Part shown: one piece after another, positions 1 through 64,000 of the stretch
Layout: each line of letters starts with the position of its first letter
How positions within the stretch are numbered: position 1 is the first letter of the stretch
Assembly (NCBI GenBank): GCA_037439645.1
Contig: JBBIVQ010000005.1
Span: 10,368-74,367, forward strand
Length of the DNA: 64,000 nucleotides
Source of the DNA: Deltaproteobacteria bacterium
Lineage (GTDB): Bacteria > Desulfobacterota > Deferrimicrobia > Deferrimicrobiales > Deferrimicrobiaceae
Direction: 5' to 3'
Made by a program: the position numbers and the translations under genes
Notes under the pieces: model-generated
Seen by the model: only the letters and a program-made list of their open reading frames with translations
What the model was told of the DNA's origin: nothing
Database searches by the model: none

Positions 1-1
1 C

Positions 2-301
2 GCGTGGGCCGCCGAAGGATACGACGGCGTCTACTTCCTCGCCGAGGCGATCCGGAAGGCCGGCTCGCTCGACACCGACAAGGTGATCGCGGCTCTCGAA
101 GGCCTGACGATCGATGCGCCTCGAGGGAAAGCGACCTTGCGGAAGGAAGACCACCAGCTCTCCAGCGATTTCATGGTCGGCGAAACCGTGTTCGACAAGG
201 CGTATCCGTTCGCCATCGTCGGAAAGACCGAGGTGTTCCACGCGGACAAGGTGCTCTACTCGATCGCCGATTGGAAGAAGGCGCAGGCGGGAAACAGGTA
301 A
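2..301 (+). CDS. Branched-chain amino acid ABC transporter substrate-binding protein (LivJ/LivK-like), C-terminal fragment; 5' end lies outside the window
   Basis: The in-frame translation from nt 2 (AWAAEGYDGVYFLAEAIRKAGSLDTDKVIAALEGLTIDAPRGKATL...) resembles the C-terminus of Leu/Ile/Val-binding proteins. It lies directly upstream of the permease and ATPase genes. Confidence 0.6.
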   Translation, partial: AWAAEGYDGVYFLAEAIRKAGSLDTDKVIAALEGLTIDAPRGKATLRKEDHQLSSDFMVGETVFDKAYPFAIVGKTEVFHADKVLYSIADWKKAQAGNR

Positions 302-372
302 TCAACGGGTAAGGAACTCCGGGGGCCCGCCGCGAAGGCGGGCCCCCATTTCAATCGCCGGCGGCGGAGTCC

Positions 373-2304
373 ATGGACCTCTCCTTCTTGACCGTACAGG
401 TGTTGAGCGCCCTTCGGCAGGCGGCGTTCCTCTTCCTGATCTCCTCGGGGCTCACGCTGATCTTCGGCGTGCTGAACATCCTCAACTTCGCCCACGGCGC
501 GCTCTACATGCTCGGAGCCTACTTCGTCTACGCCCTGACGCTGCACCTGACGGGCCCGGCCGGGTTCCTGGCCGCGGTCCTGGCGGCGCCCCTCGGGGTC
601 GCGCTGATCGCCACCGTGATCGAGACCGGCCTGCTGCGCCGCATCTACGCGCAGGAGGAGATCTACCAGTTGCTCCTGACGTACGCGTTGGTGCTCATCA
701 TCGACGACCTGGCCAAGATCGTCTTCGGTCCGGAGTTCAAGTCGATCCCCAAGCCCGAGATGCTCTCCGGGTCGGTCGCCCTCTTCGGCGGGACCGTCCC
801 CGTTTACACCCTCCTCGTCGTCGTCCTGGCTCCGGCCGTGGCGCTCCTGCTCTGGTACCTGTTATACAAGACGAAGACGGGGAAAGTGGTTCGGGCGACC
901 TCTTCCGACCGGGAGATGGCGGACGCCCTCGGGATCAACATGTCGGCGCTGTTCACGCTGGTCTTCGCCTTCGGCGCGGTCCTGGCGGGGCTCGGCGGCG
1001 CGCTGGCCGGACCGGCGCGGACCGTGTTCCCCGGCGTGGGGACCGAGGTCATCATCGAGTCGTTCGTCGTGGTGGTGATCGGGGGGCTTGGGAACCTGTG
1101 GGGCGCCCTCATCGGGTCGGTCCTCATCGGCTCCCTCGAGACGATCGGGATCATCGTGTTCCCCGAATTCGAGATGTCCCTCATCTACCTGCTGATGGTG
1201 GTCGTGCTCGTCGTCCGTCCGTGGGGGCTGTTCGGACGCCCTTACAAGGTGAAGGCGCTCTCCGGGAAGAACCTGGCGATGGAAGCGCAGGAGATCTCGC
1301 CGGTCCATTTCTCCGTCCACCCGCTGCTCCGATGGGCGCCGGTTCTCCTGCTGCTCCTCGTCCCCCTCTTCGCGGGCCGGTTCTACCAGTACCTTCTGAC
1401 CCAGATCTTCATCGCCTCCCTGATGGCGATCGCGTTCAACCTGCTCCTCGGGACGACGGGGCTGCTCTCGTTCGGCCAGGCCGCGTTTTTCGGTGTCGGC
1501 GCCTACACGGTGGGGCTTCTCCTCACCAAGGGCGGGTTCGCGACGCTTCCCGCCCTCCTTCTGGCGCCGGTCGCCGCGGCCGCGGCGGCGGGCGTCATCG
1601 GGTTTTTCTGCATTCGCCTGTCGGGGGTGCACTTCGCCATGCTGACCCTGGCGTTTGGCCAGCTCATTTTCACGGTCGCCTACAAATGGTACGGCCTGAC
1701 GGGCGGCGACAACGGCATCCAGGGGATCCCCGTGACGCCGATCCCGCTCGGGGGCCTGGGCGCCCTCGACCTCGGCTCCACGCATGCGATGTACTACTTC
1801 GTGTTCGCGGTCGTGGCGGTGTCCGTCGAAATTCTCCGCCGGATACGCTCCTCGCCCTTCGGCGCGACGCTCAAGGCGATCCGGGAGAACGGCCAACGTG
1901 CCTCCTTCCTCGGCGTCAACGTCCACATCTACCGGTGGTCCGCGTTCGTCGTCGCGGGGGCCTTCACGGGGCTGGCCGGTGGGCTGTTCGCGATGATGGA
2001 GAAGGCGATCTCCCCGGAGATCATCCACTGGAGCAAGTCCTCCGAGCCGGTGTTCATGGCCATCATCGGCGGGATCTACTCCTTCGCGGGACCCGCGGTG
2101 GGGGCGGTCGTCTACGTCATCCTCAACTCGTACCTGGTCGCCTGGACCGAAAAATGGGCGCTGGTGCTCGGCCTGGTCCTGCTGACGCTGGTGCTGATCC
2201 TCCCGGGCGGTGTCGTGGGATTCGTGAACGAAAAGGGGCGTCACTTCCTCGGAAAGTTCGGGTGCCTGCGCAAATGGGCCTTCTCGAAGTCCGCAACGTC
2301 GTAA
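373..2304 (+). CDS. Fused LivH/LivM-type branched-chain amino acid ABC transporter permease (two permease domains in one 643-aa protein)
   Basis: The 643-aa hydrophobic ORF has two successive permease-like halves. Its end overlaps the start of the downstream ATPase gene. Confidence 0.85.
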   Translation: MDLSFLTVQVLSALRQAAFLFLISSGLTLIFGVLNILNFAHGALYMLGAYFVYALTLHLTGPAGFLAAVLAAPLGVALIATVIETGLLRRIYAQEEIYQLLLTYALVLIIDDLAKIVFGPEFKSIPKPEMLSGSVALFGGTVPVYTLLVVVLAPAVALLLWYLLYKTKTGKVVRATSSDREMADALGINMSALFTLVFAFGAVLAGLGGALAGPARTVFPGVGTEVIIESFVVVVIGGLGNLWGALIGSVLIGSLETIGIIVFPEFEMSLIYLLMVVVLVVRPWGLFGRPYKVKALSGKNLAMEAQEISPVHFSVHPLLRWAPVLLLLLVPLFAGRFYQYLLTQIFIASLMAIAFNLLLGTTGLLSFGQAAFFGVGAYTVGLLLTKGGFATLPALLLAPVAAAAAAGVIGFFCIRLSGVHFAMLTLAFGQLIFTVAYKWYGLTGGDNGIQGIPVTPIPLGGLGALDLGSTHAMYYFVFAVVAVSVEILRRIRSSPFGATLKAIRENGQRASFLGVNVHIYRWSAFVVAGAFTGLAGGLFAMMEKAISPEIIHWSKSSEPVFMAIIGGIYSFAGPAVGAVVYVILNSYLVAWTEKWALVLGLVLLTLVLILPGGVVGFVNEKGRHFLGKFGCLRKWAFSKSATS

Positions 2305-3032
2305 AGTCGTTCGGAGGCCTTCGGGCGCTCCAGGACGTCACCCTTTCCGTGGCGCAGGGCGAGATCCGCGCGGTCATCGGTCCGAACGGGGCGGGCAAGT
2401 CGACGTTTTTCAACGTCATGACGGGACTGCTCCGTCCCGACTCGGGGACCGTCCTGTTCGAGGGAAAACCGATCACGGGGATGCCGCCCCACCGGATCAT
2501 CCGGAAGGGGATCGGCCGCTCCTTCCAGATCACCAACATCTTTCCGCGGATGTCGGTCTTCGAGAACGTCCAGGTGGCCCTTTTTTCGCATCACGGGACG
2601 GGCGGCAATCCTTTCTCGCCGGCGCGGAAATTCACGCACGTCGCCGGGGAGGCGCTGACCCTCCTCGACCAGGTGGGGCTGGCGGAGAAACCCGACGCGT
2701 CGGCCTCTCTCCTCTCGCACGGGGACCAGAAGCGGCTGGAGATCGCCATCTCCCTCGCGTCCCGCCCCAAACTTCTGATGCTCGACGAGCCCACCGCGGG
2801 AATGTCCCGGTTCGAGAGCCGGGAGACGGTCGCACTCCTGCGGAAAATATCGCGGGAGCAGGGGCTGACGCTCGTCTTTACCGAACACGACATGGACATC
2901 GTCTTCGCGATCTCGGAAAGGATCATGGTCCTCCAGCAGGGAACCGTGATCGCCGACGGGTCGCCGGCGGAGATCAAGGCGAACCCCGAAGTGCGCAAGG
3001 CGTACCTCGGGGAGGAAATCGCGGGGAGCTGA
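2274..3032 (+). CDS. livG: ABC transporter ATP-binding protein, LivG-like
   Basis: Starts MGLLEVRNVVKSFGG. Walker A GPNGAGKST, signature LSHGDQKRLEIA and Walker B LLMLDEP are all present. The long N-terminal extension of ORF 114..3032 is a shadow ORF. Confidence 0.85.
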   Translation: MGLLEVRNVVKSFGGLRALQDVTLSVAQGEIRAVIGPNGAGKSTFFNVMTGLLRPDSGTVLFEGKPITGMPPHRIIRKGIGRSFQITNIFPRMSVFENVQVALFSHHGTGGNPFSPARKFTHVAGEALTLLDQVGLAEKPDASASLLSHGDQKRLEIAISLASRPKLLMLDEPTAGMSRFESRETVALLRKISREQGLTLVFTEHDMDIVFAISERIMVLQQGTVIADGSPAEIKANPEVRKAYLGEEIAGS

Positions 3033-3036
3033 TCCC

Positions 3037-3744
3037 ATGGCATTTCTCGATCTGAAGTCGATCAACACCTATTACGGCCGAAGCCACATCCTCTTCGACG
3101 TCTCCCTTTCGGTCGAAAAGGGGGAGGTGGTGAGCCTGATCGGCCGCAACGGAGCGGGGAAGAGCACCACGTTCCGCTCGATCATCGGGCTCACGCCGCC
3201 GCAGGACGGCGAGGTCCTCTTCAAGGGGGAGAGGATCTCCGGCCTGCGGGCCTTCCGGATCTGCCGGAAGGGGGTCGGCTTCGTCCCCGAGGACCGCCGA
3301 TGCTTTCCGGACCTGACGGTCCGTGACAACCTGGAGGTCGCCGCCAGGAGGGAGAAGGAGACCGTTTCGCCCTGGACCGTCGACCGGATCTACGCCCTTT
3401 TCCCGCGGCTGCGGGAGCGGGAGAAGAACCTCGGGAGCCAGCTGTCCGGCGGCGAGCAGCAGATGCTGACCATCGCCCGCACGCTGATGACGAACCCCGA
3501 GGTGCTCCTGCTCGACGAACCGTCGGAAGGGCTGGCGCCCCTGGTCGTATCCCTCCTCGCCGACATGATTCTGCGGATCCGCGAAGAGGGGGTGACGGTC
3601 CTCCTCGCGGAGCAGAACCTCCACTTCTGCGCCAAGGTCTCGGACCGCGCCTTCGTGATCGACAAGGGATCGGTCAAGTACGAGGGGACGATGAAGGAAC
3701 TTCTGGCCGACGACGGGATCAAGGAGAAGTACCTTGCCGTCTGA
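3037..3744 (+). CDS. livF: ABC transporter ATP-binding protein, LivF-like
   Basis: Walker A GRNGAGKST, signature LSGGEQQMLTIA and Walker B LLLDEP. Its end overlaps the start of the downstream gene. Confidence 0.85.
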   Translation: MAFLDLKSINTYYGRSHILFDVSLSVEKGEVVSLIGRNGAGKSTTFRSIIGLTPPQDGEVLFKGERISGLRAFRICRKGVGFVPEDRRCFPDLTVRDNLEVAARREKETVSPWTVDRIYALFPRLREREKNLGSQLSGGEQQMLTIARTLMTNPEVLLLDEPSEGLAPLVVSLLADMILRIREEGVTVLLAEQNLHFCAKVSDRAFVIDKGSVKYEGTMKELLADDGIKEKYLAV

Positions 3745-5017
3745 CCCGGGGGGATTCCGGGCGTTCGCGGAACGGGCATTCGATCCCGCGGCGATTCCGG
3801 GGAAGCCCGAGGCGCTGGCCGGGGTGCGTGTCCTCGAGGTCGCGACGCGGATCTTCGGGCCGGCCACCGCGGACTACCTCGGTCTCTTCGGCGCCGAGGT
3901 GATCAAGGTCGAGATGCCGCCCCGCGGCGACTTGATGCGGTACGTGGCCCCCGAGGGATTCTTCTGGAAGGAGGTGTCGCCCGCCTTCCTCCCGCTGAAC
4001 CGGAACAAGTACCACGTCGGGCTCGACCTGCACCCGGCCGAGGGGAAGGAGATCTTCCTGCGGCTCGCGGAGCGGTCCGACGTCGTCGTGGAAAACCTTC
4101 GCGCCGGCACGATGGACCGGTGGGGTGTCGGATACCTTCAGCTTCGTGAGCGGAACCGCCGGATCGTTTACGCCGCCAACTCGGGGTTCGGGCAGTGGGG
4201 ACCGTTCTCCGAAGGGCGGGCGTCGTACGACGCCACCGCGCAGGCCGTATCCGGCTTCTCCGCCGTCACGGGGTTTCCGGACCAGCCGCCGATGAAGGCC
4301 GGGTTCTGGGTCGGCGACTACACGGCGGCGTTGATGTCCGCCACCGCCATCCTCGCCGCGCTCGCCGCACGGCGGAAGACCGGGGAAGGGCAGATGATCG
4401 ACCTTTCCCAGGCGGAGGCGATGATCCGGACGCTGGACTGGACGTGGCCGTACGCCGGGGTGACGGGGAAGGACCGCGAACGGAACGGGAACGTCGATCC
4501 ATCGTACCCTCCTTCCGGCATCTACCGGTGCCGGGACGGGTTCGTGGCGGTTTCCGCCCGGGACGCGGACGAGCGGGCATGTCTCGCCCGCACGGTCGGC
4601 GCGCCAGAACCTCCGGAATTCCCGTTCCCGGCGCCGGAGCGGGTTGCGCGGTACTGCGCTTCCCGGACGGTCGACGAGATCGTTCGCGTCGCGGAAGAGG
4701 GCGGGTTTTCCGCGGCGCCGGTGCGCGGAGGGCGGGAACATTATCACGATCCGCATTTGCGGGCCCGGGGGACGGTCTGTTCGGTGGAAGATCCCCTCTA
4801 CGGCCGCGTCGACGAGTACGGTCCGGCGCCGAAGTTGTCCGAGAGCCCCGGAAGGGTCAAGGAATGCGCGAAACCCGTGGGGTGGCACAACGAGAAGGTC
4901 TTCGGGGAGATGCTCGGGATCACCGGGGAAGAGATGGAGGCGCTCGCACGAAAGAAGGTCATCGGGAAGTGGGCCGACCTTCCCGGCGCGCGGCCGCCGG
5001 GCGGAAGCGCTCCATGA
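3734..5017 (+). CDS. CoA-transferase family III (CaiB/BaiF/Frc-like) protein 1
   Basis: TTG start with an AAGGAG Shine-Dalgarno. The N-terminal GVRVLEVATRIFGPATADYLGLFGAEVIKVE and the later GRASYDATAQAVSGF are typical family III motifs. Confidence 0.8.
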   Translation: MPSDPGGFRAFAERAFDPAAIPGKPEALAGVRVLEVATRIFGPATADYLGLFGAEVIKVEMPPRGDLMRYVAPEGFFWKEVSPAFLPLNRNKYHVGLDLHPAEGKEIFLRLAERSDVVVENLRAGTMDRWGVGYLQLRERNRRIVYAANSGFGQWGPFSEGRASYDATAQAVSGFSAVTGFPDQPPMKAGFWVGDYTAALMSATAILAALAARRKTGEGQMIDLSQAEAMIRTLDWTWPYAGVTGKDRERNGNVDPSYPPSGIYRCRDGFVAVSARDADERACLARTVGAPEPPEFPFPAPERVARYCASRTVDEIVRVAEEGGFSAAPVRGGREHYHDPHLRARGTVCSVEDPLYGRVDEYGPAPKLSESPGRVKECAKPVGWHNEKVFGEMLGITGEEMEALARKKVIGKWADLPGARPPGGSAP

Positions 5018-6333
5018 GCGGTTTCGCCGGGTGGGTGCGGGAGGCGACGGAGCCTTCGGCCGCGGCGGGGAAGCCCGAGGCGCTGGAGGGGATCCGGGTC
5101 TTCGAATTCTGCCCCGGGCACTTCGGCGGGATGGTGGCCGCCTCGGTCCTGGCGGAGTTCGGCGCCGAGGTGGTGAAGGTGGAGCCTCCCGGCGGCGACC
5201 CGCTCCGCCTCGTCGCGCCCGAGGGAATCCGGGTGGCGGGGACCGGGCTCCCCTTCCTCTCCGAGGCGCGCAACCGCCGCTTCGTCACCCTCGATGCCGG
5301 CGCCGCCGCCGGGCGGGACGTATTCCGGCGCCTTGCGCTCTCCGCGGACGTGATCGTCACGACGGAGCCGCCGGAGCGGATGGAGGCGATGGGGTGCGAT
5401 CACCCCTCCCTGCGGAGAGAACGGCCCGGGATCATCTCCCTCTCCCTCTCCACCTACGGCGCGTTCGGCCCCGACGCTTCGCGTCCTGTCCGTGACAGCG
5501 ACATCCTCTGCCAGTCGCTCTCCGGGGGGCCGCACATCGTCGGTGAACCGGAGCCTGAAGGCGGTGCCCCGCTACCGCACCAGGCTCCGACCCGTCTCGG
5601 GAACTGGCACGGCTCCTTCGTCCAGGGGCTGTGGGGAGCGTACGGAGTGCTCGCCGCGCTTCACTTCCGCGCGGAGACCGGGATGGGGCAGGCCGTGGAC
5701 GTATCGGGCGCCGAGTCGCTGATGATGTTCGCGGATTACAACATCACCTGGATGCACACGGGGGGGAAGGCGCGCGAGCGGGTCGGGAACTTCGACCCCG
5801 CCGTCTTTCCATACACGTACATCCGCTGCCGGGACGGCTACACCTTCATCGCCGCCTACAACGACGAGGCGTTCGACTCGCTGATGCACATTATCGGCCG
5901 CCCCGAATTGTCCCGGGATCCCCGCTTCTCCACGCCGAAGAACCGCGTGGCCCTCGGGAACGAGCGGGCGCTTCTTTCGATCATCGAGGAGTGGTCCGGA
6001 GACCGCACGGCCGACGAGATCCTTCGAGCCGTCGAGGAGTACACCTCGAAGCGCGGCGGCCCCGGGGCCGCCGTCGTGACGGGGCGGGTGAACCGGCCTC
6101 TCGAGACGCTGGCCGAGGACCACTGGCGGGAGCGGGGGTGCTTTCTGCGCGCGCGGGACCCCGTCTACGGCGAACTGCTGCTCGCCGCACCGCCGTGGAA
6201 GATGAGCGGGACCCCCGCCCGGTGGAAGTCGGGGTGCCGGCCCCCGGGATCGGACAACCGGGACGTGTACATCGGCATCCTCGGGATGACGGAAGGGGAG
6301 TATCGGCGGCTGGCGGACGCGGGAACGTTCTGA
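5014..6333 (+). CDS. CoA-transferase family III protein 2 (paralogue); possible two-subunit enzyme with the preceding gene
   Basis: ATG at 5014 overlaps the upstream stop (ATGA). GIRVFEFCPGHFGGMVAASVLAEFGAEVVKVEPP is a family III motif. The N-terminal extension of ORF 4195..6333 was rejected. Confidence 0.8.
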   Translation: MSGFAGWVREATEPSAAAGKPEALEGIRVFEFCPGHFGGMVAASVLAEFGAEVVKVEPPGGDPLRLVAPEGIRVAGTGLPFLSEARNRRFVTLDAGAAAGRDVFRRLALSADVIVTTEPPERMEAMGCDHPSLRRERPGIISLSLSTYGAFGPDASRPVRDSDILCQSLSGGPHIVGEPEPEGGAPLPHQAPTRLGNWHGSFVQGLWGAYGVLAALHFRAETGMGQAVDVSGAESLMMFADYNITWMHTGGKARERVGNFDPAVFPYTYIRCRDGYTFIAAYNDEAFDSLMHIIGRPELSRDPRFSTPKNRVALGNERALLSIIEEWSGDRTADEILRAVEEYTSKRGGPGAAVVTGRVNRPLETLAEDHWRERGCFLRARDPVYGELLLAAPPWKMSGTPARWKSGCRPPGSDNRDVYIGILGMTEGEYRRLADAGTF

Positions 6334-6356
6334 CGCGACGGGCCGGGGAAGGCAAG

Positions 6357-6388
6357 TCCCCCGGGGCGCAGGCAGGGACCCCGGGGGA
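6357..6388 (+). terminator. GC-rich hairpin downstream of the CoA-transferase gene (putative intrinsic terminator, no clear U-tract)
   Basis: tcccccgggg-N12-ccccggggga forms a perfect 10-bp stem. A second 12-bp palindrome ctccccggggag follows. Confidence 0.4.
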
Positions 6389-6579
6389 CCGTTCGAGTCG
6401 CCCGCGAACCGTTGGAGGGCGTGCGGGCAGTTGCCTCCCCGGGGAGGGGAGGCAGGCGTTGCCGTTGCTCTGTATTCATTCTTCGGAATTCCTTCGGAAG
6501 AACTTCAGGGAAATTTTCCCCGCCCGGCATGGACCGGTTCGCATCGCGTACCGCCGGCTGGTAGACTGATCCCGGCACC

Positions 6580-8595
6580 TTGCCTCCGGGAGATCCGTTG
6601 ACCGACCTGCCCCTGGTCCTTCGCGACCTTTCCATCGTCCTGGCGATCGCCACGGCGGTCGCGCTGCTGTTCGGGCGTCTCCATCTGTCCGTCGTCGCGG
6701 CGTTCCTGGTCGCCGGGGCCATCCTCGGGCCGACCGGGGCGGGGCTGGTGGCCGAGTCCGGGATGGTGGACGCCCTCGCCGAGATCGGCGTCGCCCTCCT
6801 TCTGTTCACCGTCGGCCTGGAGATCTCCCTCGCCAACCTGGGGAAGATGCGCCGGCAGATCGTGCAGAGCGGGGGGATCCAGCTCTTCGCCACGATCCTG
6901 CTCACCATGGCCGTCCTGTCCCTTGCGGGATTCCCCCTTGCGGAAGCGATCTTCACCGGGTTCGTCCTGTCCCTTTCGAGCACCGCGATCGTGCTGAAGG
7001 TGTACGCCGACCGGATGGAGATCGACAGCGGCCACGGGAAGATCTCCATCGGCATCCTGCTGTTCCAGGACATGGCCGTGATCCCGATGATGCTGCTCAT
7101 CCCGTCGTTCCGGCAGTGGGAGACGGCGCAATTCTCCGCCGTGGCGTTCACGCTGGCCAAGGCGGGCGTGGGCGTCGCCGTCATCCTGCTGGCGTCGCGC
7201 TTCGTGATCCCGCTCCTCCTGAAGGAAGTCATCCGGCTGAACAGCCGGGAGATCCTGGCGATGACGGTGATGTGCCTCATCCTCGGGACGGCGTGGATCG
7301 CCCGGTGGTGGGGGCTCTCCCTGGCGATGGGGGCGTTCCTCGCCGGATTGGTGATCTCCGAGTCGGAATACGTCCACGAGATCGCCGCCCAGATCTTCCC
7401 CTTCCGGGACGTCTTCAACGGCGTGTTCTTCATCTCCGTCGGGATGCTGCTCGACCTTCCGTTTCTCGCGCGCCACCTGCCGATGATCCTCCTCGTATCC
7501 GTCGCCGTCGTGGCGGCGAAGGGGATCTGCGCGGGCGCCGCGATCCGGGTCCTCCGTTACCCGTGGCGCATATCGGTGATCGGGGCGATCGGGCTCGCGC
7601 AGGTCGGGGAGTTCTCGTTCCTCCTGATGTCCGAGGGATTCCGGGACGCCCTGGTGGGCGCCGAGACCTACCAGTATCTGCTCGCAACGGCGATCCTGAC
7701 GATGGTGGCAACGCCGTTCCTGATGCGGGCGGCCCCGTCGGCCGCGAGATTCTTCGTCCGCCGCCTGGTCCGGAGCCCGGAACCCGACGACGCCGCGGAG
7801 GAACCGTCCGCGGCGGCGCGGGTCGAGAACCACGTGATCGTCTCCGGGTACGGGATGAACGGGAAGAACCTCGCCCGCGTGCTGCGCTCGACGCACGTCC
7901 CCTACGTCGTCGTCGACCTGAACGACGCGATGGTGCGGGAGGGCCGGGAAGCGAGGGAGCCGATCTTCTACGGGGACGTGAACAACCCGGAGATCCTCGA
8001 CCGGGTGGGGGTGGACCGCGCCCGGATGCTGGTGCTGGCCATCTCCGATCCGATGGCGACCCGTCGCGCCGTGGCGGTTGCCCGGAGGGCGAATCCGCGC
8101 CTCGTGATCCTGGTGCGGACGAGGTACGTGGCGGACGTGGACGACCTGATCGCACTGGGGGCGAACGCGGTCATCCCCGAGGAGTTCGAGACGTCGGTCG
8201 AGATCTTCTCCCGGGTCCTGCGGGAGTATCACGTTCCCGACCACATCATCGAGCAGCAGGAGGAACTGATCCGCAGCGGGACGTACCGGATCCTGCGGGA
8301 ACGGGTTCCGGCCAGGGGAGAGGCGCTCCTGGCGGAGTTTGAGACGTTCCTTCGTCAGAAGGTGATCGAGGTCTTCTTCGTCTCCCCGGACTCGCGGTGG
8401 GCGGGTCGTCCCCTGGGAGATCTTCCCGCCGGGAACGGCGCCGGGATCGTCCTCCTCGCCGTCCTCCGGCAGGACCGCGCGATCGTGCAGCCGTCCCCGG
8501 AGGAGACGATCCTGGCGGGCGACAAACTCGTCTTTTTCGGGGGTCACGGTCCTCTTGCGGCCGCACTCGAGGAACTGGCAAAGGGATCGCGGTAA
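6580..8595 (+). CDS. CPA2-family monovalent cation:proton antiporter (KefB/KefC-like) with C-terminal TrkA-N and TrkA-C domains
   Basis: A multi-transmembrane N-terminus is followed by a Rossmann motif VIVSGYGMNGKNLARVL and an RCK C-terminal domain. TTG start is assumed; an in-frame TTG at 6598 is an alternative. Confidence 0.8.
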   Translation: MPPGDPLTDLPLVLRDLSIVLAIATAVALLFGRLHLSVVAAFLVAGAILGPTGAGLVAESGMVDALAEIGVALLLFTVGLEISLANLGKMRRQIVQSGGIQLFATILLTMAVLSLAGFPLAEAIFTGFVLSLSSTAIVLKVYADRMEIDSGHGKISIGILLFQDMAVIPMMLLIPSFRQWETAQFSAVAFTLAKAGVGVAVILLASRFVIPLLLKEVIRLNSREILAMTVMCLILGTAWIARWWGLSLAMGAFLAGLVISESEYVHEIAAQIFPFRDVFNGVFFISVGMLLDLPFLARHLPMILLVSVAVVAAKGICAGAAIRVLRYPWRISVIGAIGLAQVGEFSFLLMSEGFRDALVGAETYQYLLATAILTMVATPFLMRAAPSAARFFVRRLVRSPEPDDAAEEPSAAARVENHVIVSGYGMNGKNLARVLRSTHVPYVVVDLNDAMVREGREAREPIFYGDVNNPEILDRVGVDRARMLVLAISDPMATRRAVAVARRANPRLVILVRTRYVADVDDLIALGANAVIPEEFETSVEIFSRVLREYHVPDHIIEQQEELIRSGTYRILRERVPARGEALLAEFETFLRQKVIEVFFVSPDSRWAGRPLGDLPAGNGAGIVLLAVLRQDRAIVQPSPEETILAGDKLVFFGGHGPLAAALEELAKGSR

Positions 8596-8657
8596 AAATA
8601 AGGCACGGCCGGTGATAAGATCAGGATGTTCCCACTCCATCGGCCGGGAGGGCAACG

Positions 8658-9722
8658 ATGTCTTCTTCCCACTCCGCTCTTCGGACGTACGAGCGCGCCC
8701 TGAACCGCTACTTCGAAATCCCCGCCGCCGAACGGAAGTCCGGGGATCGGGAGAAGATCCTCAAGGCCCTCGGGATCCCGAACCCGCAGGAGTTCCTCGG
8801 CATGCACATCCCGCTCTGGGAAGCGAAGATCGACGAACTCCTCGACCCGACGAGCACGGACATGCTCCCGATCAGCATCGCCCACTCCTACGTCAACTGG
8901 GTGCGCGGCGCGATCCGGATGGTGCCGGCGGAGGCGCGGGTGAAGATCTTCACCTCGAAGTTCAAGGCGACCGGGCTGAAAAAGGCGATCTTGACGCTGC
9001 TCCAGGAGACGACGGGGGATTCGCCCCGGGACTTCGACGTCACCGAGGTCCTGCTGATCGAGAAAGTCCACAAGGACACGCTCTTCACGGCGCGTACGCC
9101 GGACGGAACGGAGCACGACATCTACCTGTCCCGCTTCGGCTGCATGGGGGAATACATCTACAGCGGCCTGCCGATCCTGGTGGGGCTGCCCGCCCTGCCG
9201 GCCGTTTACCACGTGACGCCGCAGGGGGAGGAGGTGCTCCTCAAACCGAAGGAGGAGGGGACCAACATCTACCACGACGAAGCGGTGACCCTCGCCCGGA
9301 TCAACCGCGACGGCGGGTGGTGGACGGCGGGCGCCGCCCGGCAGGACGCCCTGGGGGACTGCATCGGAACGGCGCTTCGGTACGGGCACTACGTCGCCAC
9401 CCCCAGGAAGGAAGTGGTGATGATCGACAACATCGAGCTGTTCCACCTGGAGGAGACCGACGTCCGGATCTTCGAACCGATCTACGAGTTCCTTCCGAAA
9501 AAGGCGTACCCGGATGACCGGGGAAAGCGGGAGCGGCTCCAGGAAAAATTGCGGCAGGAGTACGATGCGGCCTACGCCGGGCAGCGGGCGGTTATCCGGA
9601 AAGCGTGGCCCGAAATCGAACGGTACCTGGTCGAGAGGCGCCGTAATATCCACGCGTATGCCGGCGAGGTGTTCGAAACGGTGATGACCCGCGTCAAGGC
9701 CCAGGTGTTTCCCGGGGAGTAG
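8658..9722 (+). CDS. Hypothetical protein (354 aa), no family recognised
   Basis: GGGAGGG Shine-Dalgarno lies directly before the ATG. Codon usage is coding-like. The opposite-strand ORF 8544..9653 was rejected. Confidence 0.6.
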   Translation: MSSSHSALRTYERALNRYFEIPAAERKSGDREKILKALGIPNPQEFLGMHIPLWEAKIDELLDPTSTDMLPISIAHSYVNWVRGAIRMVPAEARVKIFTSKFKATGLKKAILTLLQETTGDSPRDFDVTEVLLIEKVHKDTLFTARTPDGTEHDIYLSRFGCMGEYIYSGLPILVGLPALPAVYHVTPQGEEVLLKPKEEGTNIYHDEAVTLARINRDGGWWTAGAARQDALGDCIGTALRYGHYVATPRKEVVMIDNIELFHLEETDVRIFEPIYEFLPKKAYPDDRGKRERLQEKLRQEYDAAYAGQRAVIRKAWPEIERYLVERRRNIHAYAGEVFETVMTRVKAQVFPGE

Positions 9723-10017
9723 CGCGGCTCCATGCGATGAACGCGCGCTCGACCAGGTAGAACCCCGCGGGCAACGCGGAGGCCATGACGATCGCCTTCA
9801 CGCCGAGCCGCACGGCCGGCGAAGCGACGCCCAGCAGCTCCAGAGCGAAGTCCGCGAGCACGGCTCCCGCGGAAACCGCACCCAACGATCCGAGCACGAG
9901 CGCAACCCCCAGCAGCAGGCGCGAACCAGGTCGTTTCCGCCGCCCTCCCGTCATTCTTCCATGGTCCTCCATCGCGGGCACATCCGATGTTTTCTCCGTG
10001 AGTCTGGGATTATACAT
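9694..10017 (-). CDS. Small hypothetical membrane protein (possible shorter start at 9972)
   Basis: The ORF has one or two hydrophobic helices and runs divergent from sufB. The Shine-Dalgarno is weak, so this is a low-confidence call. Confidence 0.3.
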   Translation of the reverse strand: MYNPRLTEKTSDVPAMEDHGRMTGGRRKRPGSRLLLGVALVLGSLGAVSAGAVLADFALELLGVASPAVRLGVKAIVMASALPAGFYLVERAFIAWSRATPRETPGP

Positions 10018-10046
10018 GCCCTCCCGGGGAAATCTTCCTCCGCTCC

Positions 10047-10087
10047 TTGACGGCGAGCTGTAATCATGACTAATTTAGTAATGTATG
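10047..10087 (+). promoter_or_regulatory. Putative sufB promoter (TTGACG -35) overlapping an AT-rich Fur-box-like element (TAATCATGACTAATTTAGTAATG)
   Basis: This AT-rich patch sits in a GC-rich genome about 25-60 nt upstream of sufB. The TAATCAT motif resembles Fur-box half-sites. Confidence 0.35.
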
Positions 10088-10109
10088 CCTCGAGGGGAAC
10101 GGAGCGACC

Positions 10110-11558
10110 ATGGAAGACGCCGCGGGCCAGGTCAAAGGGTGGGTGGAACGGGAGTACCGCTGGGGGTTCGTCTCGGAGGTCGAGGCGGACACCGTCCCCA
10201 AGGGACTCAGCGAGGAGATCATCCGGGAGATCTCCGCGCGGAAGCAGGAGCCCGAATTCCTCCTCGAACGCCGCCTCAAGGCGTATCGCCACTGGCTTAC
10301 CATGGTCGAGCCGAAATGGTCCACGGTCTGCTATCACCCCATCGATTTCCAGGAGATCGCCTATTACTCGGCCCCGCGGGGGATGAAAGGGCGACCGAAA
10401 AACCTGGGCGAGGTGGACCCGGAGCTGCTTCGGACGTATGAGCGCCTGGGGATCCCTCTGCGGGAGCAGGAGGTCCTCGCGGGGGTCGCCGTGGATGCCG
10501 TCTTCGACAGCGTCTCCGTGGCCACGACGTACCAGGCGGAGCTGGCGAAGGTGGGGATCCTGTTCTGCTCCTTCTCCGAGGCGGTGCGGAAGTACCCCCG
10601 CCTCGTGGAGCGATACCTCGGGACCGTCGTCCCGTACAACGACAACTTCTTCGCCTCCCTCAACTCGGCCGTCTTCACCGACGGTTCGTTCTGCTACGTT
10701 CCGCCGGGGACGCGGTGCCCGGTGGAGCTGTCGACGTATTTCCGGATAAACGCGGAGAACACGGGACAGTTCGAGCGGACCCTCGTCATCGCGGACGCGG
10801 GCTCCTACGTGAGCTACCTCGAGGGGTGCACCGCGCCGCGCCGCGACACGAACCAGCTCCACGCGGCGGTGGTCGAACTGATCGCCCTCGATGATGCCGA
10901 GATCCGGTACGCCACGGTCCAGAACTGGTACCCGGGCGACAAGGAGGGGAAAGGCGGGATCTACAATTTCGTGACGAAACGGGGATTGTGCGCCGGGAAC
11001 AACTCCCGGATCTCCTGGACGCAGGTGGAGACCGGCTCGGCGATCACGTGGAAATATCCGAGCGTCATCCTCAAGGGGGACAACGCGGTCGGCCAATTCC
11101 ATGGGGTTGCGCTCACGAACAACTTCCAGCAGGCCGACACCGGCACGAAGATGACGCACATCGGGAAGAACACCCGGAGCACGATCGTGAACAAGGGGAT
11201 CTCCGCGGGCCGGGGGCAGAACACGTACCGGGGGCTGGTGAAGGTCCTCAAGACGGCGGAGAACGCACGCAACTTCACCCAGTGCGACTCGCTCCTCCTC
11301 GGGGACCGGTGCGGGGCGCACACGTTTCCGTACATCGAGGTGAAGAACCCGACCGCCCGGGTGGAGCACGAGGCGTCGACGTCGAAGATCGGGGAAGATC
11401 AGCTCTTCTATTGCCGGCAGCGCGGCCTTTCCCGGGAGGACGCGGTTTCGATGATCGTCAACGGATTCTGCCGCGAGGTGATCCGGAACCTTCCCATGGA
11501 GTTCGCGGTGGAGGCTCAAAAACTTCTCGAAATCAGCCTCGAAGGGAGCGTCGGATGA
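10110..11558 (+). CDS. sufB: Fe-S cluster assembly protein SufB
   Basis: The 482-aa protein carries the characteristic SufB sequence throughout, including the C-terminal [29 protein letters not shown]. Confidence 0.95.
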
Positions 11559-11572
11559 GGAACGGGAACCCC

Positions 11573-12346
11573 ATGCTGTCCATCGAAGGCCTGCACGCCG
11601 CGATCGGGGAGAAGGCGATCCTGCGCGGGGTGGACCTCGAAGTCCACGCGGGAGAAGTCCACGCCGTCATGGGCCCGAACGGATCGGGAAAGAGCACGCT
11701 GGCCAACGTCGTCGCGGGGCGCGAGGAGTACCGGGTGACGGCCGGTTCGATCCGTTACCAAGGGGTGGATCTCCTCGCGATGCCCCCGGAGGAGCGGGCA
11801 AGGGAAGGGATCTTCCTCGCCTTCCAGAACCCCGTGGAGATTCCCGGGGTGAGCAACCTCTACTTCCTGAAAGCGGCTTTGAACGCGGTGAGAAAGCACA
11901 GGGGGCTCCAGGAGCTCGACGTCGTGGAGTTCCGCGAGACGGTCCTCGATCGGCTTCACCGGGTCGGGATGGACGAAGACCTGTTGCGGCGGTCGGTGAA
12001 CGACGGGTTTTCGGGGGGGGAGAAGAAGCGGAACGAGATCCTTCAGCTGACGGTGCTCGATCCGAAGCTCGCGATCCTCGACGAGACGGACTCGGGCCTG
12101 GACATCGACGCACTGAAGGTCGTCGCCGCCGGCGTGAACGCCTCCCGCGATCCGGAACGGGCGATCGTCGTCGTGACCCATTACCAGCGGTTGCTGAACT
12201 ACATCGTGCCCGATTTCGTGCACGTCCTCGTCGAGGGAAGGATCGTGCGGTCCGGCGGCAGGGACCTTGCGTTCGAGCTCGAGGAGCGCGGGTACGGTTG
12301 GGTTCAACCGACGGCCGCCGGGAGCGGGGGGGAGGCACGCCCGTGA
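11573..12346 (+). CDS. sufC: Fe-S cluster assembly ATPase SufC
   Basis: MLSIEGLHAAIGEKAILRGVDLEVHAGEVHAVMGPNGSGKST matches the SufC N-terminus. A GAGGA Shine-Dalgarno precedes the ATG at 11573. An alternative ATG at 11555 would overlap the sufB stop (ATGA). Confidence 0.92.
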   Translation: MLSIEGLHAAIGEKAILRGVDLEVHAGEVHAVMGPNGSGKSTLANVVAGREEYRVTAGSIRYQGVDLLAMPPEERAREGIFLAFQNPVEIPGVSNLYFLKAALNAVRKHRGLQELDVVEFRETVLDRLHRVGMDEDLLRRSVNDGFSGGEKKRNEILQLTVLDPKLAILDETDSGLDIDALKVVAAGVNASRDPERAIVVVTHYQRLLNYIVPDFVHVLVEGRIVRSGGRDLAFELEERGYGWVQPTAAGSGGEARP

Positions 12347-13680
12347 CCTTGCCCGCCGGAGCGAAGGACCGTTACCTCGCTGCGTTCGAACGGGCGGCGG
12401 ACGGGAAGGGAAGGCCCGCCTGGTTGCGACGTCTCCGGGGGGAGGCGAAGGACCGGTTCCTGTCGTCCGGTTTCCCGGGCGTGAAGGACGAGGATTGGAA
12501 ATACACGAGCGTGGCGGAGATCGAAGAACGGGAATTCGATATCGCGCCGCGCGGCGGCCGGCTGACCGCGTCGGATGTCGCGGCGTTTCTCCCGGCGGAT
12601 GCGTCCGGGAACGTCCTCGTGTTCGAGAACGGCCGATATCGGCCGGACCTTTCCGTGCGGCGGTCCCTCCCCCACGGTGCGCATCTCGGGGGGATGTCCG
12701 AAGCGCTGTCCGGCGGGGGAGACGGGCTCGTCCCGTACTTTCCCCGGACCCCCACGGACCCCTTCGGCGACCTGAACACGATGCTGATGGAGGACGGCGC
12801 GTTCCTGCACGTCGGGAAGAGGGTGGAGATCCCGGAGCCGATCCATCTCCTGTTCCTCACCCTCGGATCCGAACGACCGTTCATGGTGCACCCCCGGAAC
12901 GTCATCGTCGCGGGAGAAGGCTCCCGGGTGACGGTCGTCGAGCGATACGCCGCGGTTGCAGATGCCGGGTGCCTCGTGAACACCGTGACCGGCATCGATG
13001 CCGCCGACGGCGCCACCGTGGTCCACTACCGGCTCCAGGAGGAAGGGAGCGACGCGTACCACGTGGCGTCGCTGCGCGCCCGGCAGGGAACGGGTAGCCG
13101 CTTCGCCGCCCATTCCGTCGCCCTCGGGGCGCGCATCTCCCGGAGCGGCGTCCACGTCCTGCTCGACGGCGAGGGCGCGGCGTGCCTGCTCAACGGGCTC
13201 TATATGGGGAACGGGGAGCGGCACGTCGACCATTTCACGACGATCGACCACGCGAAACCGGAAGGGACGAGCCGGGAATATTACCGCGGCATCCTCGACG
13301 ACCGATCCCGCGGCGTGTTTCGCGGACGGGTGATCGTGAGGAAAGACGCGCAGAAGACGGACGCCCGCCAGGCGAACCGGAACCTGCTGCTGTCGAGGGA
13401 GGCCGAGGCGGACAGCCGCCCGCAGCTCGAGATCCACGCCGACGACGTGAAGTGCACCCACGGCGCCACGGTGGGTCCGCTCGACGAAGAGAAGGTCTTC
13501 TACATGCGGTCGCGGGGGATCGACGAATCTTCGGCGCGGGGCCTGCTCGCCTGCGCGTTCGCCGGCGATATTCTCCGTAGATTCGATCTTCCCGGCGTCC
13601 GTCGGACCTTCGAGGAGAAGGTGCTCGCCCGGCTGCCCGAGGCGGACCGGATCCGGGGGTTCTTCCATGACCAGGGTTAG
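12298..13680 (+). CDS. sufD: Fe-S cluster assembly protein SufD
   Basis: SufD-like beta-helix protein. An alternative GTG start at 12343 would overlap the sufC stop (GTGA). Confidence 0.85.
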   Translation: MGSTDGRRERGGGTPVTLPAGAKDRYLAAFERAADGKGRPAWLRRLRGEAKDRFLSSGFPGVKDEDWKYTSVAEIEEREFDIAPRGGRLTASDVAAFLPADASGNVLVFENGRYRPDLSVRRSLPHGAHLGGMSEALSGGGDGLVPYFPRTPTDPFGDLNTMLMEDGAFLHVGKRVEIPEPIHLLFLTLGSERPFMVHPRNVIVAGEGSRVTVVERYAAVADAGCLVNTVTGIDAADGATVVHYRLQEEGSDAYHVASLRARQGTGSRFAAHSVALGARISRSGVHVLLDGEGAACLLNGLYMGNGERHVDHFTTIDHAKPEGTSREYYRGILDDRSRGVFRGRVIVRKDAQKTDARQANRNLLLSREAEADSRPQLEIHADDVKCTHGATVGPLDEEKVFYMRSRGIDESSARGLLACAFAGDILRRFDLPGVRRTFEEKVLARLPEADRIRGFFHDQG

Positions 13681-14929
13681 CGTTCTCCGGGAAGAACCGG
13701 CGATCCCGGGCGTATTCGACGTGTCGCGGGTGCGGGATGATTTCCCGATCCTGTCGAGAAGGGTCCACGGGAAGCCGTTGGTCTATCTCGACAACGCCGC
13801 CACCACGCAGAAGCCCCGGGAGGTGATCGCGGCGATCCGCAGGTACTACGCAACCGCGAACGCCAACGTGCACCGCGGCGTCCACGCGCTCTCCGAACGG
13901 GCCACGCAGGCGTACGAGGATGCGCGGGCGAGGGTGGCGCGGTTCCTGAACGCCGGCGAGGTCCGGGAAATCGTTTTCGTACGGGGGGCGACCGAGGCGG
14001 TCAACCTGGTGGCGCAAACGTACGGGCGCGTCCACCTCCACGAGGGGGACGAGGTCCTCATCACGGGAATGGAGCACCATGCCAACATCGTTCCCTGGCA
14101 GATGGCGTGCGAACGGGCGGGAGCGCGGCTCAAGGTCGCGCCCATCCTCGAATCGGGGGAACTCGATCTCGCGGCGTACGAACGGATGCTCTCCCCACGG
14201 ACGCAGGTGGTCGCCGCGGCCCACGTGTCGAACGCGCTCGGAACGGTGAACCCGGTCGGCGAAATGGTCCGGATGGCGCACGCGCGGGGCATCCCCGTCC
14301 TTGTGGACGGGGCCCAGGCGGTTCCCCACCTCCCCGTGGACGTCCGCGCCCTCGGCTGCGACTTCTACGTTTTTTCCGGGCACAAGGTGTACGGCCCGAC
14401 CGGGATCGGCGTCCTCTACGGGAAGGCGGAACATCTCGACGGGATGCCGCCGTACCAGGGCGGGGGGGACATGATCCTGCGCGTCACCTTCGAAAAGACC
14501 ACCTACAATGCGATCCCGTGGAAGTTCGAGGCCGGCACTCCCGACATCGCAGGCGCGGTCGGGTTGCGCGCCGCCATCGACTACATCGACGCGATCGGGC
14601 TCGCGTCGATATCGGCGCACGAAAGGGAACTGCTCGCGTACGCGGCGGAAGAGGTGGGCAGGATCCCGGGGGTGCGCATCGTGGGGACCGCGGAGGAGAA
14701 AGCGGCAATCCTTTCGTTCGTCGTCGACGGCGTGCACCCCCATGACATCGGAACGATCCTCGATCGCGAAGGGGTCGCCATCCGGACCGGGCACCATTGC
14801 GCCATGCCGCTCATGGACCGTCTCGGGCTGCCGGCGACCGCCCGCGCCTCGTTCGGCCTCTACAATACGGCGGCCGAGGCGGACACCCTCTCCGCCGGGA
14901 TCCGGAAGGCGCGCGAGGTCTTCCGGTGA
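13667..14929 (+). CDS. sufS: Cysteine desulfurase SufS (class V aminotransferase, PLP-dependent)
   Basis: The PLP-lysine context SGHKVYGPTGIGVLYGK and the active-site cysteine region RTGHHCAMPLM are both present. Confidence 0.93.
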   Translation: MTRVSVLREEPAIPGVFDVSRVRDDFPILSRRVHGKPLVYLDNAATTQKPREVIAAIRRYYATANANVHRGVHALSERATQAYEDARARVARFLNAGEVREIVFVRGATEAVNLVAQTYGRVHLHEGDEVLITGMEHHANIVPWQMACERAGARLKVAPILESGELDLAAYERMLSPRTQVVAAAHVSNALGTVNPVGEMVRMAHARGIPVLVDGAQAVPHLPVDVRALGCDFYVFSGHKVYGPTGIGVLYGKAEHLDGMPPYQGGGDMILRVTFEKTTYNAIPWKFEAGTPDIAGAVGLRAAIDYIDAIGLASISAHERELLAYAAEEVGRIPGVRIVGTAEEKAAILSFVVDGVHPHDIGTILDREGVAIRTGHHCAMPLMDRLGLPATARASFGLYNTAAEADTLSAGIRKAREVFR

Positions 14930-15375
14930 CATCCGACATCCAATCCCTTTACCGGGAGATCATCGTCGATCACAACCGGCGCCCGAGGAACTTCCGCGAG
15001 ATCCCCGACGCCGACCGGACAGCGAACGGCGACAACCCGCTCTGCGGGGATCGGCTGACCGTGTACGTGAACGTGCGGGAGGGCGTGATCCGGGAGATCG
15101 GGTTCGTGGGGAACGGTTGCGCGATCTCCACGGCCTCCGCATCCCTCATGACGGAGGCGCTTCTCGGCAAGACCGAGCAGGAGGCGGACGACCTGTTCGA
15201 GAGATTCCACGAACTGGTCGCCGGGACCGGACACGGGGCGCGCGGATCCCTCGGGAAACTGCAAGCGTTCGCCGGGGTTCGCGAATTCCCCGTGCGCGTA
15301 AAATGCGCAACGCTCCCATGGCACACGGTTCGGACCGCGTTGAACACGCCGGGCCGTACCGCCTCGACGGAGTGA
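14926..15375 (+). CDS. sufU: SUF-system NifU-family Fe-S assembly scaffold SufU
   Basis: GTG start overlaps the sufS stop (GTGA). SLYREIIVDHNRRPRNF...NPLCGD...GNGCAIS matches SufU. The longer ORF 14797..15375 was rejected as an N-terminal extension. Confidence 0.85.
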   Translation: MTSDIQSLYREIIVDHNRRPRNFREIPDADRTANGDNPLCGDRLTVYVNVREGVIREIGFVGNGCAISTASASLMTEALLGKTEQEADDLFERFHELVAGTGHGARGSLGKLQAFAGVREFPVRVKCATLPWHTVRTALNTPGRTASTE

Positions 15376-15395
15376 CCCGGACTCTCCGCACGCCT

Positions 15396-15869
15396 CTACT
15401 TTTTCTTCCGCTCCCGCCGGGCGATCGCCCTCCGACCGGCCTCGAGGTTTCTGCGGCGGTCCTCGTCGGTCTCCAGCAGCAGCCTCGGCACCTCGGCCGG
15501 CCTTCCCTCGTCGTCCAGCGCGACCATCAGGAAATAGGAGGAATTCGTATGGGTCTTCTTCCCCGTCCGCGGTTCCTCCGCCTCGACGCGGACCCCGACC
15601 TCCATCGAGGTGCGCCCCACGTAATTCACGGAAGCGTGAAACGTGACGAGGTTGCCGATGAAGACGGGGGCGTGGAACTCGAAATGATCCACGGCGGCGG
15701 TGACGCAGTTTCTCCCGGAGTGCCGGATGGCCACGACGCCGGCGGCGGAATCCGCCAGTTTCATGATGTTTCCCCCGTGGACGTTCCCCGCGGGGTTCGC
15801 GTCCTGGGGCGTCATCTCCTGCGCCATCACCAGCCGGGTCGCCGACACCGGCTTCGCGTCCGCGGACAT
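15396..15869 (-). CDS. Acyl-CoA thioesterase (hotdog fold, YciA-like)
   Basis: LVMAQEMTPQDANPAGNVHGGNIMKLADSAAGV is a hotdog thioesterase motif. Confidence 0.8.
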   Translation of the reverse strand: MSADAKPVSATRLVMAQEMTPQDANPAGNVHGGNIMKLADSAAGVVAIRHSGRNCVTAAVDHFEFHAPVFIGNLVTFHASVNYVGRTSMEVGVRVEAEEPRTGKKTHTNSSYFLMVALDDEGRPAEVPRLLLETDEDRRRNLEAGRRAIARRERKKK

Positions 15870-15983
15870 CGCGTCCTCCTATTCGAGGGATGGTATCCCT
15901 ATGGATTGTACCCGGAAACGATATGGTCCCGGATGCCGTCCCCCACTTTATTCCGCGGGCAGATACGGGTATCATTCGAACCA

Positions 15984-18149
15984 ATGTCCACGCTGAAACG
16001 GGAATTCCCCGTCCGCATCGCCATCTACGCCCTCATTGTGCTGTCCTTCGCCAACCTCAATGCGATCGTCGACATGGTGCTCCACCCGGAGATTCCGTAT
16101 TTCGATGAGGAACATCTGCTCGTAGGCGGGATCGCCGCCGTCGCGTTGGCCTCCGTTCTCGGCGTGCTCGAAACGTACCTGGCCCGGCGAAGGAAGTCCG
16201 AAGCGAACGTCCGGGAGAGCGAGGAACGGTACCGAACCCTGTTCCAAACGTCCAGCGACGGGATATTTCTTCTCTCCTTCGACGGGCAACTTCTCGACGT
16301 GAACGATTCGTACGCCCGGATGCACGGATACCGGGCGGAAGAGATGGTCGGGATGAATTTGCGGGATTTCGACACGGCCCGGACCACGCAAATGGTCCCT
16401 GACCGGATGAGGCGGATCCTGACGGGGGAGTCGTTGATCTTCGAAGTGGAACACCACCACAGGGACGGGCACGTGTTCCCGCTCGAGGTGTCCGCGCACA
16501 AGGTCACTTTCGGTGGGAAATCCTGCATCCAGTCCATTCACCGCGACATCACCGGCCGCAAGCGGATCGAAAAGGAGTTGGAGGAGAGCCGGGGACGGCT
16601 GATCGAGGCGCAAAAAGTCGCGCACCTCGGTTACTACGCCCTGGATGTGGCGTCGGGGATCTGGACCAGCTCGGAGATCCTCGACGTCGTGTTCGGCATC
16701 GGTCCCGATTACCGGAGGGACGTCGATGGATGGGCGCTGCTCGTTCACCCGGAAGATCGCCGGGGGATGGTGGAGTACTTCCGCAACGAGGTCCTCTCGG
16801 AAAAGGGGTCGTTCGATCGCGAGTACCGGATCGTCAGGAAATCGGACAACTGCGTCCGGTGGGTCCACGGATTGGGCAAGGTGGAGCGCGACTCCGCAGG
16901 CCGTCCCGTCCGGATGCACGGGACGATCCAGGACGTCACGGAGCGGAAGCGGGCGGAGACGGAGAAACTGGACCTGGAGCTGCAGATCCAGCAGGCGCAG
17001 AAACTCGAAAGCCTCGGCGTGCTCGCCGGGGGGATCGCCCACGATTTCAATAACCTCCTGATGGTCGTGCTGGGACACTCCGACCTGGCCTTGAAGGAGA
17101 TCTCCCCGATGTCGGCCGCCCGGGGGAGCATCACCGAGATTTCGACCGCGGCGCACCGCGCCGCCGACCTGTGCCGGCAGATGCTTGCGTACGCGGGCAA
17201 GTCCTCGTTCGCCCTGGAGCGGACGGACTTGAGGGAACTGGTCGATGAGATGGCGCACCTGCTCAAGACCGCGATCTCGAAGAAGGTGATCCTCAACCTG
17301 AACCTCGAACGGGGGCTGCCTCCCATCCAGGCGGACCCGAGCCAGCTGCGGCAGGTCGCGATGAACCTGATCCTCAACGCGTCGGAGGCGATCGGGGACC
17401 GGAGCGGGGCGATCACCGTGGCGGTAGGCGCCACGCGATGCGACGAGGAGTACCTTCGGAAAACGGAGTTGAAGGAGGACCTGGCCCCGGGTCTGTACGT
17501 GCACCTGGAAGTGACGGACACCGGGATCGGAATGGACGCGAAGACCCGGTCGCGGATCTTCGAGCCGTTTTTCACCACGAAGTTCACGGGCCGCGGGCTT
17601 GGACTGGCCGCCGTGCTCGGGATCGTCCGCGCGCACAAGGGGGCGTTGAAGGTGTACAGCGAACCCGGCAAGGGAACGACGTTCAAGATCCTCTTCCCGG
17701 CCCGGCCCGAGGGAAGCGAAGCCGACACGCAGGCCGGGGGCTCCCCTCCGGTCGATTGGCGCGGGAAAGGGACGATCCTGCTGGTGGACGACGAGGAAAG
17801 CCTGATCGCACTGGGCGCGAGAATGCTGGAAGCCCTCGGGTTCACCGTGCTGACGGCGCCGGACGGTGCGCGGGCGGTGGAGCTCTACCGCGCGCGGGGA
17901 AAAGAGATCGACCTCGTCCTGATGGACCTGACGATGCCGCACATGGACGGCGCGGAAGCGTTCGGGGAACTGCGTCGGCTGAACCCCGACGTCCGTGTCG
18001 TCCTCGCCAGCGGGTACAGCCACGAGGACATCGCGGCGCGATTCGCGGGGAAGGGCCTTTCCGGGGTATTGCAGAAGCCGTACACCCTTGCGAAATTGCG
18101 GGAGTCCCTTTCCGTGCTCACGGCGGAAGGTTCCGGCGGGAAAAGGTGA
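15984..18149 (+). CDS. Hybrid sensor histidine kinase (two N-terminal TM helices, two PAS domains, HisKA, HATPase_c, C-terminal receiver domain)
   Basis: Contains the PAS motif ERYRTLFQTSSDGIFLL, the H-box GGIAHDFNNLL, the G-boxes DTGIGM and GLGLAAV, and a receiver domain (LLVDDE...LMDLTMP). ATG at 15984 lies inside the long ORF 14508..18149, whose upstream part was rejected. Confidence 0.9.
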   Translation: MSTLKREFPVRIAIYALIVLSFANLNAIVDMVLHPEIPYFDEEHLLVGGIAAVALASVLGVLETYLARRRKSEANVRESEERYRTLFQTSSDGIFLLSFDGQLLDVNDSYARMHGYRAEEMVGMNLRDFDTARTTQMVPDRMRRILTGESLIFEVEHHHRDGHVFPLEVSAHKVTFGGKSCIQSIHRDITGRKRIEKELEESRGRLIEAQKVAHLGYYALDVASGIWTSSEILDVVFGIGPDYRRDVDGWALLVHPEDRRGMVEYFRNEVLSEKGSFDREYRIVRKSDNCVRWVHGLGKVERDSAGRPVRMHGTIQDVTERKRAETEKLDLELQIQQAQKLESLGVLAGGIAHDFNNLLMVVLGHSDLALKEISPMSAARGSITEISTAAHRAADLCRQMLAYAGKSSFALERTDLRELVDEMAHLLKTAISKKVILNLNLERGLPPIQADPSQLRQVAMNLILNASEAIGDRSGAITVAVGATRCDEEYLRKTELKEDLAPGLYVHLEVTDTGIGMDAKTRSRIFEPFFTTKFTGRGLGLAAVLGIVRAHKGALKVYSEPGKGTTFKILFPARPEGSEADTQAGGSPPVDWRGKGTILLVDDEESLIALGARMLEALGFTVLTAPDGARAVELYRARGKEIDLVLMDLTMPHMDGAEAFGELRRLNPDVRVVLASGYSHEDIAARFAGKGLSGVLQKPYTLAKLRESLSVLTAEGSGGKR

Positions 18150-18154
18150 CGCCT

Positions 18155-18168
18155 CCGCCGGACGGCGG
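18155..18168. terminator. Short GC hairpin between convergent genes (possible bidirectional terminator)
   Basis: ccgcc-ggac-ggcgg lies between the histidine kinase stop and the VIT transporter stop. Confidence 0.3.
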
Positions 18169-18186
18169 GGGGTGTCCCGTGGTCGT

Positions 18187-18882
18187 CTACCCGATCCATC
18201 GCGCGATGCCGAATGCGGCGGTCGCGGCGATGCCCCCGATCCCGACGGTCTGTAGCCCGCCGATCAGCGGCCGGATCCCCGTGAGCCGCCCCTTGACGGC
18301 TCCGAACACGAAGAGGGCGAGCAGCGTGACCGCCGCGGAGATCGCAAGGCCCATGAGCACGTTGTCCGTCGTCATGTACGGTGCCAGGGGCACCAGTCCA
18401 CCGACGACGTAGGACAAGCCGATCGTCAAGGCGCTCCTCACGGCCCTTTTCGGATCGGGCAATTCGAGTCCCAGCTCGTATCGCATCATGAAATCCACCC
18501 AGCGGTCGGGGTCGGCGCAGATGGCGGAGACCACCGGGGCGGCCTGCTCGTCTTCCAGGCCGTAACCGCGGAAGACGGTGGCGACCTCCAGCCTCTCGGC
18601 GGCCGGCATCTCCCGGATTTCCCGGAACTCCCGCGCGCGTTCGGAGGCGTAGTGCTCCCGGTCCGTCCGTGCCGCCAGGTATCCCCCCAGCCCCATCGCG
18701 ATCGAACCCGCGGCGATTTCGGCCAATCCGGCGACCACGATCACGCCGGTGGAACTCACGGCCCCCGACAATCCGGCCGCCAGCGCGAACGGAACGGTCA
18801 GCCCGTCCGCCATCCCGATGACGATGTCGCGAACGGACGCCGATGAAGTGAAGTGATTCTCCGCGTGGATGGTGCCCCGCAT
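18187..18882 (-). CDS. VIT1/CCC1-family iron/manganese transporter
   Basis: ENHFTSSASVRDIVIGMADGLTVPFALAAGLSG is the VIT-family signature. Start was chosen at the internal M (MRGTIHAENHF), so the longer ORF to 19050 was trimmed. Confidence 0.8.
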   Translation of the reverse strand: MRGTIHAENHFTSSASVRDIVIGMADGLTVPFALAAGLSGAVSSTGVIVVAGLAEIAAGSIAMGLGGYLAARTDREHYASERAREFREIREMPAAERLEVATVFRGYGLEDEQAAPVVSAICADPDRWVDFMMRYELGLELPDPKRAVRSALTIGLSYVVGGLVPLAPYMTTDNVLMGLAISAAVTLLALFVFGAVKGRLTGIRPLIGGLQTVGIGGIAATAAFGIARWIG

Positions 18883-19244
18883 GGTCACACCTTCCCTTCC
18901 CCCATCCGCCACCCGACGATCCGTGCCGCCGCGACGACCGCCCCGAACGCGTGGACGGTGACCGGGCCGAACAGGTGGAGCTCGGGTTGCGGGAAATACG
19001 GGATCATATCCTCTCCTGCATTGGACGGGTTCAAGCCGGGGAAGGTTCAACGCATGCGAGGATCTCTCCTCCCGCCGCGGAATCTAATATAGATTGAATA
19101 CACCTGCCGCTTGAAGGAAAACGGATAGATGCGATGAGATCGCCAATCAAGGAGTGGACGGGCTTCGCCCGAAGGAACCGTGGCGCGGCCCGCGGGGGTG
19201 GAACGTCGTTGAGGAAGGTGGAGGGAAACCCCGGTGACTTCGGG

Positions 19245-20471
19245 ATGCCGAATCGGATGAGCCGCGACATCGTCACCCTTTTCGCCGCGCGCATCATCCG
19301 GCTCTTCTGCTACGGGTTCCTCTCGGTCGTCCTCGCGCTCTATCTCGCGCGGATCGGCCTTTCCGAGCGGCAAATCGGCCTTCTCTTCACCCTCACCCTC
19401 GCGGGCGATGCGGGAATTTCTCTCCGGCTCACCACCACCGCGGACCGTTTCGGACGCAAGCGCACGCTGATCATCGGCGCGCTGCTGATGTCGGGCGCGG
19501 GCGTCGTTTTCATCGTCACCCGGGACGTTCTCTTCCTGCTCGCGGCCGCGATCGTCGGAGTCATCAGCCCGAGCGGGAATGAGATCGGTCCATTCCTGTC
19601 CGTCGAACAGGCCGCCTTGACGCAACTCCTGCCGGGCGAAAAACGCACGCATACGTTCGCATGGTACAACCTCGTCGGATCCTTCGCGACCGCGCTGGGC
19701 GCACTGTCGGGCGGCTGGCTGGCCCGGGCGCTGCAGCTCCGCGGGATGTCCGAGCTGGATGCGTATCGCGGTGTCCTGGCGGGATACGCGTTGGGCGGAT
19801 TCGTCCTCGTCATCCTTTTCCTTCAACTCTCGCGGGACGTTGAAGTGAAAACGGCTTCCCGGGCCGAGCCCGCCCGACGGGTGCTCGGCCTCCATCGCTC
19901 CCGCAACGTGGTGATCCGGCTCAGCGCGCTGTTCGCATTGGACGCCTTCGCGGGCGGGTTGATCGTGCAGGCCATGATCGCTTACTGGTTCCACGTTAAA
20001 TTCGGAATCGACGCGGGCGTCATCGGGACGATCTTCTTCGGGGCGAATCTGTTGGCGGGGATCTCGGCATTGATGGCGGCGAGGCTTGCCGCCCGGATCG
20101 GCTTGATCAACACGATGGTCTTCACGCACGTCCCGTCGAATGTCTTGCTGATCCTTGTTCCCCTCATGCCGACGCTTTCATTGGCGATCACCGTTTTGCT
20201 GCTGCGATTCAGCATCTCGCAGATGGACGTGCCGACGCGGCAATCGTATACGATGGCGGTGGTATCGCCCGATGAACGTTCCGCCGCTTCGGGCGTCACC
20301 AGCATTGCGCGATCCGTCGGCGCGTCGATATCCCCCTCCCTTACAGGGTTATTGTTCGCCGTTCCGGCGTTGCTGAGCGCCCCCTTTTACCTGGCCGGCG
20401 GATTGAAAATCGTCTACGACATCCTCCTCTATCGTGGTTTCCGCACGATGAAAGCCCCCGAGGAGAAATGA
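19245..20471 (+). CDS. MFS transporter
   Basis: 12-TM profile, with an MFS-like motif between TM2 and TM3 (DRFGRKRTLIIG). A GGAGGG Shine-Dalgarno lies upstream. An alternative GTG start exists at 19233. Confidence 0.8.
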   Translation: MPNRMSRDIVTLFAARIIRLFCYGFLSVVLALYLARIGLSERQIGLLFTLTLAGDAGISLRLTTTADRFGRKRTLIIGALLMSGAGVVFIVTRDVLFLLAAAIVGVISPSGNEIGPFLSVEQAALTQLLPGEKRTHTFAWYNLVGSFATALGALSGGWLARALQLRGMSELDAYRGVLAGYALGGFVLVILFLQLSRDVEVKTASRAEPARRVLGLHRSRNVVIRLSALFALDAFAGGLIVQAMIAYWFHVKFGIDAGVIGTIFFGANLLAGISALMAARLAARIGLINTMVFTHVPSNVLLILVPLMPTLSLAITVLLLRFSISQMDVPTRQSYTMAVVSPDERSAASGVTSIARSVGASISPSLTGLLFAVPALLSAPFYLAGGLKIVYDILLYRGFRTMKAPEEK

Positions 20472-20571
20472 ACCGCGTCCTGCGATGGCCGATGAGAAGG
20501 AACCGGCGCGGCCGATTCCGCATCGTACCGGGAGCGAACAGCAGCCCGCAGGATGAGAGGAGGCGACTGCA

Positions 20572-21273
20572 TTGAAAAGGGTGAAAGGTGCGGTCATGTT
20601 CGGCGCGATCGTCATGCTTTCCGTGGCGATGCAGGCGCCGATCGTATCGGCGAAAGGGGATGAGGCGGTACGGGTCAAGACGGCCGCCGAGGTGATGGAA
20701 AAAATCATGGAGATCCCGGAGAAGGCGGTCCCTCCCGCGCTGCTGGCGGACGCCCACGGGATCGCGATCATCCCGGGAGTCGTGAAGGTCGGGTTCGTGT
20801 TGGGGGGCCAGTTCGGGCGCGGGGTTCTCCTCGTCAGGGGAAAGGGCGGGTCCTGGAGCGATCCCGTGTTCGTCACCCTGATGAGCGGGAGCGTCGGGTG
20901 GCAGATCGGGGCGGAGTCCACCGACTTCGTCGTCGTGTTCAAGACGCCGAGGAGCGTCGATGGGATATTGAAGGGGAAATACACCCTCGGGGCGGATGCG
21001 GGGGTGGCGGCCGGTCCGGTGGGGCGATTGGCGAAAGCGTCTACCGACGTCGAGTTGAAGGCGGAGATCTACTCCTATTCGAGAAGCCGGGGCCTCTTCG
21101 CCGGGGTATCCCTGGAGGGATCCTCCCTGCAAGTGGACGACAAGGGCAACGCCGCGTTCTACGGAACCGAGGAGATTCGTCCCTCCGCGATCGTGACGGG
21201 CAAGGGGATCAAAACGCCTCCCGGAGCGGAGATGCTGAAGAAGGTGGTGGGGAAGTACGCGCCGCCGGAATGA
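20572..21273 (+). CDS. SYLF/Ysc84 (DUF500) lipid-binding domain protein with signal peptide
   Basis: Signal peptide is followed by the SYLF motifs HGIAIIPGVVKVGFVLGGQFGRGVLLVRG and GWQIGAESTDFVVVF. TTG start with a GAGAGGAGG Shine-Dalgarno. Confidence 0.75.
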   Translation: MKRVKGAVMFGAIVMLSVAMQAPIVSAKGDEAVRVKTAAEVMEKIMEIPEKAVPPALLADAHGIAIIPGVVKVGFVLGGQFGRGVLLVRGKGGSWSDPVFVTLMSGSVGWQIGAESTDFVVVFKTPRSVDGILKGKYTLGADAGVAAGPVGRLAKASTDVELKAEIYSYSRSRGLFAGVSLEGSSLQVDDKGNAAFYGTEEIRPSAIVTGKGIKTPPGAEMLKKVVGKYAPPE

Positions 21274-21285
21274 TCCGTGCCGTGC

Positions 21286-21312
21286 GGGAGGCGGGGGAGC
21301 GCCCTGCCTCCC
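21286..21312. terminator. Hairpin (gggaggc...gcctccc) between convergent SYLF and DJ-1 genes
   Basis: 7-bp GC stem with a 13-nt loop in the 45-nt convergent gap. Confidence 0.3.
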
Positions 21313-21318
21313 CCGTCG

Positions 21319-21846
21319 CTATTCGCTTTCGCCGGACAGCGCCTGGAGGATCGTGCGGCAGAAGGCCGGCAGATCCTCCGGCTTCCGGGACGTGACCAGG
21401 TTGCCGTCCCGGACGACTTCGCGGTCTTCGTAGATCGCACCCGCGTTCACCAGGTCGTCCTTGATGGCGAAAAAGCAGGTCGCCTTCCGTCCTCGCAGCA
21501 CGTCCGCCGAAACCAGCATCCACCCGCCGTGGCAGATCGCCGCCGCCACCTTTCCTCTCGCGAACACGCCGCGGACCAGGTCCACCATCGCCTTGTGACG
21601 CCGCATCCGGTCGGGCGCGTAGCCCCCGGGGACGATCACCGCGTCGAAGTCGGAGGCATTCACTTTCCCGGCCACCGCATCGGGAGTGACCGGGTATCCG
21701 TGCTTGGAGACGTACCCCGCCGCGCCACCCCCCACGATGGTCACCTTCGCGCCCGCTTCGCGGAACCGGTACACGGGGTACCACAACTCGAGATCCTCGT
21801 AGAGATCTTCCGCCAGTACGGCGATGTGTTTCGATTTCAGGTTCAT
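21319..21846 (-). CDS. DJ-1/PfpI family protein (type 1 glutamine amidotransferase-like; intracellular protease/deglycase family)
   Basis: IAVLAEDLYEDLEL...AICHGGWML includes the nucleophile-elbow cysteine. Confidence 0.85.
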   Translation of the reverse strand: MNLKSKHIAVLAEDLYEDLELWYPVYRFREAGAKVTIVGGGAAGYVSKHGYPVTPDAVAGKVNASDFDAVIVPGGYAPDRMRRHKAMVDLVRGVFARGKVAAAICHGGWMLVSADVLRGRKATCFFAIKDDLVNAGAIYEDREVVRDGNLVTSRKPEDLPAFCRTILQALSGESE

Positions 21847-21972
21847 CGTTTTCCTCCTCCGGACCGGGTCAGGCGGTTTTTTCCGAGTAATCCATCATCC
21901 CCTGGAAATCGACGAGGACGACCGTAACGTTGGATGCCGGAACGGTTCGCAAGGTGGCGATCTCCGAACGGA

Positions 21973-23085
21973 TCATACCCGGCCGGTCCGTGTGCCGGAT
22001 GGGGCCGGTTCCACCACCGCTCCATCGGGGGTGTCCCTCACCCACCACCCGGAAGCGAGGATCCGTCGACGAAGGGCGTCCGCCATGGCCCACTCTTTCC
22101 GCGCCCGTGCTTCCTCCCTTTCCCCGATGAGGCGGAGCGTTTCGGGGGGCACCTCGGAATTCCCGGGAAAGCCACGCGCGTCGGGTACCGGGTTGGAGAG
22201 GGCCGCCGCCGCGGCCTCCCATACGTCGGCAGCCACATCGCCCCTCCCTGAAGCCCGCCGGAAGGGGCCCAATTCCGGGAGGGGAAAGGTTTGCGGGGCG
22301 ATGTAAACCGACTCCCGCCCGGAGCGGATCAATGTTACGCTTCCCGCCCCGAAGACCTCCGCCCGATCCGCCGACGGGTCGATCACCAGGGCCGTGTTCT
22401 CGTCAACCCCGACGATCGTCCGATCCCCTTCGATGAGGCCGCGCAAAACTTCGAACCGTTCCCGCCCCATGTAGCACCGGCTCGTATCGAGTTCCCTTCC
22501 TCCGTCGGCGTTGTTCCAATGGGGGACGAGGACGAGGGAGAGACCGTGCCGACCCATCAGGTCGAGACCGGGTTCCCAGCGCGCGTCCTCTCCGACCTTG
22601 AAGATCTCGTACACGGGAAGCGCCAGCGCCCCCGCGGCGATCATCGCCGCGCTGGCGAGGATGGTCGTGCCGCCGAGCAGGTGCCGCGCCGTCACGCCGT
22701 GCCAGGCCAGGCTTCCGCGGAGCTGGCGTACGGCGTAGGTGGGACTTCCCGGTCCGAGAAACACAAGGTCCGACCGCAGCACCCTTTCCAGCAGCGCGGG
22801 ATCGTCGGGGCTGAAGGCGGTCCCCCGCCGGCGAGCGGGAAGCGATTCGACGACGGGTGAATACGCTGCCAGGCTTCGACGGAGGAATTCGACGACCCGA
22901 CCCGCTACCCGCGCAGAGTTCGGCTCGAAACCCGCCGGGGTCTCCAGCACGGCGACTCGCGGTGAAACCGGCCGCCCCATCCGGCGCACAAGCGTTTCGT
23001 AGACGCGGCCTCCCACCGGCGATATCTCGCCCGAGCCGAAGAGAACCACCGGACCCGGACCCGGGCGGTTCGACAAGGTTTTCAT
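21973..23085 (-). CDS. Hypothetical protein: peptidase S51/cyanophycinase-like domain with a C-terminal cysteinyl-tRNA-synthetase-like tail
   Basis: N-terminus VVLFGSGEIS...LVFLGPGSPTY...GTTILASAAMIAAG is S51-like. C-terminus REEARARKEWAMADALRRRILASGWWVRDTPDGAVV resembles the CysRS C-terminal region. Confidence 0.55.
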   Translation of the reverse strand: MKTLSNRPGPGPVVLFGSGEISPVGGRVYETLVRRMGRPVSPRVAVLETPAGFEPNSARVAGRVVEFLRRSLAAYSPVVESLPARRRGTAFSPDDPALLERVLRSDLVFLGPGSPTYAVRQLRGSLAWHGVTARHLLGGTTILASAAMIAAGALALPVYEIFKVGEDARWEPGLDLMGRHGLSLVLVPHWNNADGGRELDTSRCYMGRERFEVLRGLIEGDRTIVGVDENTALVIDPSADRAEVFGAGSVTLIRSGRESVYIAPQTFPLPELGPFRRASGRGDVAADVWEAAAAALSNPVPDARGFPGNSEVPPETLRLIGEREEARARKEWAMADALRRRILASGWWVRDTPDGAVVEPAPSGTRTGRV

Positions 23086-23154
23086 CCGGCATCCTTCCGC
23101 TTCGGTCGAATCGCGGGAATCGGACCGGTTCGTCCCTGCGGGATGACGTGGAAC

Positions 23155-23667
23155 TCAGAGCTTGCGCAGTGCCGCTTCCCGTTTCCGGTCCTTCTTCTTC
23201 GCCTTGTGTCCCTCCCCTTTTTTCGCCCCGTGCCGTGCCGACGGATCCTCGTCGGTGGATCCTTTTACGGATTCGTACAGGAACCCGAAGATCCGGTCAC
23301 CGAAGTCGTCGCACGAGACCACGGTTACGGAGCGGGAGGAGAGCGTTCCTGCAAGGCCCCGGTCGGAGGTGACGACCACCGTGCCGGACGGTGCGTTTCC
23401 GGCCATTTCGCGGATCACGTCGTCGGCCGATTCGAAGGCGCGGGAGAAGAGAGCCGTTCCCCCCTTGAACGCGGACCGGTTCCGTTCCCGCGCTCCTGCT
23501 CCCTGCCCGTCGAAGATGACGGTCAGGTGGAACCCCTTTTTCCCGGCATAGTCCGCAAGGATCGCGCACATCTCCTTCCGCCCGGCGTCCGACACGGGAT
23601 CTTCCTCGAGCGGAAGCGCGCCGGAACGGGCGAGGTTGTACCCGTCGACGAGAAGGTGAGCGCCCAT
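23155..23667 (-). CDS. NYN-domain (YacP-like) predicted RNA-binding nuclease
   Basis: HLLVDGYNLARS...LTVIFDGQ is the YacP/NYN motif. The tail is lysine-rich. Confidence 0.8.
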   Translation of the reverse strand: MGAHLLVDGYNLARSGALPLEEDPVSDAGRKEMCAILADYAGKKGFHLTVIFDGQGAGARERNRSAFKGGTALFSRAFESADDVIREMAGNAPSGTVVVTSDRGLAGTLSSRSVTVVSCDDFGDRIFGFLYESVKGSTDEDPSARHGAKKGEGHKAKKKDRKREAALRKL

Positions 23668-23955
23668 TCAACCCCCCATGCCTTCTTCCACTTCCCGCCA
23701 TGCATCTCAGAGTATCTTACATTGCAGTGTGTCGTGTTCCGACATGTTCTTCATGGAATGGTTCCTGTCGGGACGAACCTCCTTTCCGTCGGGATCCGGT
23801 GCCGTTCCCTTCGTGCGTGCACCTTGTTCCTCATGACGGATGAAGTCTCCCCCGGACTGTTTTCGAGGGAATGCCGACTCTCGGGAGTTTCCACCCACCG
23901 TTTCTCCGGAGCATTCACCCGGGGGACCCGTCACATGGGTGTGTCGGGGAGGAGG

Positions 23956-23984
23956 TTGACGCCGGAAACCCCTTGCAGTAGGAT
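23956..23984 (+). promoter_or_regulatory. Sigma-70-like promoter for the tRNA gene (TTGACG-N17-TAGGAT)
   Basis: The -35 and -10 boxes have 17-nt spacing and sit about 15 nt upstream of the tRNA 5' end, in an AT-richer patch. Confidence 0.5.
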
Positions 23985-24000
23985 ACTTTTCCTCACGGAC

Positions 24001-24077
24001 GCGCCCTAGGGCGCGTCCGATAGAGCACTTGACTACGAATCAAGTGGCCAGAGGTTCGAATCCTCTAGGGCGCGCCA
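24001..24077 (+). tRNA. tRNA-Arg (anticodon ACG) with encoded CCA; D-arm is non-canonical (possible pseudo or atypical tRNA)
   Basis: Folded by hand: acceptor gcgccct/agggcgc, anticodon stem cttga/tcaag with loop cTACGaa (anticodon ACG), T-arm agagg-ttcgaat-cctct, discriminator G then CCA. The 5' end sits inside a perfect 22-bp palindrome, and there is an extra nucleotide before a weak D-stem. Confidence 0.6.
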
Positions 24078-24218
24078 TTCTCCCGTTTCCGCGGCATTGC
24101 GAGGATTCGAAGCGAGCCCGCCGCCGACCGATGAGGGAGGAAAAGCCGGCATGGATGCCGGCGTCAGGCGGGGGAGGGGAGGCTACGCAGCCGGAGCCAG
24201 GATGGCGGAGGCGTAGTA

Positions 24219-24240
24219 GCCGAATCCTCTAGGCGCGCCA
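24219..24240 (+). repeat. Direct repeat of the tRNA-Arg 3' end (20/21 nt identical to 24056-24077); att-like remnant
   Basis: gccgaatcctctaggcgcgcca matches ttcgaatcctctagggcgcgcca with one G deletion. It lies 143 bp downstream of the tRNA. Confidence 0.6.
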
Positions 24241-24355
24241 CTTTTTCCTTTTATAATCAACATCTTAGGTAGCGCCATTTTGGCGCTCCGCCCTTGGCGA
24301 TCTGTCCGGTTGCGCGGGGGTTGCGGTTTTTGCCGAACTTTTTTCCCGATCCAGA

Positions 24356-25747
24356 TCATCGGTGTGTGCTCTCTCCCTCCGCAAGGACCACCTTTTCCCG
24401 TTTCGCCAGGTCGAGCATCGCGGGGGTGAAGCCGCTGCGGCTGAACAGGACGAACCGTTCGTTTCTCTTGCCGGCGTGCCAATCCACCAGTTCCGATTTC
24501 CTGCGAAGGTCCTGGTATACGTCCGTTCCGACCTTTCTGTTGCTCCACTTGCACTCCCCGAACCAGATGGCGCGGGATTCCTCGTCGAGCGCAACCAGAT
24601 CGATCTCTTCGTTCTTCGCCCACCAGCGGCCGAGGGAGGTGACCGGTACGTTCTCCCGTCTGGCCATGTCAAGGAAGATCTCCCGGGAGATCGATTCGTA
24701 AGCATTGCCTACGTGCTGGTCGAATGTGGCCTCGATTTGCTTGAGGACGTAACCCTCGTTGCCGAGTTCCAATCTTCCCCGGTTCGGGAGGACGTACTTG
24801 AACCAAAAAGCGAAGAAGCGGTCGTGCAGTCGGTACAGGCCGAGTCGGCTCTTGTCGGGAGACTTCTCGGTGACGGGAACCTCCTTCTCGACAAACCCCA
24901 GACTCCTCAGAATGTCGAGGTAACGGGAGAGGTGTGCCTTGTCGAATCCCGTGTCGTTCATGATCTCGGAGAGCTTTCTCTTTCCTTGGGAGATGGCCCG
25001 GAGGATGACATAGTAATCCCGTGGTTCACGGAGTTCCTCACGCAGAAGGAATTCCACCTCGTTGTAGAGGAAGGTGTTCCGGGCAAGGATCAGCTCGGAG
25101 ATGTTTCGGAAGACGCTCTCGTGCGGCCGGACCTGCTCCAGGTAGGCCGGGACGGACCCGAAGGAGGAGTAGATGGCCGCGCGTTTTTTCAGGTCCGCCT
25201 CGGGGAAGAATTCCTTCAAGGCGCTGAATTTGAGCTCCTCGACCTTCAGGGAACCGGTCCGGCGGCCGTAAAGGGGAGCTTTCGAGAACAGGACTTCGCG
25301 CTCCATCATCCCGACGCTTGACCCGAGCAGTATCAGGAACAGCTTTGTGTCCTTCAGGTGCGTGTCGATTCCTTTTTGGAAAATGGAAGAGATTGCCCGG
25401 GCGGCACTCACAAGGTAGGGGAATTCATCGATGACGAGTACCAGGCGGGCCTTCGCGCTCTTTTCCCGGATGTAGCGGAAGAACTGCTCCCAGTCCCGGA
25501 AGCCCCCTTCGATCAGGATCCTGTCCTTGAAATATTCCCCGACGCATCTACCGAGGTTTTTCAGTTGCTCCACCTCGGCGACGGTATCCGCAAGGAAATA
25601 GGCGGCCGGCTTGTTCTGGATGAACTCACGGACGAGCCGGGTTTTGCCCACCCGGCGCCTGCCGTAGAGGGGGATGAACCGGAAAGACGGCTGTTCGAAT
25701 TCCCGCTCCAGGAACCCGAGTTCCTCCTGTCTGTCGACGAACCGCAT
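24356..25747 (-). CDS. ATP-binding protein of the 'archaeal-type ATPase' family (AAA+ P-loop N-terminal domain with a DUF234-like C-terminal domain)
   Basis: Walker A GRRRVGKT and Walker B LVLVIDEFPYL. Start was chosen at the internal MRFVDRQEELGFL. The upstream region is AT-rich with TATAAT-like boxes. Confidence 0.75.
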   Translation of the reverse strand: MRFVDRQEELGFLEREFEQPSFRFIPLYGRRRVGKTRLVREFIQNKPAAYFLADTVAEVEQLKNLGRCVGEYFKDRILIEGGFRDWEQFFRYIREKSAKARLVLVIDEFPYLVSAARAISSIFQKGIDTHLKDTKLFLILLGSSVGMMEREVLFSKAPLYGRRTGSLKVEELKFSALKEFFPEADLKKRAAIYSSFGSVPAYLEQVRPHESVFRNISELILARNTFLYNEVEFLLREELREPRDYYVILRAISQGKRKLSEIMNDTGFDKAHLSRYLDILRSLGFVEKEVPVTEKSPDKSRLGLYRLHDRFFAFWFKYVLPNRGRLELGNEGYVLKQIEATFDQHVGNAYESISREIFLDMARRENVPVTSLGRWWAKNEEIDLVALDEESRAIWFGECKWSNRKVGTDVYQDLRRKSELVDWHAGKRNERFVLFSRSGFTPAMLDLAKREKVVLAEGESTHR

Positions 25748-25918
25748 GGCTTCCTCCGATAAGGTGTCGATATGGATTGCGGTATGTATAATCCTGTTTA
25801 GTCTAAACATGATTATACTGATCCAGCGCGATCCTGCAATGGGTTGTTCGGGGTGAATTGCGCATGGTATGGCATAAGTTCGACAATATCGAACTATTAC
25901 CATGTATTGTCTATTTTG

Positions 25919-26119
25919 TTATTGGGCGGGGATGGCTATTTCTCTATTGGTATCAATGGCTTCCACATTGTGGGCGTCCACGTTCCACCCCGGGTCGTCG
26001 AGGGCGTTGACCGCCTTCCGGTTCGCGCCGGGGATCAGGTGTCCGTAGGTGTCCACGGTGATCTGGATGGAGTGGTGCCCGAGCTGCTCCTTGACGTAGA
26101 CCAGGGATTCTCCGTGGAA
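25919..26119 (-). pseudogene. Tyrosine recombinase/integrase C-terminal fragment (about 65 aa, catalytic-Tyr region only)
   Basis: The minus-strand translation GKTFHGESLVYVKEQLGHHSIQITVDTYGHLIPGANRKAVNALDD ends at the stop at 25919-25921. No N-terminal or core-binding domain is present upstream. Confidence 0.7.
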
Positions 26120-26370
26120 CGTTTTTCCGAAACGTACTCCTGTCGTTTTTGTTCGGCGAGCTGGGCTGCCTCATAATTGGCAACGGGTTTTCCCTTTTCA
26201 GCAAGTTCCTTCGCGATGATATCGGCGTTTACGAACGGCAAACCGCTTGGCGCAATGAACAGTTCATGAAACGTGGTCTTGCCGGCGCCGTTCGGCCCAG
26301 CCAGCACGACCAGAACGGGTTTTTTGTCCGATCCGGATGTCAGGAGTTTGCGCAGGGCCGGGACGATCAT
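26120..26370 (-). pseudogene. Zeta-toxin-like / P-loop kinase N-terminal fragment (about 83 aa), broken at the junction with the integrase fragment
   Basis: MIVPALRKLLTSGSDKKPVLVVLAGPNGAGKTTFHELF... matches a zeta-toxin-like start. After EYVSEKR the frame becomes low-complexity nonsense. The integrase homology starts in another frame at the same point. Confidence 0.55.
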
Positions 26371-26798
26371 CGAGCGGCACGAACCGGAGTTGGGGCGAAC
26401 ACTCCGTCCTTGACCCGTCCGGAAGCCCTGGTTCCGTCAGGCATTATACGGATCACCTTCCCTGGATGGGCCGGGTCGGCTTCGTACACGGGGACGCCGG
26501 GGGCGAGGATCTTTGCTTTCACTGCATCGCGGTCCGGGGTCAGCATGATCTGCGTCACCGTGGAGACGATTTTTGACTCGACACTTTGGGCGCTGACCTG
26601 CTTGAGAAAGAACGGAAGATTTTCCTTGAGAACCTTGACCTCTGCGTTCCCGAGGATTGCTTCCGCGGCCTGTCCGATCTTTACCCAATGCTCGACTTGG
26701 CCCGCCATGGACCGGTCCGATACCTGCGCCTCGCTCCTTACGTCACGGATGACCACCTGATCGGAAAGCTTTACCACCATCTGTTTTCCCGTCTGCAT
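26367..26798 (-). CDS. Hypothetical protein coupled to the zeta-like gene (ATGA overlap); possible antitoxin partner
   Basis: ATG at 26798 follows a GGGGGG Shine-Dalgarno. The stop overlaps the start of the zeta-like fragment. No recognisable DNA-binding motif. Confidence 0.5.
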   Translation of the reverse strand: MQTGKQMVVKLSDQVVIRDVRSEAQVSDRSMAGQVEHWVKIGQAAEAILGNAEVKVLKENLPFFLKQVSAQSVESKIVSTVTQIMLTPDRDAVKAKILAPGVPVYEADPAHPGKVIRIMPDGTRASGRVKDGVFAPTPVRAAR

Positions 26799-27027
26799 GA
26801 CACCCCCCCATGGGCGAGATTCGATTGAGCATCGAAGGTAACTAAATGCTACCATGCATTCTCAGTCGCAGCAAGGGGGGAGGAGCAGAAATGTACCCAG
26901 ACGGCAGGATTGGTCCAAATCGTAAACGATAAAAAGCCTCCTTTTGAACTTGTATTCAGCAGGGATTCCCGGAAGGTGGAGTTATCGGGCGACAGGAACT
27001 GTCGCATCGGTCCCGTATGCTCTTCAC

Positions 27028-27264
27028 ATGAAGACGGGTGACCAAGTGGTTATCACCCTGGTGTGCTTGGGGTGCCGCACGGAGCGGAGCATGCGGATCC
27101 CCCGCGAGCGTGGGATCACGCCCGGCAAGTACCTCTGGGAATGCTTCGCGTGGCAGGAGAAGCGGTACGGGGTATTGGGCAGCGGCTGTAAGAGGGATCC
27201 CGGAGTGGATCGGGCGCGTCCCGGCGGCCACGGGCAACCGGAAAACGGACAGGAGGAAGGATGA
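27028..27264 (+). CDS. Small Cys-containing hypothetical protein (about 78 aa)
   Basis: MKTGDQVVITLVCLGCRTERSMRIPRERGITPGKYLWECFAWQEKRYG. Its stop overlaps the start of the next gene (ATGA). The Shine-Dalgarno is weak. A TTG-start extension to 26944 is possible. Confidence 0.35.
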   Translation: MKTGDQVVITLVCLGCRTERSMRIPRERGITPGKYLWECFAWQEKRYGVLGSGCKRDPGVDRARPGGHGQPENGQEEG

Positions 27265-28205
27265 CCACGGAAAATCGCATGACCACGCTGGCGGACCTTA
27301 CGATCGGCAACCCGAAGACGGTTCTGAACCTGACGGCGGTCCCTCTCTCGGGGAATCCTGCCTCCACGCTCGACTACCTGCTGATCGACGAGGCCCTCGA
27401 GACGAAGAAGGTGATCGTCGAGGAGGTGAGCGAGGGCGGGTCGGTCCCGGAGCTGCGGATGACGAACTTCGCGAACCGGTGCGTCCTGATCGTCGACGGC
27501 ACGGAGCTGGTCGGCGCCAAGCAGAACCGGATCGTCAACGCGTCGTTCCTCATCCCGCAGGAGTCGGTCACGAGGATCCCCGTCTCCTGCGTGGAGCAGG
27601 GGCGATGGGGGTACAAGGGGCGGGAGTTCGGCGCGAGCAAGCACTTCTCGCCGCACAGGATCCGGCGGGACAACGCCGAGTTCCACAAGACCACCCTCAA
27701 GCAGAATCGCGGCTACGCCACCGAGCAGGGGAAGGTCTGGGAGCACGTGGCGAACATGTCCCACGAGATGGCAGCGCCCACGATGACCGGCGCAATGAAC
27801 GACGTCCTCGAGCAGCGGGAGGGCTCCATCGAGGAGTACCGGAAGGGGATCTCCCTGGACGGGGCCGGGACCGGGGCAGCCTTCTTCGTCAACGGGATCT
27901 TCCAGGGGATCGAGCTGTTCGACCGGGAGGCGACGTTCGCGAAGATGTTCCCCAAGCTCCTCTCCGGGGTCGCCGTGGAGGCGATGATGGCGCAGGGGCA
28001 AAAGCTTTCCGCCCGCCGGGCCAAGACCCCGGAAGAAACCATGAAGTACGTAAGTCGGATCCTGGCCGAGGTGTCGAAGTCGCTCTTCGAGAAGTTCGAG
28101 CCGGTGGGGATGGGCGAGGATTGGCGGTACGACGGGAAGCGATCGTTCGGGAAGGCGCTTCACTACGGCGCGGACCTCATTCACTTCTCTGCGTTCGGGA
28201 AATAA
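27261..28205 (+). CDS. Hypothetical protein (314 aa), no family confidently recognised
   Basis: A long ORF with coding-like composition, coupled to the upstream small ORF and followed by a strong terminator hairpin. The N-terminal region reads TVLNLTAVPLSG...LLIDEALETKKVIVEEVSEGGSVPEL. Confidence 0.65.
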   Translation: MTTENRMTTLADLTIGNPKTVLNLTAVPLSGNPASTLDYLLIDEALETKKVIVEEVSEGGSVPELRMTNFANRCVLIVDGTELVGAKQNRIVNASFLIPQESVTRIPVSCVEQGRWGYKGREFGASKHFSPHRIRRDNAEFHKTTLKQNRGYATEQGKVWEHVANMSHEMAAPTMTGAMNDVLEQREGSIEEYRKGISLDGAGTGAAFFVNGIFQGIELFDREATFAKMFPKLLSGVAVEAMMAQGQKLSARRAKTPEETMKYVSRILAEVSKSLFEKFEPVGMGEDWRYDGKRSFGKALHYGADLIHFSAFGK

Positions 28206-28220
28206 TCAGAGGGAAACAGG

Positions 28221-28249
28221 GGAGTGGGCCGTGAAATCGGCCCACTCCC
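28221..28249 (+). terminator. Intrinsic terminator hairpin (10-bp stem)
   Basis: ggagtgggcc-gtgaaatc-ggcccactcc followed by cggTTgaTT. Confidence 0.6.
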
Positions 28250-28319
28250 GGTTGATTCGGAAATAGAATGGGGGTCTACGGCTTCCGGGGGCCGAAGTCT
28301 CGCGCCATGGAGGAACAGG

Positions 28320-29270
28320 ATGGCGAAGGGGATTCCTCGTCCGATGAACAAGCCCGCCATGATGGATTGGGCGCTGCGGCTTCTGCGGTTGCTCAACGAA
28401 AAGAAAGTCCTCACCTCCCGGGTCGTGGCGGAGGCGTTCGACGTCAACATCCGCACCGCGCAGCGATACCTCCTGTACCTCTCCGACCTGCCGTGCGTGG
28501 TGGTCGACGAGGAGAAGCACACCTACACGCTCACCTCGGACTACATCATCACCGACAAGATCCTGAACACCTCCGAGATGGCCCTGGTGTGCGCCCTGAT
28601 CGACTACGCCACCCACATCTTCGGAAAGGAGCACTCGAAGTTCCTGGCGGGGCTGAAAAACAGGATCTTCCGGATGCCGGACGTCTACCAGATCGTCAAG
28701 GACGATGCGATCGACATGGAGAAGGTGGCCGGCGTCCAGTTGGCGCTGGAGCGGCACATCAAGAGCCGGGAGGTGATCTCCTTCCTCTACCGGCGTTCCG
28801 GGAAGCGGTACACGGTGGAGCCGTGCAAGATTCTCTACCACGGCGGGTTCTGGTACGTGGTGGCGATGCACGACGGGATCGTGAAGAAGTTCCTCCTCGA
28901 CGTCATCGAGGGAATCCGCGCCACGGGGCGGGCTTGCGGGGAGATCCCGGAGTCCGTCCGGAAGACGTTGTCGGATGCACAGAGTATCTGGTTCCAGGAC
29001 AAGGCGCCGGACCGGGTGACGGTGGAGTTCGACGCGGAGGTTGCCCACTTCTTCGAACGGAAGAGCATTTTCCCCCGCCAGGAGATCGTACGGAAAGGGA
29101 AGGACGGGAAGATCGTCGTCTCCTTCGACGTCCACAACGACATGGACTTCCGGGAGCACATCGCCCGCTGGATGCCGTATTTCAGGGTACAATCCCCCGA
29201 TTTTTACCGAGAATATTTCTGTAGGGTAACCCGTGAGGCTCTAGACAAGAACGTTTCAAGGGTAAATTGA
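28320..29270 (+). CDS. WYL-domain transcriptional regulator with N-terminal HTH
   Basis: HTH region MMDWALRLLRLLNEKKVLTSRVVAEAFDVNIRTAQRYLLYL and WYL core GGFWYVVAMHDGIVKKFLLDVIEG. A GGAGGA Shine-Dalgarno precedes the ATG at 28320. The upstream part of ORF 28224 was rejected. Confidence 0.8.
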   Translation: MAKGIPRPMNKPAMMDWALRLLRLLNEKKVLTSRVVAEAFDVNIRTAQRYLLYLSDLPCVVVDEEKHTYTLTSDYIITDKILNTSEMALVCALIDYATHIFGKEHSKFLAGLKNRIFRMPDVYQIVKDDAIDMEKVAGVQLALERHIKSREVISFLYRRSGKRYTVEPCKILYHGGFWYVVAMHDGIVKKFLLDVIEGIRATGRACGEIPESVRKTLSDAQSIWFQDKAPDRVTVEFDAEVAHFFERKSIFPRQEIVRKGKDGKIVVSFDVHNDMDFREHIARWMPYFRVQSPDFYREYFCRVTREALDKNVSRVN

Positions 29271-29342
29271 GAATATAGGTTTGTCGCCGAGGGCCCATGA
29301 TCCTCACCATTCATCGCGGATCGAAGCAGATCGGAGGGCATC

Positions 29343-29921
29343 GTGAGGAGAAGCGTCGAGGTGCCGGTGGGATTCCAGCTCCGGATCGAATTGAGGGAGG
29401 TCCTGCCGCCGGTCTGGCGGCGCTTCCTGGTCCCCGGGTCGATCACCCTCCCCGGCCTCCATCGCGTGATACAGGATGTCATGGGGTGGGAAAACAGCCA
29501 TCTCCACCTCTTCCGATTCGGAAAGAAGGAGTACGGGATTCCCGATCCCGAGTACCCCTCGGAGATGCGGAACGAACGGGGCAGGCGCCTGCGGGAATTT
29601 CTCCGCGACGAGGGGGAGACGTTCGGGTACCAGTACGACTTCGGCGACAACTGGGAGCATGACGTCGTTGTCGAGCGGATCGTGACCGGCGCCGAGGTGA
29701 CGGAGGCTACGTGCTTGGAGGGGGAGAGGGCTTGCCCGCCGGAGGATGTCGGAAGTCCCTCCGGGTACATGGAGTATCTGGAAGCCTTGAAGGATCCTTC
29801 CCATCCGGACCACCAGCAGATGGTGGAGTGGAGGGGTCCCTCGTTCGACCCCGAGCGGTTCGACCCGGGAAGGATCAACCGGCGGTTGTCCCTATTGTCC
29901 CGAAGGCGTCGGCGGGCGTAG
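29343..29921 (+). CDS. pRiA4b ORF-3-like (PRiA4_ORF3 / IS1096-TnpR-passenger family) protein
   Basis: FQLRIELREVLPPVWRRFLVPGSITLPGLHRVIQDVMGWENSHLHLF is a family motif. GTG start with a GGAGGG Shine-Dalgarno. Confidence 0.75.
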   Translation: MRRSVEVPVGFQLRIELREVLPPVWRRFLVPGSITLPGLHRVIQDVMGWENSHLHLFRFGKKEYGIPDPEYPSEMRNERGRRLREFLRDEGETFGYQYDFGDNWEHDVVVERIVTGAEVTEATCLEGERACPPEDVGSPSGYMEYLEALKDPSHPDHQQMVEWRGPSFDPERFDPGRINRRLSLLSRRRRRA

Positions 29922-30050
29922 ATGCCGGGCTACATGACAATAACGTCAAGTAAGGGAATTTAGTTAAGTTACCCATTCGATATCCCGCCTACTGTCAACG
30001 AAATGTCAACTAATGTCAAATGGCATTTAGAGAGTCTGAAAAGATATCGG

Positions 30051-30883
30051 TTATTCTTTTTTCGTCGCTGGAGGCAGATCTAACTTCTGAGCAACATCTG
30101 GCACGGCTACGAAATAGTAACGCCTGTTCATTTTTTTCTTGTTTAGATACCCCCTTTCCGCAAGGTCGAGTAAATCTGCGCTTGCCGTCGCCCGAACGAC
30201 GTTGTGAGAGTTTTTGTGGGATTCAATCGTGTACACCGCGTCCGCGTGTTTCACCGCATGCTGGAGAAGGGCAATTTGCCTGTAGTTCAGGTTGGGAACA
30301 TTGCGCAGCATGGCGATCGCTTTCCGCATTTCATCCTGTTTCCGTGCCAGATAATGGTGCAGCTCCTCAAGTGCCAAATGGATGGCCTTCAGGTGGTAAA
30401 CGAGGAAATACGTGACATCCCGGCCGTCAGTCTCCGCGTACAGATAAGCCTTGGCGTATTGCAGGACGGATTTCAGGATGATCCTGGAGATGCTCGAGTA
30501 CTCAAACATCCAGTAGTTGTGGGAAAGCATGTACCAATAGAAGACAGCCCGGGTCGTTCTCCCGTTCCCGTCCACATACGGATGTTCATAAGCAAGCCAG
30601 AAGTGGAGCAGGATGGCGCGGATCACCGGATGGATGAACGGCTCGTTGTCTTTGTCATTGGTCAGGGGACAAAGACGAAAGGGATATTTCGCGGCCGTTC
30701 AAGCCGGGATTGCGCGCGACTACACACCGATGGAGAAGATCTTTACCGTCGTGATCCGGAGGACTTTCCGAAAACGTGCTTGATCATCGGCTTGGTCTCA
30801 CCTTGGAGGAGTTCGATTTCCTCCTTGGAGAGGTGTATTCCTTCGATGGCCGCGGAGGACGTGACCGTCGTCACTACTCGCAT
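30051..30883 (-). pseudogene. Fic/Doc family protein, frameshifted
   Basis: The Fic motif HPYVDGNGRTTR is in one reading frame. The N-terminal Fic motif SSAAIEGIHLSKEEIELL is in a different reading frame. The first part stops at 30743, and the second opens just after a TGA near 30709. Confidence 0.7.
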
Positions 30884-31078
30884 GCAAGACTGACCGAACT
30901 TCTCGAGGAATTCGGTCTCGAACTCCGCATGCCGCATTCCCGGGCGATGGGACAGGGGCTTTTCGAGCTGCGACCGAGAGGGCGGGAAGGAATCGCAAGA
31001 GTTTTCTACTGCACGAGAGTCGGACGGAGGATCGTCATCCTTCACTCGTTCGTGAAGAGAACGGACAAGACGCCGTAG
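30884..31078 (+). pseudogene. Gp49/HigB-like (RelE/ParE superfamily) toxin, N-terminally truncated
   Basis: LTELLEEFGLELRMPHSRAMGQGLFELRPRGREGIARVFYCTRVGRRIVILHSFVKRTDKTP matches the C-terminal two-thirds of this toxin family. Homology starts exactly where the opposite-strand Fic N-terminal fragment ends. The listed ORF start at 30776 would give a non-homologous N-terminus. Confidence 0.6.
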
Positions 31079-31114
31079 GGAACTCGACATCGCCCGGGCT
31101 CGGCAAAAAGAGGT

Positions 31115-31312
31115 ATGCAGGCCATGAAGAGACAAGCACCGACCAGGACGCACCGTCAGATGGTCGCAGCGTGGAAAAAGGATCCCGAATTCCAGGTGGC
31201 GTACGACGAGCTTGATACGGAGTTCGCCCTGCTGCGCCAGTTGCTCGCCGCGAGGATGAGAGCCATTATGTTCTTGCTCTTGGATTACGAATATCGTAAT
31301 GTGCTTGCGTAG
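31115..31312 (+). pseudogene. HigA-like HTH antitoxin, N-terminal fragment truncated by the downstream AbiE insertion
   Basis: RQMVAAWKKDPEFQVAYDELDTEFALLRQLLAARMRA matches the HigA N-terminus. The HTH core is missing. A 17-bp palindrome attacgaatatcgtaat sits at the break. Confidence 0.45.
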
Positions 31313-31996
31313 ATGCAGAGCCTTACTGAGAAAGTACTCAAGCTGGCGCCTCCTGGCGGGTTGTTCGATGAGACGGTCATCCACAACCTGTTTCCGGACA
31401 TCGGTATCGGCGCGCGCGGCCTGTTGGTGCATCGGGCATGTAAAGCGGGTGAAATCCTGCGCCTGAAACCCGGGCTATTCGTGCTCGGCCAGCCGTATCG
31501 GAGGTCCGAGCCGCACCCTTTCGTGGTGGCGGCCATGCTGCACGCCCCGTCCCACATCAGCCTGGAATCCGCCTTGGCGTATCACGGTCTGATCCCCGAG
31601 GCGGTCTACCAGGTGAGCAGCGTCACGGTCGGGCGCAGCAGGGAGTTCTCCACGCCGCTGGGGGTGTTCAACTTCCGCAGGGTGCCGGCGCGCGCGCCGC
31701 GTGCGGGGGTCGAGGCGGTGGCGGTCACGCGCAGCGCCTGGGCGTTTGTCGCCTCGCCCCTGCGCGCCATCGCCGACAAGGTCTATCTCAACAAGGAGAT
31801 CACCTGGAATCGCAACGGTCCCGGTTACCTGACGGAGTCGCTACGCATCGAGGAGGACGATCTGCGGTCGCTCTCCTTCGAAGCGCTGGACGAGATTCTG
31901 GACAGCATCCGCAGCCGGCGCGTGCAGGCATACCTCGCGGGGTTGAAAGGAGCGGTCGGCAATGCTGGAGAGGGTGTTGAGCGCAAGAATCCGTGA
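31313..31996 (+). CDS. abiEi: AbiEi antitoxin (type IV TA / abortive infection system, N-terminal wHTH)
   Basis: The domain pattern matches AbiEi. The gene lies directly upstream of, and overlapping, the AbiEii gene. Confidence 0.8.
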   Translation: MQSLTEKVLKLAPPGGLFDETVIHNLFPDIGIGARGLLVHRACKAGEILRLKPGLFVLGQPYRRSEPHPFVVAAMLHAPSHISLESALAYHGLIPEAVYQVSSVTVGRSREFSTPLGVFNFRRVPARAPRAGVEAVAVTRSAWAFVASPLRAIADKVYLNKEITWNRNGPGYLTESLRIEEDDLRSLSFEALDEILDSIRSRRVQAYLAGLKGAVGNAGEGVERKNP

Positions 31997-32828
31997 CTAC
32001 GCGCCGACGAACAGCGTGGAGCAGGAAAATGTGCTGCAGGAAATCATGCAACACTACGTATTGTCCAGCCTCTCGCGTGCGGGCCTGTTCGCGGAGGCCA
32101 TGTTTCACGGAGGCACTTGCCTGCGCATCGTTTACGGGATGAACCGGTTCTCGGAAGACCTGGATTTCCTTCTCAAACGGCCCGATCCGGATTTCCGCTG
32201 GCAGGGCTACCTGGAGTCTGTTCGAAAGGACTGCGAGGGGGAAGGCATCCCTTTCGAGGTGCAGGACAAGTCCCAGGCCGGAACGGCCGTTCAGAAGGCG
32301 TTCCTGAAGACCGACTCCATCGGCAAGATTCTGGAGTTGGACCTGCCGTTCGAGCGGCATCAAGCCCGGAAGATACGCATCAAGTTGGAGATCGACATCG
32401 ATCCTCCCGCCGGCTCGACGTTTACGACCAGCTACATCACGTTCCCCGTGACGGCGCCGATGACGACGCAGTCCCTCGAATCGGGTTTCGCCCTGAAACT
32501 GCACGCCTTGCTCTGCCGTTCCTACGTCAAAGGACGGGACTGGTTCGACTTCGTGTGGTATGTCGCCCGCAAGACCGCGCCCGATCCGGATCTGCTGAGC
32601 CAGGCATTGCGCCAGCAGGGGCCTTGGGCCGGACAACCGATAGCTGTGACCGGGCAATGGGTGCGGGATAACATGGAGGCGACGATCCGGCGCATTGATT
32701 GGTCCGCGGCTCGAGACGACGTTCAGCGCTTTCTGCCCCTGCGCGAGCAGGAGGGACTTCGCGCGTGGAGTGCCGACTTTTTCCTTCACCACCTCGAGCG
32801 CATGAACGACATTTCCCTCCCGAAATGA
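31962..32828 (+). CDS. abiEii: AbiEii/AbiGii-family nucleotidyltransferase toxin
   Basis: MFHGGTCLRIVYGMNRFSEDLDFL is the nucleotidyltransferase motif. Starts inside the 3' end of abiEi. Confidence 0.85.
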   Translation: MLERVLSARIRDYAPTNSVEQENVLQEIMQHYVLSSLSRAGLFAEAMFHGGTCLRIVYGMNRFSEDLDFLLKRPDPDFRWQGYLESVRKDCEGEGIPFEVQDKSQAGTAVQKAFLKTDSIGKILELDLPFERHQARKIRIKLEIDIDPPAGSTFTTSYITFPVTAPMTTQSLESGFALKLHALLCRSYVKGRDWFDFVWYVARKTAPDPDLLSQALRQQGPWAGQPIAVTGQWVRDNMEATIRRIDWSAARDDVQRFLPLREQEGLRAWSADFFLHHLERMNDISLPK

Positions 32829-33094
32829 TTTCGGCCGGACCCGACAGGAATTCCCTTTTTCTGCTCGTCGCGGCCGGGGGGAGGACGATCCTTCCGGCCG
32901 TCGTCTTTTCGAAGTCCGGTCGCCGAACAGGCTTCCCGAGCCGATCCGTTCACCGCGACCCGGCTCGTCGATTCCCCGGACCATGTAAAGCCCCAGGCGC
33001 AACGCATCCGACGAACGCTTCGGAAGAAACTTCCCCGAGCCCTTCCCGCTTGGCGCCGGTACCGGATGCGTGACTGGGGGAAGTGAGTGGAACG

Positions 33095-33300
33095 ATGAGG
33101 AGAACGAATTTCGACCGGTATCTGGAAGAGCAACTGCGGGATCCCTCGTTTGCCGCCCGTTTCGAGCGCGCCGGCGAGGCGTGGGATGTGGCGATGCATA
33201 TCGCCGCTCTTCGGCGGCGGGCCGGGCTCTCACAGAAAGACCTCGCGAAGCTTCTCAAGACCTCCCAGCAGCAGATCAGCCGCTTGGAGTCCCCCGGCGC
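33095..33300 (+). pseudogene. HTH-XRE (HigA-like) antitoxin fragment; HTH is present but the C-terminus is replaced
   Basis: FDRYLEEQLRDPSFAARFERAGEAWDVAMHIAALRRRAGLSQKDLAKLLKTSQQQISRLE. Beyond this the ORF continues only as the reverse strand of the next gene. The full 239-aa ORF 33083..33802 was rejected. Confidence 0.45.
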
Positions 33301-33337
33301 TTCGGGGAATGGAATACCCGTCAGCGGTCACATGCCT

Positions 33338-33705
33338 TCAACGCTTCGCGGCCTGCAGGGCGACCATCCCCTTGATCGCCTCGATGGCCTCTTCCGTGGT
33401 CTTGTTCCGGATGTCGAGGGAGGCCAGGCGCGACCGGTCGAACCCGGCTGCGTCGAGCGCGTCCCGGAGCATCTTCGCCTGCATCTGCGGGTCGCACGCG
33501 GCGATGTACAGAGTGTCCGTATCCCTCCCCGCGAGCAGGACCTTGAGGAATTCCTCCCCGTCCCCTACGCAGAGCTGCGGGTGCAGGCACACGTAGTCGA
33601 AGATCTTCTCCCGGCGGACGTCGGCGAGCACGTTGAAGATGTCCATCTTCTTGAAGCTCGGGCAGGTTCCCTGGCAGTTGCAGAGAATGAATCCTTTTTC
33701 CCCAT
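33338..33705 (-). pseudogene. MvhD/FlpD-like (hydrogenase delta-subunit family) small Fe-S protein; the ATG with a perfect AAGGAG SD is in one reading frame and the conserved Cys-rich body is in another, switching at an A5 run
   Basis: ATG at 33705 with AAGGAG at a 6-nt spacing gives MGKK, then the A5 run at 33695-33699. The conserved protein GFILCNCQGTCPSF-KKMDIFNVLADV...LYIAACDPQ...RSRLASLDIRNKTTEE aligns by eye to MvhD (ILCNWCAYAGADLAG ... GCHIGDCHY ... RLRLEWVSASE). Confidence 0.5.
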
Positions 33706-33875
33706 GGCGAACTCCTTTCCATTAATCGTTACATCTACATATATAGATATTATGCCCGGGAAAGCGGAAAAGATCAACGATAATTTCGACACGGATTATT
33801 AGCGACGAGCGCACAAGGTTAGACGGAGGATCGGGAGGAATAAGCGTTTGAGAGGATTGGAGGAGTATCGCCCTG

Positions 33876-34346
33876 TTATATTTCCTTCCCGTGGCCGAAG
33901 AGGACCTTCAGGCGGCGGAGGAGTTCGTCGCGAACGGATCGGAACGCATCGAGGCGGGTTTCCTCCGTGCCGGTGATGGCCGCCGGGTCGGGAAGCGCCC
34001 AGTGGGCACGGTGCGCCTTCCCGAGGAATACGGGGCAGACCTCCTCGGCGCAGAGGGTGATCACGGCGTCGACGGACCCGGCGTCGATGGAATCCAGCCC
34101 TTTGGATCGGTGATCGGAGATATCGAAGCCGATCTCCTTGAGGACCCGGATCGCCTCCGGGCGGACGGAGGAGGGGGCAGACCCGGCGGAACTGATGTGT
34201 AAGCCTTCCGGAGCGAGAAAACGTGCGATCCCTTCGGCCATCTGACTGCGGGCTGAGTTCGCGACGCAAAGGAACAAAATGTGCCTCGGGCGCTTCGCCC
34301 GCAGGGCCTCCGCCTCGGCCCTCCACTCTTCCTGTCGAGCACTCAC
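33876..34346 (-). CDS. arsC: Arsenate reductase ArsC (LMW-PTP/thioredoxin-coupled type)
   Basis: HILFLCVANSARSQMAEG is the CX5R P-loop. GTG start at 34346 overlaps the arsR stop (GTGA). The long N-terminal extension of ORF 33876..34760 was rejected. Confidence 0.8.
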   Translation of the reverse strand: MSARQEEWRAEAEALRAKRPRHILFLCVANSARSQMAEGIARFLAPEGLHISSAGSAPSSVRPEAIRVLKEIGFDISDHRSKGLDSIDAGSVDAVITLCAEEVCPVFLGKAHRAHWALPDPAAITGTEETRLDAFRSVRDELLRRLKVLFGHGKEI

Positions 34347-34744
34347 CGCTTCGCCGCCCTGCGCTGCCTTCCGGTAAGGGTCATGTTCCTCTCGCAGATC
34401 CCGATGGGGCCGATCGACCTCGCCAGGACCGACCGTTCGCGGTCCTTGGCGATCACGGGATCGTCGTTCAGCCATCCCTGGAGATTTCGCAGCATCCGGC
34501 CCGCGAACGGAGAGTCGGTCCTGCGGTCCAGCGAATAGTAGACCCATTTCCGGTCCCGCCGGTCCTTGATGAGTCCCGCCCCCCGGAGGAGGAAGAGGTG
34601 CTTCGAAACGGTGGACTGTCCGAGGGAGAGGATCGCGATCACCTGGCATACGCACATCTCCCCGCCTTCGAGGATCTTGAGGATCCGTACACGGGTTGGA
34701 TCCGCGGCGGCCTTCAGCACGGTCTCGTAATCGCGCAGCCCCAT
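34343..34744 (-). CDS. arsR: ArsR/SmtB-family arsenite-responsive repressor
   Basis: LKAAADPTRVRILKIL...GEMCVCQVIAIL contains the metal-binding Cys pair in the HTH. Confidence 0.85.
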   Translation of the reverse strand: MGLRDYETVLKAAADPTRVRILKILEGGEMCVCQVIAILSLGQSTVSKHLFLLRGAGLIKDRRDRKWVYYSLDRRTDSPFAGRMLRNLQGWLNDDPVIAKDRERSVLARSIGPIGICERNMTLTGRQRRAAKR

Positions 34745-34763
34745 GTGTGCCTTCCACCATATC

Positions 34764-34781
34764 GTCAATTAACGAATTGAC
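34764..34781. promoter_or_regulatory. Perfect inverted repeat GTCAATT-AACG-AATTGAC upstream of arsR (candidate ArsR operator); a second palindrome CCCGGA-ATA-TCCGGG sits at 34829-34843 nearer arsD
   Basis: Both palindromes lie in the 120-bp divergent arsR/arsD intergenic region. Confidence 0.4.
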
Positions 34782-34866
34782 ATTCCGTACCCGTGAAGCG
34801 ATAATGCGACAGGTACATATTACACGTTCCCGGAATATCCGGGCAAGGAGGCGGATCTTGAGAAAG

Positions 34867-35157
34867 ATGGAAATCTACGAGCCGCCGCTGTGCTGTCCGA
34901 CCGGGGTGTGCGGCCCAGCGCCCGATCCCGCCCTGGCGAAGCTCCAGGAGGACATCCTCCGGTGGAAAAAGGTGGGAGTCGCGGTGGAGCGGCTCGCGAT
35001 CAACCAGGTGCCGCAGCGGTTCATGTCCAATCCGACGGTGGTCGACCTGCTGACCCGGGAGGGACAGGAGGTCCTTCCGGTCGCGCTGCTCGACGGGAAG
35101 GTTGTCTGCAAGGGGAAATACCCGACGTACGACCAGGTCACCCGGGAGGGTATGTAA
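34867..35157 (+). CDS. arsD: Arsenical resistance metallochaperone/repressor ArsD
   Basis: MEIYEPPLCCPTGVCGP matches the ArsD N-terminal Cys motif. An AAGGAGG Shine-Dalgarno lies upstream. Confidence 0.85.
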   Translation: MEIYEPPLCCPTGVCGPAPDPALAKLQEDILRWKKVGVAVERLAINQVPQRFMSNPTVVDLLTREGQEVLPVALLDGKVVCKGKYPTYDQVTREGM

Positions 35158-35222
35158 GTGCACCCTCTCGAAATAATATCGACGTTCCCGGTGCTTCAAT
35201 CGATTTGCGAGAGGGTACACTG

Positions 35223-35405
35223 ATGCCTACGTACGCCTACCTGTGCCGCGCCTGCGGCCGACCGTTCGAGATCAACATGTCCATTCGGGAGAAAGAAACG
35301 TGGAAACCCCGCTGCCCGGTGTGCGGCAGCGCGAAGGTCGAACAGCATCTGTTCGGATTCTCTTTCGGGGGGACCGGTGGCGGGCAACCCGCCCCCGGCG
35401 GGTGA
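35223..35405 (+). CDS. FmdB-family zinc-ribbon protein (60 aa) embedded between arsD and arsA
   Basis: MPTYAYLCRACGRPFEINMSI...PRCPVCGSAKVEQ has two CxxC pairs typical of FmdB. Confidence 0.6.
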   Translation: MPTYAYLCRACGRPFEINMSIREKETWKPRCPVCGSAKVEQHLFGFSFGGTGGGQPAPGG

Positions 35406-35488
35406 TGCCCCCCCGGCCGCGGCGGTCGCTGCGGGTGAGATGGGCAATACCGAAACGACGAATCCCGAAAAATGAGGGGTTGCCGACC

Positions 35489-37413
35489 ATGCACAAATAC
35501 ACGTTCTTTTCCGGCAAGGGGGGGGTGGGAAAGACCACCCTTGCGGCGGCCACGGCCTTGCGTACCGCGGCGTCGGGGAAGCGGACCCTGATCGTCTCCA
35601 CCGACCCGGCCAGCAACCTGGCCGACGTCTTCGAGCGCCCCATCGGGAACCGGGTCACGGAGATCGCTCCGAACCTGTTCGCGCTCGAGATCGATCCGGA
35701 TTCCGCCACGAAGGAGTATAGGGAGCGCGCGCTGGCGCCTTTGCGCGCCATCCTTCCGCCGGACGCCATGAAGGTTCTCGAGGAGCAGTTCCGGAGCGCC
35801 TGCACCGTCGAGATCGCCTCGTTCGACCGGTTCACCGATTTCCTCGGGGACACGGCGTTCGACCACGTCGTCTTCGACACCGCGCCCACGGGCCACACGC
35901 TTCGCCTGCTCGAGTTGCCGGTGGACTGGTCCCGCCACATAGAAGAAGCCGCGCGGGGGAACGGCCAGACGTGCATCGGCCCGGTCGCCTCCCTGCAGGG
36001 GGCCAAGGCGAAGTACGACCACGCCATCGCCGCGCTTCGGGATCCCGGGGAGACGGAGTTCACGCTGGTCTGCCGTCCGGAACGGACCTCCGTGGACGAG
36101 CTGCTCCGGGCCCGGGAAGAGCTCCGGACGCTCGGGATCGGAAATTTCCGCATCGTGCTGAACGGGGTGATCCCGGCCGGGGCGGGGGGGCCGTTCGCGA
36201 CCCTGTCCACGTCCCAGCGGGAGCAGGACCGCCGTCTTTCCGCGAAGCTCGACCGGCCCTGCATCGAGGTGCCCCTTCAGGGAGGGGAAGTGAAGGGGCT
36301 TTCCGCGATAGGGAGGTTCGCGGCGATCGCGTTCGACGGGAAGAGGGATTTTCTCCACGGCGGGTTCACGGGCACCCGTCCTTTCACGGGGTTCTCTACC
36401 CCGCACATCCTGAGGGAAATGGTGACCTCCGGCGATGGCCATGGACGGCCAAGTGCCGAGGCGGGCAGGGATGCCCCCGGTTCGGTGGTAGCCTCGGCCA
36501 GCCGGACGGTCGTCCTGACCGGCAAGGGAGGGGTCGGGAAAACCGTCACGGCGTGCGCGCTTGCGGCGCGTCTCGCGCGGGAGGGGAAACGGGTCCTCCT
36601 GGCGACCACCGACCCGGCGGCGCACATCGGGTCGGTCCTTTCGGCGGAGGTATCGAGCCGGGTTCGCCCCGTCCCGGGCTACTCCGGGCTCTTCGCCGTC
36701 CGGATCGACCAGAAGGAAAGCGTCGAAGCGTACAAGGCGAAGATCCTCTCCCAGGCGGCCGCGTCCGGCCACACCGGAGAGATGCTCGCCGTGGTCAAGG
36801 AGGAGCTGGAATCCCCCTGCACGGAGGAGATGGCGGTCTTCGAGGAGTTCTCGGGCCTGGTGGAGCGGGACGATTTCGACGCAGTGATCCTCGACACCGC
36901 CCCCACGGGGCACACGTTGCGCCTCCTCGAGCTGCCGTACGACTACGCCCGCCAGGTCGAGATGATGGTGGCCGTCCGGAAGGACGACGCCGGGGCGTCC
37001 GGCGCCAGGGGGAAGCTCGACGCGCTCGTCCGGCGCCTGAAGGATCCGGAGGCAACGACGTTTCTCCTCGTGATCTACCCGGAGTACACCCCGATCTTCG
37101 AGGCGAAACGGGCCGCGGAAGACCTGAAGGAATCCGGCATCGAGGTCCAGGGCGTCATCGCCAATTTCCTCCTCGACGAGGACGACTGCTCGTCTCCCTT
37201 CTCCCTGTCGCGGTACTTCATGCAGCAGCACTATCTCAAGGTGGCCGAGGAGACGTTCCGGCTGCCGATCTTCAAGGTGCCCATGCTGCCGTCGGAGCCC
37301 GCGGGCGCGGAGGCTCTGTGCACGGTGGGCAGGAAGTTGCTCGGTGAGCCGATGGCGAACATGATCTCCGTGATGGGGATGATGATGGGGGGCAGGGGCG
37401 GGGGCTGCTGCGG

Positions 37414-37417
<4 letters not shown>
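35489..37417 (+). CDS. arsA: Arsenite-translocating ATPase ArsA (two tandem ATPase halves) with a Cys-rich C-terminal tail
   Basis: Two P-loops (FFSGKGGVGKTT and LTGKGGVGKT), two DTAPTGHTLRLLELP signature motifs, and a C-terminal GGRGGGCCG. Confidence 0.93.
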
Positions 37418-38514
<1,097 letters not shown>

Positions 38515-38689
38515 CCCATAAAGATATCGAACATGGAATAAGGTGGGGGGAGATCCGGTTGCGCCGGGGCTGCGGCGGTTGCGGAAATCATGGCGCATTC
38601 CGGGCATGTCCTGGATAGACAACTGGGTCGCGCTCATTTGGTACCTTGAAATTCCCCCACCTGCCGGCGAGGATTCGTCCGGACCTTCC

Positions 38690-39327
38690 TTGAACGGGAT
38701 ATCCCCCGGCTCGGAATCCGGGTTCCTTCGGCAACGCTTCGCCGGTTCTGGGCCATGCTGGGCCACGCCCACGGCCAGGTCTGGAACGCCGCGGAGTTCG
38801 CGCGTTCGTTCGGGGTCGGCGAGTCGACGGTGCGCCGATACCTGGACCTTCTGGCCGGGACCTTCGTCGTCCGCCAGCTCACGCCCTGGCACGAAAACCT
38901 GCGGAAGCGGCAGGGGAAGTCGCCGAAGATCTACTTTACCGACAGCGGGTTACTGCACACCCTGATGCAGACGGAAACGAGGGCGGCCATCCTTGAGCAC
39001 CCGAGGCTGGGCGCATCCTGGGAGGGGTTCGCCCTGCAGGAGGTCATCGCCCGATTCGGGGCCCGGCCAGAGGAGTGTTTCTTCCGGGCGACCCACGGCG
39101 GGGCGGAGCTCGATCTTCTGATCGTGAGGGGAAAGACGCGCCTGGGGTTCGAGTTCAAGAGAACGGATGCGCCTCGCATGACGCCGTCCATGAGATCCGC
39201 CCTGTCGGATCTCCGCCTCGATACCTTGCATGTGGTCCACGCCGGCGAGCACCTGTTCTCGTTGGGGGAAAGGACCCGGGCGGTCCCTATCGGGGGACTG
39301 TTCGATGAGATCCGGCGGCTGAAATAG
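38690..39327 (+). pseudogene. DUF4143-domain C-terminal fragment of an AAA-family ATPase (N-terminal ATPase domain missing)
   Basis: RRFWAMLGHAHGQVWNAAEFARSFGVGESTVRRYLDLLAGTFVVRQLTPWHENLRKRQGKSPKIYFTDSGLLH matches DUF4143. Upstream remnants are scattered across frames. Confidence 0.6.
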
Positions 39328-39371
39328 ATCATTATTCCACCCCGGTTCGGTTCGAGCGGTCGGCGGTTCGC

Positions 39372-41891
39372 CTATCGGCGGCCCGCCGCCTTCGCATCCG
39401 CCACGCCCGAGATAAAATCCCCGAGCGCCGAGAGCAGGTTCGTGACCACTTTCCCTTCGGGAAGTGGAATCTTGAGGCACGTCCTCCCGTCCTTTTCATC
39501 GCGGTCGACCAACGATTTCAGCAGGCCGTCGAGCGGGTTCCCGCCGGACTGGGTGGGTGCCAGCAGGGCGTGCCCGAGGGCCGCGAAGAATCGACGGCCC
39601 GCGGCGGCGACGAGATCGCCCTGTGCCTGACGGCCGTCCCCTCCTTCCTCGCCGTCGGCGGCCGCGACTCCGCCCCCTTCGATGCACGGGTCTTCTTCCG
39701 ACGAAGCGTCTTCCGCCGGCGCCGCCGCCGGGTCCGTCTCCTGCGGCTGCTCCCCGGGCGGGATGTTCTTTTCGAGACCCGACGTGATCGTCTCCACGGA
39801 CTGCATGAATCGTTTCAGCATGGAGCCGCCGAGCAGGACGACGTCTTCGCCCTCCCGGTCCAGCGCCCCCGCGAAGAGAGATCTCTTGAATTTGAGGAGG
39901 TCGAGGATCCGCTCTTCGATGGAGGATTCCGTGACGAAGTTGACGATGCGGACCGGGCGGCGCTGTCCGAGCCGGTGCACCCTGCCGACCCGCTGTTCGA
40001 GGACCGCGGGATTCCACGGGATGTCCATGTTGATCACGACCGAACCGCTCTGAAGGTTCAGCCCGACGCCGCCGGCGTCGGTGGACAGGAAGACCCTGCA
40101 CGACGGGTCGTTCCTGAAGCGCGACGTCAAATCCTTTCTCCTGGGCGACGGCACCCCGCCGTGAAGGAAGGCGCAACCGATGCCGTTGCGCTCGAGCACC
40201 CCTTCCACGAGCTCCGCCATCCGGATCCACTGGGTGAAGATGACGACCTTTTCCGTTCCTTCGAGTACGATTTCCTTCAACAGGATATCGAGCTCGTCGA
40301 TCTTCGGCCCGTGCACCGTTTTTTTGTCCACCAGGTAGGTGTTGTCCGCCGCCATCCGCATGTAGTTCAGGGCGATCCGGAGCCGTCGCTGGTCGGCTTC
40401 GCCAAGAAACCGGTACCGGCGCCACTTCGCCGCCAGCCGGGCGACGATTCCCAGGTGCTCGTCGTGGATCTCCCGCTGTTCCTTCGTCATGGGAACGAAG
40501 AAGTTCTTGTCGATCCGTTCCGGAAGCTGGCGAAGGACCTCCTCCTTCTTCCTCCGGATCATGATCGGTGCGAGGGATTTCCGGATGGACTGGAGGTCCT
40601 TGTATCCGGTCACCTTGCCGTCTCCGTCGACCACCCGGTGGTTGTCGACAAACCGGAACAGGGGTCCCAGGCGCCACCGGTCGATGAATTCAACGATCGA
40701 GTGAAGCTCCTCGATCCGGTTCTCCAGGGGCGTCCCGGTCAGCACGATGGCGAAGGGGGACTCGAGCTGTTTCACCGATTTCGCGGTCCGCGTCTTCCAG
40801 TTCTTGATCCTCTGGGCCTCGTCGAGAATGATGAGATCGGGGGACCATCGCCGGATCAGGTCCAGGTCCCGGTGGACCAGCTCGTAGTTGATCAGTTTGA
40901 AGAAGCTCTCCTGTCCGTACATCTCTTCGCGCCGGTGATGGAGTCCCTCGATCACCTGCGCCGGCCGTCGGGTAAACGCCTCGATTTCCGAGCGCCACTG
41001 GTGTTTCAGGGAGGTCGGGGAAACGATGAGCACTTTCCGGACGTGGAACAGGTCCGCCATCAGCTCGGCGGCGGCCAAGGCCTGGACGGTCTTTCCCAGG
41101 CCCATATCGTCCCCGATGAGGCACCGCCCGGCATGTACCGCGAACAAGGCGCCTTCGCGTTGATATGGATACAGGTCCGTCTTCAGAAGATTCCTGAACG
41201 CCGGACTGTCGATCCCTTCCTTCAACCGGAAGCGGACGACCCCGCGCCGGTGCTCGGCGTCCTCGAGTTCGGCGGCATATTCGAGGACGTCGTCGTAGCA
41301 ACGCACCTCGTGGCCGTTGCCTCCGTGAATCGCGTGCAGGAACCGGCCGAGATCGGGCATCCTCTCGTCCTTGAGCATCCCGGCTCCGTCGAAGAACTCC
41401 CCGGCAAGCGCAAGAAGCCGCGCCGGCGCGCCCGTTCCGGGCCGGAACGACACCTGTCGCCGAAGGCCGTAACGCAGGTAGACTTCGGAACAGGAAGGAA
41501 CGTATCCCTCCCGGAACGCCTTCCCGGCCCCTTTGCGCTTCATCAACCGGGAAAGTGTGAATTCGATGTGCTTGCACGTCCCCAGGCCCGAGACGGCGTA
41601 GTCCGGGCAGGAGCAGTAGTTGTCCAGGGGATCTTTTCCACGAACGGCGATCCTGTACGTCTTCCCCGATTCCGGGTTATGGAGCCGGAATTCCGAGAAG
41701 ACGGGATGGTCGCCCACGTTTTCGAGCCGATACCTCTGTTCGGCGCCGTACTGTTTCCGCAGAAGCCTCTGCCACTCCTCGAGGCCGAGGTGGTCCGGCT
41801 TGTGCGTCCTCGATATCTTCGGGCCGACGCGAACCTTTTCCTGCGAAAGAGAAGTTTTCTCGGAATCCGACTTCGTCTGCCCGGTGTTCAT
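39372..41891 (-). CDS. SNF2-family helicase with N-terminal SWIM zinc finger
   Basis: SWIM motif CSCPDYAVSGLGTCKHIEF, helicase motif I DDMGLGKTVQALAAA, DEAQRIKN, and motif VI QRVGRVHRLGQ. Start was chosen at MNTGQTK (41891) inside ORF 39372..42182. Confidence 0.85.
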   Translation of the reverse strand: MNTGQTKSDSEKTSLSQEKVRVGPKISRTHKPDHLGLEEWQRLLRKQYGAEQRYRLENVGDHPVFSEFRLHNPESGKTYRIAVRGKDPLDNYCSCPDYAVSGLGTCKHIEFTLSRLMKRKGAGKAFREGYVPSCSEVYLRYGLRRQVSFRPGTGAPARLLALAGEFFDGAGMLKDERMPDLGRFLHAIHGGNGHEVRCYDDVLEYAAELEDAEHRRGVVRFRLKEGIDSPAFRNLLKTDLYPYQREGALFAVHAGRCLIGDDMGLGKTVQALAAAELMADLFHVRKVLIVSPTSLKHQWRSEIEAFTRRPAQVIEGLHHRREEMYGQESFFKLINYELVHRDLDLIRRWSPDLIILDEAQRIKNWKTRTAKSVKQLESPFAIVLTGTPLENRIEELHSIVEFIDRWRLGPLFRFVDNHRVVDGDGKVTGYKDLQSIRKSLAPIMIRRKKEEVLRQLPERIDKNFFVPMTKEQREIHDEHLGIVARLAAKWRRYRFLGEADQRRLRIALNYMRMAADNTYLVDKKTVHGPKIDELDILLKEIVLEGTEKVVIFTQWIRMAELVEGVLERNGIGCAFLHGGVPSPRRKDLTSRFRNDPSCRVFLSTDAGGVGLNLQSGSVVINMDIPWNPAVLEQRVGRVHRLGQRRPVRIVNFVTESSIEERILDLLKFKRSLFAGALDREGEDVVLLGGSMLKRFMQSVETITSGLEKNIPPGEQPQETDPAAAPAEDASSEEDPCIEGGGVAAADGEEGGDGRQAQGDLVAAAGRRFFAALGHALLAPTQSGGNPLDGLLKSLVDRDEKDGRTCLKIPLPEGKVVTNLLSALGDFISGVADAKAAGRR

Positions 41892-42203
41892 CGCAGCGAT
41901 CCTCTTGGTTTTTTTTGCCCGCCCGCTGGGTTGAGCTGTCCCGCCCGGGGTCGGCTGGAAGAGTTCCGGAAAGCGAACCAGGAGAATCTCGCCATCGACG
42001 CCGAGGGGAACCTGACGTACCTGGCCGCCGGCGAATGGCGGTTGCAGTTCGTCATGGAGAAGTGGCCGCAGATCGCTTTTCTGAAGACCCGCGAACACGA
42101 CCGAATCCCGTTTCCCCTGTTTCCCTTCCTCTCCGGTTTCTTGATTGTTCCCGTGATTATGAAGGAGTGTACCTCGTAACACGCAGGCGCCGAAAGGAGA
42201 GGA

Positions 42204-42836
42204 TCATGGCGCCGTTCGACGCGAAGACGATCCTCGTCGAAAGGGCGAAGAAGCCGGCGGGCAACCTGCCCGGAACTCCTCCGAAAGCCAGGCGCCGAGC
42301 GCTCCGAGCACTCCTCCCCAGAGCGGGTGGGCCTTCTTCCGTGCCACCCGCTCGGCCTCGGGCAGCCACGACAGAAGATGGCGCTCGAGAAAGTCCGCCC
42401 TCGCGGAGCGGGCCGCCCGAACCGAATCCGCAGGGCCCCCGGGCCGTTCCTCAAGCCAGCAGAGGATCAGCAGGAAGCCGAGCTGGTTCCGCAGGTGGTC
42501 GGGGTTGTCGGCCGCGCCGTTCGACAGGTCGCATCCGAACGCCTTGTAATAGAGGATATTCTCGTGGAGGACCTCCGGCACGCTCTCCTCCTTCCGGTAA
42601 TGGGTCTCGAAGAGGGGAACCGGTGGCGCCGGGAAGCCGACGTCGAAGGTCGACAGGACGAACGACTCCCATTCCCCCGGATCCCGGGGAAGGTCCTCCC
42701 GGAGTGCATGGGGGCTCCCTGGACCGAGCCAACCGCGCGAGGCGAGATCCTCGAGCCAGTCGGAGGAGAGGATCAGCTCCTGCTGCTCCTTCCCCGGTCG
42801 GCCGAAGGCCAGGAGGAAGGAACGTGCCATCGCCAT
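42204..42836 (-). CDS. TorD/NarJ-family redox-enzyme maturation chaperone (delta subunit)
   Basis: NPDHLRNQLGFLLILCWLEE matches the TorD-family E(P)DHL motif. The gene lies downstream of the molybdoenzyme genes. Confidence 0.7.
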   Translation of the reverse strand: MAMARSFLLAFGRPGKEQQELILSSDWLEDLASRGWLGPGSPHALREDLPRDPGEWESFVLSTFDVGFPAPPVPLFETHYRKEESVPEVLHENILYYKAFGCDLSNGAADNPDHLRNQLGFLLILCWLEERPGGPADSVRAARSARADFLERHLLSWLPEAERVARKKAHPLWGGVLGALGAWLSEEFRAGCPPASSPFRRGSSSRRTAP

Positions 42837-42880
42837 CCGGTCGCCCCCCGGACGGGACCCTGTCCGACCCTTCTCCTGCG

Positions 42881-43552
42881 TCACCTCGCGAACCGATACC
42901 ACGGGGTGTACCACTTGTAGCCGTTCCGGTCCCCCGTCCCTCCGTCCCAGACGGCGAACGCCATCGGTACCGCCGGGTCGAAGTCGCGGACGATGAAGGT
43001 CACGCTCCTGCGGATTCCCGCACGCGACGGTTCGGCCGTCATCCCGGTCTCCTCCGGCGTCTTTTCGACCGTCCCGCGGCCCCGTGCGTGGAGCGTTTCC
43101 ACCTTTGAACCGGCCCGCCACAAGACCATTCGCACCTCCCGGTCGCGATCCCCCATCATGATCCCCGGGTTTCTTGCTCCCGGCTTCCGGGGAAGCATCA
43201 GCGCCGCGGCGTCTCCGAAGGCGTCCGTCCGCCCGGTGGGCTTCCGGTAGATGGAATCGTCTCCGTAGGCGGCCCGCTTGGCTCCAGCCACGGCATCTTC
43301 CGTCGGGTCGTCCCAGGAGAGGGTCACCCGCAGCACCTTCCCCTCGATCCGTGCCATGGCGCGCGCATGAAGGTCCCGGTTCAAAACGGCCCGGTCCGTG
43401 GCGAACATCGGGGGAGTCCGATTGAGCAGAAGCGGCGTCTCTTTGCCTTGCGCCAACGTGAATCCCGCGAACGCCGGGGCCGACCCGAGAAGAACGGCCG
43501 CCGCGACGAGCGAAACGATCGGTTGCCGCATCGGGAAATCCCTCCGGATCAT
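42881..43552 (-). CDS. Heme-b gamma subunit of a type II DMSO-reductase-family enzyme (EbdC/DdhC/SerC-like EB_dh domain), signal peptide
   Basis: Signal peptide MRQPIVSLVAAAVLLGSAPAFA. Size and position after the beta subunit fit. The start overlaps the beta subunit stop. Confidence 0.65.
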   Translation of the reverse strand: MIRRDFPMRQPIVSLVAAAVLLGSAPAFAGFTLAQGKETPLLLNRTPPMFATDRAVLNRDLHARAMARIEGKVLRVTLSWDDPTEDAVAGAKRAAYGDDSIYRKPTGRTDAFGDAAALMLPRKPGARNPGIMMGDRDREVRMVLWRAGSKVETLHARGRGTVEKTPEETGMTAEPSRAGIRRSVTFIVRDFDPAVPMAFAVWDGGTGDRNGYKWYTPWYRFAR

Positions 43553-44547
43553 CCGGTTGCCCCCTTCCCGGCGGGAATCCGGTACCGAACCTTGTCATCC
43601 CGACCGATCAGCAACTGGAGCACATCGCTCTTCCCCCCCGACTGGGCGATTTCCAACTCCGCGGCCAGCCGGGACGCCACCTCCTTGACCCGCGGACCGA
43701 ACAGCGCTTCCAGGGATTTCCACGGGATCCTCGGGTCGTGCAGGATCCCTTTCCCGTACGCGCCCCGGCGGGGAGGGTTGAAGGGGGGAACGTAGTAGAC
43801 GTTGGGACCGGTCCCCTTGCCCGGAAGAAGCGGCAGCGCCACCTTGTGGACCCGGACCAGCTGGTGGACCGGGGAGAGCGGGTCGCCCAGCATCCCCACG
43901 AACCGGAGCCGCCCCGGGCACTGTTTCGCGCAGGCGTTGGGGGTTCCCTTGGCCAGTCTCGGGTAGCAGAAGATGCATTTCTGCGAGACACCGGCCACCT
44001 CGTTCATGTAGATCTTCTTGTAGGGGCAGGCGCGGACGCACTGTCGGTACCCGCGGCACCGTTCCTGGTCGATCAGGACGATCCCGTCCTCATCCCGTTT
44101 GTAGATCGCCTTGCGGGGACAGGCTTCGAGGCAGGCCGGGTGCGTGCAGTGGTTGCAGATCCGCGGCAGGTAGAAGAAGTGGGTCTCCCCCCGGTCGGTG
44201 TCCCCCACGTCCTCTCCCCAGTTCGGCCCGTTGGTCGGGTCGACGTGGGGCATCACCGGCTTCCCCTTTCCTTCGAAGAGACGCTGGGAATAGTCGTACT
44301 CGAAGGGAACTCCGTACTTCCCGATCGGAGGGATCTCCCCCGGGGCCACCCGCCCGTCGCGAAACCCGCCTCCCGCCTCCGACCATCCGGCCGGGTATCC
44401 CGCCCCGGGGCGGGTCTCGACGTTGTTCCAGTACATGTAGCCCATCCCGTCCCGGTCGGTCCACAGCTTCTTGCAGGCGACGGTGCAGGTCTGGCACCCG
44501 AGGCACTTGTTCAGGTCCATCACCATGGCGTACTGCATCTTCGACAT
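43549..44547 (-). CDS. Fe-S beta subunit (NarH/NxrB/EbdB-like, four Cys clusters)
   Basis: MSKMQYAMVMDLNKCLGCQTCTVACK..., CNHCTHPACLEACP, CRGYRQCVRACP and CIFCYPRL. The upstream part of ORF 43549..45798 was rejected. Confidence 0.85.
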   Translation of the reverse strand: MSKMQYAMVMDLNKCLGCQTCTVACKKLWTDRDGMGYMYWNNVETRPGAGYPAGWSEAGGGFRDGRVAPGEIPPIGKYGVPFEYDYSQRLFEGKGKPVMPHVDPTNGPNWGEDVGDTDRGETHFFYLPRICNHCTHPACLEACPRKAIYKRDEDGIVLIDQERCRGYRQCVRACPYKKIYMNEVAGVSQKCIFCYPRLAKGTPNACAKQCPGRLRFVGMLGDPLSPVHQLVRVHKVALPLLPGKGTGPNVYYVPPFNPPRRGAYGKGILHDPRIPWKSLEALFGPRVKEVASRLAAELEIAQSGGKSDVLQLLIGRDDKVRYRIPAGKGATG

Positions 44548-44567
44548 CGCGGGCTCCTCGGAGGAAC

Positions 44568-47330
44568 TTACGTCCGGACCTTCTCCACTTCGACCTTCAC
44601 GTCCCGGTTGTTTCCCGTAGGCCCCCAGTAGTTGAGGCGGAAGTTGACATGCCCGTACTTTCCGACCAGCTGGGTCGGCTTGATCTTGATGTACGTGAGC
44701 GACTGCCATCCCCCGTGCCGGAAACCGAGGAACTTCTCCCAACCGTGGTACATCGTCACCCGCCCCCGCCGCTCGCCGGGCAGGATCTTCGCGCGGACGA
44801 CGCAGAAGCCGATGTGATTGCGGATCCGGATCCAGTCGTTGTCCCGGATTCCGCGGGCGGCGGCGTCCGCCGGGTTCAGGTACGCGATCGGCATTCCCCG
44901 CTGAAGACGGAGCATGTAGCGGTTGTCCCTCCACGTGGAGTGGATCGACCAGCGGCCGTGGGGCGTGTTCCAGTACAGCGGGTACGGGTCGGTCACCTGC
45001 TCCTTCGACACCGGGAGCTCCTCCCCGAGATCCAGGAACCAGGGGTGGTCGATGTAGAACTGCTGCCGGCCGACGAGCGTCCGCCACGGCCGCTTCTTGT
45101 ACACCTGGTGCTTGAAGGGCGTGTAGGCGACCCCTTCCTCGACGTCCGAGTTCCAGGAGACGGGATCGGTCCGCACGAACCGGCGAGGCCGCTCCTTGAG
45201 GCCGGCGTAGGTCATCCCCTTCGTCTCCTCCGCGTTCGCCAGGATGAAGTTCGCCGCTTCTTCGTCGGTCGAGATCTTCCCGCCTCCCGACCAGAGCGCG
45301 TGCACCTTCGTGAAGTCGCGCTCCCAGCCGAACTGACCGTCGCGGTAGGGGGGGAGCCCGCGGCGGACGGCGACCTCCCCGATCTTCTTCGCCAGCGCGG
45401 AGAAGATGTCCCAGTCGGTGCGGCTCTCGAAGAGCGGGTCGAGCACCTTCGAGAAGGGGTGGATGTAGGAATGGCAGTCGGTGGTGTTCAGGTCGGTCTT
45501 CTCGTAGTAGCTGGCCGCCGGGAGGACGATGTCGGAGTAGAGGGCGGTCGTGTCCATCCGGTAGTTGACGTTCACGATCAGGTCGAGATCGTTCCACAGG
45601 GAAGGGAGGATCTTTTCGTTCCCCTTCGCCTGGTTCAGGTAGTTCGCCCTCCAGACGATCAACGACCGGGGCTTCTGCTTCCGGTTCTTCGGGTAGAGCG
45701 GCATCCACCCGTTCGCCACGCTCTCCTCGATATACTTCTCGATCTTTTTCCCGTTGTAGGTGTGCTCGTCCTTGTTGGCGGAGTGGACGTAGGTCCAAAG
45801 CGTCGTGTTCTGGAATCGCTGCTTCTTTCCCCCTTCCGGGAAGGCGAGCTTCTTGAAGCCTTCCTCCGGCCAGACCCGCTCCTGTCCCACGTAATGGTTG
45901 AACCCGCCGCCGTTCTTCCCGGTGTTGCCGGTCAGGGCGACCAACAGGATCATCGACCGGTTGATCAGGTCGTTGTGGAACCAGTGGTTCGTCCCCGCCC
46001 CGTGGATGATCATCGCCGGCTTGCGCGTCCCCATCATCCGGGCGAACGCGACGATGTCCCGGCGGTCCAGCCCGGTCGTGCGGGCCACCTTGTCGAGCGT
46101 GTAGCCGCGAAGAACCTTTCGCAGCCGCTCGAAGACCGGGACGACCGCCATCTTCTCCCCCGTCTTGCCTGTCACCTCGTACCGGCCGGTCAGGGCGGGC
46201 ACGGCCCCCGCCAACCCGATCGACTTCACCGGGGACCCCATGGAGCCCGGCGCCTTCTTCACTTTCCCGTCCCTTTCATCGACGAAGTAGAAGACTTCGT
46301 CGCTCCCTTTCGCCTCCAGGTCCGACTCCCGCAGGAAGCGGCGGGTCCTCTCCACGACCAGGAGCGGCATGTCGGTCTGCTCCCGGACGTAGGAGGGGTC
46401 GAACAGTTTTTCCTCGACAAGGATGCGCGCCACGCCCATGGCGAGGTCGGCGTCGGTCCCCGGCGCGATTCCGAGGAAGAGGTCCGCGTGGGTGCAGCTC
46501 GAATTGAAGTCGGGAGAGATCCCGACCACCTTCGCTCCGTTGTACCGGGCCTCGAAGGCGAAGTGGGCGTCGGGGATCCGGGTCTGGGTGACGTTGGCCC
46601 CCCAGAAGACGATCAGTTTCGCGTTGAACCAGTCGGCGCACTCGCACGCCTCGGTCTGCACACCCCACGTAAGCGGTTCCCCCGGGGGCAGGTCGCAATA
46701 CCAGTCGTAGAAGGAACAGACGACCCCTCCGATGTAATGAGCCAGCCGCGATCCTGCGCAGAAGGAGACCGGGCTCATCGCGGGGATCACGCTGAAGAAG
46801 GTGTTCGTGTCCGGACCGTAGCGGTAGACGTTGTCCAGCAGTTTTCCGGCGATCGACTCCAGGGCCTCGTCCCATGTGGCGCGCCGCCACTTCCCCTCCC
46901 CCCGCTTCCCCGTCCGGATGAGCGGAAAACGGAGCCGCTGCGCTCCGTAGACGTACTCGACGAAGCAGGCCCCTTTCTGGCAGCCGCGGGGGTTGTAGTC
47001 GGGCAGGTCCTCGCTGATCCGGGGATAGTCGGAGGCCTGCTCCTCCCGAAGCATCACCCCGTCCTTGACGTAGACCTTCCAGGAGCAGGAACCCGTGCAG
47101 TTCGCCGAGTGGGTCGACCGGGCCACCTTGTCCCAGCTCCACTGTTTCGCGTAGAGCGACTCCCATCCGCGGTACGGGTAGCTCCGCATCGGGTCGTAGT
47201 CGAACCGGAATCCCGGGACCTCCGGCGGGGACTCCTTGCCGGCCCCTGCGGCGCCGGCCAGGAGCCCCGCGGCCGAGAGGGAGGAGATCCAGAGAAACCT
47301 CCTGCGGCTGATCTTCCCGTCGGACATCAT
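44568..47330 (-). CDS. Molybdopterin alpha subunit, type II DMSO reductase family (NarG/NxrA/EbdA/PcrA-like), Tat-exported
   Basis: Tat motif SRRRFLWISSLSAAGLL, the FS0 motif STHSANCTGSCSWKVYVKDG (H-x3-C-x3-C), about 920 aa. An AGGAGG Shine-Dalgarno precedes the start, which overlaps the cytochrome c stop (ATGA). Confidence 0.9.
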   Translation of the reverse strand: MMSDGKISRRRFLWISSLSAAGLLAGAAGAGKESPPEVPGFRFDYDPMRSYPYRGWESLYAKQWSWDKVARSTHSANCTGSCSWKVYVKDGVMLREEQASDYPRISEDLPDYNPRGCQKGACFVEYVYGAQRLRFPLIRTGKRGEGKWRRATWDEALESIAGKLLDNVYRYGPDTNTFFSVIPAMSPVSFCAGSRLAHYIGGVVCSFYDWYCDLPPGEPLTWGVQTEACECADWFNAKLIVFWGANVTQTRIPDAHFAFEARYNGAKVVGISPDFNSSCTHADLFLGIAPGTDADLAMGVARILVEEKLFDPSYVREQTDMPLLVVERTRRFLRESDLEAKGSDEVFYFVDERDGKVKKAPGSMGSPVKSIGLAGAVPALTGRYEVTGKTGEKMAVVPVFERLRKVLRGYTLDKVARTTGLDRRDIVAFARMMGTRKPAMIIHGAGTNHWFHNDLINRSMILLVALTGNTGKNGGGFNHYVGQERVWPEEGFKKLAFPEGGKKQRFQNTTLWTYVHSANKDEHTYNGKKIEKYIEESVANGWMPLYPKNRKQKPRSLIVWRANYLNQAKGNEKILPSLWNDLDLIVNVNYRMDTTALYSDIVLPAASYYEKTDLNTTDCHSYIHPFSKVLDPLFESRTDWDIFSALAKKIGEVAVRRGLPPYRDGQFGWERDFTKVHALWSGGGKISTDEEAANFILANAEETKGMTYAGLKERPRRFVRTDPVSWNSDVEEGVAYTPFKHQVYKKRPWRTLVGRQQFYIDHPWFLDLGEELPVSKEQVTDPYPLYWNTPHGRWSIHSTWRDNRYMLRLQRGMPIAYLNPADAAARGIRDNDWIRIRNHIGFCVVRAKILPGERRGRVTMYHGWEKFLGFRHGGWQSLTYIKIKPTQLVGKYGHVNFRLNYWGPTGNNRDVKVEVEKVRT

Positions 47331-48736
47331 TTCCTCCTTGCGGACAGGGTGCGCAGGTACGACAGCAGGTCCGCCACTTCCCCCCCGTCGAGCCCGGTTC
47401 CCCCCGGCCCCGTGAAAGCCACCATCGCGGTACCGGGACGCCCGTTTGCGATCGTCTTCAGGATCATCGCGTCGCTCCCCTTTTCCTGGAGGGGACGCGA
47501 GGAAAGCGTCGGCGCCACCTGTCCCTTCGCCGGGTCGTGGCATCCGGCGCACTGCTCGAGGAAGATCCGTTTCCCCTGTTCCGGGTTCCCGGGGGGAGGC
47601 TTCGCCGCGGTTTCGACCCGACGCTCGGGAACGTTTCCGGGTCCCGCGAGGTAGTCGAGCAACCTCCCGAGGTCCGCGTCGTTCATCCCTCCCTCGAAAC
47701 CGGCCATCAGGGTCCCCGGACGGCCCCCGACGATGTTGGCCCGCAGGAATTCCCGGTCGGTCGTCCGGAGAAAGGCGGGGTTGCGGATCGCGGGGACGAA
47801 GCGGCCGAGGAACCTGTCGAAAATGCCGAATGTGCCGTCTCCGTGGCAGACCCGGCAGAGCCGGTCGTACAGCGTTTTCCCGTCCCGCTCCCCGAAGTCG
47901 TGCTCCCGCGAAAGAAACCGGTGCCGGTCGCGGGCGACCAGCCGGTCGGGCAGTTCCCGGCCCGCCTGCAGCGAAAGCATGTAGACGGTCAGCGCGTACG
48001 CATCGTCGTCGGTAGGGTAGCCAGGCATCATGAGGCTGTTCGGAACGATCCCCTGCGGGTCCTTGAAATGGAGGTCGAGCCACCGGTAGGCGGTTTTTTC
48101 CCCCGGCAGGTTCGCCATGACCAGCTGATGCTTCGTCTTCCGTCCGACCGAGTCCAGCTCGGCCCCGAGCGATCCACCCAACCCCCCAAGACGATGGCAG
48201 CCGTGACACCCCATCTCCTCGAAGAGCCGCGCACCCCGGGACAGGACCGGTGCACCGCGCGATTCGACCGCCGCCGGGTCGTGGCAGATCCCGCAGGACG
48301 ATTCCACCAGCTCCTTCGGAAGGAGGGGATAGTCCCAGTGCGCTTCCACGGCCTTGGCCTCCCGGAAGCTCACGGCCGCTCCCATTCCCCGGTGGCAGAT
48401 CGTGCAGCCGAACTTCTCCGGCGGATGGGCCTTCAGGATATCGCCGGGGTGCGGCGCGAACGGGTTGGCGGCCCCGGCCATCCGCGGGTCCTCCATCCCG
48501 AGGTGGCAGGTCACGCACCGGTCGACGACTCCCAGGTCCGGCACGACGACCTGCCGCAATTCCACGGGCATCGCCAAGGCTTCCTTTTTCTCCGCGGGCG
48601 TCCGGGCGCGCTGCGCGAGCAGCCGCGCGTACTCCTTCTGGTACCCTTTCCATGAAACGAAGACGTTTTCCGACAGGCTCGAAGCGAGGAGGAACCCGAG
48701 GGCGGCCAGGCTCGAGACCAGGAGAAGTTTCTTCAT
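47327..48736 (-). CDS. Hexaheme c-type cytochrome with signal peptide
   Basis: Six CxxCH motifs (CVTCH, CTICH, CGICH, CHGCH, CRVCH, CAGCH) and the signal peptide MKKLLLVSSLAALGFLLA. Confidence 0.8.
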   Translation of the reverse strand: MKKLLLVSSLAALGFLLASSLSENVFVSWKGYQKEYARLLAQRARTPAEKKEALAMPVELRQVVVPDLGVVDRCVTCHLGMEDPRMAGAANPFAPHPGDILKAHPPEKFGCTICHRGMGAAVSFREAKAVEAHWDYPLLPKELVESSCGICHDPAAVESRGAPVLSRGARLFEEMGCHGCHRLGGLGGSLGAELDSVGRKTKHQLVMANLPGEKTAYRWLDLHFKDPQGIVPNSLMMPGYPTDDDAYALTVYMLSLQAGRELPDRLVARDRHRFLSREHDFGERDGKTLYDRLCRVCHGDGTFGIFDRFLGRFVPAIRNPAFLRTTDREFLRANIVGGRPGTLMAGFEGGMNDADLGRLLDYLAGPGNVPERRVETAAKPPPGNPEQGKRIFLEQCAGCHDPAKGQVAPTLSSRPLQEKGSDAMILKTIANGRPGTAMVAFTGPGGTGLDGGEVADLLSYLRTLSARRK

Positions 48737-48738
48737 CG

Positions 48739-50274
48739 TCAGTGCACCGGCCAATCCGAGGGGCTCCAGTAGAAGCCCCAGTTCGGTCCACGGAAATATG
48801 TTCCGATCAGCGTCAGGACGAGAAACCCGGCGAGGAAGCAGGTGAAGATCGCGATCCCCCCCATCCGGGTGCTGTTTTCCCGCCGGATGATATGGACGGA
48901 GAACGCGACGTAGAGAAAGGTGAGGAGCGTCCCCGGGTTGAGGAAGGTGATCACGATCTGCGGGATTTCCGGGACCCAGTTCCGAAGCCAACCGACGCGG
49001 ACGGCGAACGCCTCGATCCCGATCACCGCGCCCAGGCCGAAGGCGGCCGATTCGAGAAAGACCCGCTTGGGACGCTCCCCCTTCCCAAGCCAGTGCCCGA
49101 CCCCGCCCGGCTCACGGTCCAGGTAGGGGATCAGTCCCAGCCCGAGCAGTGTGATCATCGGCAGGAGCACTCCGCCCGCAAAGGCCGAGAAGGAGACGAT
49201 CTCCTGCAGGCCGAGGAAGTACCAGGGAGCCTTGGCCGGGTTTTCCGGGATCAGCGGGTTCGCCATCTCCTTGAGCGGCGCGTCGAAGAACCAGGAGAGG
49301 GCGACGGTGACCGCAAGGGTGAGCATGAACACGGCCGCCTCCGCGGTCATCAGGTGGGGCCAGGCGGGGACCGTGTTCTCGGGGCCTCTCCCGACGCTCG
49401 GGCTCGTCCCGCGAACCACCGCCATCAATCCGTAACTCTTCTTCGGCGCCTGCGTGAAGACCGGAAGGACCTCCTCTCCGGCCGGACCGAGGCGTTCGTC
49501 CGCGTCCTCCGGCCGGGAGAGCCCCCCGTCCTTCCGGATCCTCCAGAAGTGGAGCCCGAGGAAGAGGAGCATCAGCAACGGCAGGACCATGACGTGGAGG
49601 ACGTAGAACCGGATCAGCGCCTCTTCCCCCACGGAGCGGGATCCGAGCAGCAGCGTCTTCTGGACCCCTCCGGGGTCGAAGTACCGGGTGACGCCGGCCG
49701 CGTCGGTCAGTTCCTTCGGCGACTGCGCGATGTTCGCGCCGATCGTGGTCGCCCAGTAGGCGAGCTGGTCCCAGGGCAGGAGGTACCCGCTGAAGGAAAG
49801 GCCCAGCGTCAGAACGAGGAGCACCAGCCCGAACACCCAGTTCATCTCCCGCGGCGTCTTGTAGGAAGAGGTGTAGAAGACCCGCGCCATGTGGAAGATC
49901 ACCGCGATCACCATCAGGTGCGCTCCCCAACGGTGGATGTTCCGGATGAACCGGCCGGAAGGGACGACGAAATGGATGTCCTGGATCGACTGGTAGGCCA
50001 GCAAGGTGGACGGCTTGTAGTAGAACATCAACAACACCCCGGTCGCCACCAGCAGGACGAACGATGCGGCGCAGATCAGCCCCAGGCCGAGGGTGGAGGA
50101 CCACCGCAGGCTCCACCGGTGCACACGCGTCGGGTGGATGTGCAGGAACAGGTTCTGGAACACCGCTTCCATCCGGGACCGGTCGGTCACCGGCGCCCCG
50201 TGCCGGACCAGGCTGTCCCACACGGAGCGCGGGACCGCCTTCACGCCGGCGACATATTCCTTCCATGCTTCCAC
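48739..50274 (-). CDS. Cytochrome b (bc-complex cytochrome b, fused N- and C-terminal domains)
   Basis: The cytochrome b N-terminal region with His ligands (HRWGAHLMVIAVIFHMARVFY ... LLPWDQLAYWATTIG) and multiple TM helices. GTG start with an AAGGAGGG Shine-Dalgarno. Confidence 0.85.
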   Translation of the reverse strand: MEAWKEYVAGVKAVPRSVWDSLVRHGAPVTDRSRMEAVFQNLFLHIHPTRVHRWSLRWSSTLGLGLICAASFVLLVATGVLLMFYYKPSTLLAYQSIQDIHFVVPSGRFIRNIHRWGAHLMVIAVIFHMARVFYTSSYKTPREMNWVFGLVLLVLTLGLSFSGYLLPWDQLAYWATTIGANIAQSPKELTDAAGVTRYFDPGGVQKTLLLGSRSVGEEALIRFYVLHVMVLPLLMLLFLGLHFWRIRKDGGLSRPEDADERLGPAGEEVLPVFTQAPKKSYGLMAVVRGTSPSVGRGPENTVPAWPHLMTAEAAVFMLTLAVTVALSWFFDAPLKEMANPLIPENPAKAPWYFLGLQEIVSFSAFAGGVLLPMITLLGLGLIPYLDREPGGVGHWLGKGERPKRVFLESAAFGLGAVIGIEAFAVRVGWLRNWVPEIPQIVITFLNPGTLLTFLYVAFSVHIIRRENSTRMGGIAIFTCFLAGFLVLTLIGTYFRGPNWGFYWSPSDWPVH

Positions 50275-50299
50275 CCGCGTTCCCTCCTTTCCCGAAGCG

Positions 50300-50767
50300 T
50301 CAGGCCTTCCAGCAGGTTCCCGGCGGGACCGTTTCGCCCTCGTCCACCATCAGCTGCCCGTCGGGCGCCTTCGCCACCTTGAGCCAGTCGAGCGCGCGCG
50401 GGGCCGGCCCTCCGACGACCCTTCCCATCGCATCGAAGCGGGATCCGTGGCAGGGGCAGTCGAATCCGGTGGGGGAGGGGGCCACGATGCACCCGAGGTG
50501 GGTGCACACCGCGGAGATCGCGAAGACCCCCTGTTCCCCGCGGGAGACGAAGATGTTCCGCCCCGGCACCTTCCGGTATTCCCCTTCGGGGATCGACCCG
50601 GGAAGACCCACCTTCCCTTTCAGGGAGGGTTCCGGCAGGACGGAGGGCTTGGGCAGGCGGAAGACGCCGACCAGCGCCGCCGCCAGCGCGGCGCAAAAGG
50701 CGCCCCATGCCCCCCATGTCAGGAAATCCCTTCGTCCGGACTGCGCTACCCGGTCGTCTGCGGACAT
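50300..50767 (-). CDS. Rieske [2Fe-2S] iron-sulfur protein, Tat signal
   Basis: Tat motif SGRRDFLTWGAWGAF and Rieske boxes CTHLGCIV and CPCHGSRF. Confidence 0.85.
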   Translation of the reverse strand: MSADDRVAQSGRRDFLTWGAWGAFCAALAAALVGVFRLPKPSVLPEPSLKGKVGLPGSIPEGEYRKVPGRNIFVSRGEQGVFAISAVCTHLGCIVAPSPTGFDCPCHGSRFDAMGRVVGGPAPRALDWLKVAKAPDGQLMVDEGETVPPGTCWKA

Positions 50768-52644
50768 CGCCATTCCTCCCGGAAGTGATACCGTTCCATC
50801 GTGATGGCCCCGACGGGGCACCGCTTCTCGCAGTTCGCACACCGGATACAACGATCCTCGTCCTTGATGATCGCCGACCAGGCCTCGCCGGGCCCGCCCG
50901 GGGCGAGCCCGGCACGGGTCGAACGATCCAGCGCCAATGCGTCGAGGGGGACGAGTTTCAGGCACAGGGTCGGGCAGACGTCGGCGCACCCGCCGCAAAG
51001 GATGCAACGGTCCGAATCGAAGATCGTGTTCACGCCGCAATCGAGGCATCGACCCGCCTCCGCGGCCGCCTCCTCCGGTCCGTACCCGGTTTCCACCTGG
51101 AGATCGATCCGCAGCTTCCGCGTGTCCACCGGCGCCGCCGGCACCGGAGTCCGGGGGACCGCCTCGTACCGCTTCTCCCTCCCGAACCGATCGAGAACCC
51201 GGTGGATCTCCACCCGCTCCGGGGAGATCTTCCGCCCGGTGAGCTCCCGGTAGATCGAGCGGGCCGCCTTCTTGCCGCTGGCGATCGCGTCGATCATCAG
51301 GCGAGTCCCGTGGGCGGCGTCGCCGGCGGCGAACACCTTCGGGTTCGTCGTGGACAGGGTCTCGGGATCCACCCGCAGCAGCCCGCGCTCGGTCAGGGCG
51401 ACCCCGTCACGCTCCGAAGAGAGGAAGGAAAGGTCCATCGCCTGCCCGATCGCGAGGATCACGGTGTCGGCCGGAAGAACGGTTCGTTCCCCGGGATCGT
51501 ACCGGGGGGCGAACCGCCCCCTGTCGTCGAACACCGAGAGGACCTTCTGGAAGACCACCTCCCGGACCTTCCCCGCCTCATCGAGGCGGATCTCGAGGGG
51601 ACCCACCCGGTTGAGACGGCGGATCCCCTCTTCCTCCCCCTCGCGGACCTCCACCGGGTCGGCCGGCATCTCGTCGAACGACTCCATGCAGCAGAGGGAA
51701 ACGTCCCGCACCCCCTCCTGGCGCAGCGCGGTCCGGGAAACGTCGAGATCCTCGTGGCGCAGCGCGGTCCGGGAAACGTCGTAGGCGACGGAACCGCCGC
51801 CGATCACCACGACGCGCCGGCCCAGCGGCACCGTCTCTCCCAGCGAAACGCTCCGCAGGAAATCGACCCCCCCGTGGACCCCGGTCCCGTCCGCGCCGGG
51901 GATCGGCAGGCCCCGGGAGCGCTTCGCCCCCACGGCGATCAGGACCGCGGCGTGGTCCCGCAGCAGGTCGTCGAACCCGACATCCCGTCCAACCTTCACC
52001 CCGCACCGGATGGTGACACCCAGCGCCTCGATGACGGCGATCTCCGCGCGGATCAGGTCCCGGGGAAGACGGTACTGCGGCACCCCGAGGTAGAGCATGC
52101 CGGCGGGGACCGGTTCCCATTCGAACACGACGGGGGAAAATCCCATCAACGCCAGGTCGTGCGCGGCGGACAGGCCGGACGGTCCGGATCCGACGATCGC
52201 CACCGGCTCCCCGTTCGCCGGGATGAAGTTTCCACGGACTCCCTCCCGGATCAGGGCGGCGAACTCCTCGGCCCCTCCGCATTCGAGGTAGGCGGCGTTG
52301 CGGAGCGCTTCGAACAGGTCTTCCCGGGGAAATTCCGCCGACTCCGGGCCGAATCGGCGGCAGGCATACCCTTTCAACGCCCGGATCGCCACGGGGGCGT
52401 CGATCTTCCCCCTGCGGCAGGCCGCTTCGCAGGGGGCGCCGCAGACCCGTCCGCACATAGAGGCCAGCGGGTTCGGTCCCCGGGCGATCAGGTAAGCCCG
52501 CAGCGCGTCCCCGGCGGCGATCGCGCGAATGTACCCCCGGGCGTCGGTTCCCACGGGGCAGGCGAACTGGCAACAGATCTGCTCCTTCCAGTATTCCCGG
52601 TCGGGAACCCGGACGTCGAAGGGGACCACTCCGGGGTGCGCCAC
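50746..52644 (-). CDS. NAD(P)H-dependent Fe-S flavoprotein oxidoreductase (GltD/NfnB-like with C-terminal 2x[4Fe-4S] ferredoxin domain)
   Basis: N-terminal Cys cluster CCQFACP...CGRVCGAPCEAAC, dinucleotide-binding GSGPSGLSAAHDL and VVVIGGGSVAYD, and C-terminal CLDCGVN...CILCGGCADVCP and CIRCANCEKRCP. GTG start. Contains an in-frame tandem duplication. Confidence 0.8.
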   Translation of the reverse strand: MAHPGVVPFDVRVPDREYWKEQICCQFACPVGTDARGYIRAIAAGDALRAYLIARGPNPLASMCGRVCGAPCEAACRRGKIDAPVAIRALKGYACRRFGPESAEFPREDLFEALRNAAYLECGGAEEFAALIREGVRGNFIPANGEPVAIVGSGPSGLSAAHDLALMGFSPVVFEWEPVPAGMLYLGVPQYRLPRDLIRAEIAVIEALGVTIRCGVKVGRDVGFDDLLRDHAAVLIAVGAKRSRGLPIPGADGTGVHGGVDFLRSVSLGETVPLGRRVVVIGGGSVAYDVSRTALRHEDLDVSRTALRQEGVRDVSLCCMESFDEMPADPVEVREGEEEGIRRLNRVGPLEIRLDEAGKVREVVFQKVLSVFDDRGRFAPRYDPGERTVLPADTVILAIGQAMDLSFLSSERDGVALTERGLLRVDPETLSTTNPKVFAAGDAAHGTRLMIDAIASGKKAARSIYRELTGRKISPERVEIHRVLDRFGREKRYEAVPRTPVPAAPVDTRKLRIDLQVETGYGPEEAAAEAGRCLDCGVNTIFDSDRCILCGGCADVCPTLCLKLVPLDALALDRSTRAGLAPGGPGEAWSAIIKDEDRCIRCANCEKRCPVGAITMERYHFREEWRCPQTTG

Positions 52645-52648
52645 GCCG

Positions 52649-53068
52649 CTATCCGTCCCTTCCGGGCGATCCCGCCGAAAGCGCGATATCGGCGATCGTG
52701 GTCCGCTCCATCAGTTCGACGAAGGATCGCTGCAGATCATTCCAGTTCCCGTGTTTGGAACAGCGCCTTCCGGGACACTCGGGATTGCCGACGATGCAGA
52801 GATGCCCCATCGTTTCCGGCTCGAACGTTTCGAGAACCGACTTCAGCGGGATCCGGGTTGCCCCTTCCTTCAGGCGATAGCCGCCGGTGCGACCCCGAAC
52901 CGATTCGACGAGCCCGTTGCGGGAGAGATGGAACAGGACCTTGGCGAGATATGGCGCGGGGATCCCCAGACGGCGCGCAAGCCCCCGGGCATGGAAAAAG
53001 GATCCCCGGGATTCCCCGGCGAGCAGCGCCAGGACCCAGATCGCATACCGGGACGTCTTGGAGATCAT
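52649..53068 (-). CDS. Rrf2-family transcriptional regulator (IscR/NsrR-like, Cys-containing)
   Basis: MISKTSRYAIWVLALLA is Rrf2-like, and there is a Cys cluster CIVGNPECPGRRC. Confidence 0.8.
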   Translation of the reverse strand: MISKTSRYAIWVLALLAGESRGSFFHARGLARRLGIPAPYLAKVLFHLSRNGLVESVRGRTGGYRLKEGATRIPLKSVLETFEPETMGHLCIVGNPECPGRRCSKHGNWNDLQRSFVELMERTTIADIALSAGSPGRDG

Positions 53069-53234
53069 GCGGCAATCCCCGGGTAATTAGGATATTAAGG
53101 TATGAATATCATGTGAGTGGAAAATGTCAAGAAAATCCGCCGCCCGTGAAGGGCGACCCTTTCCGGCGCCGTGAGAACCGGAGCATCGGACGAGGGGACG
53201 GGGCCAGCCCGTCCCCTCGTCCGTCGAAACAAGG

Positions 53235-56200
53235 TTATGCCTTGACCAGGTTCACCATCGTATCGTAGAAGGAAGCGCTTCCTCCGATCGGGTCGGTCAT
53301 GCACGTGTTCTTGAGGACCGGATCGATCTTCATCGCCGCGTTCGGGCACAGGCCGGCTGCGCGCCGCTTCTCGCCCTTGACCGTCCGCCCGTCCACGGTC
53401 GCATCGGACGCGCCGTACCCCCAGTGCCCGAACGACCAGGAGACGGCGACGACTCCCGGCGCCATTCCCTCGACCGCCTTGATCTTTCCGACCATGTCGA
53501 CCGGCTCGCGGTTCGGCAGGTGCCACTTCCCGTCCGCGTTCGACTTCGAGACGATCCGCGCCTTCTCCCCGTCCTTGAAGCCGAGATTCTTCGCCGTGCC
53601 GGCGTTGACGAGGAGGAAATTCTCGGGAAGGATCGCGCTCATCCAGTAGTTGTTCGGCAAGGTGCGGGACTGCCCTCCGAAGATCTCCTTGTAGGTGATG
53701 AGATGCAGCGGCATGTCCATGTCGACCGCCATGTTCCCCTTTGCGTCCTCGGGCTGCGTGAAGCAGCCGGTGCCGCGAAAACGTTTCCCCGTCAAGGAGT
53801 GTTTCGCCTTCGCCACATTCTCGCAGTAGAGGTTGAACTGTTTTCCGTACTTCTTCACGAGCTTCCCGTCGGGATTCGCGACCTCGGGGTTCCAGTCACC
53901 CCAGCGGCCCCCGCGGTTGAGGACGGTGACGGTCTTTTTCCACTTGTCGGGCCCGACCGCCTTCTCCCACCGCTTCTCGCTGAACACGGCGGCTTTGAGA
54001 TGCTTTCGCGCCTCGAGGAACGTTTTCATCTCGTCGAAGGAGGCGTCCGGCACCGCGTCGCCGTCCTTGTCCCCGACGGCCATGTTCGCGGCGAGCTTCA
54101 GGTACCAGTCCACCGGGGAGGTCAGATCCAACCCGGGGGTGAACCCGTCCTTGCCGAACCCCGGGAGCTGAAGTTTCTCGGCGAATGCCAGCGCCAGCGC
54201 CTCGAAAGAGCAGTGCATCTTCTCTCCGAACACCGTGACCGTTTCGGTCAGGGGGGTGATGGTGGGCTGGCGGAACTTGGACACCGCGTACGGGACGTCC
54301 GGGGAAGCGTGGGGCGTACCGAACCGCTCCCAGATGGCGGTGTCGGGGAACACATAGTCGGCATACATGCTGGTCTCGCCCAGTACGATGTCCGTCGCGA
54401 AGAACAGGGGGATCTTCTCCGTGTCGGCGAGGATCGAAAGGGCCGTCTGCCCCGCCGGCACCGCAAGGCCGGGGGTGCCCATGTGGAGCCAGACCGCCTG
54501 GGCCGCGTACGGGTATCCGTCGGCGGAGGAGGGCAACGCCTCCTGGTAAACGTTGCTGGTGAACGGGAGCCACGGCCGTTTCGCCGGGTATCCCTGGAAC
54601 AAGGTCGACTTCTCGTAGTGGGACCCCTCCCGCGTGATCTTGTGGCCGAAGGGGGACATCTTCCCCGGGTGCAGCTTGTTCACGTCGAACTGGGCTTTCG
54701 ACTTGTCTCCGAATTCGTGCCAGTGCCCACCGCCGACGGACAGGCCTCCTTTGTGGTCCGCGTTACCGATCAGGATGTTCAGGGCGATGAGGGCCTGGGC
54801 GTTGTAGTAGCCGTTGGTGTGCTGGACCGGCCCGCGGTAGAATTCGACCCCCGCCTTCTTGCCGTGGGAGGTCAACTCCTTCGCGACGGTTTCGATGTCC
54901 GCCACCGGGATGCCGCAGATCTTCGACCACTCCGTCATCGTCTTCGAGAACGCCTCTTCCTTGAGGATGGTGAAGGCGGTCTTTACGGGCACCCCGTTGA
55001 CCTCCCCGCTGAAGTCGAGGGTTCCGGTCACCGCGTTCTTGTCGTCGTCCGCCTTCACGGCGGCCGGCGCGCCCCCGGCCATGACGACGAAGTGGTCCTT
55101 GTCGCCGGTCCCGATGTCGGAGGCCCGAAGCAGGGCGCCGGGGCCGTCCTTCTCGATCTTCACCAGGTGGGTCGAATTCGACCACGTGGTCTCCCCCGCC
55201 GCCTTGGCCGCGGCCTTGTTGGCGGCGGCAAGGTATTTTTCGTCATGCCGCTTGTTCTCGATGATCCAGCGGATCATGGCCAGGGCGAGGGCGGCGTCGG
55301 TCGAAGGCTTGACCGGCAGCCACTTCCATGCGCGCGAGGCGGACTTGCTCATCCGCGGGTCGACCACCGCGACCTTCAGACGGCCGGACGAGATCCCTTC
55401 GGTGACCTTCGGGCACATGGCCGGGGGGCCGAAGTTCGCCTCCACGAACCCCGTGCCGAAATAGACGATGAACTCGGCGTTGAACGAATCGGGCTTCATG
55501 TGGGTGATGCCGCCCGCCCATTTCCCGTCCGCGTACTGCTTGGTTGCTTCATTGTAGGCGATGTGGTGCGACTGTTCGCAGATCGTGGTGTGCTCGATGA
55601 TGTTCGCGGAGCCGAAACCGCCGTTCATGAACCGCTTGCCGAACTCGATCCGGCCGTGCTCGATCCGGCCCCACATCCCGACGAACCGGTTGTTCTTCGG
55701 GCCGAGGTCGGGATGATCCGGGTCGATCAGCCGGTCGAGGTTCGTGGCGTGCTTCGCCTTGAACTCCGCGACTTTCATCTTTCCTTCCGCGACCGCCTTC
55801 GCGTCCTTCCCCATCTCGGCCGAGAGCTTCGCGTCGGTCAGCGCGCGCAACTCCTTGAGCCCCGGGACGTGCCGGGATTCCCCGATCCCCGCGAACAGGG
55901 TCCCGCCGCTGACGATCTCGCTGACGGCCTTGTCGAAGGAGATGACCTCCCATCGGTTGGAGCCGCGGGGCCCATTTCGCTTCAGGACCTTTACGATCCG
56001 GTACGGGTCGTAAAGCGACTGGATCCCGGACTGCCCCTTGGGGCACACCAGGGCGTCGATCTTCGCCGCCTTCCCCAGGGCCGTTCCGTACGGCAGGTTC
56101 GGGATCAGGTTCTCGCTGTACGGGTTGCCGTCGATCTTGACCGCGACGCCGTCCAGGATCTTCACCTTGATCGGGCAGGCGGTGTGGCACTGGAGGCAGA

Positions 56201-56426
56201 CGGAGTAGATCACACTCGTCGCCTTCGACAGCGGGTAGCTCCCCGAGCGTTCCCCGGCCGCCTCGGCGGTTCCCAGAAGGTGGAACGCGTTTTCCATCCG
56301 GCTCATCAGAAGGGCGGAGCCGCCGAGGAACGCCCCGGATTTCAGCAGGGTCCGGCGGGACACGCTCGCCAGGGGCCATCGATCGACGGTTTCCTTCAGC
56401 TTGCAAGGTTTCTCGTTGGAAGACAT
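53235..56426 (-). CDS. Tat-exported molybdopterin oxidoreductase catalytic subunit, tetrathionate-reductase (TtrA)-like / PsrA-like
   Basis: Tat motif SRRTLLKSGAFLGGSAL, N-terminal Fe-S motif CLQCHTACP, TtrA-like blocks LALAMIRWIIENKRHDEKYLA and LAFAEKLQLPGFGKD, 1063 aa. A GGAGGAGG Shine-Dalgarno precedes the ATG. Confidence 0.85.
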   Translation of the reverse strand: MSSNEKPCKLKETVDRWPLASVSRRTLLKSGAFLGGSALLMSRMENAFHLLGTAEAAGERSGSYPLSKATSVIYSVCLQCHTACPIKVKILDGVAVKIDGNPYSENLIPNLPYGTALGKAAKIDALVCPKGQSGIQSLYDPYRIVKVLKRNGPRGSNRWEVISFDKAVSEIVSGGTLFAGIGESRHVPGLKELRALTDAKLSAEMGKDAKAVAEGKMKVAEFKAKHATNLDRLIDPDHPDLGPKNNRFVGMWGRIEHGRIEFGKRFMNGGFGSANIIEHTTICEQSHHIAYNEATKQYADGKWAGGITHMKPDSFNAEFIVYFGTGFVEANFGPPAMCPKVTEGISSGRLKVAVVDPRMSKSASRAWKWLPVKPSTDAALALAMIRWIIENKRHDEKYLAAANKAAAKAAGETTWSNSTHLVKIEKDGPGALLRASDIGTGDKDHFVVMAGGAPAAVKADDDKNAVTGTLDFSGEVNGVPVKTAFTILKEEAFSKTMTEWSKICGIPVADIETVAKELTSHGKKAGVEFYRGPVQHTNGYYNAQALIALNILIGNADHKGGLSVGGGHWHEFGDKSKAQFDVNKLHPGKMSPFGHKITREGSHYEKSTLFQGYPAKRPWLPFTSNVYQEALPSSADGYPYAAQAVWLHMGTPGLAVPAGQTALSILADTEKIPLFFATDIVLGETSMYADYVFPDTAIWERFGTPHASPDVPYAVSKFRQPTITPLTETVTVFGEKMHCSFEALALAFAEKLQLPGFGKDGFTPGLDLTSPVDWYLKLAANMAVGDKDGDAVPDASFDEMKTFLEARKHLKAAVFSEKRWEKAVGPDKWKKTVTVLNRGGRWGDWNPEVANPDGKLVKKYGKQFNLYCENVAKAKHSLTGKRFRGTGCFTQPEDAKGNMAVDMDMPLHLITYKEIFGGQSRTLPNNYWMSAILPENFLLVNAGTAKNLGFKDGEKARIVSKSNADGKWHLPNREPVDMVGKIKAVEGMAPGVVAVSWSFGHWGYGASDATVDGRTVKGEKRRAAGLCPNAAMKIDPVLKNTCMTDPIGGSASFYDTMVNLVKA

Positions 56427-56441
56427 TCGTTTACCTCCTCC

Positions 56442-57200
56442 TCACACGTGGCATTCGAGGCACGTAACCGGCGTGCCGACCTGGATCTTCGAGCGCTCTT
56501 CGTAGCCGATGTAGTAGACCCGCGGCTTCGTGCCGAGCTTTGAAAGGTTCTGCCAGACCGTCTCTTTCTTCAGGATCTCGGAAACGAGGCTCTTCGGATC
56601 CGAGGCGTCCCCGAAGTACATCGCCCTGCCGATGCAGGTGGAAACGCAGGCGGGAATCATGCCGCTTTCGAGTCGATGCGGGCAGAAGGTGCATTTCCGG
56701 ATGGCGCCGTTCAGGGCGTTCTTCTCCCGTGTGAACTTCCCGCCGTACTCGTAGAAATCCCGTGTTTCGTACGGTTCAAGCACGGGCGTTCCGTCGGTGT
56801 TATGGCCGCCGTGGTCCTCGATGATCGCGTAATAGGGGCACGACTTCTTCGCCGCTTCGGCCGCCTTCGGATTTTTTGCAAGCACCTTGTAGTCGAACTC
56901 GACGATGCCGTCCTCCCGCTTTACGATGGCGTTCCTGGACACCTTGTTCGCCGCTTTCATGCACGGGGCATTGTCGCACTGCTGGCAGTTCGCGGGCATG
57001 AAGAACCGGTCCAGATCGGGGAACTCCCTGTGCTCCGTTTCGAACACCTTCCGGTAGGAGCTGCCGGGTGGAGTGACGTTTTCGGCCATGCAGGACACGG
57101 CACAGGCATGGCACCCCACGCATTTTCGAACGTCGATGACCATCTTCCAGGATCGTTCCTTCTTCGGGCGGCCGAGCGCCCTCTCGAGATCTTCGTGCAT
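56442..57200 (-). CDS. 4Fe-4S ferredoxin-type electron-transfer subunit (TtrB/PsrB/DmsB-like)
   Basis: KMVIDVRKCVGCHACAVSC, CQQCDNAPCMKA and CTFCPHRLESGMIPACVSTC. The start is uncertain; 57143 is an alternative. Confidence 0.75.
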   Translation of the reverse strand: MHEDLERALGRPKKERSWKMVIDVRKCVGCHACAVSCMAENVTPPGSSYRKVFETEHREFPDLDRFFMPANCQQCDNAPCMKAANKVSRNAIVKREDGIVEFDYKVLAKNPKAAEAAKKSCPYYAIIEDHGGHNTDGTPVLEPYETRDFYEYGGKFTREKNALNGAIRKCTFCPHRLESGMIPACVSTCIGRAMYFGDASDPKSLVSEILKKETVWQNLSKLGTKPRVYYIGYEERSKIQVGTPVTCLECHV

Positions 57201-57341
57201 CCGAACGATTTCACCTGTTGCCACGGCGGAACCCTCCTTCCGCGAACGGGATGTTTCGAATCTGAATCCGTTACAAGGTCCGGAGCGCATCGATGAGGCC
57301 CAGCACCGGAAAGGAATGTCGAGAACAGTCGAATATTCGTA

Positions 57342-57357
57342 CGCAATTTCCGAGCCA
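57342..57357 (-). promoter_or_regulatory. Sigma-54 (-24/-12) promoter TGGCTCG-GAAA-TTGCG directing transcription toward the TtrB/TtrA-like genes
   Basis: The reverse complement of 57342-57357 matches the TGGCACG-N4-TTGCW consensus at 14 of 15 key positions. It sits about 140 nt upstream of the ttrB-like start, and an NtrC-family activator gene is adjacent. Confidence 0.55.
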
Positions 57358-57399
57358 TTTATAATTTATTGATAATGTTGGCGTTTTCCGGGAGGGAGC

Positions 57400-57504
57400 G
57401 TTACCTCAAGGTAACACTTCGTGACGTTCTCAAGCGCAACGATTCGATAGGAAACGGGAAATGGCCGTTACCACGAGGTGGAGCCGATGTTACTTTATCG
57501 TAAC
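57400..57504. promoter_or_regulatory. Putative enhancer (UAS) sites: two GTTAC-N6-GTAAC palindromes (57400-57415, 57489-57504) plus a half-site between them
   Basis: The two palindromes share the same architecture, are about 89 bp apart, and lie 45-160 bp upstream of the sigma-54 promoter and just downstream of the activator gene. Confidence 0.4.
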
Positions 57505-57538
57505 GTGAAGGGAATGACGTGTTTCCTGCCGCCGATGG

Positions 57539-58876
57539 TCACCGGATTCCGTATGTGTTCATCTTCTCCCATAAGGTTTTCCGGCTGATCCCGAGCAGCT
57601 CCGCGGCCTTGCTTTTCACTCCTCCGGTGGCCTTCAGTATGCCGAGGATGTGGTTCTTCTCCGCGTCGGCGGCGATCCGCGACAGCAGGAGGATCTCTTC
57701 CTTCTCCCGTCCCCCCGTGATCTTGGCCGGCAGGTCCTCCGGGCCGATCAACTCCGTCGAGGCCAACGTGACGCACCGCTCGATCAGGTTTTCGAGTTCC
57801 CGGACGTTTCCGGGGTAGTCGTACCGGAGCAGCATCTCCACCGCCGCCGGAGACAGCCGGACGCTCCTTGAAAATTTTCTGCCGTACCTCTCCAGGAAGA
57901 ACTCGATGAGGCCGGGGATATCCTCCTTGCGCTCTCTCAACGGGGGAATGACGATCGGTACAACGTTGAGCCTGTAGAACAGGTCTTCCCTGAACCGGCC
58001 GTCCGCCACGCACTCTTCCAGGTTCCTGTTCGTGGCCGCGACGACCCGCACATCGACCGTCAGCGTTGCGGTTCCGCCGATCCGCTCGAACTGCCTCTCC
58101 TGGAGGACCCTGAGGATCTTCGCTTGCGTCGCGAGCCGCAGATCCCCGATCTCGTCCAGGAAAATGGTGCCTCCGTCCGCGAGTTCGAATCGCCCCGGTT
58201 TCCTTCGGATCGCCCCGGTGAACGCCCCCTTCTCGTGTCCGAAAAGCTCGCTTTCGATCAGCCCTTCCGGCAGCGTCGAGCAGTTCACTTTGATCAGCGG
58301 TTTGTCCTTCCGGGTGCTTCGATAGTGAACGGTGGTCGCGACGAGTTCCTTGCCGGTTCCGGTTTCCCCCAGGAGGAGCACCGTGGAGGTCGACGCCGAA
58401 ACCTTCGCGGCGAGGGAAAGAACCCTCTTCATCGGTGCGCTCTCGCCGATGATGGCGGGCGCCCGACGGCACGCGTCGAGGTCCTTTTGCAGGCGAAGGT
58501 TTTCCTCCTCCAGTCGCTTCATTTCCATCGCACGTTCCACGATCATCAGGAATTCGTCCAGGGCGAACGGCTTGGTGATGTAATCGAAGGCGCCCAGCTT
58601 CATCGCCTCCACGGCATCCTTGATGGTGCCGTAGGCGGTCATGACGATGACCTTCGGGGTTTCCAGTTTCGCGATTTCCCTGACGATGTCGAACCCGTCG
58701 GCGTCGGGAAGCCGCACGTCGGTCACGGCGACATCGAACGATGCGGTCCGGATGGCCTGCACCCCGCCGGCGCCGGTTTCGAACGGCATGACCTCGTACC
58801 CCGCGCCCTTGAGCGCGTCTTCCATGGTCACCCGCATGATCTTCTCGTCCTCGATGAGAAGGACCGTCCCTTTCAT
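57539..58876 (-). CDS. Sigma-54-dependent response regulator (NtrC/Fis family: REC, AAA+ sigma-54 activator, C-terminal HTH)
   Basis: Receiver domain (LLIEDE...VTDVRLPD), P-loop GETGTGKE, GAFTGA motif, and C-terminal ELLGISRKTLWEKM. ATG at 58876 overlaps the histidine kinase stop. Confidence 0.9.
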   Translation of the reverse strand: MKGTVLLIEDEKIMRVTMEDALKGAGYEVMPFETGAGGVQAIRTASFDVAVTDVRLPDADGFDIVREIAKLETPKVIVMTAYGTIKDAVEAMKLGAFDYITKPFALDEFLMIVERAMEMKRLEEENLRLQKDLDACRRAPAIIGESAPMKRVLSLAAKVSASTSTVLLLGETGTGKELVATTVHYRSTRKDKPLIKVNCSTLPEGLIESELFGHEKGAFTGAIRRKPGRFELADGGTIFLDEIGDLRLATQAKILRVLQERQFERIGGTATLTVDVRVVAATNRNLEECVADGRFREDLFYRLNVVPIVIPPLRERKEDIPGLIEFFLERYGRKFSRSVRLSPAAVEMLLRYDYPGNVRELENLIERCVTLASTELIGPEDLPAKITGGREKEEILLLSRIAADAEKNHILGILKATGGVKSKAAELLGISRKTLWEKMNTYGIR

Positions 58877-60366
58877 TGCGCCCGCTCCACGGGAAACCGC
58901 ATGATGAAGCGGCTTCCCATTCCCGCCTTGCTGTCGACGGAGATCTCGCCATCGTAGTTCCGGACGATTTCGTAGGTCAACCAGAGGCCCAGCCCCGTCC
59001 CCTCTCCGGGCGGCTTCGTGGTGAAAAACGGGTCGAAGATCCGTTTGACGTCCTCGGGGGCGATCCCGCACCCGGTATCCGAGACCTCGACGACGACCGC
59101 GGCGTCGCGTGCGGCGGCGCTCACGGTCAGGACGCCGCCCGGTTCCATGGCGTCGATGGCGTTGATGTAAAGGTTCAGCAGCATCTGCTGCAGATCATGC
59201 ATGTCCATGCGGATGCGAAGGTCCCCGGGTACTTCGTCGGCGAACGAGATGCGCCGCTTCCCGAACCGGTAATTCAGGAAGAGATGGACCTTCTCCGCCG
59301 CCTCGCGCAGATTCAGGTCCGCGGGCAGGTGATCGGCCTTCCGCGCCATCCAGAGGAGCTTGCTAACGGTGGATTCGATCCGGTCCATCCCCTCCTTGAC
59401 GAGGCCGAGGTATTTATTCCGCAAGGCCGGATCATCGCTGTCCTGCTGCAGCATCCGGAGGCAGTTGAAGATCCCTCCCAGGGGGTTGTTGATTTCGTGG
59501 GCGACCCCCGCGGCGAGAACCCCGATGGAGGCGAGCTTTTCCGACTGGACCATCTTCTCGTGGGTCTTCCTGATCTCCTCCTTCGCCTGGCGGATCCGGT
59601 CGATCATGCCGTTGAACCGCTCCGCGAGGACCGCAAGCTCGTCGCTTCCCCGTACGGGGACTTTCAGGTCGAGGGAGTCCCCGTGCGCCTTTTCCATCGT
59701 GTTCGCCAACTGGGTGATCGGACCGATAAACCTCCTGCTCAGGAGAAGGACGATCGCGAACCCGGCAACGAGCAGGACGAGCGTCAGCAGGACGATCTTT
59801 TCCACGGTGGCGAAGATCCGGTGATCGGCTTTTTCAAGTGAGATTCCGAACTTCAAGGTCCCCCATCGTTTCTTCCCGGTGGAAAGGGGGACGCCGACAT
59901 CCAGCGCGTCATGTTCTCCCCGCGAATAACGCTGCACGACCGTCCGATCGCCCTTCAGCACCTTCCGCGTCAAGGAGTCCGAGTAGGTTTTCCCGTATTC
60001 GGTGATGTCGTTGTGGGAGACGACCCGCCCGTTTTCGTCCAGGATCGCCATGTAGAGCAGGTCCAGGTCCTGCCGCGAAAAGATCTCCAGGATATAGTTG
60101 TCGAGCAGGCCGCCTTCCTCCACCAGCCCGAGTTTCTCGTAGATCAGGTCGTTGATGATCGGGATGGCGAGGGTCTCCCCGAGCAGGCGCCCCTGCTTCT
60201 CCACCTCCTCGTACAACAGGCTTTTTTCCCGATGGACCGCCAGGTAACCGAGGATGCTCATCCCGGCGACGATGGCGCACATCGTGATGACGATGAACCT
60301 GACCTGGAGGCCCTTCCGGATCGACAATCGCGGGGGACGATCTACCATTGGATCTTCGGGTGGCAT
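58873..60366 (-). CDS. Sensor histidine kinase (periplasmic sensing domain, HAMP, HisKA, HATPase_c)
   Basis: Two TM helices flank a roughly 150-aa periplasmic segment. H-box GVAHEINNPLGGI, and G-boxes DTGCGI and GTGLGL. Confidence 0.85.
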   Translation of the reverse strand: MPPEDPMVDRPPRLSIRKGLQVRFIVITMCAIVAGMSILGYLAVHREKSLLYEEVEKQGRLLGETLAIPIINDLIYEKLGLVEEGGLLDNYILEIFSRQDLDLLYMAILDENGRVVSHNDITEYGKTYSDSLTRKVLKGDRTVVQRYSRGEHDALDVGVPLSTGKKRWGTLKFGISLEKADHRIFATVEKIVLLTLVLLVAGFAIVLLLSRRFIGPITQLANTMEKAHGDSLDLKVPVRGSDELAVLAERFNGMIDRIRQAKEEIRKTHEKMVQSEKLASIGVLAAGVAHEINNPLGGIFNCLRMLQQDSDDPALRNKYLGLVKEGMDRIESTVSKLLWMARKADHLPADLNLREAAEKVHLFLNYRFGKRRISFADEVPGDLRIRMDMHDLQQMLLNLYINAIDAMEPGGVLTVSAAARDAAVVVEVSDTGCGIAPEDVKRIFDPFFTTKPPGEGTGLGLWLTYEIVRNYDGEISVDSKAGMGSRFIMRFPVERAQ

Positions 60367-62072
60367 CCTTTTCCGCAGGATTGCGGAACGGCGTTGAACA
60401 TCGTGCGGATGCCCGCGTAGTCCCCGTCCGACGCCTCGGTGAACCCTTGCCGGAGATCCTCGTCGAGGCGGCCCAGGATCGTTTTCCCCCGATCATCCGA
60501 AGGAGTGAGCGCGAGGAGGGCCTTGCGGATGTTTTCCATGACAAGGTACGGAATTCCCGGGCCGGCCACCAGCGGTCCGGTGGGGATGTCCCTGGACTCT
60601 GCCACCGTTTCGATGCCGAGCTTCGCGTATTTCCTGGCCACGGAGTCCTGGACCGCCCCCGCGTCGTACTGTCCTTTCAGGACGGCCTTGACCACCGAAT
60701 CGTGGTAATCGAAATTGGCGTACCCCTTCAAGTCGTTCAAGTGAATCCCCGAGGTCGCCAGGAGATACCGGGGGATCAGGTTGCCGGATGTCGACTTGGA
60801 GGCGGCGAAGGCGATCGTCTTCCCCTTGAGGTCGGAAAGAGGCTTTCGCGGATTGCCCGCTTTCCGGATGACCACGCTCTTGTACCGCGACGTGCCATCC
60901 GCTCCCCTGGGCTTCAGGATGCAGAGGACCCCGTACCGCGCATGGGCCTCCAGGTAGGTCAGCGGTCCCAGCAGGGCGATGTCGGTTTCCCCGGTCGCCA
61001 GGGCCGTCACCGTCTCCTCGTAGTTCTTCTTCAGCACGAGTTCGTAGGCGTAGGGGGTTTTCACGGAGAGGTAATCGAGAAGCGGCTGGTACTTCTCGTA
61101 CAGGATCCTCGGATTGTCTCTCGGGATGACGCCGACGTACACGGTGTTCCGGTCCCTCGTGGCCCGGGGTGCCGCCGAAGCGCGCGCGACCGCGCGTTCC
61201 ATCTTGCGGATGCCGTCGTAGTTGGCGTCCGGGACGTCGACGAACCCGTCGATCATCATGGCCTGGAGGATCGCCTTTCCCTTCAGCGAGTCCGAAATGG
61301 ACAGGAAGGCTTCCTTGACCTTCCGGCGGAGCTCGGGATCGATATCCCGGACCACGACCACGGGGGGTATCCCGAAAGGAGGGGAGCGCTTGACGATCTT
61401 CGTCTGGCGCGTGTACGGCGAGCCGGACTTCCGCATGTATTCGTAGACGAGGCTTTCCACCGCCGCTCCGTCCACGATCTTCTTCGCGACCATCTCGATG
61501 GACTTGTTGTGACTGTAGCTGTAAAGCACTCTCCCGAAGAACCGCTCCGGGTCGAGCCCCATCGTCTTCAGCAGGTAGGCGGGATAGATCTTGCCGGTGT
61601 TGGACTTCGGGTCCGTGAACGCGAAGCTCTTCCCCTTCAGGTCGGCGAACGTCCTCACGGAGCTGTCGTTGTGCGCGATGATGTAGGACCGATACGTGGG
61701 ACTTCCGCCCACCTTCGGTGCGACCAGGATTTCCACGCCGAACTTCTCCCGGTTCTTCACGTAGGGGGCGGAGCAGATGAACGCGATCTTGACCTCGCCG
61801 CGTTCGAGTAGCTCGTCCATCTCCTCGTACGTCCGGCGTTGGACCATCTGAACGGGGCGGTGGATCCGTTCACCGATGTAGGCGATGATCTCCTGGTAAT
61901 ACTTGACGGTGTCCACGGGCGTGACCATGGACGCCACGCCGATCCGGATCGGATCCTGCCGCGACCAGGACGGAAGGGGGGCGAGAAGCAGGGCGACGGC
62001 GACGAGTGCAGCCGTCACGGCGACCCTTCCCGGCGGCTGGGGAATACAGGCTGTCCCGGGCGATCTTCCCAT
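60342..62072 (-). CDS. Periplasmic solute-binding protein with two tandem PhnD/SsuA-like domains (likely co-sensor for the adjacent kinase)
   Basis: A signal peptide is followed by two repeats of roughly 270 aa, each with ...FAFTDPKSNTG.../...IAFAASKSTSGNL... motifs. Its stop overlaps the histidine kinase start. Confidence 0.75.
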   Translation of the reverse strand: MGRSPGTACIPQPPGRVAVTAALVAVALLLAPLPSWSRQDPIRIGVASMVTPVDTVKYYQEIIAYIGERIHRPVQMVQRRTYEEMDELLERGEVKIAFICSAPYVKNREKFGVEILVAPKVGGSPTYRSYIIAHNDSSVRTFADLKGKSFAFTDPKSNTGKIYPAYLLKTMGLDPERFFGRVLYSYSHNKSIEMVAKKIVDGAAVESLVYEYMRKSGSPYTRQTKIVKRSPPFGIPPVVVVRDIDPELRRKVKEAFLSISDSLKGKAILQAMMIDGFVDVPDANYDGIRKMERAVARASAAPRATRDRNTVYVGVIPRDNPRILYEKYQPLLDYLSVKTPYAYELVLKKNYEETVTALATGETDIALLGPLTYLEAHARYGVLCILKPRGADGTSRYKSVVIRKAGNPRKPLSDLKGKTIAFAASKSTSGNLIPRYLLATSGIHLNDLKGYANFDYHDSVVKAVLKGQYDAGAVQDSVARKYAKLGIETVAESRDIPTGPLVAGPGIPYLVMENIRKALLALTPSDDRGKTILGRLDEDLRQGFTEASDGDYAGIRTMFNAVPQSCGKGCHPKIQW

Positions 62073-62234
62073 ACGAGGATTCGATTGTACCCGCTTGACC
62101 CCGTCAAATCATTCGTTTTTCCGGACGATCCCTTTGACCATGACCGCTGCCGCCTTTTATCCTGCTTACACAAGGTCGTCATGCTGCATGCCCGACCTCG
62201 CATTCGGCGATGACCCGCCCCTGATGTCATTTTT

Positions 62235-62250
62235 CCCCACAAATGTGGGG
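62235..62250. promoter_or_regulatory. Perfect palindrome CCCCACA-AA-TGTGGGG immediately upstream of the LexA/Crp-fusion regulator gene (candidate auto-operator)
   Basis: 16-bp inverted repeat about 15 nt upstream of the ATG. The TGTG/CACA half-sites resemble CRP/FNR-type sites. Confidence 0.4.
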
Positions 62251-62264
62251 AGTATCATGCGTCC

Positions 62265-63206
62265 ATGGCCCGGCCCCCTTTCTCCGACCCGACTCCGCCC
62301 CAGCGGAGGATTCTTGACCATCTCCTGAAACGGGAATCCGAAGAAGGTACACCTCCGACCTACCGGGAGATCGCCGCCGCCCTGGGGTGGCGCGCGCCGG
62401 GGACGGTCCGGGACCACGTTCGGGCCCTTTCCCGCAAGGGGTTGCTCGTTCCATCCCGCCTGGCCCGCGGACTGCGCTTGACCGATGCGGGGAGGGAAGC
62501 GGCCAGCCGGGGCGACCGCCCCGTGCCGCTCCGGCGAGAAGCGCTCCCATCCTTCTCCGGCGAGGCCGGGGAAGCGCTCGCGGTTCTGGATCCGTATTTC
62601 CGGTCGCGCCGGTTTTCCGCCGGAACGATCCTTTGGCGCACCGGCGGCACCCCCTCCATGGTCGTTGCGATCGGGACGGGACACATCAAGGTCTACCGGA
62701 CGCTGCCGGGAGGAACCGTCGCCGCCCTGTACCTCTTCGGCCCGGGAGACCTCTTCGGGTTTCTTCCTTTCCTTGATGGCCGACCGTACCCGGCCACGGC
62801 CGAGGCGATCGACGATGTCTGCGCACGGACGATATCCCGGGAGGGACTCCTCCGGGGGCTCCGGGAAGATCCGGCCGTGGCGTTGCCGCTGTTCTCCTTC
62901 CTCGGGCGGCGCCTGCGGGAGGCGTTCGACCGGATCGAGCTCCTGTCGGCCCGCGGAGCGCTTCCCCGCGTGGCGGCGGCCCTGGCCGCCCTGCTGCAGG
63001 AGGGGAACTTGGGAACCACGACGATCGTATCTCTCCCGGCCTCTTCCGGGGAGTTCGCCCGGGTCCTCGGAATCACCCCGGAAAGTTTCTCCCGCGCCGT
63101 CACCGACCTTGCGGAAGCGGGCGTGATCCACCGCCTCGGACGGGGCCGGTTCCAGGTTCTCGACCCGGAATCCCTGCGCAACGCATCCTCCTCCACCGGC
63201 CTGTAA
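62265..63206 (+). CDS. Fusion transcription factor: LexA-type N-terminal wHTH DNA-binding domain + Crp/Fnr cNMP-binding domain + C-terminal Crp-type HTH
   Basis: N-terminus RRILDHLLKRESEEGTPPTYREIAAALGWRAPGTVRDHVRALSRKGLL is LexA-like. The middle region has a Crp beta-roll (GTILWRTGGTP...FGPGDLFGF). The C-terminus RVAAALAALLQ...SGEFARVLGITPESFSRAVTDL is Crp-type. Confidence 0.7.
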   Translation: MARPPFSDPTPPQRRILDHLLKRESEEGTPPTYREIAAALGWRAPGTVRDHVRALSRKGLLVPSRLARGLRLTDAGREAASRGDRPVPLRREALPSFSGEAGEALAVLDPYFRSRRFSAGTILWRTGGTPSMVVAIGTGHIKVYRTLPGGTVAALYLFGPGDLFGFLPFLDGRPYPATAEAIDDVCARTISREGLLRGLREDPAVALPLFSFLGRRLREAFDRIELLSARGALPRVAAALAALLQEGNLGTTTIVSLPASSGEFARVLGITPESFSRAVTDLAEAGVIHRLGRGRFQVLDPESLRNASSSTGL

Positions 63207-63304
63207 TTTTTTCCCGATAATCGACCGGTTCTTGCGTCCGATCAATGCGCGGCCGGGCCGGGATATATATTCTGATACAGGAATACGATGCCAAGGAGGA
63301 CGCC

Positions 63305-63628
63305 ATGCTTTACGCGGAACTGTTGACGTTGGGCCTCAAGTTTCACGGGCACAAGTGCCCCGCCATGCCGATGGGATTGCGTGCGGGGGTGGCCGCCATG
63401 CGTGCCTTGGGAGTCGAGCGGTCCCGGGACAAGGAACTGTACGCGGTCAGCGAAACCGGGGAAGGGCACGCGGCTGGGTCCTTCCTGGATGGGGTCATGA
63501 CCTCGACCGGGTGCACGTTCGGGAAGGGGAACATCGAGAAGCTGCGTTACCACAAGATGGCCTTCACCCTGATCGACGTCCGCAGGCAGAAGGCGGTGCG
63601 AACGTGCGGAGCGCGTTTCTGCACGTGA
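63305..63628 (+). CDS. FmdE-family (formylmethanofuran dehydrogenase subunit E-like) domain protein, apparently C-terminally truncated
   Basis: [28 protein letters not shown] matches the FmdE N-terminus. An AAGGAGG Shine-Dalgarno lies upstream. The ORF ends where CDF-transporter homology begins in another frame. Confidence 0.55.
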
Positions 63629-64000
63629 TCGGGGACACACTCTCCTCGGTCGGGGTCGTCGTCGGGGCGGTCGTGATGGCGTGGACCGGGTGGTACCGCG
63701 CGGACGCCGTGATCTCCGCGGGGATCGGCCTCCTGGTCCTGTGGGGGACGGGGCGGATCCTGCGGGAGGCTCTCCGCATGCTCCTCGAGGGGACGCCCCC
63801 GGGGCTCGACGCAGGCAAGGTCTCGGAAACGATCCGCGCCATCGAGGGGGTGGATCGCGTCCACCGGCTGCACCTGTGGAGCCTCTGTTCCCACATCCCC
63901 GTTCTGTCGGCCCACGTGGAAATCTCCCCATCGCACGTATGGCGGCGAGGGGAGGTGCTGGAAGCGATCCGCGCGGCCTTGCGGACGGAGTACCACATCG
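63613..64000 (+). pseudogene. Cation diffusion facilitator (CzcD/ZitB-like) C-terminal fragment lacking the N-terminal TM domain; continues past the window end
   Basis: [35 protein letters not shown]...LLEGTPPGLD...VHRLHLWSLCSHIPVLSAHVEI matches the CDF C-terminal half. There is no CDF-like sequence upstream. Confidence 0.55.

Follow-up and report, generated by a model that had tools for sequence, protein, structure and literature searches.

At the tRNA-Arg(ACG) gene of the window, by which we mean the whole analysed stretch of 64 kb, two unusual features meet: a partial direct copy of the tRNA 3' end lies a short distance downstream of the gene, and the 5' part of the gene is built into a perfect palindrome. 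The explanation that we consider probable as a whole is that (i) the displaced copy is a relic att core at a hotspot of island integration, and (ii) the palindrome is a template-switch-type error or an unfixed variant. On the sequence comparison, the palindrome is unrelated to the repeat and to integration; the two features are independent, because the sister MAG L001 (GCA_037445515.1) has the same spacer and repeat together with a canonical D-arm. The coordinates of the features are collected in Table 1.

Table 1. Features of the tRNA-Arg(ACG) locus and the adjoining island DNA, with positions in the window.
Feature	Positions	Strand	Basis
Sigma-70-like tRNA promoter (TTGACG, 17 nt spacer, TAGGAT)	23956..23984	+	promoter scan
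Perfect zero-spacer palindrome, 24 nt, arms CGGACGCGCCCT and AGGGCGCGTCCG	23996..24019	.	sequence reading and palindrome scan
tRNA-Arg(ACG) gene	24001-24077	+	ARAGORN; Rfam RF00005
Private 11-nt replacement tract AGGGCGCGTCC, tRNA positions 8-18	24008..24018	+	comparison with relatives
Repeat copy 1, T-loop-to-CCA att core inside the tRNA, CGAATCCTCTAGGGCGCGCCA, 21 nt	24057..24077	+	sequence search
Spacer between the repeats, 143 nt	24078..24220	+	comparison with L001, L096, L016/L092, L049
Terminator-like hairpin GCCGGCAT(CC)ATGCCGGC, then TTTTCC on the minus strand	24145..24162	-	scan
Repeat copy 2 (DR2), CGAATCCTCTAGGCGCGCCA, 20 nt, one G missing	24221..24240	+	sequence search and relatives
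Conserved island left end (attL-side arm), motifs GCGCCATTTTGGCGC and CCGGTTGCGCGGGGGTTGCGG	24241..24335	+	BLAST
Island cargo, ATPase_2/HTH/DUF234 protein	24356..25747	-	domain search and BLAST
Tyrosine integrase C-terminal remnant (…GESLVYVKEQLGHHSIQITVDTYGHL…), 64 aa and stop	25919..26115	-	homology; listed ORF 25919-26056
Truncated zeta-toxin-like P-loop gene fused to the integrase remnant, and ParD-like antitoxin gene	26035..26855	-	
attR-like island arm, up to the anticodon-loop crossover (…CCCACCTGC)	38551..38664	+	alignment
5'-truncated DUF4143-family ATPase gene fused to the attR-like arm	38665..39327	+	

The tRNA gene proposed in the original prediction was confirmed by ARAGORN, which reports it as the sole tRNA of the window, and by the Rfam tRNA model RF00005, with which it scores 44.8 bits (gathering score, 29). 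The acceptor stem, the anticodon arm with a valid ACG anticodon, the T arm, and the encoded CCA are all intact. The D-arm, already described as non-canonical, is indeed broken: the Rfam alignment gives A8, one extra nucleotide, a mismatched D-stem, and no G18, and the canonical combination of a 4-bp D-stem, U8, A14, and G18-G19 is not found in this gene. The same combination is present in the orthologous alleles of L001 and 107 other sequences. The canonical allele of L001 scores 70.1 bits with the same model, the window allele thus costing the tRNA ~25 bits. Upstream of the gene, ~46 nt are kept in all related contigs, and BLAST similarity to 78 contigs starts at ~23955. An Rfam scan of positions 23000-25500 with E-values up to 10 returned the tRNA, some noise, and nothing else.

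A perfect palindrome of 22 bp had been claimed for the 5' end of the tRNA; it is present (ggacgcgccctagggcgcgtcc, 23997-24018) and in fact gains one further pair on each side. Its centre falls between tRNA positions 7 and 8, the left arm being formed by 5 nt of the leader and the 5' strand of the acceptor stem, and the right arm by tRNA positions 8-19. This is the longest perfect palindrome of the window, and palindromes of at least 24 nt were reached in 1 of 50 Markov-1 simulation runs. The replacement tract is the reverse complement of the segment directly before it (GGACGCGCCCT, 23997-24007) at 11 of 11 positions, and the twelfth pair is made by a pre-existing C at 23996 and G at 24019. The window reads GCGCCCT-AGGGCGCGTCC-GATAGAGC and the sister MAG reads GCGCCCT-TAGCTCAGCTG-GATAGAGC, a length-neutral change with 9 substitutions in 11 nt.

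The canonical D-arm was found in all 108 related sequences compared, and the palindromic allele in none of them. The sister MAG L001, found through the neighboring NYN/YacP protein, is ~99% identical to the window across 21032-24335 and has the leader, the tRNA body, and the 143-nt spacer in common with it, its second repeat being perfect and its D-arm canonical. A metagenome scan with a pattern in which the leader and the tRNA body were fixed and the 11 tract positions left free yielded 78 contigs with the same leader, 78 of 78 carrying TAGCTCAGCTG. The GTDB species representatives, scanned with the 59 nt of the tRNA 3' end, contributed 28 genomes with one copy each and the canonical allele in every case; most of them are labelled as Deferrimicrobiaceae, Deferrimicrobium, or "Deltaproteobacteria" MAGs, and their lineage is MBNT15 (PMC9386147). 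One contig on record encodes the exact NYN protein of the window, namely L089 in the independent Logan assembly of run SRR11582159. It is 100.000% identical to positions 17908-24007 (6100 nt, 0 mismatches, 0 gaps). Past 24007, the contig carries the canonical 11 nt and so differs from the window at 9 positions; agreement resumes at 24019-24025, after which the contig breaks off within the tRNA. L089 and the window may represent different strains or samples. The palindromic allele was absent from all 124 fetched loci and from the IMG/VR contigs. Synteny through the neighboring NYN/YacP gene was uninformative, since its homologs with ~75% identity have no adjacent tRNA.

The expected consequences for the tRNA are severe. 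When folded with a leader of ~10 nt, as implied by the conserved promoter, the window pre-tRNA is predicted to form a 10-bp hairpin between the leader and the 5' acceptor strand, with the acceptor stem absent (-42.2 kcal/mol), and the canonical pre-tRNA is predicted to adopt a cloverleaf-like fold. The window allele would therefore abolish both the D-arm and the cloverleaf. The tRNA-Arg(ICG) of bacteria is normally essential and decodes CGU, CGC, and CGA; for this reason, a fixed knockout of the tRNA-Arg(ACG) gene, which appears to be single-copy in 28 of 28 related genomes, would be severely deleterious.

The origin of the tract can be read against the ancestor given by the 108 canonical sequences: the ancestral bases have given way to a reverse-complemented copy of a neighboring segment, as in template-switch mutations. 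We infer one event of this type, in which a polymerase would have used the strand opposite the preceding 11 nt as its template for 11 nt before switching back in register, thereby replacing tRNA positions 8-18. Single switch-and-return template switches are formalised in the four-point model, and such mutations create perfect inverted repeats (PMC5453318); short-range template-switch mutations are also treated in PMC8794818. The classical bacterial quasi-palindrome correction is not directly applicable, because the arms of the canonical sequence are complementary at 3 of 12 positions only, that is, no near-perfect inverted repeat preceded the event, and no priming microhomology for the switch was found beyond the single G at 24019. 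A simple intramolecular fold-back is excluded, because the palindrome has zero spacer. Two other candidates were rejected: an inversion of the replaced segment, as the reverse complement of TAGCTCAGCTG differs from the new tract, and gene conversion from the tRNA 3' end or DR2, which accounts for 8-10 bases only and not for TCC.

We consider it likely that the palindromic allele is an amplification, sequencing, or consensus error or else an unfixed variant, and not the working sequence of the organism. This is ranked above a real fixed mutation because the gene appears to be single-copy in all 28 related genomes and its fixed knockout would be severely deleterious. A length-neutral 11-nt switch-and-return has not been demonstrated for any known assembler or sequencing artefact, and we know of no standard artefact that yields exactly such a pattern. 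De Bruijn assemblers require reads with the allele, therefore real molecules that carried it probably existed.

The same need for read support also speaks for the next alternative, a genuine template-switch mutation fixed in vivo, by which the gene would have become a fresh pseudogene or a crippled gene, with CGU, CGC, and CGA decoded by another copy. We regard it as possible, though clearly the less probable of the two. The reverse-complement signature is the product expected of replication template switching (PMC5453318). The strain may also simply differ from its relatives: a second change lies 210 nt from the tract, where the window has lost a G of DR2 that L001 and L096 retain, and its exact island proteins are absent from the run with the canonical contig L089, which may thus come from another strain or sample. 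Against fixation stand the occurrence of the allele in none of the 108 relatives, including one that is 100% identical across 6.1 kb of flank, and the lack of another tRNA in the window in a lineage with one copy of this tRNA per genome (28 genomes). The loss of 25 bits and of the cloverleaf in a tRNA that is normally essential in bacteria argues in the same direction.

Turning to the repeat, the copying of the tRNA 3' end with one G deleted is real, but it is slightly shorter than the interval 24219-24240 originally proposed, the leading "tt" not being repeated. The chance expectation for such a match is 0.00-0.02. The arrangement includes an intact tDNA and a displaced fragment in the same orientation (24057-24077 vs 24221-24240, same strand), and the repeated block is an att core of the integrase type. 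To this extent the proposed attL/attR duplication holds; however, no island is enclosed by the two copies, because the interval between them is 143 bp long, has no ORF, and includes neither an integrase gene nor island-sized DNA. Moreover, the tRNA-spacer-repeat unit is itself conserved in the sister MAG and in a non-syntenic relative. Further copies had been expected to mark the distal boundary of the island. None was found in the 64-kb window, either with 19- and 20-mers at up to 3 mismatches or with a 23-mer at up to 4 errors, and hence no distal tDNA fragment closes an island starting at 24241 within this stretch.

The conservation of the unit was observed in L001, with 2 differences in the spacer, and in L096, in which the spacer is ~74-81% identical and no upstream synteny with the window was detected by tblastn. 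In both relatives, DR2 is a perfect 21-mer (21 of 21 in L096), unlike the 20-mer of the window, and both of these short-read contigs end just past DR2. A sensitive BLAST search with the right two-thirds of the spacer against the fetched loci and the window retrieved L001 only, L096 being found by the genome scan. The comparison of the window with L001 gives 31 differences in 2976 nt upstream (~1%), 2 in the 143 nt of the spacer, and 16-20 in the ~100 nt right of DR2, so that the step in divergence from ~1% to ~17-20% falls exactly at DR2. Because divergence jumps at this point, the DNA joined at DR2 differs between two near-identical strains. These alignments show that DR2 is the junction of a conserved tRNA-spacer unit with variable island DNA. 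Scans of IMG/VR for DR2 with its flank, for the spacer, and for the island-arm motif gave zero matches each.

The spacer begins with ~55 nt that are similar both to the native tRNA flank in genomes of the L016/L092 type and to the flank distal to the L049 island. The native flank of the L016/L092 type runs on into an MscS-like gene and has no second repeat, and other relatives are differently occupied. The spacer also contains an inverted copy of a T-arm segment (GAGGATTCGAA, 24101-24111) and the terminator-like hairpin, which is preserved in L096 by a compensatory G/C swap. An 11-nt match of the spacer, GCGAGGATTCG, to positions 38667-38677 was dismissed as a chance event, since these positions code for a conserved motif, FVRTFLERD, of the DUF4143 gene.

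As had been proposed, accessory DNA lies to the right of DR2. It has a conserved island left end, a tyrosine integrase in truncated form, genes for toxin-antitoxin and defence functions, and an ars operon, and its GC content is lower (falling from ~0.66 to 0.56-0.62 between 24000 and ~34000). Its left part is shared with islands adjacent to tRNAs at 95-96% DNA identity (24221-25958 with L047 and 24221-26115 with L077). The module 24273-26025 is also found away from tRNAs; the DUF234 module was rejected as an att-site diagnostic, as its homologs with 98% identity occur in contexts without a tRNA, in accordance with mobile cargo. The only integrase sequence is the remnant that lies outside the 143-bp interval: homology to the intact integrases of L077 and L061 ends at 26115, and the last ~65 codons are left (…HHSIQITVDTYGHL…). 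The accessory genes comprise those for the DUF234 ATPase, the ParD-like and zeta-like toxin-antitoxin proteins, ARPP-1, WYL, and PRiA4_ORF3, and those for ArsR, ArsD, ArsA, and an ACR3-type carrier (Pfam SBF family). In addition, an unannotated ORF precedes AbiEii, with which it possibly forms an AbiE pair. Look-ups of the exact DUF234 (two starts), ARPP-1, and AbiEii proteins of the window found none on record.

At the far side, the arm at 38551-38664 can be aligned to the sequence located ahead of the distal 47-nt tRNA copy in the islands of L056, L067, and L026. In the window, the 47-nt copy is missing after 38664, and the middle of a DUF4143 ATPase gene takes its place. By its sequence, this fusion (38665-39327) is an eroded distal boundary of at least one island, and the distal boundary of the island may lie further right. 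The left-end motif of the L056-type island was sought in the window and not found.

The wider comparison identifies tRNA-Arg(ACG) as a heavily used target of tyrosine-integrase islands in the MAGs of Deferrimicrobiaceae (MBNT15). The sequence 3' of the tRNA CCA varies among contigs in dozens of ways, and the tRNA with ~46 nt of promoter is constant. Complete insertions bracketed by tRNA 3' copies were found in L049 (10.8 kb), in L056 and L067 (3.8 kb, with a PRiA4_ORF3 gene 94% identical to window positions 29333-29932), and in L026, L079, and L113 (1.1-1.6 kb), and L084 has a bracketed relic of 160 bp. The repeats of the bracketed islands are 42-47 nt long and start from the anticodon loop, whereas the 21-nt repeat of the window starts from the T-loop. 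The T-stem and the anticodon are the two classical crossover classes, and regenerated tDNAs with displaced fragments as well as tandem arrays have been described (PMC4383910).

The left arm that follows DR2 in the window and in L001 lies directly 3' of the tRNA CCA in L022, L047, L061, L064, L066, L077, L085, L087, L102, L104, and L105, a set of at least 8 contigs from metagenomes and at least 3 genomes (L102, L104, and L105) to which L095 and L117 likely belong as well. At least 11 other contigs thus carry the element at this tDNA, and L016 and L092 have native-type flanks. In L077 and L061, the left arm is followed by cargo and then by an inward-facing tyrosine integrase, the L061 homolog matching PF00589 with an E-value of 7e-28.

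Taken together, DR2 would be an att core left at an island junction, and the DNA from 24241 to at least ~38664 would be a decayed mosaic of islands, assembled from a left arm of a common family, the DUF234 cargo, an integrase cut to ~65 codons, toxin-antitoxin and defence genes, the ars operon, and an attR-type arm without its tRNA copy. The decay of the islands and the junction at DR2 are visible in the alignments. The 143-bp spacer with DR2 would be an older relic that now lies between the tRNA and the island, so that islands turn over at DR2 and not in the tRNA itself. The relic may have arisen from a collapsed earlier insertion, as in L084, or from insertion at a secondary site, 143 nt downstream in the native flank. 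As the first ~55 nt of the spacer are native-flank-like, a collapsed island accounts for them no better than an insertion at a secondary site.

In an alternative reading that we think unlikely, the tRNA-spacer-DR2 arrangement would be a maintained decoy or secondary attB, its tRNA 3' copy preserved by selection or by repeated use, that diverts integration and excision from the essential single-copy tRNA. If true, it would explain why DR2 is perfect in the non-syntenic L096, where the spacer has diverged, and why turnover takes place exactly at DR2, with different island variants to its right in the window and L001; the ends of the short-read contigs of L001 and L096 just past DR2 are also consistent with it. 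On the other hand, the unit is present in three genomes only, two of them independent, and at least 11 other contigs have islands of this family inserted at the tRNA itself. The comparable short relic in L084 suggests that collapsed insertions are common here and that selection is not needed, and vertical inheritance with resetting by recombination would give the same pattern.

The relic att core, formed by integration apart from the palindrome, also fares better than the initial proposal that integrase recombination rebuilt the 5' part of the tRNA from the 3' acceptor strand, with the repeats as attL and attR. We consider this proposal very improbable, even though the locus is a real integration hotspot. 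Positions 8-15 (AGGGCGCG) are, as stated, identical to the 3' acceptor strand with the discriminator, but the match to the 3' end runs for only 8 nt (10 nt with the shared CT) and leaves TCC unexplained; the reverse complement of the adjacent leader and 5' acceptor strand covers all 11-12 nt, TCC included. The resemblance of AGGGCGCG to the tRNA 3' end exists only because acceptor strands are complementary by definition. Furthermore, the D-arm lies outside every att identity block at the hotspot, these blocks beginning at the T-loop (21 nt) or at the anticodon loop (46-47 nt) and never extending into the D-arm, the canonical D-arm occurs in 108 of 108 sequences, including the sister MAG with the same spacer and repeat, and the 143 bp between the repeats have no genes.

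Least probable of all is a functional tRNA with a non-canonical, lost D-arm: the gene is still called by ARAGORN and Rfam and its acceptor, anticodon, and T arms are intact, but the allele occurs in no relative, its sequence is wholly explained by copied adjacent DNA with signs of selection absent, and its 5' acceptor strand is sequestered in the predicted fold. In practice, neither a new kind of tRNA nor a scar of recombination should be seen in this odd gene. The private 11-nt lesion matters for any inference of the tRNA set or codon usage from this genome and needs verification against the reads.

Comparison with known systems places the two features in different classes. The palindrome resembles the products of template switching and quasi-palindrome correction (Ripley 1982; Dutra & Lovett 2006; Löytynoja & Goldman 2017, PMC5453318; Mönttinen & Löytynoja 2022, PMC8794818) in that (i) 9 substitutions in 11 nt are explained by one event, (ii) a tract is replaced by the adjacent reverse complement, yielding a perfect inverted repeat (hairpin), and (iii) the length is unchanged. 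It differs in the absence of a prior near-palindrome, and in that the event is read from an assembly and was possibly born in vitro or during assembly. If real, it would be a clean bacterial case of a perfect palindrome created de novo by template switching, with no quasi-palindromic precursor and inside an essential gene. The locus also shares with the tRNA fragments and pseudo-tRNAs of prokaryotic annotations (PMC9897764) a partial 3' copy next to mobile DNA and a low-scoring call that needs scrutiny, whereas the low scorer here is the real, orthologous full-length gene with a private lesion and not a displaced fragment.

The repeat and the island DNA belong with tRNA-integrated islands of the Islander type (Reiter 1989; Williams 2002, PMC100330; Hudson et al. 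2015, PMC4383910). The common features are an intact tRNA with a same-orientation 3' copy, a T-loop-to-CCA block (T-stem class, the other islands at this tRNA being of the anticodon-loop class with 46-47 nt), a tyrosine-integrase gene, accessory cargo, lower GC content, and tandem or decayed arrays at one tDNA. Unlike in typical islands, the copies in the window bracket 143 bp without an integrase and the island lies beyond the second copy; in addition, the integrase is truncated and the distal tRNA fragment is missing. For these reasons, an Islander-style caller would report no island here. Relics of att cores at island junctions are well known, and the present one comes from an uncultured clade. 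The locus documents a busy tRNA-Arg(ACG) hotspot in uncultured MBNT15/Deferrimicrobiaceae, with at least two integrase crossover classes and many decayed relics, and while the concept is already well known, this record is useful for island mapping.

An attR-type island arm stops precisely at the anticodon-loop crossover point, where it runs straight into a DUF4143 ATPase gene truncated at its 5' end; the 47-nt copy of the tRNA expected after this arm is absent. The fusion at 38664/38665 could reflect either a deletion or aberrant integrase action on a pseudo-site. To the right of the truncated gene lies a gene for a SNF2-family helicase of 936 aa, and therefore the accessory or defence-type region may continue beyond 38664. 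Two GGTTGCG-type motifs, shared between one island family (left arm) and another (right arm) and present in many related contigs, may be arm-type binding sites for integrase or excisionase.

Coordinates of the features in the window.
Feature	Position	Details
Inverted T-arm copy	24101-24111	GAGGATTCGAA; 24 nt past the tRNA end
Spacer hairpin	24145-24162	GC-rich; terminator-like on the minus strand
Second spacer stem	within 24181-24220	GGCTAC…GTAGCC
DUF234 ATPase module	24273-26025	
GGTTGCG-type motifs	24306-24326 and 38555-38585	CCGGTTGCGCGGGGGTTGCGG and CCGGTTGCGCCGGGGCTGCGGCGGTTGCGG
Integrase remnant, zeta-toxin-like ORF and ParD-like antitoxin gene	25919-26855	remnant and ORF in the same orientation
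Gene trio	27261-29921	ARPP-1, WYL-WCX, PRiA4_ORF3
Unannotated ORF	31313-31996	no Pfam hit
Unannotated ORF and AbiEii gene	31313-32828	overlapping
Arsenic-resistance cluster	34343-38514	ArsR (minus strand), ArsD, duplicated-domain ArsA, SBF-family (ACR3-type) carrier
attR-type arm	38551-38664	
DUF4143 ATPase gene	38665-39327	5'-truncated
SNF2-family helicase gene	39372-42182	

The DUF234 ATPase module recurs at 95-97% identity in other metagenome contigs (loci L118-L124) that carry no nearby tRNA, and thus moves independently of the att site; in one such contig it is adjoined by JetD_C/DUF2399 genes. A tyrosine integrase survives as a C-terminal remnant, fused to a P-loop ORF that is zeta-toxin-like and truncated; a ParD-like antitoxin gene precedes this ORF. 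The fusion is a deletion scar uniting two different elements.

The arsenic-resistance cluster lies within the island region, directly ahead of the attR-type arm. The unannotated ORF and the AbiEii gene that it overlaps possibly form an AbiE toxin-antitoxin pair, and both they and the ARPP-1/WYL-WCX/PRiA4_ORF3 trio probably represent defence or addiction cargo. The window's PRiA4_ORF3 gene shares 94% identity with one on a 3.8-kb island that occupies this tRNA in L056 and L067.

The spacer between the tRNA and the second copy of its 3' end (DR2) contains two potential stems. In the non-syntenic relative L096, the GC-rich hairpin is kept through one compensatory change. The stem immediately 5' of DR2 varies in its interior among genomes with pairing retained. 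Both comparisons cover two independent sequences. The T-arm segment TTCGAATCCTC also recurs in the spacer in inverted orientation; this copy is conserved in L096 and on the distal side of the 10.8-kb island of L049, and less well in flanks of the native (L016) type. The NYN/YacP gene is located just downstream of the tRNA in some relatives (loci L023 and L051) and upstream of it in the window; within the clade, both flanks of the tRNA are rearranged.

Follow-up and report, generated by a model that had tools for sequence, protein, structure and literature searches.

The nearest published relative of the locus considered here is the ARPP family, which Iyer et al. (2022, Viruses 14:1977, section 3.8, PMC9503650) described in silico together with a two-gene neighbourhood that contains a WYL regulator. 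The ARPP fold is given as a beta-rich core into which a barrel is inserted, with no relation to characterised domains, and an absolutely conserved cysteine and an absolutely conserved glutamine are noted by Iyer et al. A literature search under DUF6569 and PF20208 found nothing, and the one paper that mentions the domain is computational (Iyer et al. 2022).

On the regulatory side the relevant models are DriD and PafBC. The published DriD site, ATACGAC(N7)GTCGTAT, overlaps the -35 position, and its distance from the -10 element is fixed (PMC10853764, PMC13004042). The PafBC motif, tGTCgg(N10)tA(N3)T, goes with a canonical -10 element and lacks a -35 element (PMC8635444). The GTC triplet is read by a pair of arginines, namely R37/R41 in DriD and R46/R50 in PafB (for PafBC, PMC8635444).

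The DNA analysed here is a stretch of 64,000 nt (the window), in which two overlapping genes of the + strand are real and translationally coupled. On balance we lean towards reading their locus as a small mobile cassette in a tRNA-Arg island, composed of a WYL-activator-type promoter, a lineage-specific putative zinc-ribbon ORF, ARPP-1, a hairpin and a DriD/PafBC-type regulator, with ARPP as the effector (Table 1). The conserved unit appears to be the ARPP gene together with the DriD/PafBC-like sensor-regulator and the promoter, and by analogy it is probably DNA damage or infection that turns a unit of this composition on.

Table 1. Features of the cassette and its surroundings, in window coordinates.
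Feature	Position	Strand	Remarks
tRNA-Arg(ACG)	24001..24077	+	ARAGORN; left edge of lower-G+C island; context only
Palindrome GCGACAG-GAA-CTGTCGC, putative WYL operator	26989..27005	+	overlaps would-be -35 position
PafBC-type promoter core tGTCgc-N10-TATGCT	27000..27021	+	GTC 27001-27003; -10 hexamer 27016-27021
Small putative zinc-ribbon gene, 78 aa from ATG	27028..27264	+	no Pfam model; family CxxC-N22-CxxC
ARPP-1 / DUF6569, 314 aa	27261..28205	+	Pfam PF20208, E 4e-86; presumed effector enzyme
12-bp hairpin	28220..28249	+	perfect G+C-rich stem, 6-nt loop
wHTH-WYL-WCX regulator, 316 aa	28320..29270	+	DriD/PafBC architectural type; Pfam WYL + WCX
PRiA4_ORF3 gene	29343..29921	+	Pfam E 6e-64; 3' of regulator

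The larger protein of the pair, which an earlier note on this DNA had regarded as unassignable, is matched over its full length by ARPP-1 PF20208 (NCBI DUF6569). The match scores 289.5 bits, where the cut-off is 27, and residues 13-312 correspond to positions 2-297 of the 297 in the profile. The same note had put the system forward as a candidate undescribed one, a description that is not supported, as ARPP and the two-gene WYL neighbourhood are already found in section 3.8 of Iyer et al. 2022 (PMC9503650). In an alignment of 30 sequences reaching down to 35% identity C110 (in PVSCVEQGRW), Q88 (in GAKQNR) and Q156 are invariant. Homologues number more than 7,200 by word index, with 11,748 representatives at 50% identity; a tblastn search with ARPP gave no match in phage and one in plasmids (Candidatus Fervidibacter, 28% identity). 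The AF2 model of the window protein (pLDDT 90.6, pTM 0.90) had no match among solved and viral folds.

The profile and PADLOC searches proposed in the earlier note returned the ARPP-1 Pfam match for the 314-aa protein; NCBIfam, PHROGs and PADLOC had no match for it or for the 78-aa protein, and in PADLOC-DB 2.0 neither gave anything at E <= 1. Since ARPP is absent from PADLOC, a defence role for it is only contextual. As to its chemistry, the fusions found (ARPP with VWA and PARG; a DSP-phosphatase with ARPP) point to ADP-ribose, and ARG, NADAR and phosphatase genes adjoin ARPP in other loci; the annotated genes around the window cassette within the island include no ARG, Macro or NADAR gene.

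The smaller gene is also real, since its dN/dS is 0.30 in its own frame vs about 1.0 in the other two. A longer start giving 106 aa (in-frame TTG 26944) was rejected: it would begin 5' of the promoter, in a stretch where the frame is not open in most relatives. The product, described in the earlier note as Cys-rich with CxxC, has one CxxC (C13, C16) together with C39; the fourth cysteine of the family is a tryptophan in the window copy (CFAW vs CFAC/CFEC). In the family CxxC-N22-CxxC is at least 90% conserved; the family comprises 51 clusters, none of them below 40% identity. The AF2 model consists of three strands, one helix and a disordered tail, and its pLDDT exceeds 90 across residues 10-40.

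The earlier note had treated the two ORFs as a defining pair joined by an ATGA overlap. The overlap itself agrees with the coordinates of both genes (shared ATGA, 27261-27264) and is kept in most full-length copies, and the ARPP gene, like the small ORF, is under purifying selection. Together with the toxin-antitoxin systems among the neighbouring modules these features would suit a self-contained toxin-antitoxin-like or enzyme-inhibitor pair with the WYL gene as a mere neighbour, a proposal that is nevertheless very improbable in view of how the small ORF is distributed. Every copy seen stands beside an ARPP, and most of these ARPPs share at least 85% identity with that of the window; one divergent copy, containing an internal stop as read, stands beside an ARPP of 44% identity in locus L114. 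Several relatives at 73-95% identity (L087, L093, L096, L098, L099, L001 and others) lack the small ORF while ARPP is intact behind the same promoter, and it occurs in 0 of 80 diverse ARPP genome loci (32-73% identity). Its 51 clusters stand against about 11,700 ARPP representatives, and in the window the small protein has lost a zinc ligand, yet ARPP is intact. The two-gene arrangement is conserved within its narrow clade, so that the absence which the earlier note had named as refuting holds for distant homologues only; the two ORFs as the defining pair are not supported. Limited to close ARPP relatives and missing from several of them, the zinc-ribbon gene is best read as a recent accessory of one clade and not as a required, conserved partner. 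To judge from the loci compared, the recurrent partners of ARPP are the WYL regulator and the DriD/PafBC-type promoter, not the small ORF.

The promoter region (26989-27021) consists of GCGACAGGAACTGTCGC, a spacer of 10 nt and TATGCT. Its palindrome has the core of a DriD box, CGAC-N7-GTCG, and 15 of 21 positions, counted by hand, match the crystallised DriD site ATACGACAGTTACTGTCGTAT; the palindrome is the sole strong copy in the window. No -35 element was found at the promoter, the best hexamer, compared by hand, agreeing with TTGACA at 2 of 6 positions. Palindrome, N10 and TAnnnT are kept in 27 of the 31 near-relative loci, whether the small ORF is present or not, and the GTC-N12-TAnnnT spacing is kept both in relatives and in distant WYL-linked loci. 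The ATG of the small ORF (27028) lies 6 nt past the -10 hexamer, so the zinc-ribbon/ARPP mRNA is probably leaderless.

Boxes similar to that of the window precede ARPP genes in other phyla. The pattern GAC-N7-G[TA]C-N12-TAnnnT was found upstream of 7 of 77 ARPP genes, and among 543 other genes of these loci upstream of 3 (Fisher p = 3e-5); in an Actinomycetota ARPP locus (L043) TGTCAGTG-N8-TACAAT stands upstream. In the distant WYL-linked loci the exact CGAC-N7-GTCG core was not present upstream of ARPP; the boxes there are relaxed or degenerate, [CT]GAC-N7-G[TA]C[AG], and three of these loci (L035, L036, L057) have no recognisable box. The comparison of these boxes rests on fixed regular expressions and not on a position-weight matrix, as the iterated matrix, with which 31 of 76 upstream regions scored higher than the 99th percentile of controls, was over-fitted, picked up ordinary TTGACA -35 boxes and was rejected.

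The palindrome lies in a divergent intergenic region adjoining a ParD-like gene, and antitoxins commonly bind palindromes. That it serves as the operator of another factor, for instance of this divergent ParD-like antitoxin, or as a structural element, is nonetheless improbable, as the box travels with ARPP whatever the upstream gene, be it ParD/Zeta, ParE, an integrase or a phosphatase-like ORF (its CX5R motif taken from the alignment). Moreover, in five loci (L102, L124, L126-L128) an identical second box with the same spacing, followed by an ATG 7 nt later, precedes a 160-aa gene situated just beyond the regulator; such a recurrence of the box before a second gene adjoining the WYL gene is, as far as the nucleotide sequence can tell, the behaviour of a transcription-factor regulon. 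The DriD core of the box and the retention of the GTC-reading arginines by the regulator likewise speak against another factor.

The assignment of the adjoining gene to a WYL regulator, already made in the earlier note, was borne out by Pfam WYL (35.2 bits) and WCX (36.9 bits) matches, both above cut-off, with a weak HTH_11. In PADLOC the protein matches generic WYL signalling models only. A phmmer search with the window protein alone against PDB sequences gave nothing significant, DriD and PafBC included; the DriD/PafBC type therefore rests on profiles and architecture. A profile built from the 14 other WYL regulators linked to ARPP aligns with the protein over its full length (residues 20-308, 72.9 bits), and the profile of all 15, including that of the window, matches PafBC (1.6e-45) and DriD (5e-41) over the full length. 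In the recognition helix (NIRTAQRY) R45 and R49 align with R37/R41 of DriD and R46/R50 of PafB. The R49 column is invariant among the 15 regulators, and the first arginine is present in 12 of 15, being missing in exactly the three with box-less loci. The regulator gene of the window has no box of its own.

In 80 species-level loci the WYL+WCX gene is the commonest immediate neighbour of ARPP (8 upstream, 2 downstream), in varied orientations and phyla; of the near relatives whose downstream sequence extends for 4 kb or more, about 30% have no WYL gene within 6 kb.

Another possibility, which we consider unlikely, is that the WYL protein is a BrxR/CapW-like repressor acting on the promoter of a de-repressible anti-phage or abortive-infection cassette with ARPP as the toxic effector. 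Repression, as by BrxR and CapW, is the typical role of WYL regulators that adjoin defence islands (Picton et al. 2022, as cited in PMC9186387), and the position of the operator, overlapping the promoter core, is equally compatible with repression. What points the other way is that the promoter lacks a -35 element and has the spacing of the activator-dependent PafBC/DriD promoters, that the 15-sequence profile matches BrxR/CapW in the WYL domain only (1e-8 to 4e-6) and PafBC/DriD at full length, and that PADLOC has no model for ARPP or the small ORF. The surroundings described below, with an island rich in toxin-antitoxin and Abi modules and cargo that varies past the regulator among relatives as in defence islands, would suit such a repressor, as would the frameshifted or truncated copies of ARPP in the relatives L124, L106 and L115-L117.

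The cassette sits in a mobile, toxin-antitoxin-rich island which begins at the tRNA-Arg gene and has a G+C of 0.57-0.61 at about 24-34 kb vs about 0.65 in the flanks, and in this respect the setting proposed in the earlier note is confirmed. By Pfam, a Zeta-toxin fragment and the ParD-like gene stand upstream of the cassette, and WYL+WCX, PRiA4_ORF3, a Fic fragment, Gp49 and AbiEii downstream. The modules named earlier (Zeta fragment, WYL, PRiA4_ORF3, Fic, Gp49, AbiE) were recovered, but the supposed integrase fragment has no Pfam match; a Phage_integrase fragment occupies the same place in the syntenic locus L129. PRiA4_ORF3 is found among relatives in L129 only, other relatives carrying different genes at that place, and it is variable cargo outside the conserved core. 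A blastn search of the cassette against plasmids gave no match.

The pair had been said to end in the cleanest intrinsic terminator of the window. The hairpin after ARPP is indeed strong (-32.7 kcal/mol, z = -4.5, with 0 of 200 shuffles folding as well) and conserved, every pair of its stem being kept in 13 of 13 relatives, but its 3' tail, GGTTGATTCGG (also given as GGUUGAUU), has no U-run, and 28220-28249 is not among the calls of the consensus terminator scan. The hairpin is no textbook case of an intrinsic terminator; it is probably a terminator without a U-tract or an attenuator, and it marks the junction past which the cargo differs between relatives. Rfam over 26-30 kb gave nothing except a sub-threshold miRNA-model match of the hairpin.

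If the activator cassette preferred here is correct, its operation may be outlined as follows. The regulator would be made constitutively; single-stranded DNA arising from DNA damage or from an invading replicon would bind its WYL domain and free the HTH domains, as in DriD and PafBC. A regulator dimer would then bind GCGACAGGAACTGTCGC at the -35 position of a promoter whose geometry, as read from the DNA, is -10-only, and would recruit RNA polymerase to the TATGCT promoter. Transcription would start at about the A of ATG 27028 and yield a leaderless bicistronic mRNA with ATGA coupling, the geometry of which is again directly legible. In the last and weakest step, based on family contexts and fusions, ARPP-1 would be the effector, probably an enzyme with a cysteine-centred active site whose substrates are ADP-ribose or ribose adducts, plausibly borne by DNA.

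A further-reaching and quite tentative proposal is that ARPP, as an enzyme of a new fold that works through its invariant cysteine, is the effector arm of a widespread ssDNA-triggered response to ADP-ribosyl or ribose DNA lesions, activated by DriD/PafBC-like WYL regulators in many phyla, with the clade-specific zinc-ribbon protein as a modulator. Such an arm might serve the repair of DarT-type or phage-inflicted modification, or attack invading DNA.

The bacterial family ARPP-1/DUF6569 is very large, with about 11,700 clusters at 50% identity, and no structural relative of it was found; the one idea published for it, in section 3.8 of Iyer et al. 2022, connects it by computation with ADP-ribose conflict systems. 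The present locus puts ARPP behind a DriD/PafBC-class promoter and beside a regulator of the same class, and induction by damage, ssDNA or phage thereby becomes a testable idea. The ssDNA-sensing WYL activators studied so far are those of Caulobacter and mycobacteria; the loci compared here suggest that activators of this kind control portable effector cassettes in many phyla. WYL-controlled ARPP cassettes would tie DNA-damage signalling to ADP-ribose chemistry.

Compared with the neighbourhood in section 3.8 of Iyer et al. 2022, the window has the same family (PF20208), the conserved cysteine and glutamine, the adjoining WYL regulator and a conflict-type island, and the ADP-ribose link made there recurs here through the PARG and phosphatase fusions. 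That section gives no operator, promoter or inducer, whereas the window adds a DriD/PafBC-type promoter, a probably leaderless putative zinc-ribbon ORF between promoter and ARPP, a conserved hairpin and variable cargo. A functional analogy of ARPP to SRAP / HMCES-YedK, based on the conserved cysteine and on sugar- and DNA-linked contexts, is also proposed by Iyer et al.; the cysteine of SRAP / HMCES-YedK is N-terminal while that of ARPP is internal (C110), ARPP has no similarity to any solved fold, and the analogy is speculative.

In the window, as with BrxR/CapW, a WYL regulator borders variable, defence-like cargo within a mobile island. In contrast, BrxR/CapW are repressors encoded upstream of their own systems, only their WYL domain is similar to the window type, and the cassette holds no BREX or CBASS genes.

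The likeness to PafBC lies in the tGTCgc-N10-TATGCT sequence, which fits the actinobacterial motif, and in the missing -35 element; PafBC, however, is a heterodimer that uses one non-palindromic half-site and needs RNA polymerase to bind, while the window has a full palindrome. DriD of Caulobacter crescentus is an ssDNA-activated WYL activator with the same wHTH-WYL-WCX architecture (about 320 aa), the CGAC-N7-GTCG palindrome over the -35 position, an arginine pair at i and i+4 that reads bases, and the same GTC-N12-xAnnnT spacing to the -10 element, as counted from the published oligonucleotides. The two differ in that identity is too low for a pairwise match and in the flanks of the box (GG..CA in the window, ATA..TAT in DriD). 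By their descriptions the DriD targets (didA, bapE, recJ, dnaG, CCNA_03891) include no ARPP, CCNA_03891 being a protein of unknown function and CCNA_01149, a divergent neighbour of driD in Caulobacter, a TonB-dependent transporter. With a full palindrome and a single regulator gene, the window is therefore closer to DriD than to PafBC.

The 314-aa protein, which the earlier note had left without a family, was identified as ARPP-1 (Pfam PF20208; here ARPP), the relatives of which are named DUF6569 by NCBI. The family gave more than 7,200 matches in a word-indexed search and, clustered at 50% identity, is represented by 11,748 sequences. An alignment of 30 members reaching down to 35% identity shows GAKQNR and PVSCVEQGRW (containing C110) as invariant motifs, together with the invariant residues E55, E82, R135, Q156, R289, and H308. 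The gene is essentially chromosomal, being present on 1 of 72,556 plasmids and in none of 50,697 phage genomes.

A literature search for "DUF6569" returned no paper, and the sole paper found to mention the ARPP domain was that of Iyer, Burroughs, Anantharaman, and Aravind 2022 (PMC9503650). This study places ARPP in systems built around ADP-ribosylglycohydrolase (ARG), describes three gene pairs in which the neighbour of ARPP encodes HIRAN, a WYL transcription factor, or an aminosugar deacetylase, and proposes that ARPP acts on ribose moieties, perhaps via a cysteine crosslink. The association of ARPP with a WYL transcription factor was thus already published there, from computation only, and the system is not undescribed as had been suggested; what the window adds is an operator with its promoter, an implied inducibility, a putative zinc-ribbon leader gene, and the cargo junction. 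The ADP-ribose link was recovered independently of Iyer et al. through fusions among family representatives P0217, P0275, P0281, and P0282 (ARPP-1+VWA+microbial PARG, ARPP-1+VWA, and DSP-PTPase (DSP-phosphatase)+ARPP-1) and through neighbours that include ARG, NADAR, and phosphatase genes. We infer that ARPP is an enzyme acting on ADP-ribose or ribose adducts. One representative (P0003), 89% identical to the ARPP of the window, carries the NCBI label Candidatus Methanoperedens, which may reflect a binning error or transfer, because the window and all other close relatives look bacterial.

Features of the cassette and its surroundings (positions in the window unless a comparison locus is named)
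Feature	Position	Strand or remark
tRNA-Arg(ACG)	24001-24077	start of island
Zeta-toxin fragment and ParD-like gene	5' of cassette	minus strand
Palindrome GCGACAGGAACTGTCGC	26989-27005	
-10 element TATGCT	27016-27021	
Small ORF, 78 aa from ATG	27028-27264	+
ARPP ORF, 314 aa	27261-28205	+
Hairpin, perfect 12-bp stem	28220-28249	-32.7 kcal/mol
WYL+WCX regulator	28320-29270	3' of ARPP
PRiA4_ORF3	29343-29921	3' of regulator
Fic fragment, Gp49, AbiEii	farther downstream of cassette	
Second GCGACAGGAACTGTCGC box region	L126:5483-5540; L124:8113-8170	

The cassette lies in a region (~24–34 kb) of 57–61% G+C against ~65% in the flanks, which begins at a tRNA-Arg gene and is therefore regarded as an integrated island; the flanking DNA is ordinary bacterial chromosome. 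The gene context described in the earlier note was recovered on both sides of the cassette. Besides these genes the island (24001-34000) contains an ATPase_2/DUF234 gene and a 227-aa ORF without a Pfam match that precedes AbiEii, and several of its genes are truncated. Synteny with the window extends from the integrase fragment through Fic in L129 (GCA_037445515.1), while in another relative, L124, the cassette sits after an integrase in the same element as a primase-polymerase and a terminase. Outside the island a 936-aa SNF2-family helicase (39372-42182, minus strand) scores below threshold against the models for DISARM DrmD, Zorya ZorD, and DpdE and may be another defence-related gene.

The small ORF is a real gene: in 17 copies its dN/dS is 0.30 in its own frame and ~1.0 in the other two, and ARPP of the same loci gives 0.28. 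Its consensus MKxEDxVPITLRCFxCLAEREILIPRERGxAPGKYLWECFECQ has the form CxxC-N22-CxxC, with the fourth cysteine replaced by Trp in the window, and the structure model consists of three strands and a helix (pLDDT >90 at residues 10–40) followed by a disordered tail. No Pfam model was matched, and in 5.8 billion sequences the family forms just 51 clusters, none of them less than 40% identical. In every locus found via the small protein, and in every tblastn match in the fetched loci, the ORF stands immediately 5' of ARPP, and most full-length copies share the ATGA overlap noted earlier in the window. It is nearly restricted to ARPPs that share 85% or more identity with that of the window, the exception being L114, where a divergent copy, read with an internal stop, adjoins a 44% ARPP relative; it was not found in several close relatives with intact ARPP (L087, L093, L096, L098, L099, and L001) or in any of 80 species-level genome loci. 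This narrow distribution indicates a recent insertion and not the partner of the family. Thus, the two genes proposed earlier as a conflict pair are both real and overlapping, but the pairing does not hold for most ARPP loci, where the small ORF is missing, and for the same reason a toxin-antitoxin reading of the two genes is disfavoured.

The hairpin behind ARPP has z = -4.5, and none of 200 shuffles folds equally well. The earlier note read it as an intrinsic terminator; the stem is perfect, but the tail GGTTGATT has no U-run and a consensus terminator scan did not call it. All 13 relatives compared keep the hairpin with each of its pairs intact, and the sequence 3' of it varies. Nothing separates it from the WYL gene in the window, L129, L102, L126-L128, and L124; in L082 a DUF2779 nuclease-like gene intervenes, with the same downstream junction in L083, L085, and L108. 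Elsewhere other genes lie between; in L081 PDDEXK and UvrD-helicase genes are inserted between ARPP and a PDDEXK-WYL fusion regulator. The latter (L081:10615-12504) joins an N-terminal nuclease domain to a regulator ~92% identical to the WYL protein of the window. Just past the hairpin ~25 nt (..GATTCGGAAATAGAAT / ..GGAAATACAAT, resembling a -10 element) are common to the window (28250-28320), L082, L083, L085, L086, L088, L104, and L108, after which the cargo diverges into the WYL gene, the DUF2779 gene, or genes without assignment. The hairpin behaves like a site at which cargo is exchanged.

Upstream regions of 27 of 31 close-relative loci keep a block of GCGACAGGAACTGTCGC, 10 nt, and TAnnnT, independently of small-ORF presence and of the upstream gene. 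No second strong copy of the palindrome occurs in the 64-kb window, and the best -35 candidate matches TTGACA by hand at only 2 of 6 positions. The small-ORF ATG lies 6 nt 3' of the -10 element with no Shine-Dalgarno sequence, and therefore the transcript is probably leaderless; relatives lacking the small ORF have the same promoter, a ~30-nt leader with AGGAG, and then ARPP. Frameshifted or truncated ARPP copies behind an intact box promoter (L124:5351-6278, L106, L107/L108, L115-L117) point to frequent effector decay. Just beyond the WYL gene of L102, L124, and L126-L128 the identical box, N10, TAnnnT, 7 nt, and ATG precede a gene for a 160-aa protein without family (MDPMENFPRLHEFLTKFL...), which has no homologue in the window and probably belongs to the same regulon; a local regulon behaves in this way, with one operator before each of two genes on either side of the regulator.

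Among the 80 genome loci (ARPP at 32–73% identity; Planctomycetota, Acidobacteriota, Desulfobacterota, Firmicutes, Actinomycetota, Gammaproteobacteria, and others) the commonest immediate neighbour is WYL+WCX+HTH_11 (8 upstream and 2 downstream, co-directional and divergent), followed by MerR (6), XRE with Peptidase_M78 (3), ARG (2), and DSP-phosphatase (2). The linkage of ARPP to WYL regulators is recurrent, also where the small ORF is missing. TGAC-N7-GTCA, 11 nt, and TAnnnT precede ARPP in WYL-linked L009, L017, and L069, with close variants in L007, L012, L070, and L072. The fixed pattern GAC-N7-G[TA]C-N12-TAnnnT occurs in 7/77 ARPP upstream regions versus 3/543 for the remaining genes in those loci (Fisher p = 3e-5), and the box alone in 16/77 versus 27/543 (p = 1e-5). 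Several of the matches lie in loci with no adjoining WYL gene, in keeping with a controlling regulator whose gene lies at another place in the genome; in an Actinomycetota MAG (L043:387-408), upstream of an ARPP gene likewise without a WYL neighbour, TGTCAGTGAGACCGGCTACAAT reads as TGTCAGTG-N8-TACAAT and fits the actinobacterial PafBC motif, so that ARPP may belong to PafBC regulons. A different palindrome, GTCAAC-N4-GTTGAC, containing TTGACA, was seen upstream of ARPP in L010, L033, L062, L066, L067, and L076 (Gemmatimonadota/Longimicrobiales-type and Gammaproteobacteria) and may mark a second regulatory class, MerR-family genes being the second commonest neighbour.

The window promoter resembles those of two known WYL activators. 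The DriD operator of Caulobacter, with published consensus ATACGAC(N7)GTCGTAT, shares its core with the palindrome, and the crystallised site ATACGACAGTTACTGTCGTAT matches at 15 of 21 positions by hand count (PMC10853764); sites bound by DriD extend over the -35 position and keep a constant distance to the -10 (PMC10853764, PMC13004042), and the GTC-N12-xAnnnT spacing of CCNA_03891 and didA, hand-counted from published oligonucleotides, equals that of the window. PafBC acts at hybrid promoters with -10 and -26 elements and no -35, with the consensus tGTCgg(N10)tA(N3)T, which the 3' half-palindrome and -10 of the window, tGTCgc-N10-TATGCT, fit (PMC8635444).

The 316-aa regulator has WYL and WCX domains above Pfam cut-offs, and a single-sequence search found no PDB relative. 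It aligns full-length (72.9 bits) to a profile of 14 WYL regulators adjoining ARPP in other phyla. In its recognition helix NIRTAQRY, R45 and R49 align with the GTC-reading residues R37/R41 of DriD and R46/R50 of PafB. The first arginine is missing in 3 of 15 ARPP-linked regulators (L035, L036, and L057), the same three loci that lack a recognisable box, a coincidence that is suggestive only. The regulator would be expected to bind the box. In the main rival reading the parts are the same, but the WYL protein would repress an inducible defence system in the manner of BrxR or CapW; however, the 15-sequence profile including the window regulator matches BrxR (1e-8) and CapW (4e-6) in the WYL domain only, whereas its matches to PafBC (1.6e-45) and DriD (5e-41) run end to end. 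The regulator presumably activates instead of repressing, and by analogy with DriD and PafBC its signal would be ssDNA.

Follow-up and report, generated by a model that had tools for sequence, protein, structure and literature searches.

A frame offset in a gene for an HdrA N-terminal domain-like protein within a probably decaying arsenic-island operon

To our knowledge, the electron feed into arsenic detoxification in anaerobes is poorly defined, be it for ArsEF-type reduction, thioredoxin-dependent ArsC, or Fe-S repair under arsenite. ArsEFG is reportedly an organoarsenical detoxification system, and a reductase system of this kind needs an electron supply. For thioredoxin-type ArsC, a dedicated reductant is provided by ArsTX, a thioredoxin reductase and a thioredoxin encoded in ars operons. 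Among small electron carriers, MvhD (FlpD) is the [2Fe-2S] delta subunit of methyl-viologen-reducing hydrogenase and bridges the hydrogenase to HdrA; a structural relationship between MvhD and the HdrA N-terminal domain has been described. In HdrA, this domain carries a [4Fe-4S] cluster whose ligands are cysteines of the domain itself and Cys197 of a partner subunit (PMC9012536), and it lies on a low-potential route to the ferredoxin domain inserted in HdrA (PMC9012536; PMC13518236).

Here we analyze a small cysteine-rich gene in an arsenic locus of a deltaproteobacterium, within a stretch of 64,000 nucleotides (contig JBBIVQ010000005.1, positions 10,368 to 74,367) that we refer to as the window. 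Comparison with related loci indicates that the gene is probably a recently inactivated remnant of an arsenic-island Fe-S electron-transfer operon. The frameshift in itself is a minor matter, best taken as a question of annotation, the gene being either a pseudogene or one that was wrongly called as a 102-aa ORF beginning at an internal methionine; the wider value of the locus lies in the uncurated protein family to which it leads, whose genes are usually found in arsenic islands and are nearly always paired with a ferredoxin gene.

A frame offset at codon 4

The gene lies immediately downstream of arsC and arsR on the same strand, and arsD, arsA, and acr3 are transcribed divergently from these genes (Table 1). 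It has a predicted promoter of its own, overlapped by an imperfect inverted repeat with the halves ATATCTAT-N-ATGTAGATGT. This repeat is a candidate operator, which an ArsR-type regulator would bind.

Direct reading of the minus strand places an AAGGAG Shine-Dalgarno sequence (33717-33712) 6 nt ahead of an ATG (33705-33703). Translation from this ATG (ATG GGG AAA AAG GAT TCA...) gives MGKKDSFSATAR..., which is MGKK and then off-frame sequence, and the frame closes after 46 codons at a TAG (33567-33565). The conserved cysteine-rich body, GFILCNCQGTCPSF...LYIAACDPQ..., opens with GGA at 33694 (from which it reads GFILCNCQGTCPSFKKMDIF...LYIAACDPQMQ...) and its frame is -1 (= +2) to that of the ATG, with a run of five A residues (33699-33695) between the two. 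A first-pass annotation of the sequence had reported this same arrangement, with the offset at 33695-33699, and our reading agrees with it in full.

From the upstream TAA to the GGA, the body frame reads TGG AAA GGA GTT CGC CAT GGG GAA AAA, with no ATG, GTG, or TTG, so the earliest usable start of the body is Met21 at 33646, which yields a 102-aa ORF (33338-33646). The deposited protein P0016, a single database entry in a single-member cluster, is exactly this 102-aa product; the sequence in the deposited assembly is therefore identical here, and its annotation begins at the internal methionine.

For a comparison of start codons, we fetched 89 related loci from genomes and metagenomes. Placing one more A or G within 33693-33699 recovers MGKKGFILCNCQGTCPSF, the N-terminal sequence that is in frame in all 89 loci. 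There it follows the pattern M-x-K-K-G-[FL]-x-L-C-x-C-Q-G-x-C-P-S-F, with an in-frame start 4-7 codons ahead of the first cysteine in every locus (89/89), the window being the sole exception. The search for intact MGKKGF... proteins that the first-pass annotation had suggested returned more than 230 homologues of the repaired protein, nearly all of them 119-120 aa long, with the N-terminus M-[GAS]-K-K-G-[FL]-x-L-C-x-C-Q-G-T-C-P-S-F and with neighborhoods that are mostly arsenic islands. Given the number of homologues and the in-frame start in 89 of 89 loci, the offset is not a chance pattern. The body in the window keeps every invariant column of the family alignment and is 91% identical to its homologue P0001. 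These comparisons confirm that the sequence carries a genuine frame offset at codon 4.

Two groups of relatives bear on the identity of the missing base. Locus L006 (87% identical) reads GTG GGG AAA AAA GGA TTC and thus has an extra A, and four metagenome contigs (L090-L093; 83% identical) read ATG GGG AAA AAG GGA TTC and have an extra G, so the base missing from the window is A or G. Insertion of a single A gives MGKKGFILCNC..., and either repair encodes Lys4-Gly5. The earlier proposal that one inserted A would join MGKK to the body therefore holds in that it restores a homologue-like N-terminus; an extra G is equally possible. A search of JGI metagenomes for a second copy of the frameshifted allele returned four matches, all of them in frame and from one other species, at 83% identity.

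In favor of the 102-aa product, the body frame holds no longer ORF with an ATG start, and the depositor's annotation pipeline selected it; even so, it is exceedingly unlikely to be a genuine functional protein. It lacks the invariant Cys9, Cys11, and Cys15, direct reading finds no Shine-Dalgarno sequence before Met21, and Met21 is itself an invariant internal residue at which none of the 89 homologues starts. We rejected this product as the real one on the cysteine loss and the absence of such starts. The same comparison bears out the view of the offset as a lesion, as opposed to a family whose members begin at the internal methionine without the cysteine motif.

Table 1 Features of the locus, listed in the direction of transcription of the gene.
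Feature	Position in window	Strand	Basis
arsR, ArsR/SmtB-family repressor	34343..34768	-	PF01022; NF033788, 84.9 bits (cut-off 55)
arsC, arsenate reductase of the LMW-PTP/thioredoxin-coupled type	33876..34340	-	PF01451, E=7.6e-19; TIGR02691, 110 bits, below cut-off
Sigma-70-like promoter of the gene: TTGATC, 17 nt, CATAAT	33749..33777	-	Hexamers conserved in six loci
Candidate operator: conserved imperfect inverted repeat ATATCTATATATGTAGATGT, overlapping the -10 and transcription start	33731..33750	-	Sequence comparison
Shine-Dalgarno AAGGAG, 6 nt before ATG	33712..33717	-	Direct reading; GAAAGGAGTTCGCC block conserved in relatives
ATG start, conserved in homologues, here out of frame with the body	33703..33705	-	Reading and homologue comparison
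1-nt deletion in third base of Lys codon 4: AAAAAGG vs AAAAAAGG (L006) or AAAAAGGG (L090-L093)	33693..33699	-	Sequence comparison
Frame opened by the ATG, 46-codon peptide MGKKDSFSATAREPARASRRW..., ending at TAG	33565..33705	-	Translation
Conserved body Gly5-Ala116, HdrA-N-like, with Cys9/11/15/46/71	33359..33694	-, -1 frame vs ATG	Alignment, HdrA matches, AF2
102-aa ORF from Met21 (P0016), lacking 3 of 5 invariant Cys	33338..33646	-	ORF, alignment, related loci
TCGCCC microhomology at 270-bp deletion junction	33359..33364	-	DNA comparison with L001 6320-6400 and 6610-6760
Last six codons and stop (LQAAKR*), from fer4 3' end, fused in frame	33338..33358	-	End of L001 ferredoxin
86 bp homologous to fer4 3' end and fer4-sufC spacer	33291..33376	-	Identity to L001 90.7%, L005 80.2%, L006 81.4%
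Truncated XRE-type HTH gene, abutting the breakpoint	33083..33292	+	HTH_3 match ends at position 31 of the 55 in the profile

Identity and genomic company of the 119-aa family

The repaired protein belongs to a family of stand-alone 119-aa proteins homologous to the HdrA N-terminal domain, since matches to curated models, to a family profile, and to predicted structure are all to HdrA. NCBIfam models for HdrA give weak but collinear matches over positions 7-103 (NF041778, E=5.5e-5), at ~21 bits against cut-offs of 1100-1400. We built a profile from 56 family members and searched it against PDB sequences; it matches residues ~5-113 of HdrA (9sfi_A, E=4.8e-4; 5odc_A, E=5e-3; 7bkb_A, residues 11-106), and at E<=10 it found HdrA chains only and no MvhD chain. 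An AlphaFold2 model computed from the family alignment (pLDDT 90.3, pTM 0.86) gave seven significant Foldseek matches in the PDB, every one an HdrA chain (5odc, 5odi, 7bkb, 8rvy) with a probability of 1.00, a TMq of 0.71-0.77, and an rmsd of ~3 Å over ~124 aligned columns.

The gene had initially been described as MvhD/FlpD-like. A Pfam-A hmmscan of the repaired protein (E<=1) returned no FlpD domain (PF02662) and only a spurious match to HTH_Card1, and the top 50 Foldseek matches include HdrA and no MvhD, though 5ODC-type entries also contain Mvh subunits. With neither PF02662 nor any MvhD match by profile (E<=10) or fold, we ruled out membership in the MvhD/FlpD family and assign the protein to the HdrA N-terminal domain instead. 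Features of bona fide HdrA are absent as well: family members are 119-120 aa long compared with ~650 aa for HdrA, and the neighborhoods inspected contain no hdrBC and no hydrogenase or other Hdr genes. The family has no Pfam or NCBIfam model, and its only label in the source databases is "heterodisulfide reductase subunit A-like".

Five cysteines are invariant in the family. Four of them (Cys9, Cys11, Cys46, and Cys71) align with cysteines in the 7bkb HdrA, and the fifth, Cys15, aligns with an isoleucine. From this alignment, the 119-aa protein is predicted to bind an Fe-S cluster, and Cys15 is a candidate ligand that could reasonably replace the trans ligand Cys197 and so make the small protein self-sufficient. 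We also considered a role for the C-x-C-x3-C motif in an As(III)-binding metallochaperone, by analogy to the CCxxxxC motif of ArsD; this is less likely, because of the cysteine alignment with HdrA and the invariant ferredoxin partner.

That partner is a gene for a 2x[4Fe-4S] ferredoxin of 70-95 aa. Among 87 non-redundant loci, 85 have it on the same strand and no more than 4 kb away; in 77 of these 85 it is the immediate neighbor, and both gene orders occur. The family is carried by Geobacterales, Omnitrophota, Anaerolineae, Thermotogota, Spirochaetota, and Thermoanaerobacterium; the ferredoxin gene lies downstream in Geobacterales/Desulfuromonadales and upstream in the other groups just listed. 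Such regular co-occurrence suggests that the 119-aa protein depends on the adjacent ferredoxin.

The wider neighborhoods are arsenic islands with arsR, arsC, acr3, arsA/arsD, and genes for an ArsM-like methyltransferase, an ArsP_1 permease, CMD, DGC, and radical-SAM/SPASM proteins, a setting that spans at least six phyla. Besides the ferredoxin gene, the commonest neighbors belong to the MTH895/ArsE thioredoxin-like family (TIGR00412, 104 bits vs a cut-off of 62), the ArsF family (NF040494, 117-124 bits vs 60), and the ArsG transporter family (NF040495, 281-293 bits vs 200), and 53 of 87 loci have at least one of the three within 4 kb, as a rule on the strand of the gene. ArsC is a neighbor in only about a quarter of loci, and a sufC-sufBD-like gene pair is present in 13 of 87; none of the probed genes was found in 18 of 87, many of which are short contigs. 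In the closest relatives of the window, the SufC-like ATPase scores 146 bits with TIGR01978 and its partner is SufB/SufD/SmsB-like; both fall below curated cut-offs, so we regard them as divergent paralogues. The first-pass annotation had considered an electron carrier in an arsenic operon unusual; for this family it is, on the contrary, the norm, typically in ArsR-controlled islands.

Deleted neighbors and the origin of the frameshift

In the closest relatives of the window, L001 (92% protein identity), L005, L006, and L002, the gene order is arsR/arsC, the gene, fer4 (the ferredoxin gene), a sufC-like gene, and a sufB/D/SmsB-like gene. BLASTN comparison of the window with L001, L005, and L006 revealed the same breakpoints in all three cases: homology runs through the gene to ~33358, skips 270 bp containing fer4, resumes for 86 bp (33376-33291), and then ends for good at 33291, exactly at the expected start of sufC. 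The 270-bp deletion is in frame, and its two endpoints share the hexamer TCGCCC. The window protein ends in ...GMVA-LQAAKR*, compared with ...ERIA-LQAAKR* for the L001 ferredoxin and ...GMVAQAA* for homologues of the gene; the deletion being in frame, the last six codons and the stop (33338-33340) of the window gene therefore derive from fer4. No fer4, sufC/sufBD, or arsEFG genes are found elsewhere in the 64-kb window. Another ferredoxin encoded elsewhere in the genome, of which the window covers 64 kb, could substitute for the lost one.

Beyond the breakpoint and the truncated HTH gene lie AbiEii, an AbiEi-like ORF, a Gp49/HigB-like toxin, a Fic fragment, and PRiA4_ORF3, followed within the same stretch by a WYL/WCX regulator, ARPP-1, and an ATPase_2/DUF234 protein. 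This toxin-antitoxin/defense stretch has a lower GC content and reaches a tRNA-Arg(ACG) gene at 24001-24077. We found no att-like repeat of the tRNA-Arg near the 33291 breakpoint; the relatives have no tRNA-Arg downstream of sufBD, and their genes past sufBD are absent from the window. Because homology stops at the sufC start, the HTH gene is truncated, and a lower-GC defense stretch lies beyond, the 33291 junction has the appearance of a scar from deletion or recombination, bordering an acquired toxin-antitoxin/defense island.

With the ferredoxin partner and the downstream genes also deleted, the frameshifted gene is most likely part of a decaying remnant, and the fusion to fer4 and the loss of sufC-sufBD argue for taking the frameshift as a sign of operon decay, where by itself it might have passed for a regulatory device. 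The missing base is probably a true mutational loss, as opposed to a fault of the assembly. A recent event would fit the intact state of the promoter, the inverted repeat, the Shine-Dalgarno sequence, and every invariant residue. Between the window gene and L001, dN/dS is 0.37, compared with 0.10-0.15 among intact relatives. Polarized changes on the window lineage amount to 4 nonsynonymous and 2 synonymous in the gene, 11 and 9 in arsC, and 12 and 15 in arsR; with only six polarized changes, the gene body cannot be told apart from arsC or arsR and gives no significant sign of relaxed selection.

A single base in a homopolymeric A5GG context is a classic type of error, and this allele is on record in no source but the assembly (P0016, in its single-member cluster, from one contig). 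If the frameshift were such an assembly or sequencing error, the real gene would have one more A or G and encode an intact HdrA-N-like protein of 122 aa whose tail derives from the ferredoxin and which would still be expressed from the conserved promoter and possibly work with a ferredoxin encoded elsewhere. The intact promoter, Shine-Dalgarno sequence, and invariant residues are equally compatible with this explanation, as is the lack of a significant nonsynonymous excess in the gene body. We nevertheless consider it less likely than a genuine mutation. Of the ~300 other homopolymer runs of >=5 nt in the 64 kb, none splits a long coding ORF, and six homopolymer sites that had been flagged in the window are ordinary gene junctions, so the assembly is not visibly error-prone. 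Moreover, neither the 270-bp deletion nor the loss of the sufC and sufB-like genes can be produced by base-calling, and an error hitting exactly this gene is improbable given these two further independent lesions in the same operon.

The frame change could also be functional, through a -1 ribosomal slip of Lys-tRNA on G AAA AAG or through slippage-driven phase variation; part of the products would then have the restored N-terminus, with low or switchable expression as the outcome. AAA AAG is similar to the 3' portion of the slippery site in E. coli dnaX, and a Shine-Dalgarno spacing of 12 nt is in the range that stimulates -1 shifts. Here the gene's own Shine-Dalgarno sequence lies 12 nt upstream of the site, and a -1 shift at AAG would give exactly the canonical MGKKGF... 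N-terminus; the site is also mutable, since many relatives carry A6-A9 runs at this position. However, the 89 related loci are all in frame without a shift, and the heptamer departs from the canonical X XXY YYZ because the base before AAA is G. By direct reading, an A-site slip from AAG to AAA is favorable, and the P-site would re-pair with GAA. The 85 nt downstream show no folding beyond that of shuffled sequence (minimum free energy -23.6 kcal/mol, mean of the shuffles -23.0, z = -0.17), and an Rfam search at the frameshift site found no element. Efficient slippage in transcription or replication needs a longer run than A5, and the partner genes have been deleted anyway. Taken together, we judge a functional frame change to be very improbable.

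Under operon decay, the reading that we prefer, the operon in the window carries three independent lesions. The 1-nt deletion at codon 4 uncouples the Shine-Dalgarno sequence and ATG from the cysteine-rich body, the in-frame microhomology deletion of 270 bp removed fer4 and fused its last six codons to the gene, and the sufC-sufBD genes were lost at the junction with the toxin-antitoxin/defense island.

A putative electron-input module compared with known systems

From the family comparisons, we suggest how the intact operon may work. The 119-aa HdrA-N-like protein would bind one [4Fe-4S] cluster and pair with the adjacent 2x[4Fe-4S] ferredoxin, and the two would form a short low-potential electron wire, equivalent to a detached "N-terminal domain to ferredoxin domain" branch of HdrA. 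In the clade of the window, the pair is followed by the sufC- and sufB/D-like genes, downstream of arsR-arsC and with a conserved promoter of its own. The module would supply electrons to arsenic-linked redox partners that depend on the lineage: candidates are ArsE/ArsF-type proteins in most lineages, the divergent SufBC-like pair in the clade of the window, and possibly thioredoxin-type ArsC. The role of alternative reductant for ArsC, put forward in the first-pass annotation, would be one option among several.

Put more broadly, we offer as a tentative proposal, short of a probable one, that the HdrA-N-like protein and its ferredoxin constitute an undescribed, phylum-spanning electron-input module of anaerobe arsenic islands, which ArsR-type regulators would control and which would pass low-potential electrons on to arsenic-linked partners, with the window representing a lineage that is losing the module. 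If this is true, the partner would be the ArsE/ArsF reductase system, thioredoxin-type ArsC, or a SufBC-like Fe-S assembly machine for arsenic stress. The pair is thus a concrete candidate for the electron feed into arsenic detoxification in anaerobes. Cultured carriers include Geobacter sp. OR-1, Geomobilimonas luticola, Thermanaerothrix solaris, and Thermoanaerobacterium thermosulfurigenes DSM 2229. A search of the literature, which extended to sources other than the original ArsEFG paper, found no report of an association of HdrA-like proteins with ars operons or ArsEFG.

Several described systems share parts of this arrangement. MvhD/FlpD proteins are, like the family, small cysteine-rich alpha/beta electron-transfer proteins of the Hdr world, but the family shows no match to them by PF02662, profile, or fold. 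ArsTX offers an analogy, the one behind the proposed role as reductant for ArsC, as redox-supply genes under arsenic control beside an LMW-PTP-type ArsC; in contrast, the HdrA-N-like/ferredoxin pair has no homology to ArsTX, and ArsC accompanies it in only about a quarter of loci. SufBC and the minimal SUF-like system SmsCB resemble the SufC-like ATPase and SufB/SufD/SmsB-like protein that follow the pair in the closest relatives, whereas these proteins score below curated cut-offs and are absent from most loci and from the window. The link to ArsEFG is one of neighborhood, the gene and ferredoxin pair lying within 4 kb of ArsE-, ArsF-, or ArsG-family genes in 53 of 87 loci; the HdrA-N-like protein itself is not ArsE, ArsF, or ArsG, and the window lacks all three genes.

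The closest likeness in the protein itself is to HdrA's N-terminal domain (residues ~1-135; 5ODC/5ODH, 7BKB, 9SFI, 8RVY). The family differs from HdrA in having no FAD/thioredoxin-reductase domain, no ferredoxin domains, and no HdrBC partners, in its extra invariant Cys15, and in its location in bacterial arsenic islands and not in methanogenesis or bifurcation clusters. The two are collinear over ~100 residues and have the same fold, and the handover from the [4Fe-4S] cluster of the HdrA N-terminal domain to the ferredoxin domain parallels the invariant ferredoxin partner gene of the family.

Low-GC toxin-antitoxin and defence island beside the breakpoint

Across ~9 kb of the window (24078-33290), GC content is 0.52-0.61, compared with 0.63-0.69 in the flanks. 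This lower-GC stretch is bounded by a tRNA-Arg(ACG) gene (24001-24077) and the operon breakpoint at 33291, where homology to related loci ends, and is dense in toxin-antitoxin and defence-type genes. We saw no integrase in the island, and a search for an att repeat at its 33291 end found none. At the other end, ~150 bp downstream of tRNA-Arg, a 13-nt direct repeat, CGAATCCTCTAGG (24221-24233), copies part of the 3' portion of the tRNA gene; this repeat could be what is left of a small element's att site, or it could have arisen by chance. Within the island, a Fic/DOC ORF (30051-30626, minus strand) aligns to the Fic profile solely over its final third (residues 2-32 of the ORF to profile positions 62-92 of 93); this looks like a Fic gene that has lost its N-terminal part, and as such appears to be a further sign of island decay.

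Genes of the lower-GC island and copies of the HdrA-N-like family in Geobacter sp. OR-1
Feature	Coordinates	Location
ATPase_2/DUF234	24356-25903	Lower-GC island of window
ARPP-1	27261-28205	Lower-GC island of window
WYL/WCX regulator	28224-29270	Lower-GC island of window
PRiA4_ORF3	29343-29921	Lower-GC island of window
Gp49/HigB-like	30776-31078	Lower-GC island of window
AbiEi-like ORF, upstream of AbiEii	31313-31996	Lower-GC island of window
AbiEii	31962-32828	Lower-GC island of window
L007 and L010	NZ_BAZF01000002.1, about 229.5 kb and 243 kb	Geobacter sp. OR-1

Comparison with the closest relative locus

In L001, the closest relative locus, an insertion on the opposite strand (5192-5795) separates arsC from the HdrA-N-like gene. 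It comprises a PIN_3 toxin gene together with an ORF of 61 aa, and from it we read the same intergenic region as a hotspot for toxin-antitoxin insertion in this lineage. Nucleotide identity between L001 and window positions 33291-37029 is mosaic (94% in arsD-arsA, 90% in the HdrA-N-like gene and 84% in arsR-arsC), which suggests that arsenic islands recombine among themselves. Between arsD and arsA, the window encodes a 60-aa ORF with a CxxC...CxxC zinc-ribbon (MPTYAYLCRACGRPF...; 35223-35405, plus strand). Since L001 carries a 60-aa Zn_ribbon_8 gene at the equivalent position, this ORF is a conserved small gene of the ars operon.

suf-like genes and the Geobacter sp. OR-1 copies

Elsewhere in the window, a distant sufC-like ATPase (11256-12256, plus strand; 32% identity to the SufC-like protein of L001) adjoins a short sufB/D-like match. 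This is probably the housekeeping suf locus, as opposed to the lost sufC-sufBD moved to a new position. In Geobacter sp. OR-1, which respires arsenate, the HdrA-N-like family is present twice, at sites ~13 kb apart (L007 and L010). One copy adjoins arsD/arsA genes, with no adjacent ferredoxin gene (fer4) detected; downstream of the other come sufC-sufBD and, after them, fer4.
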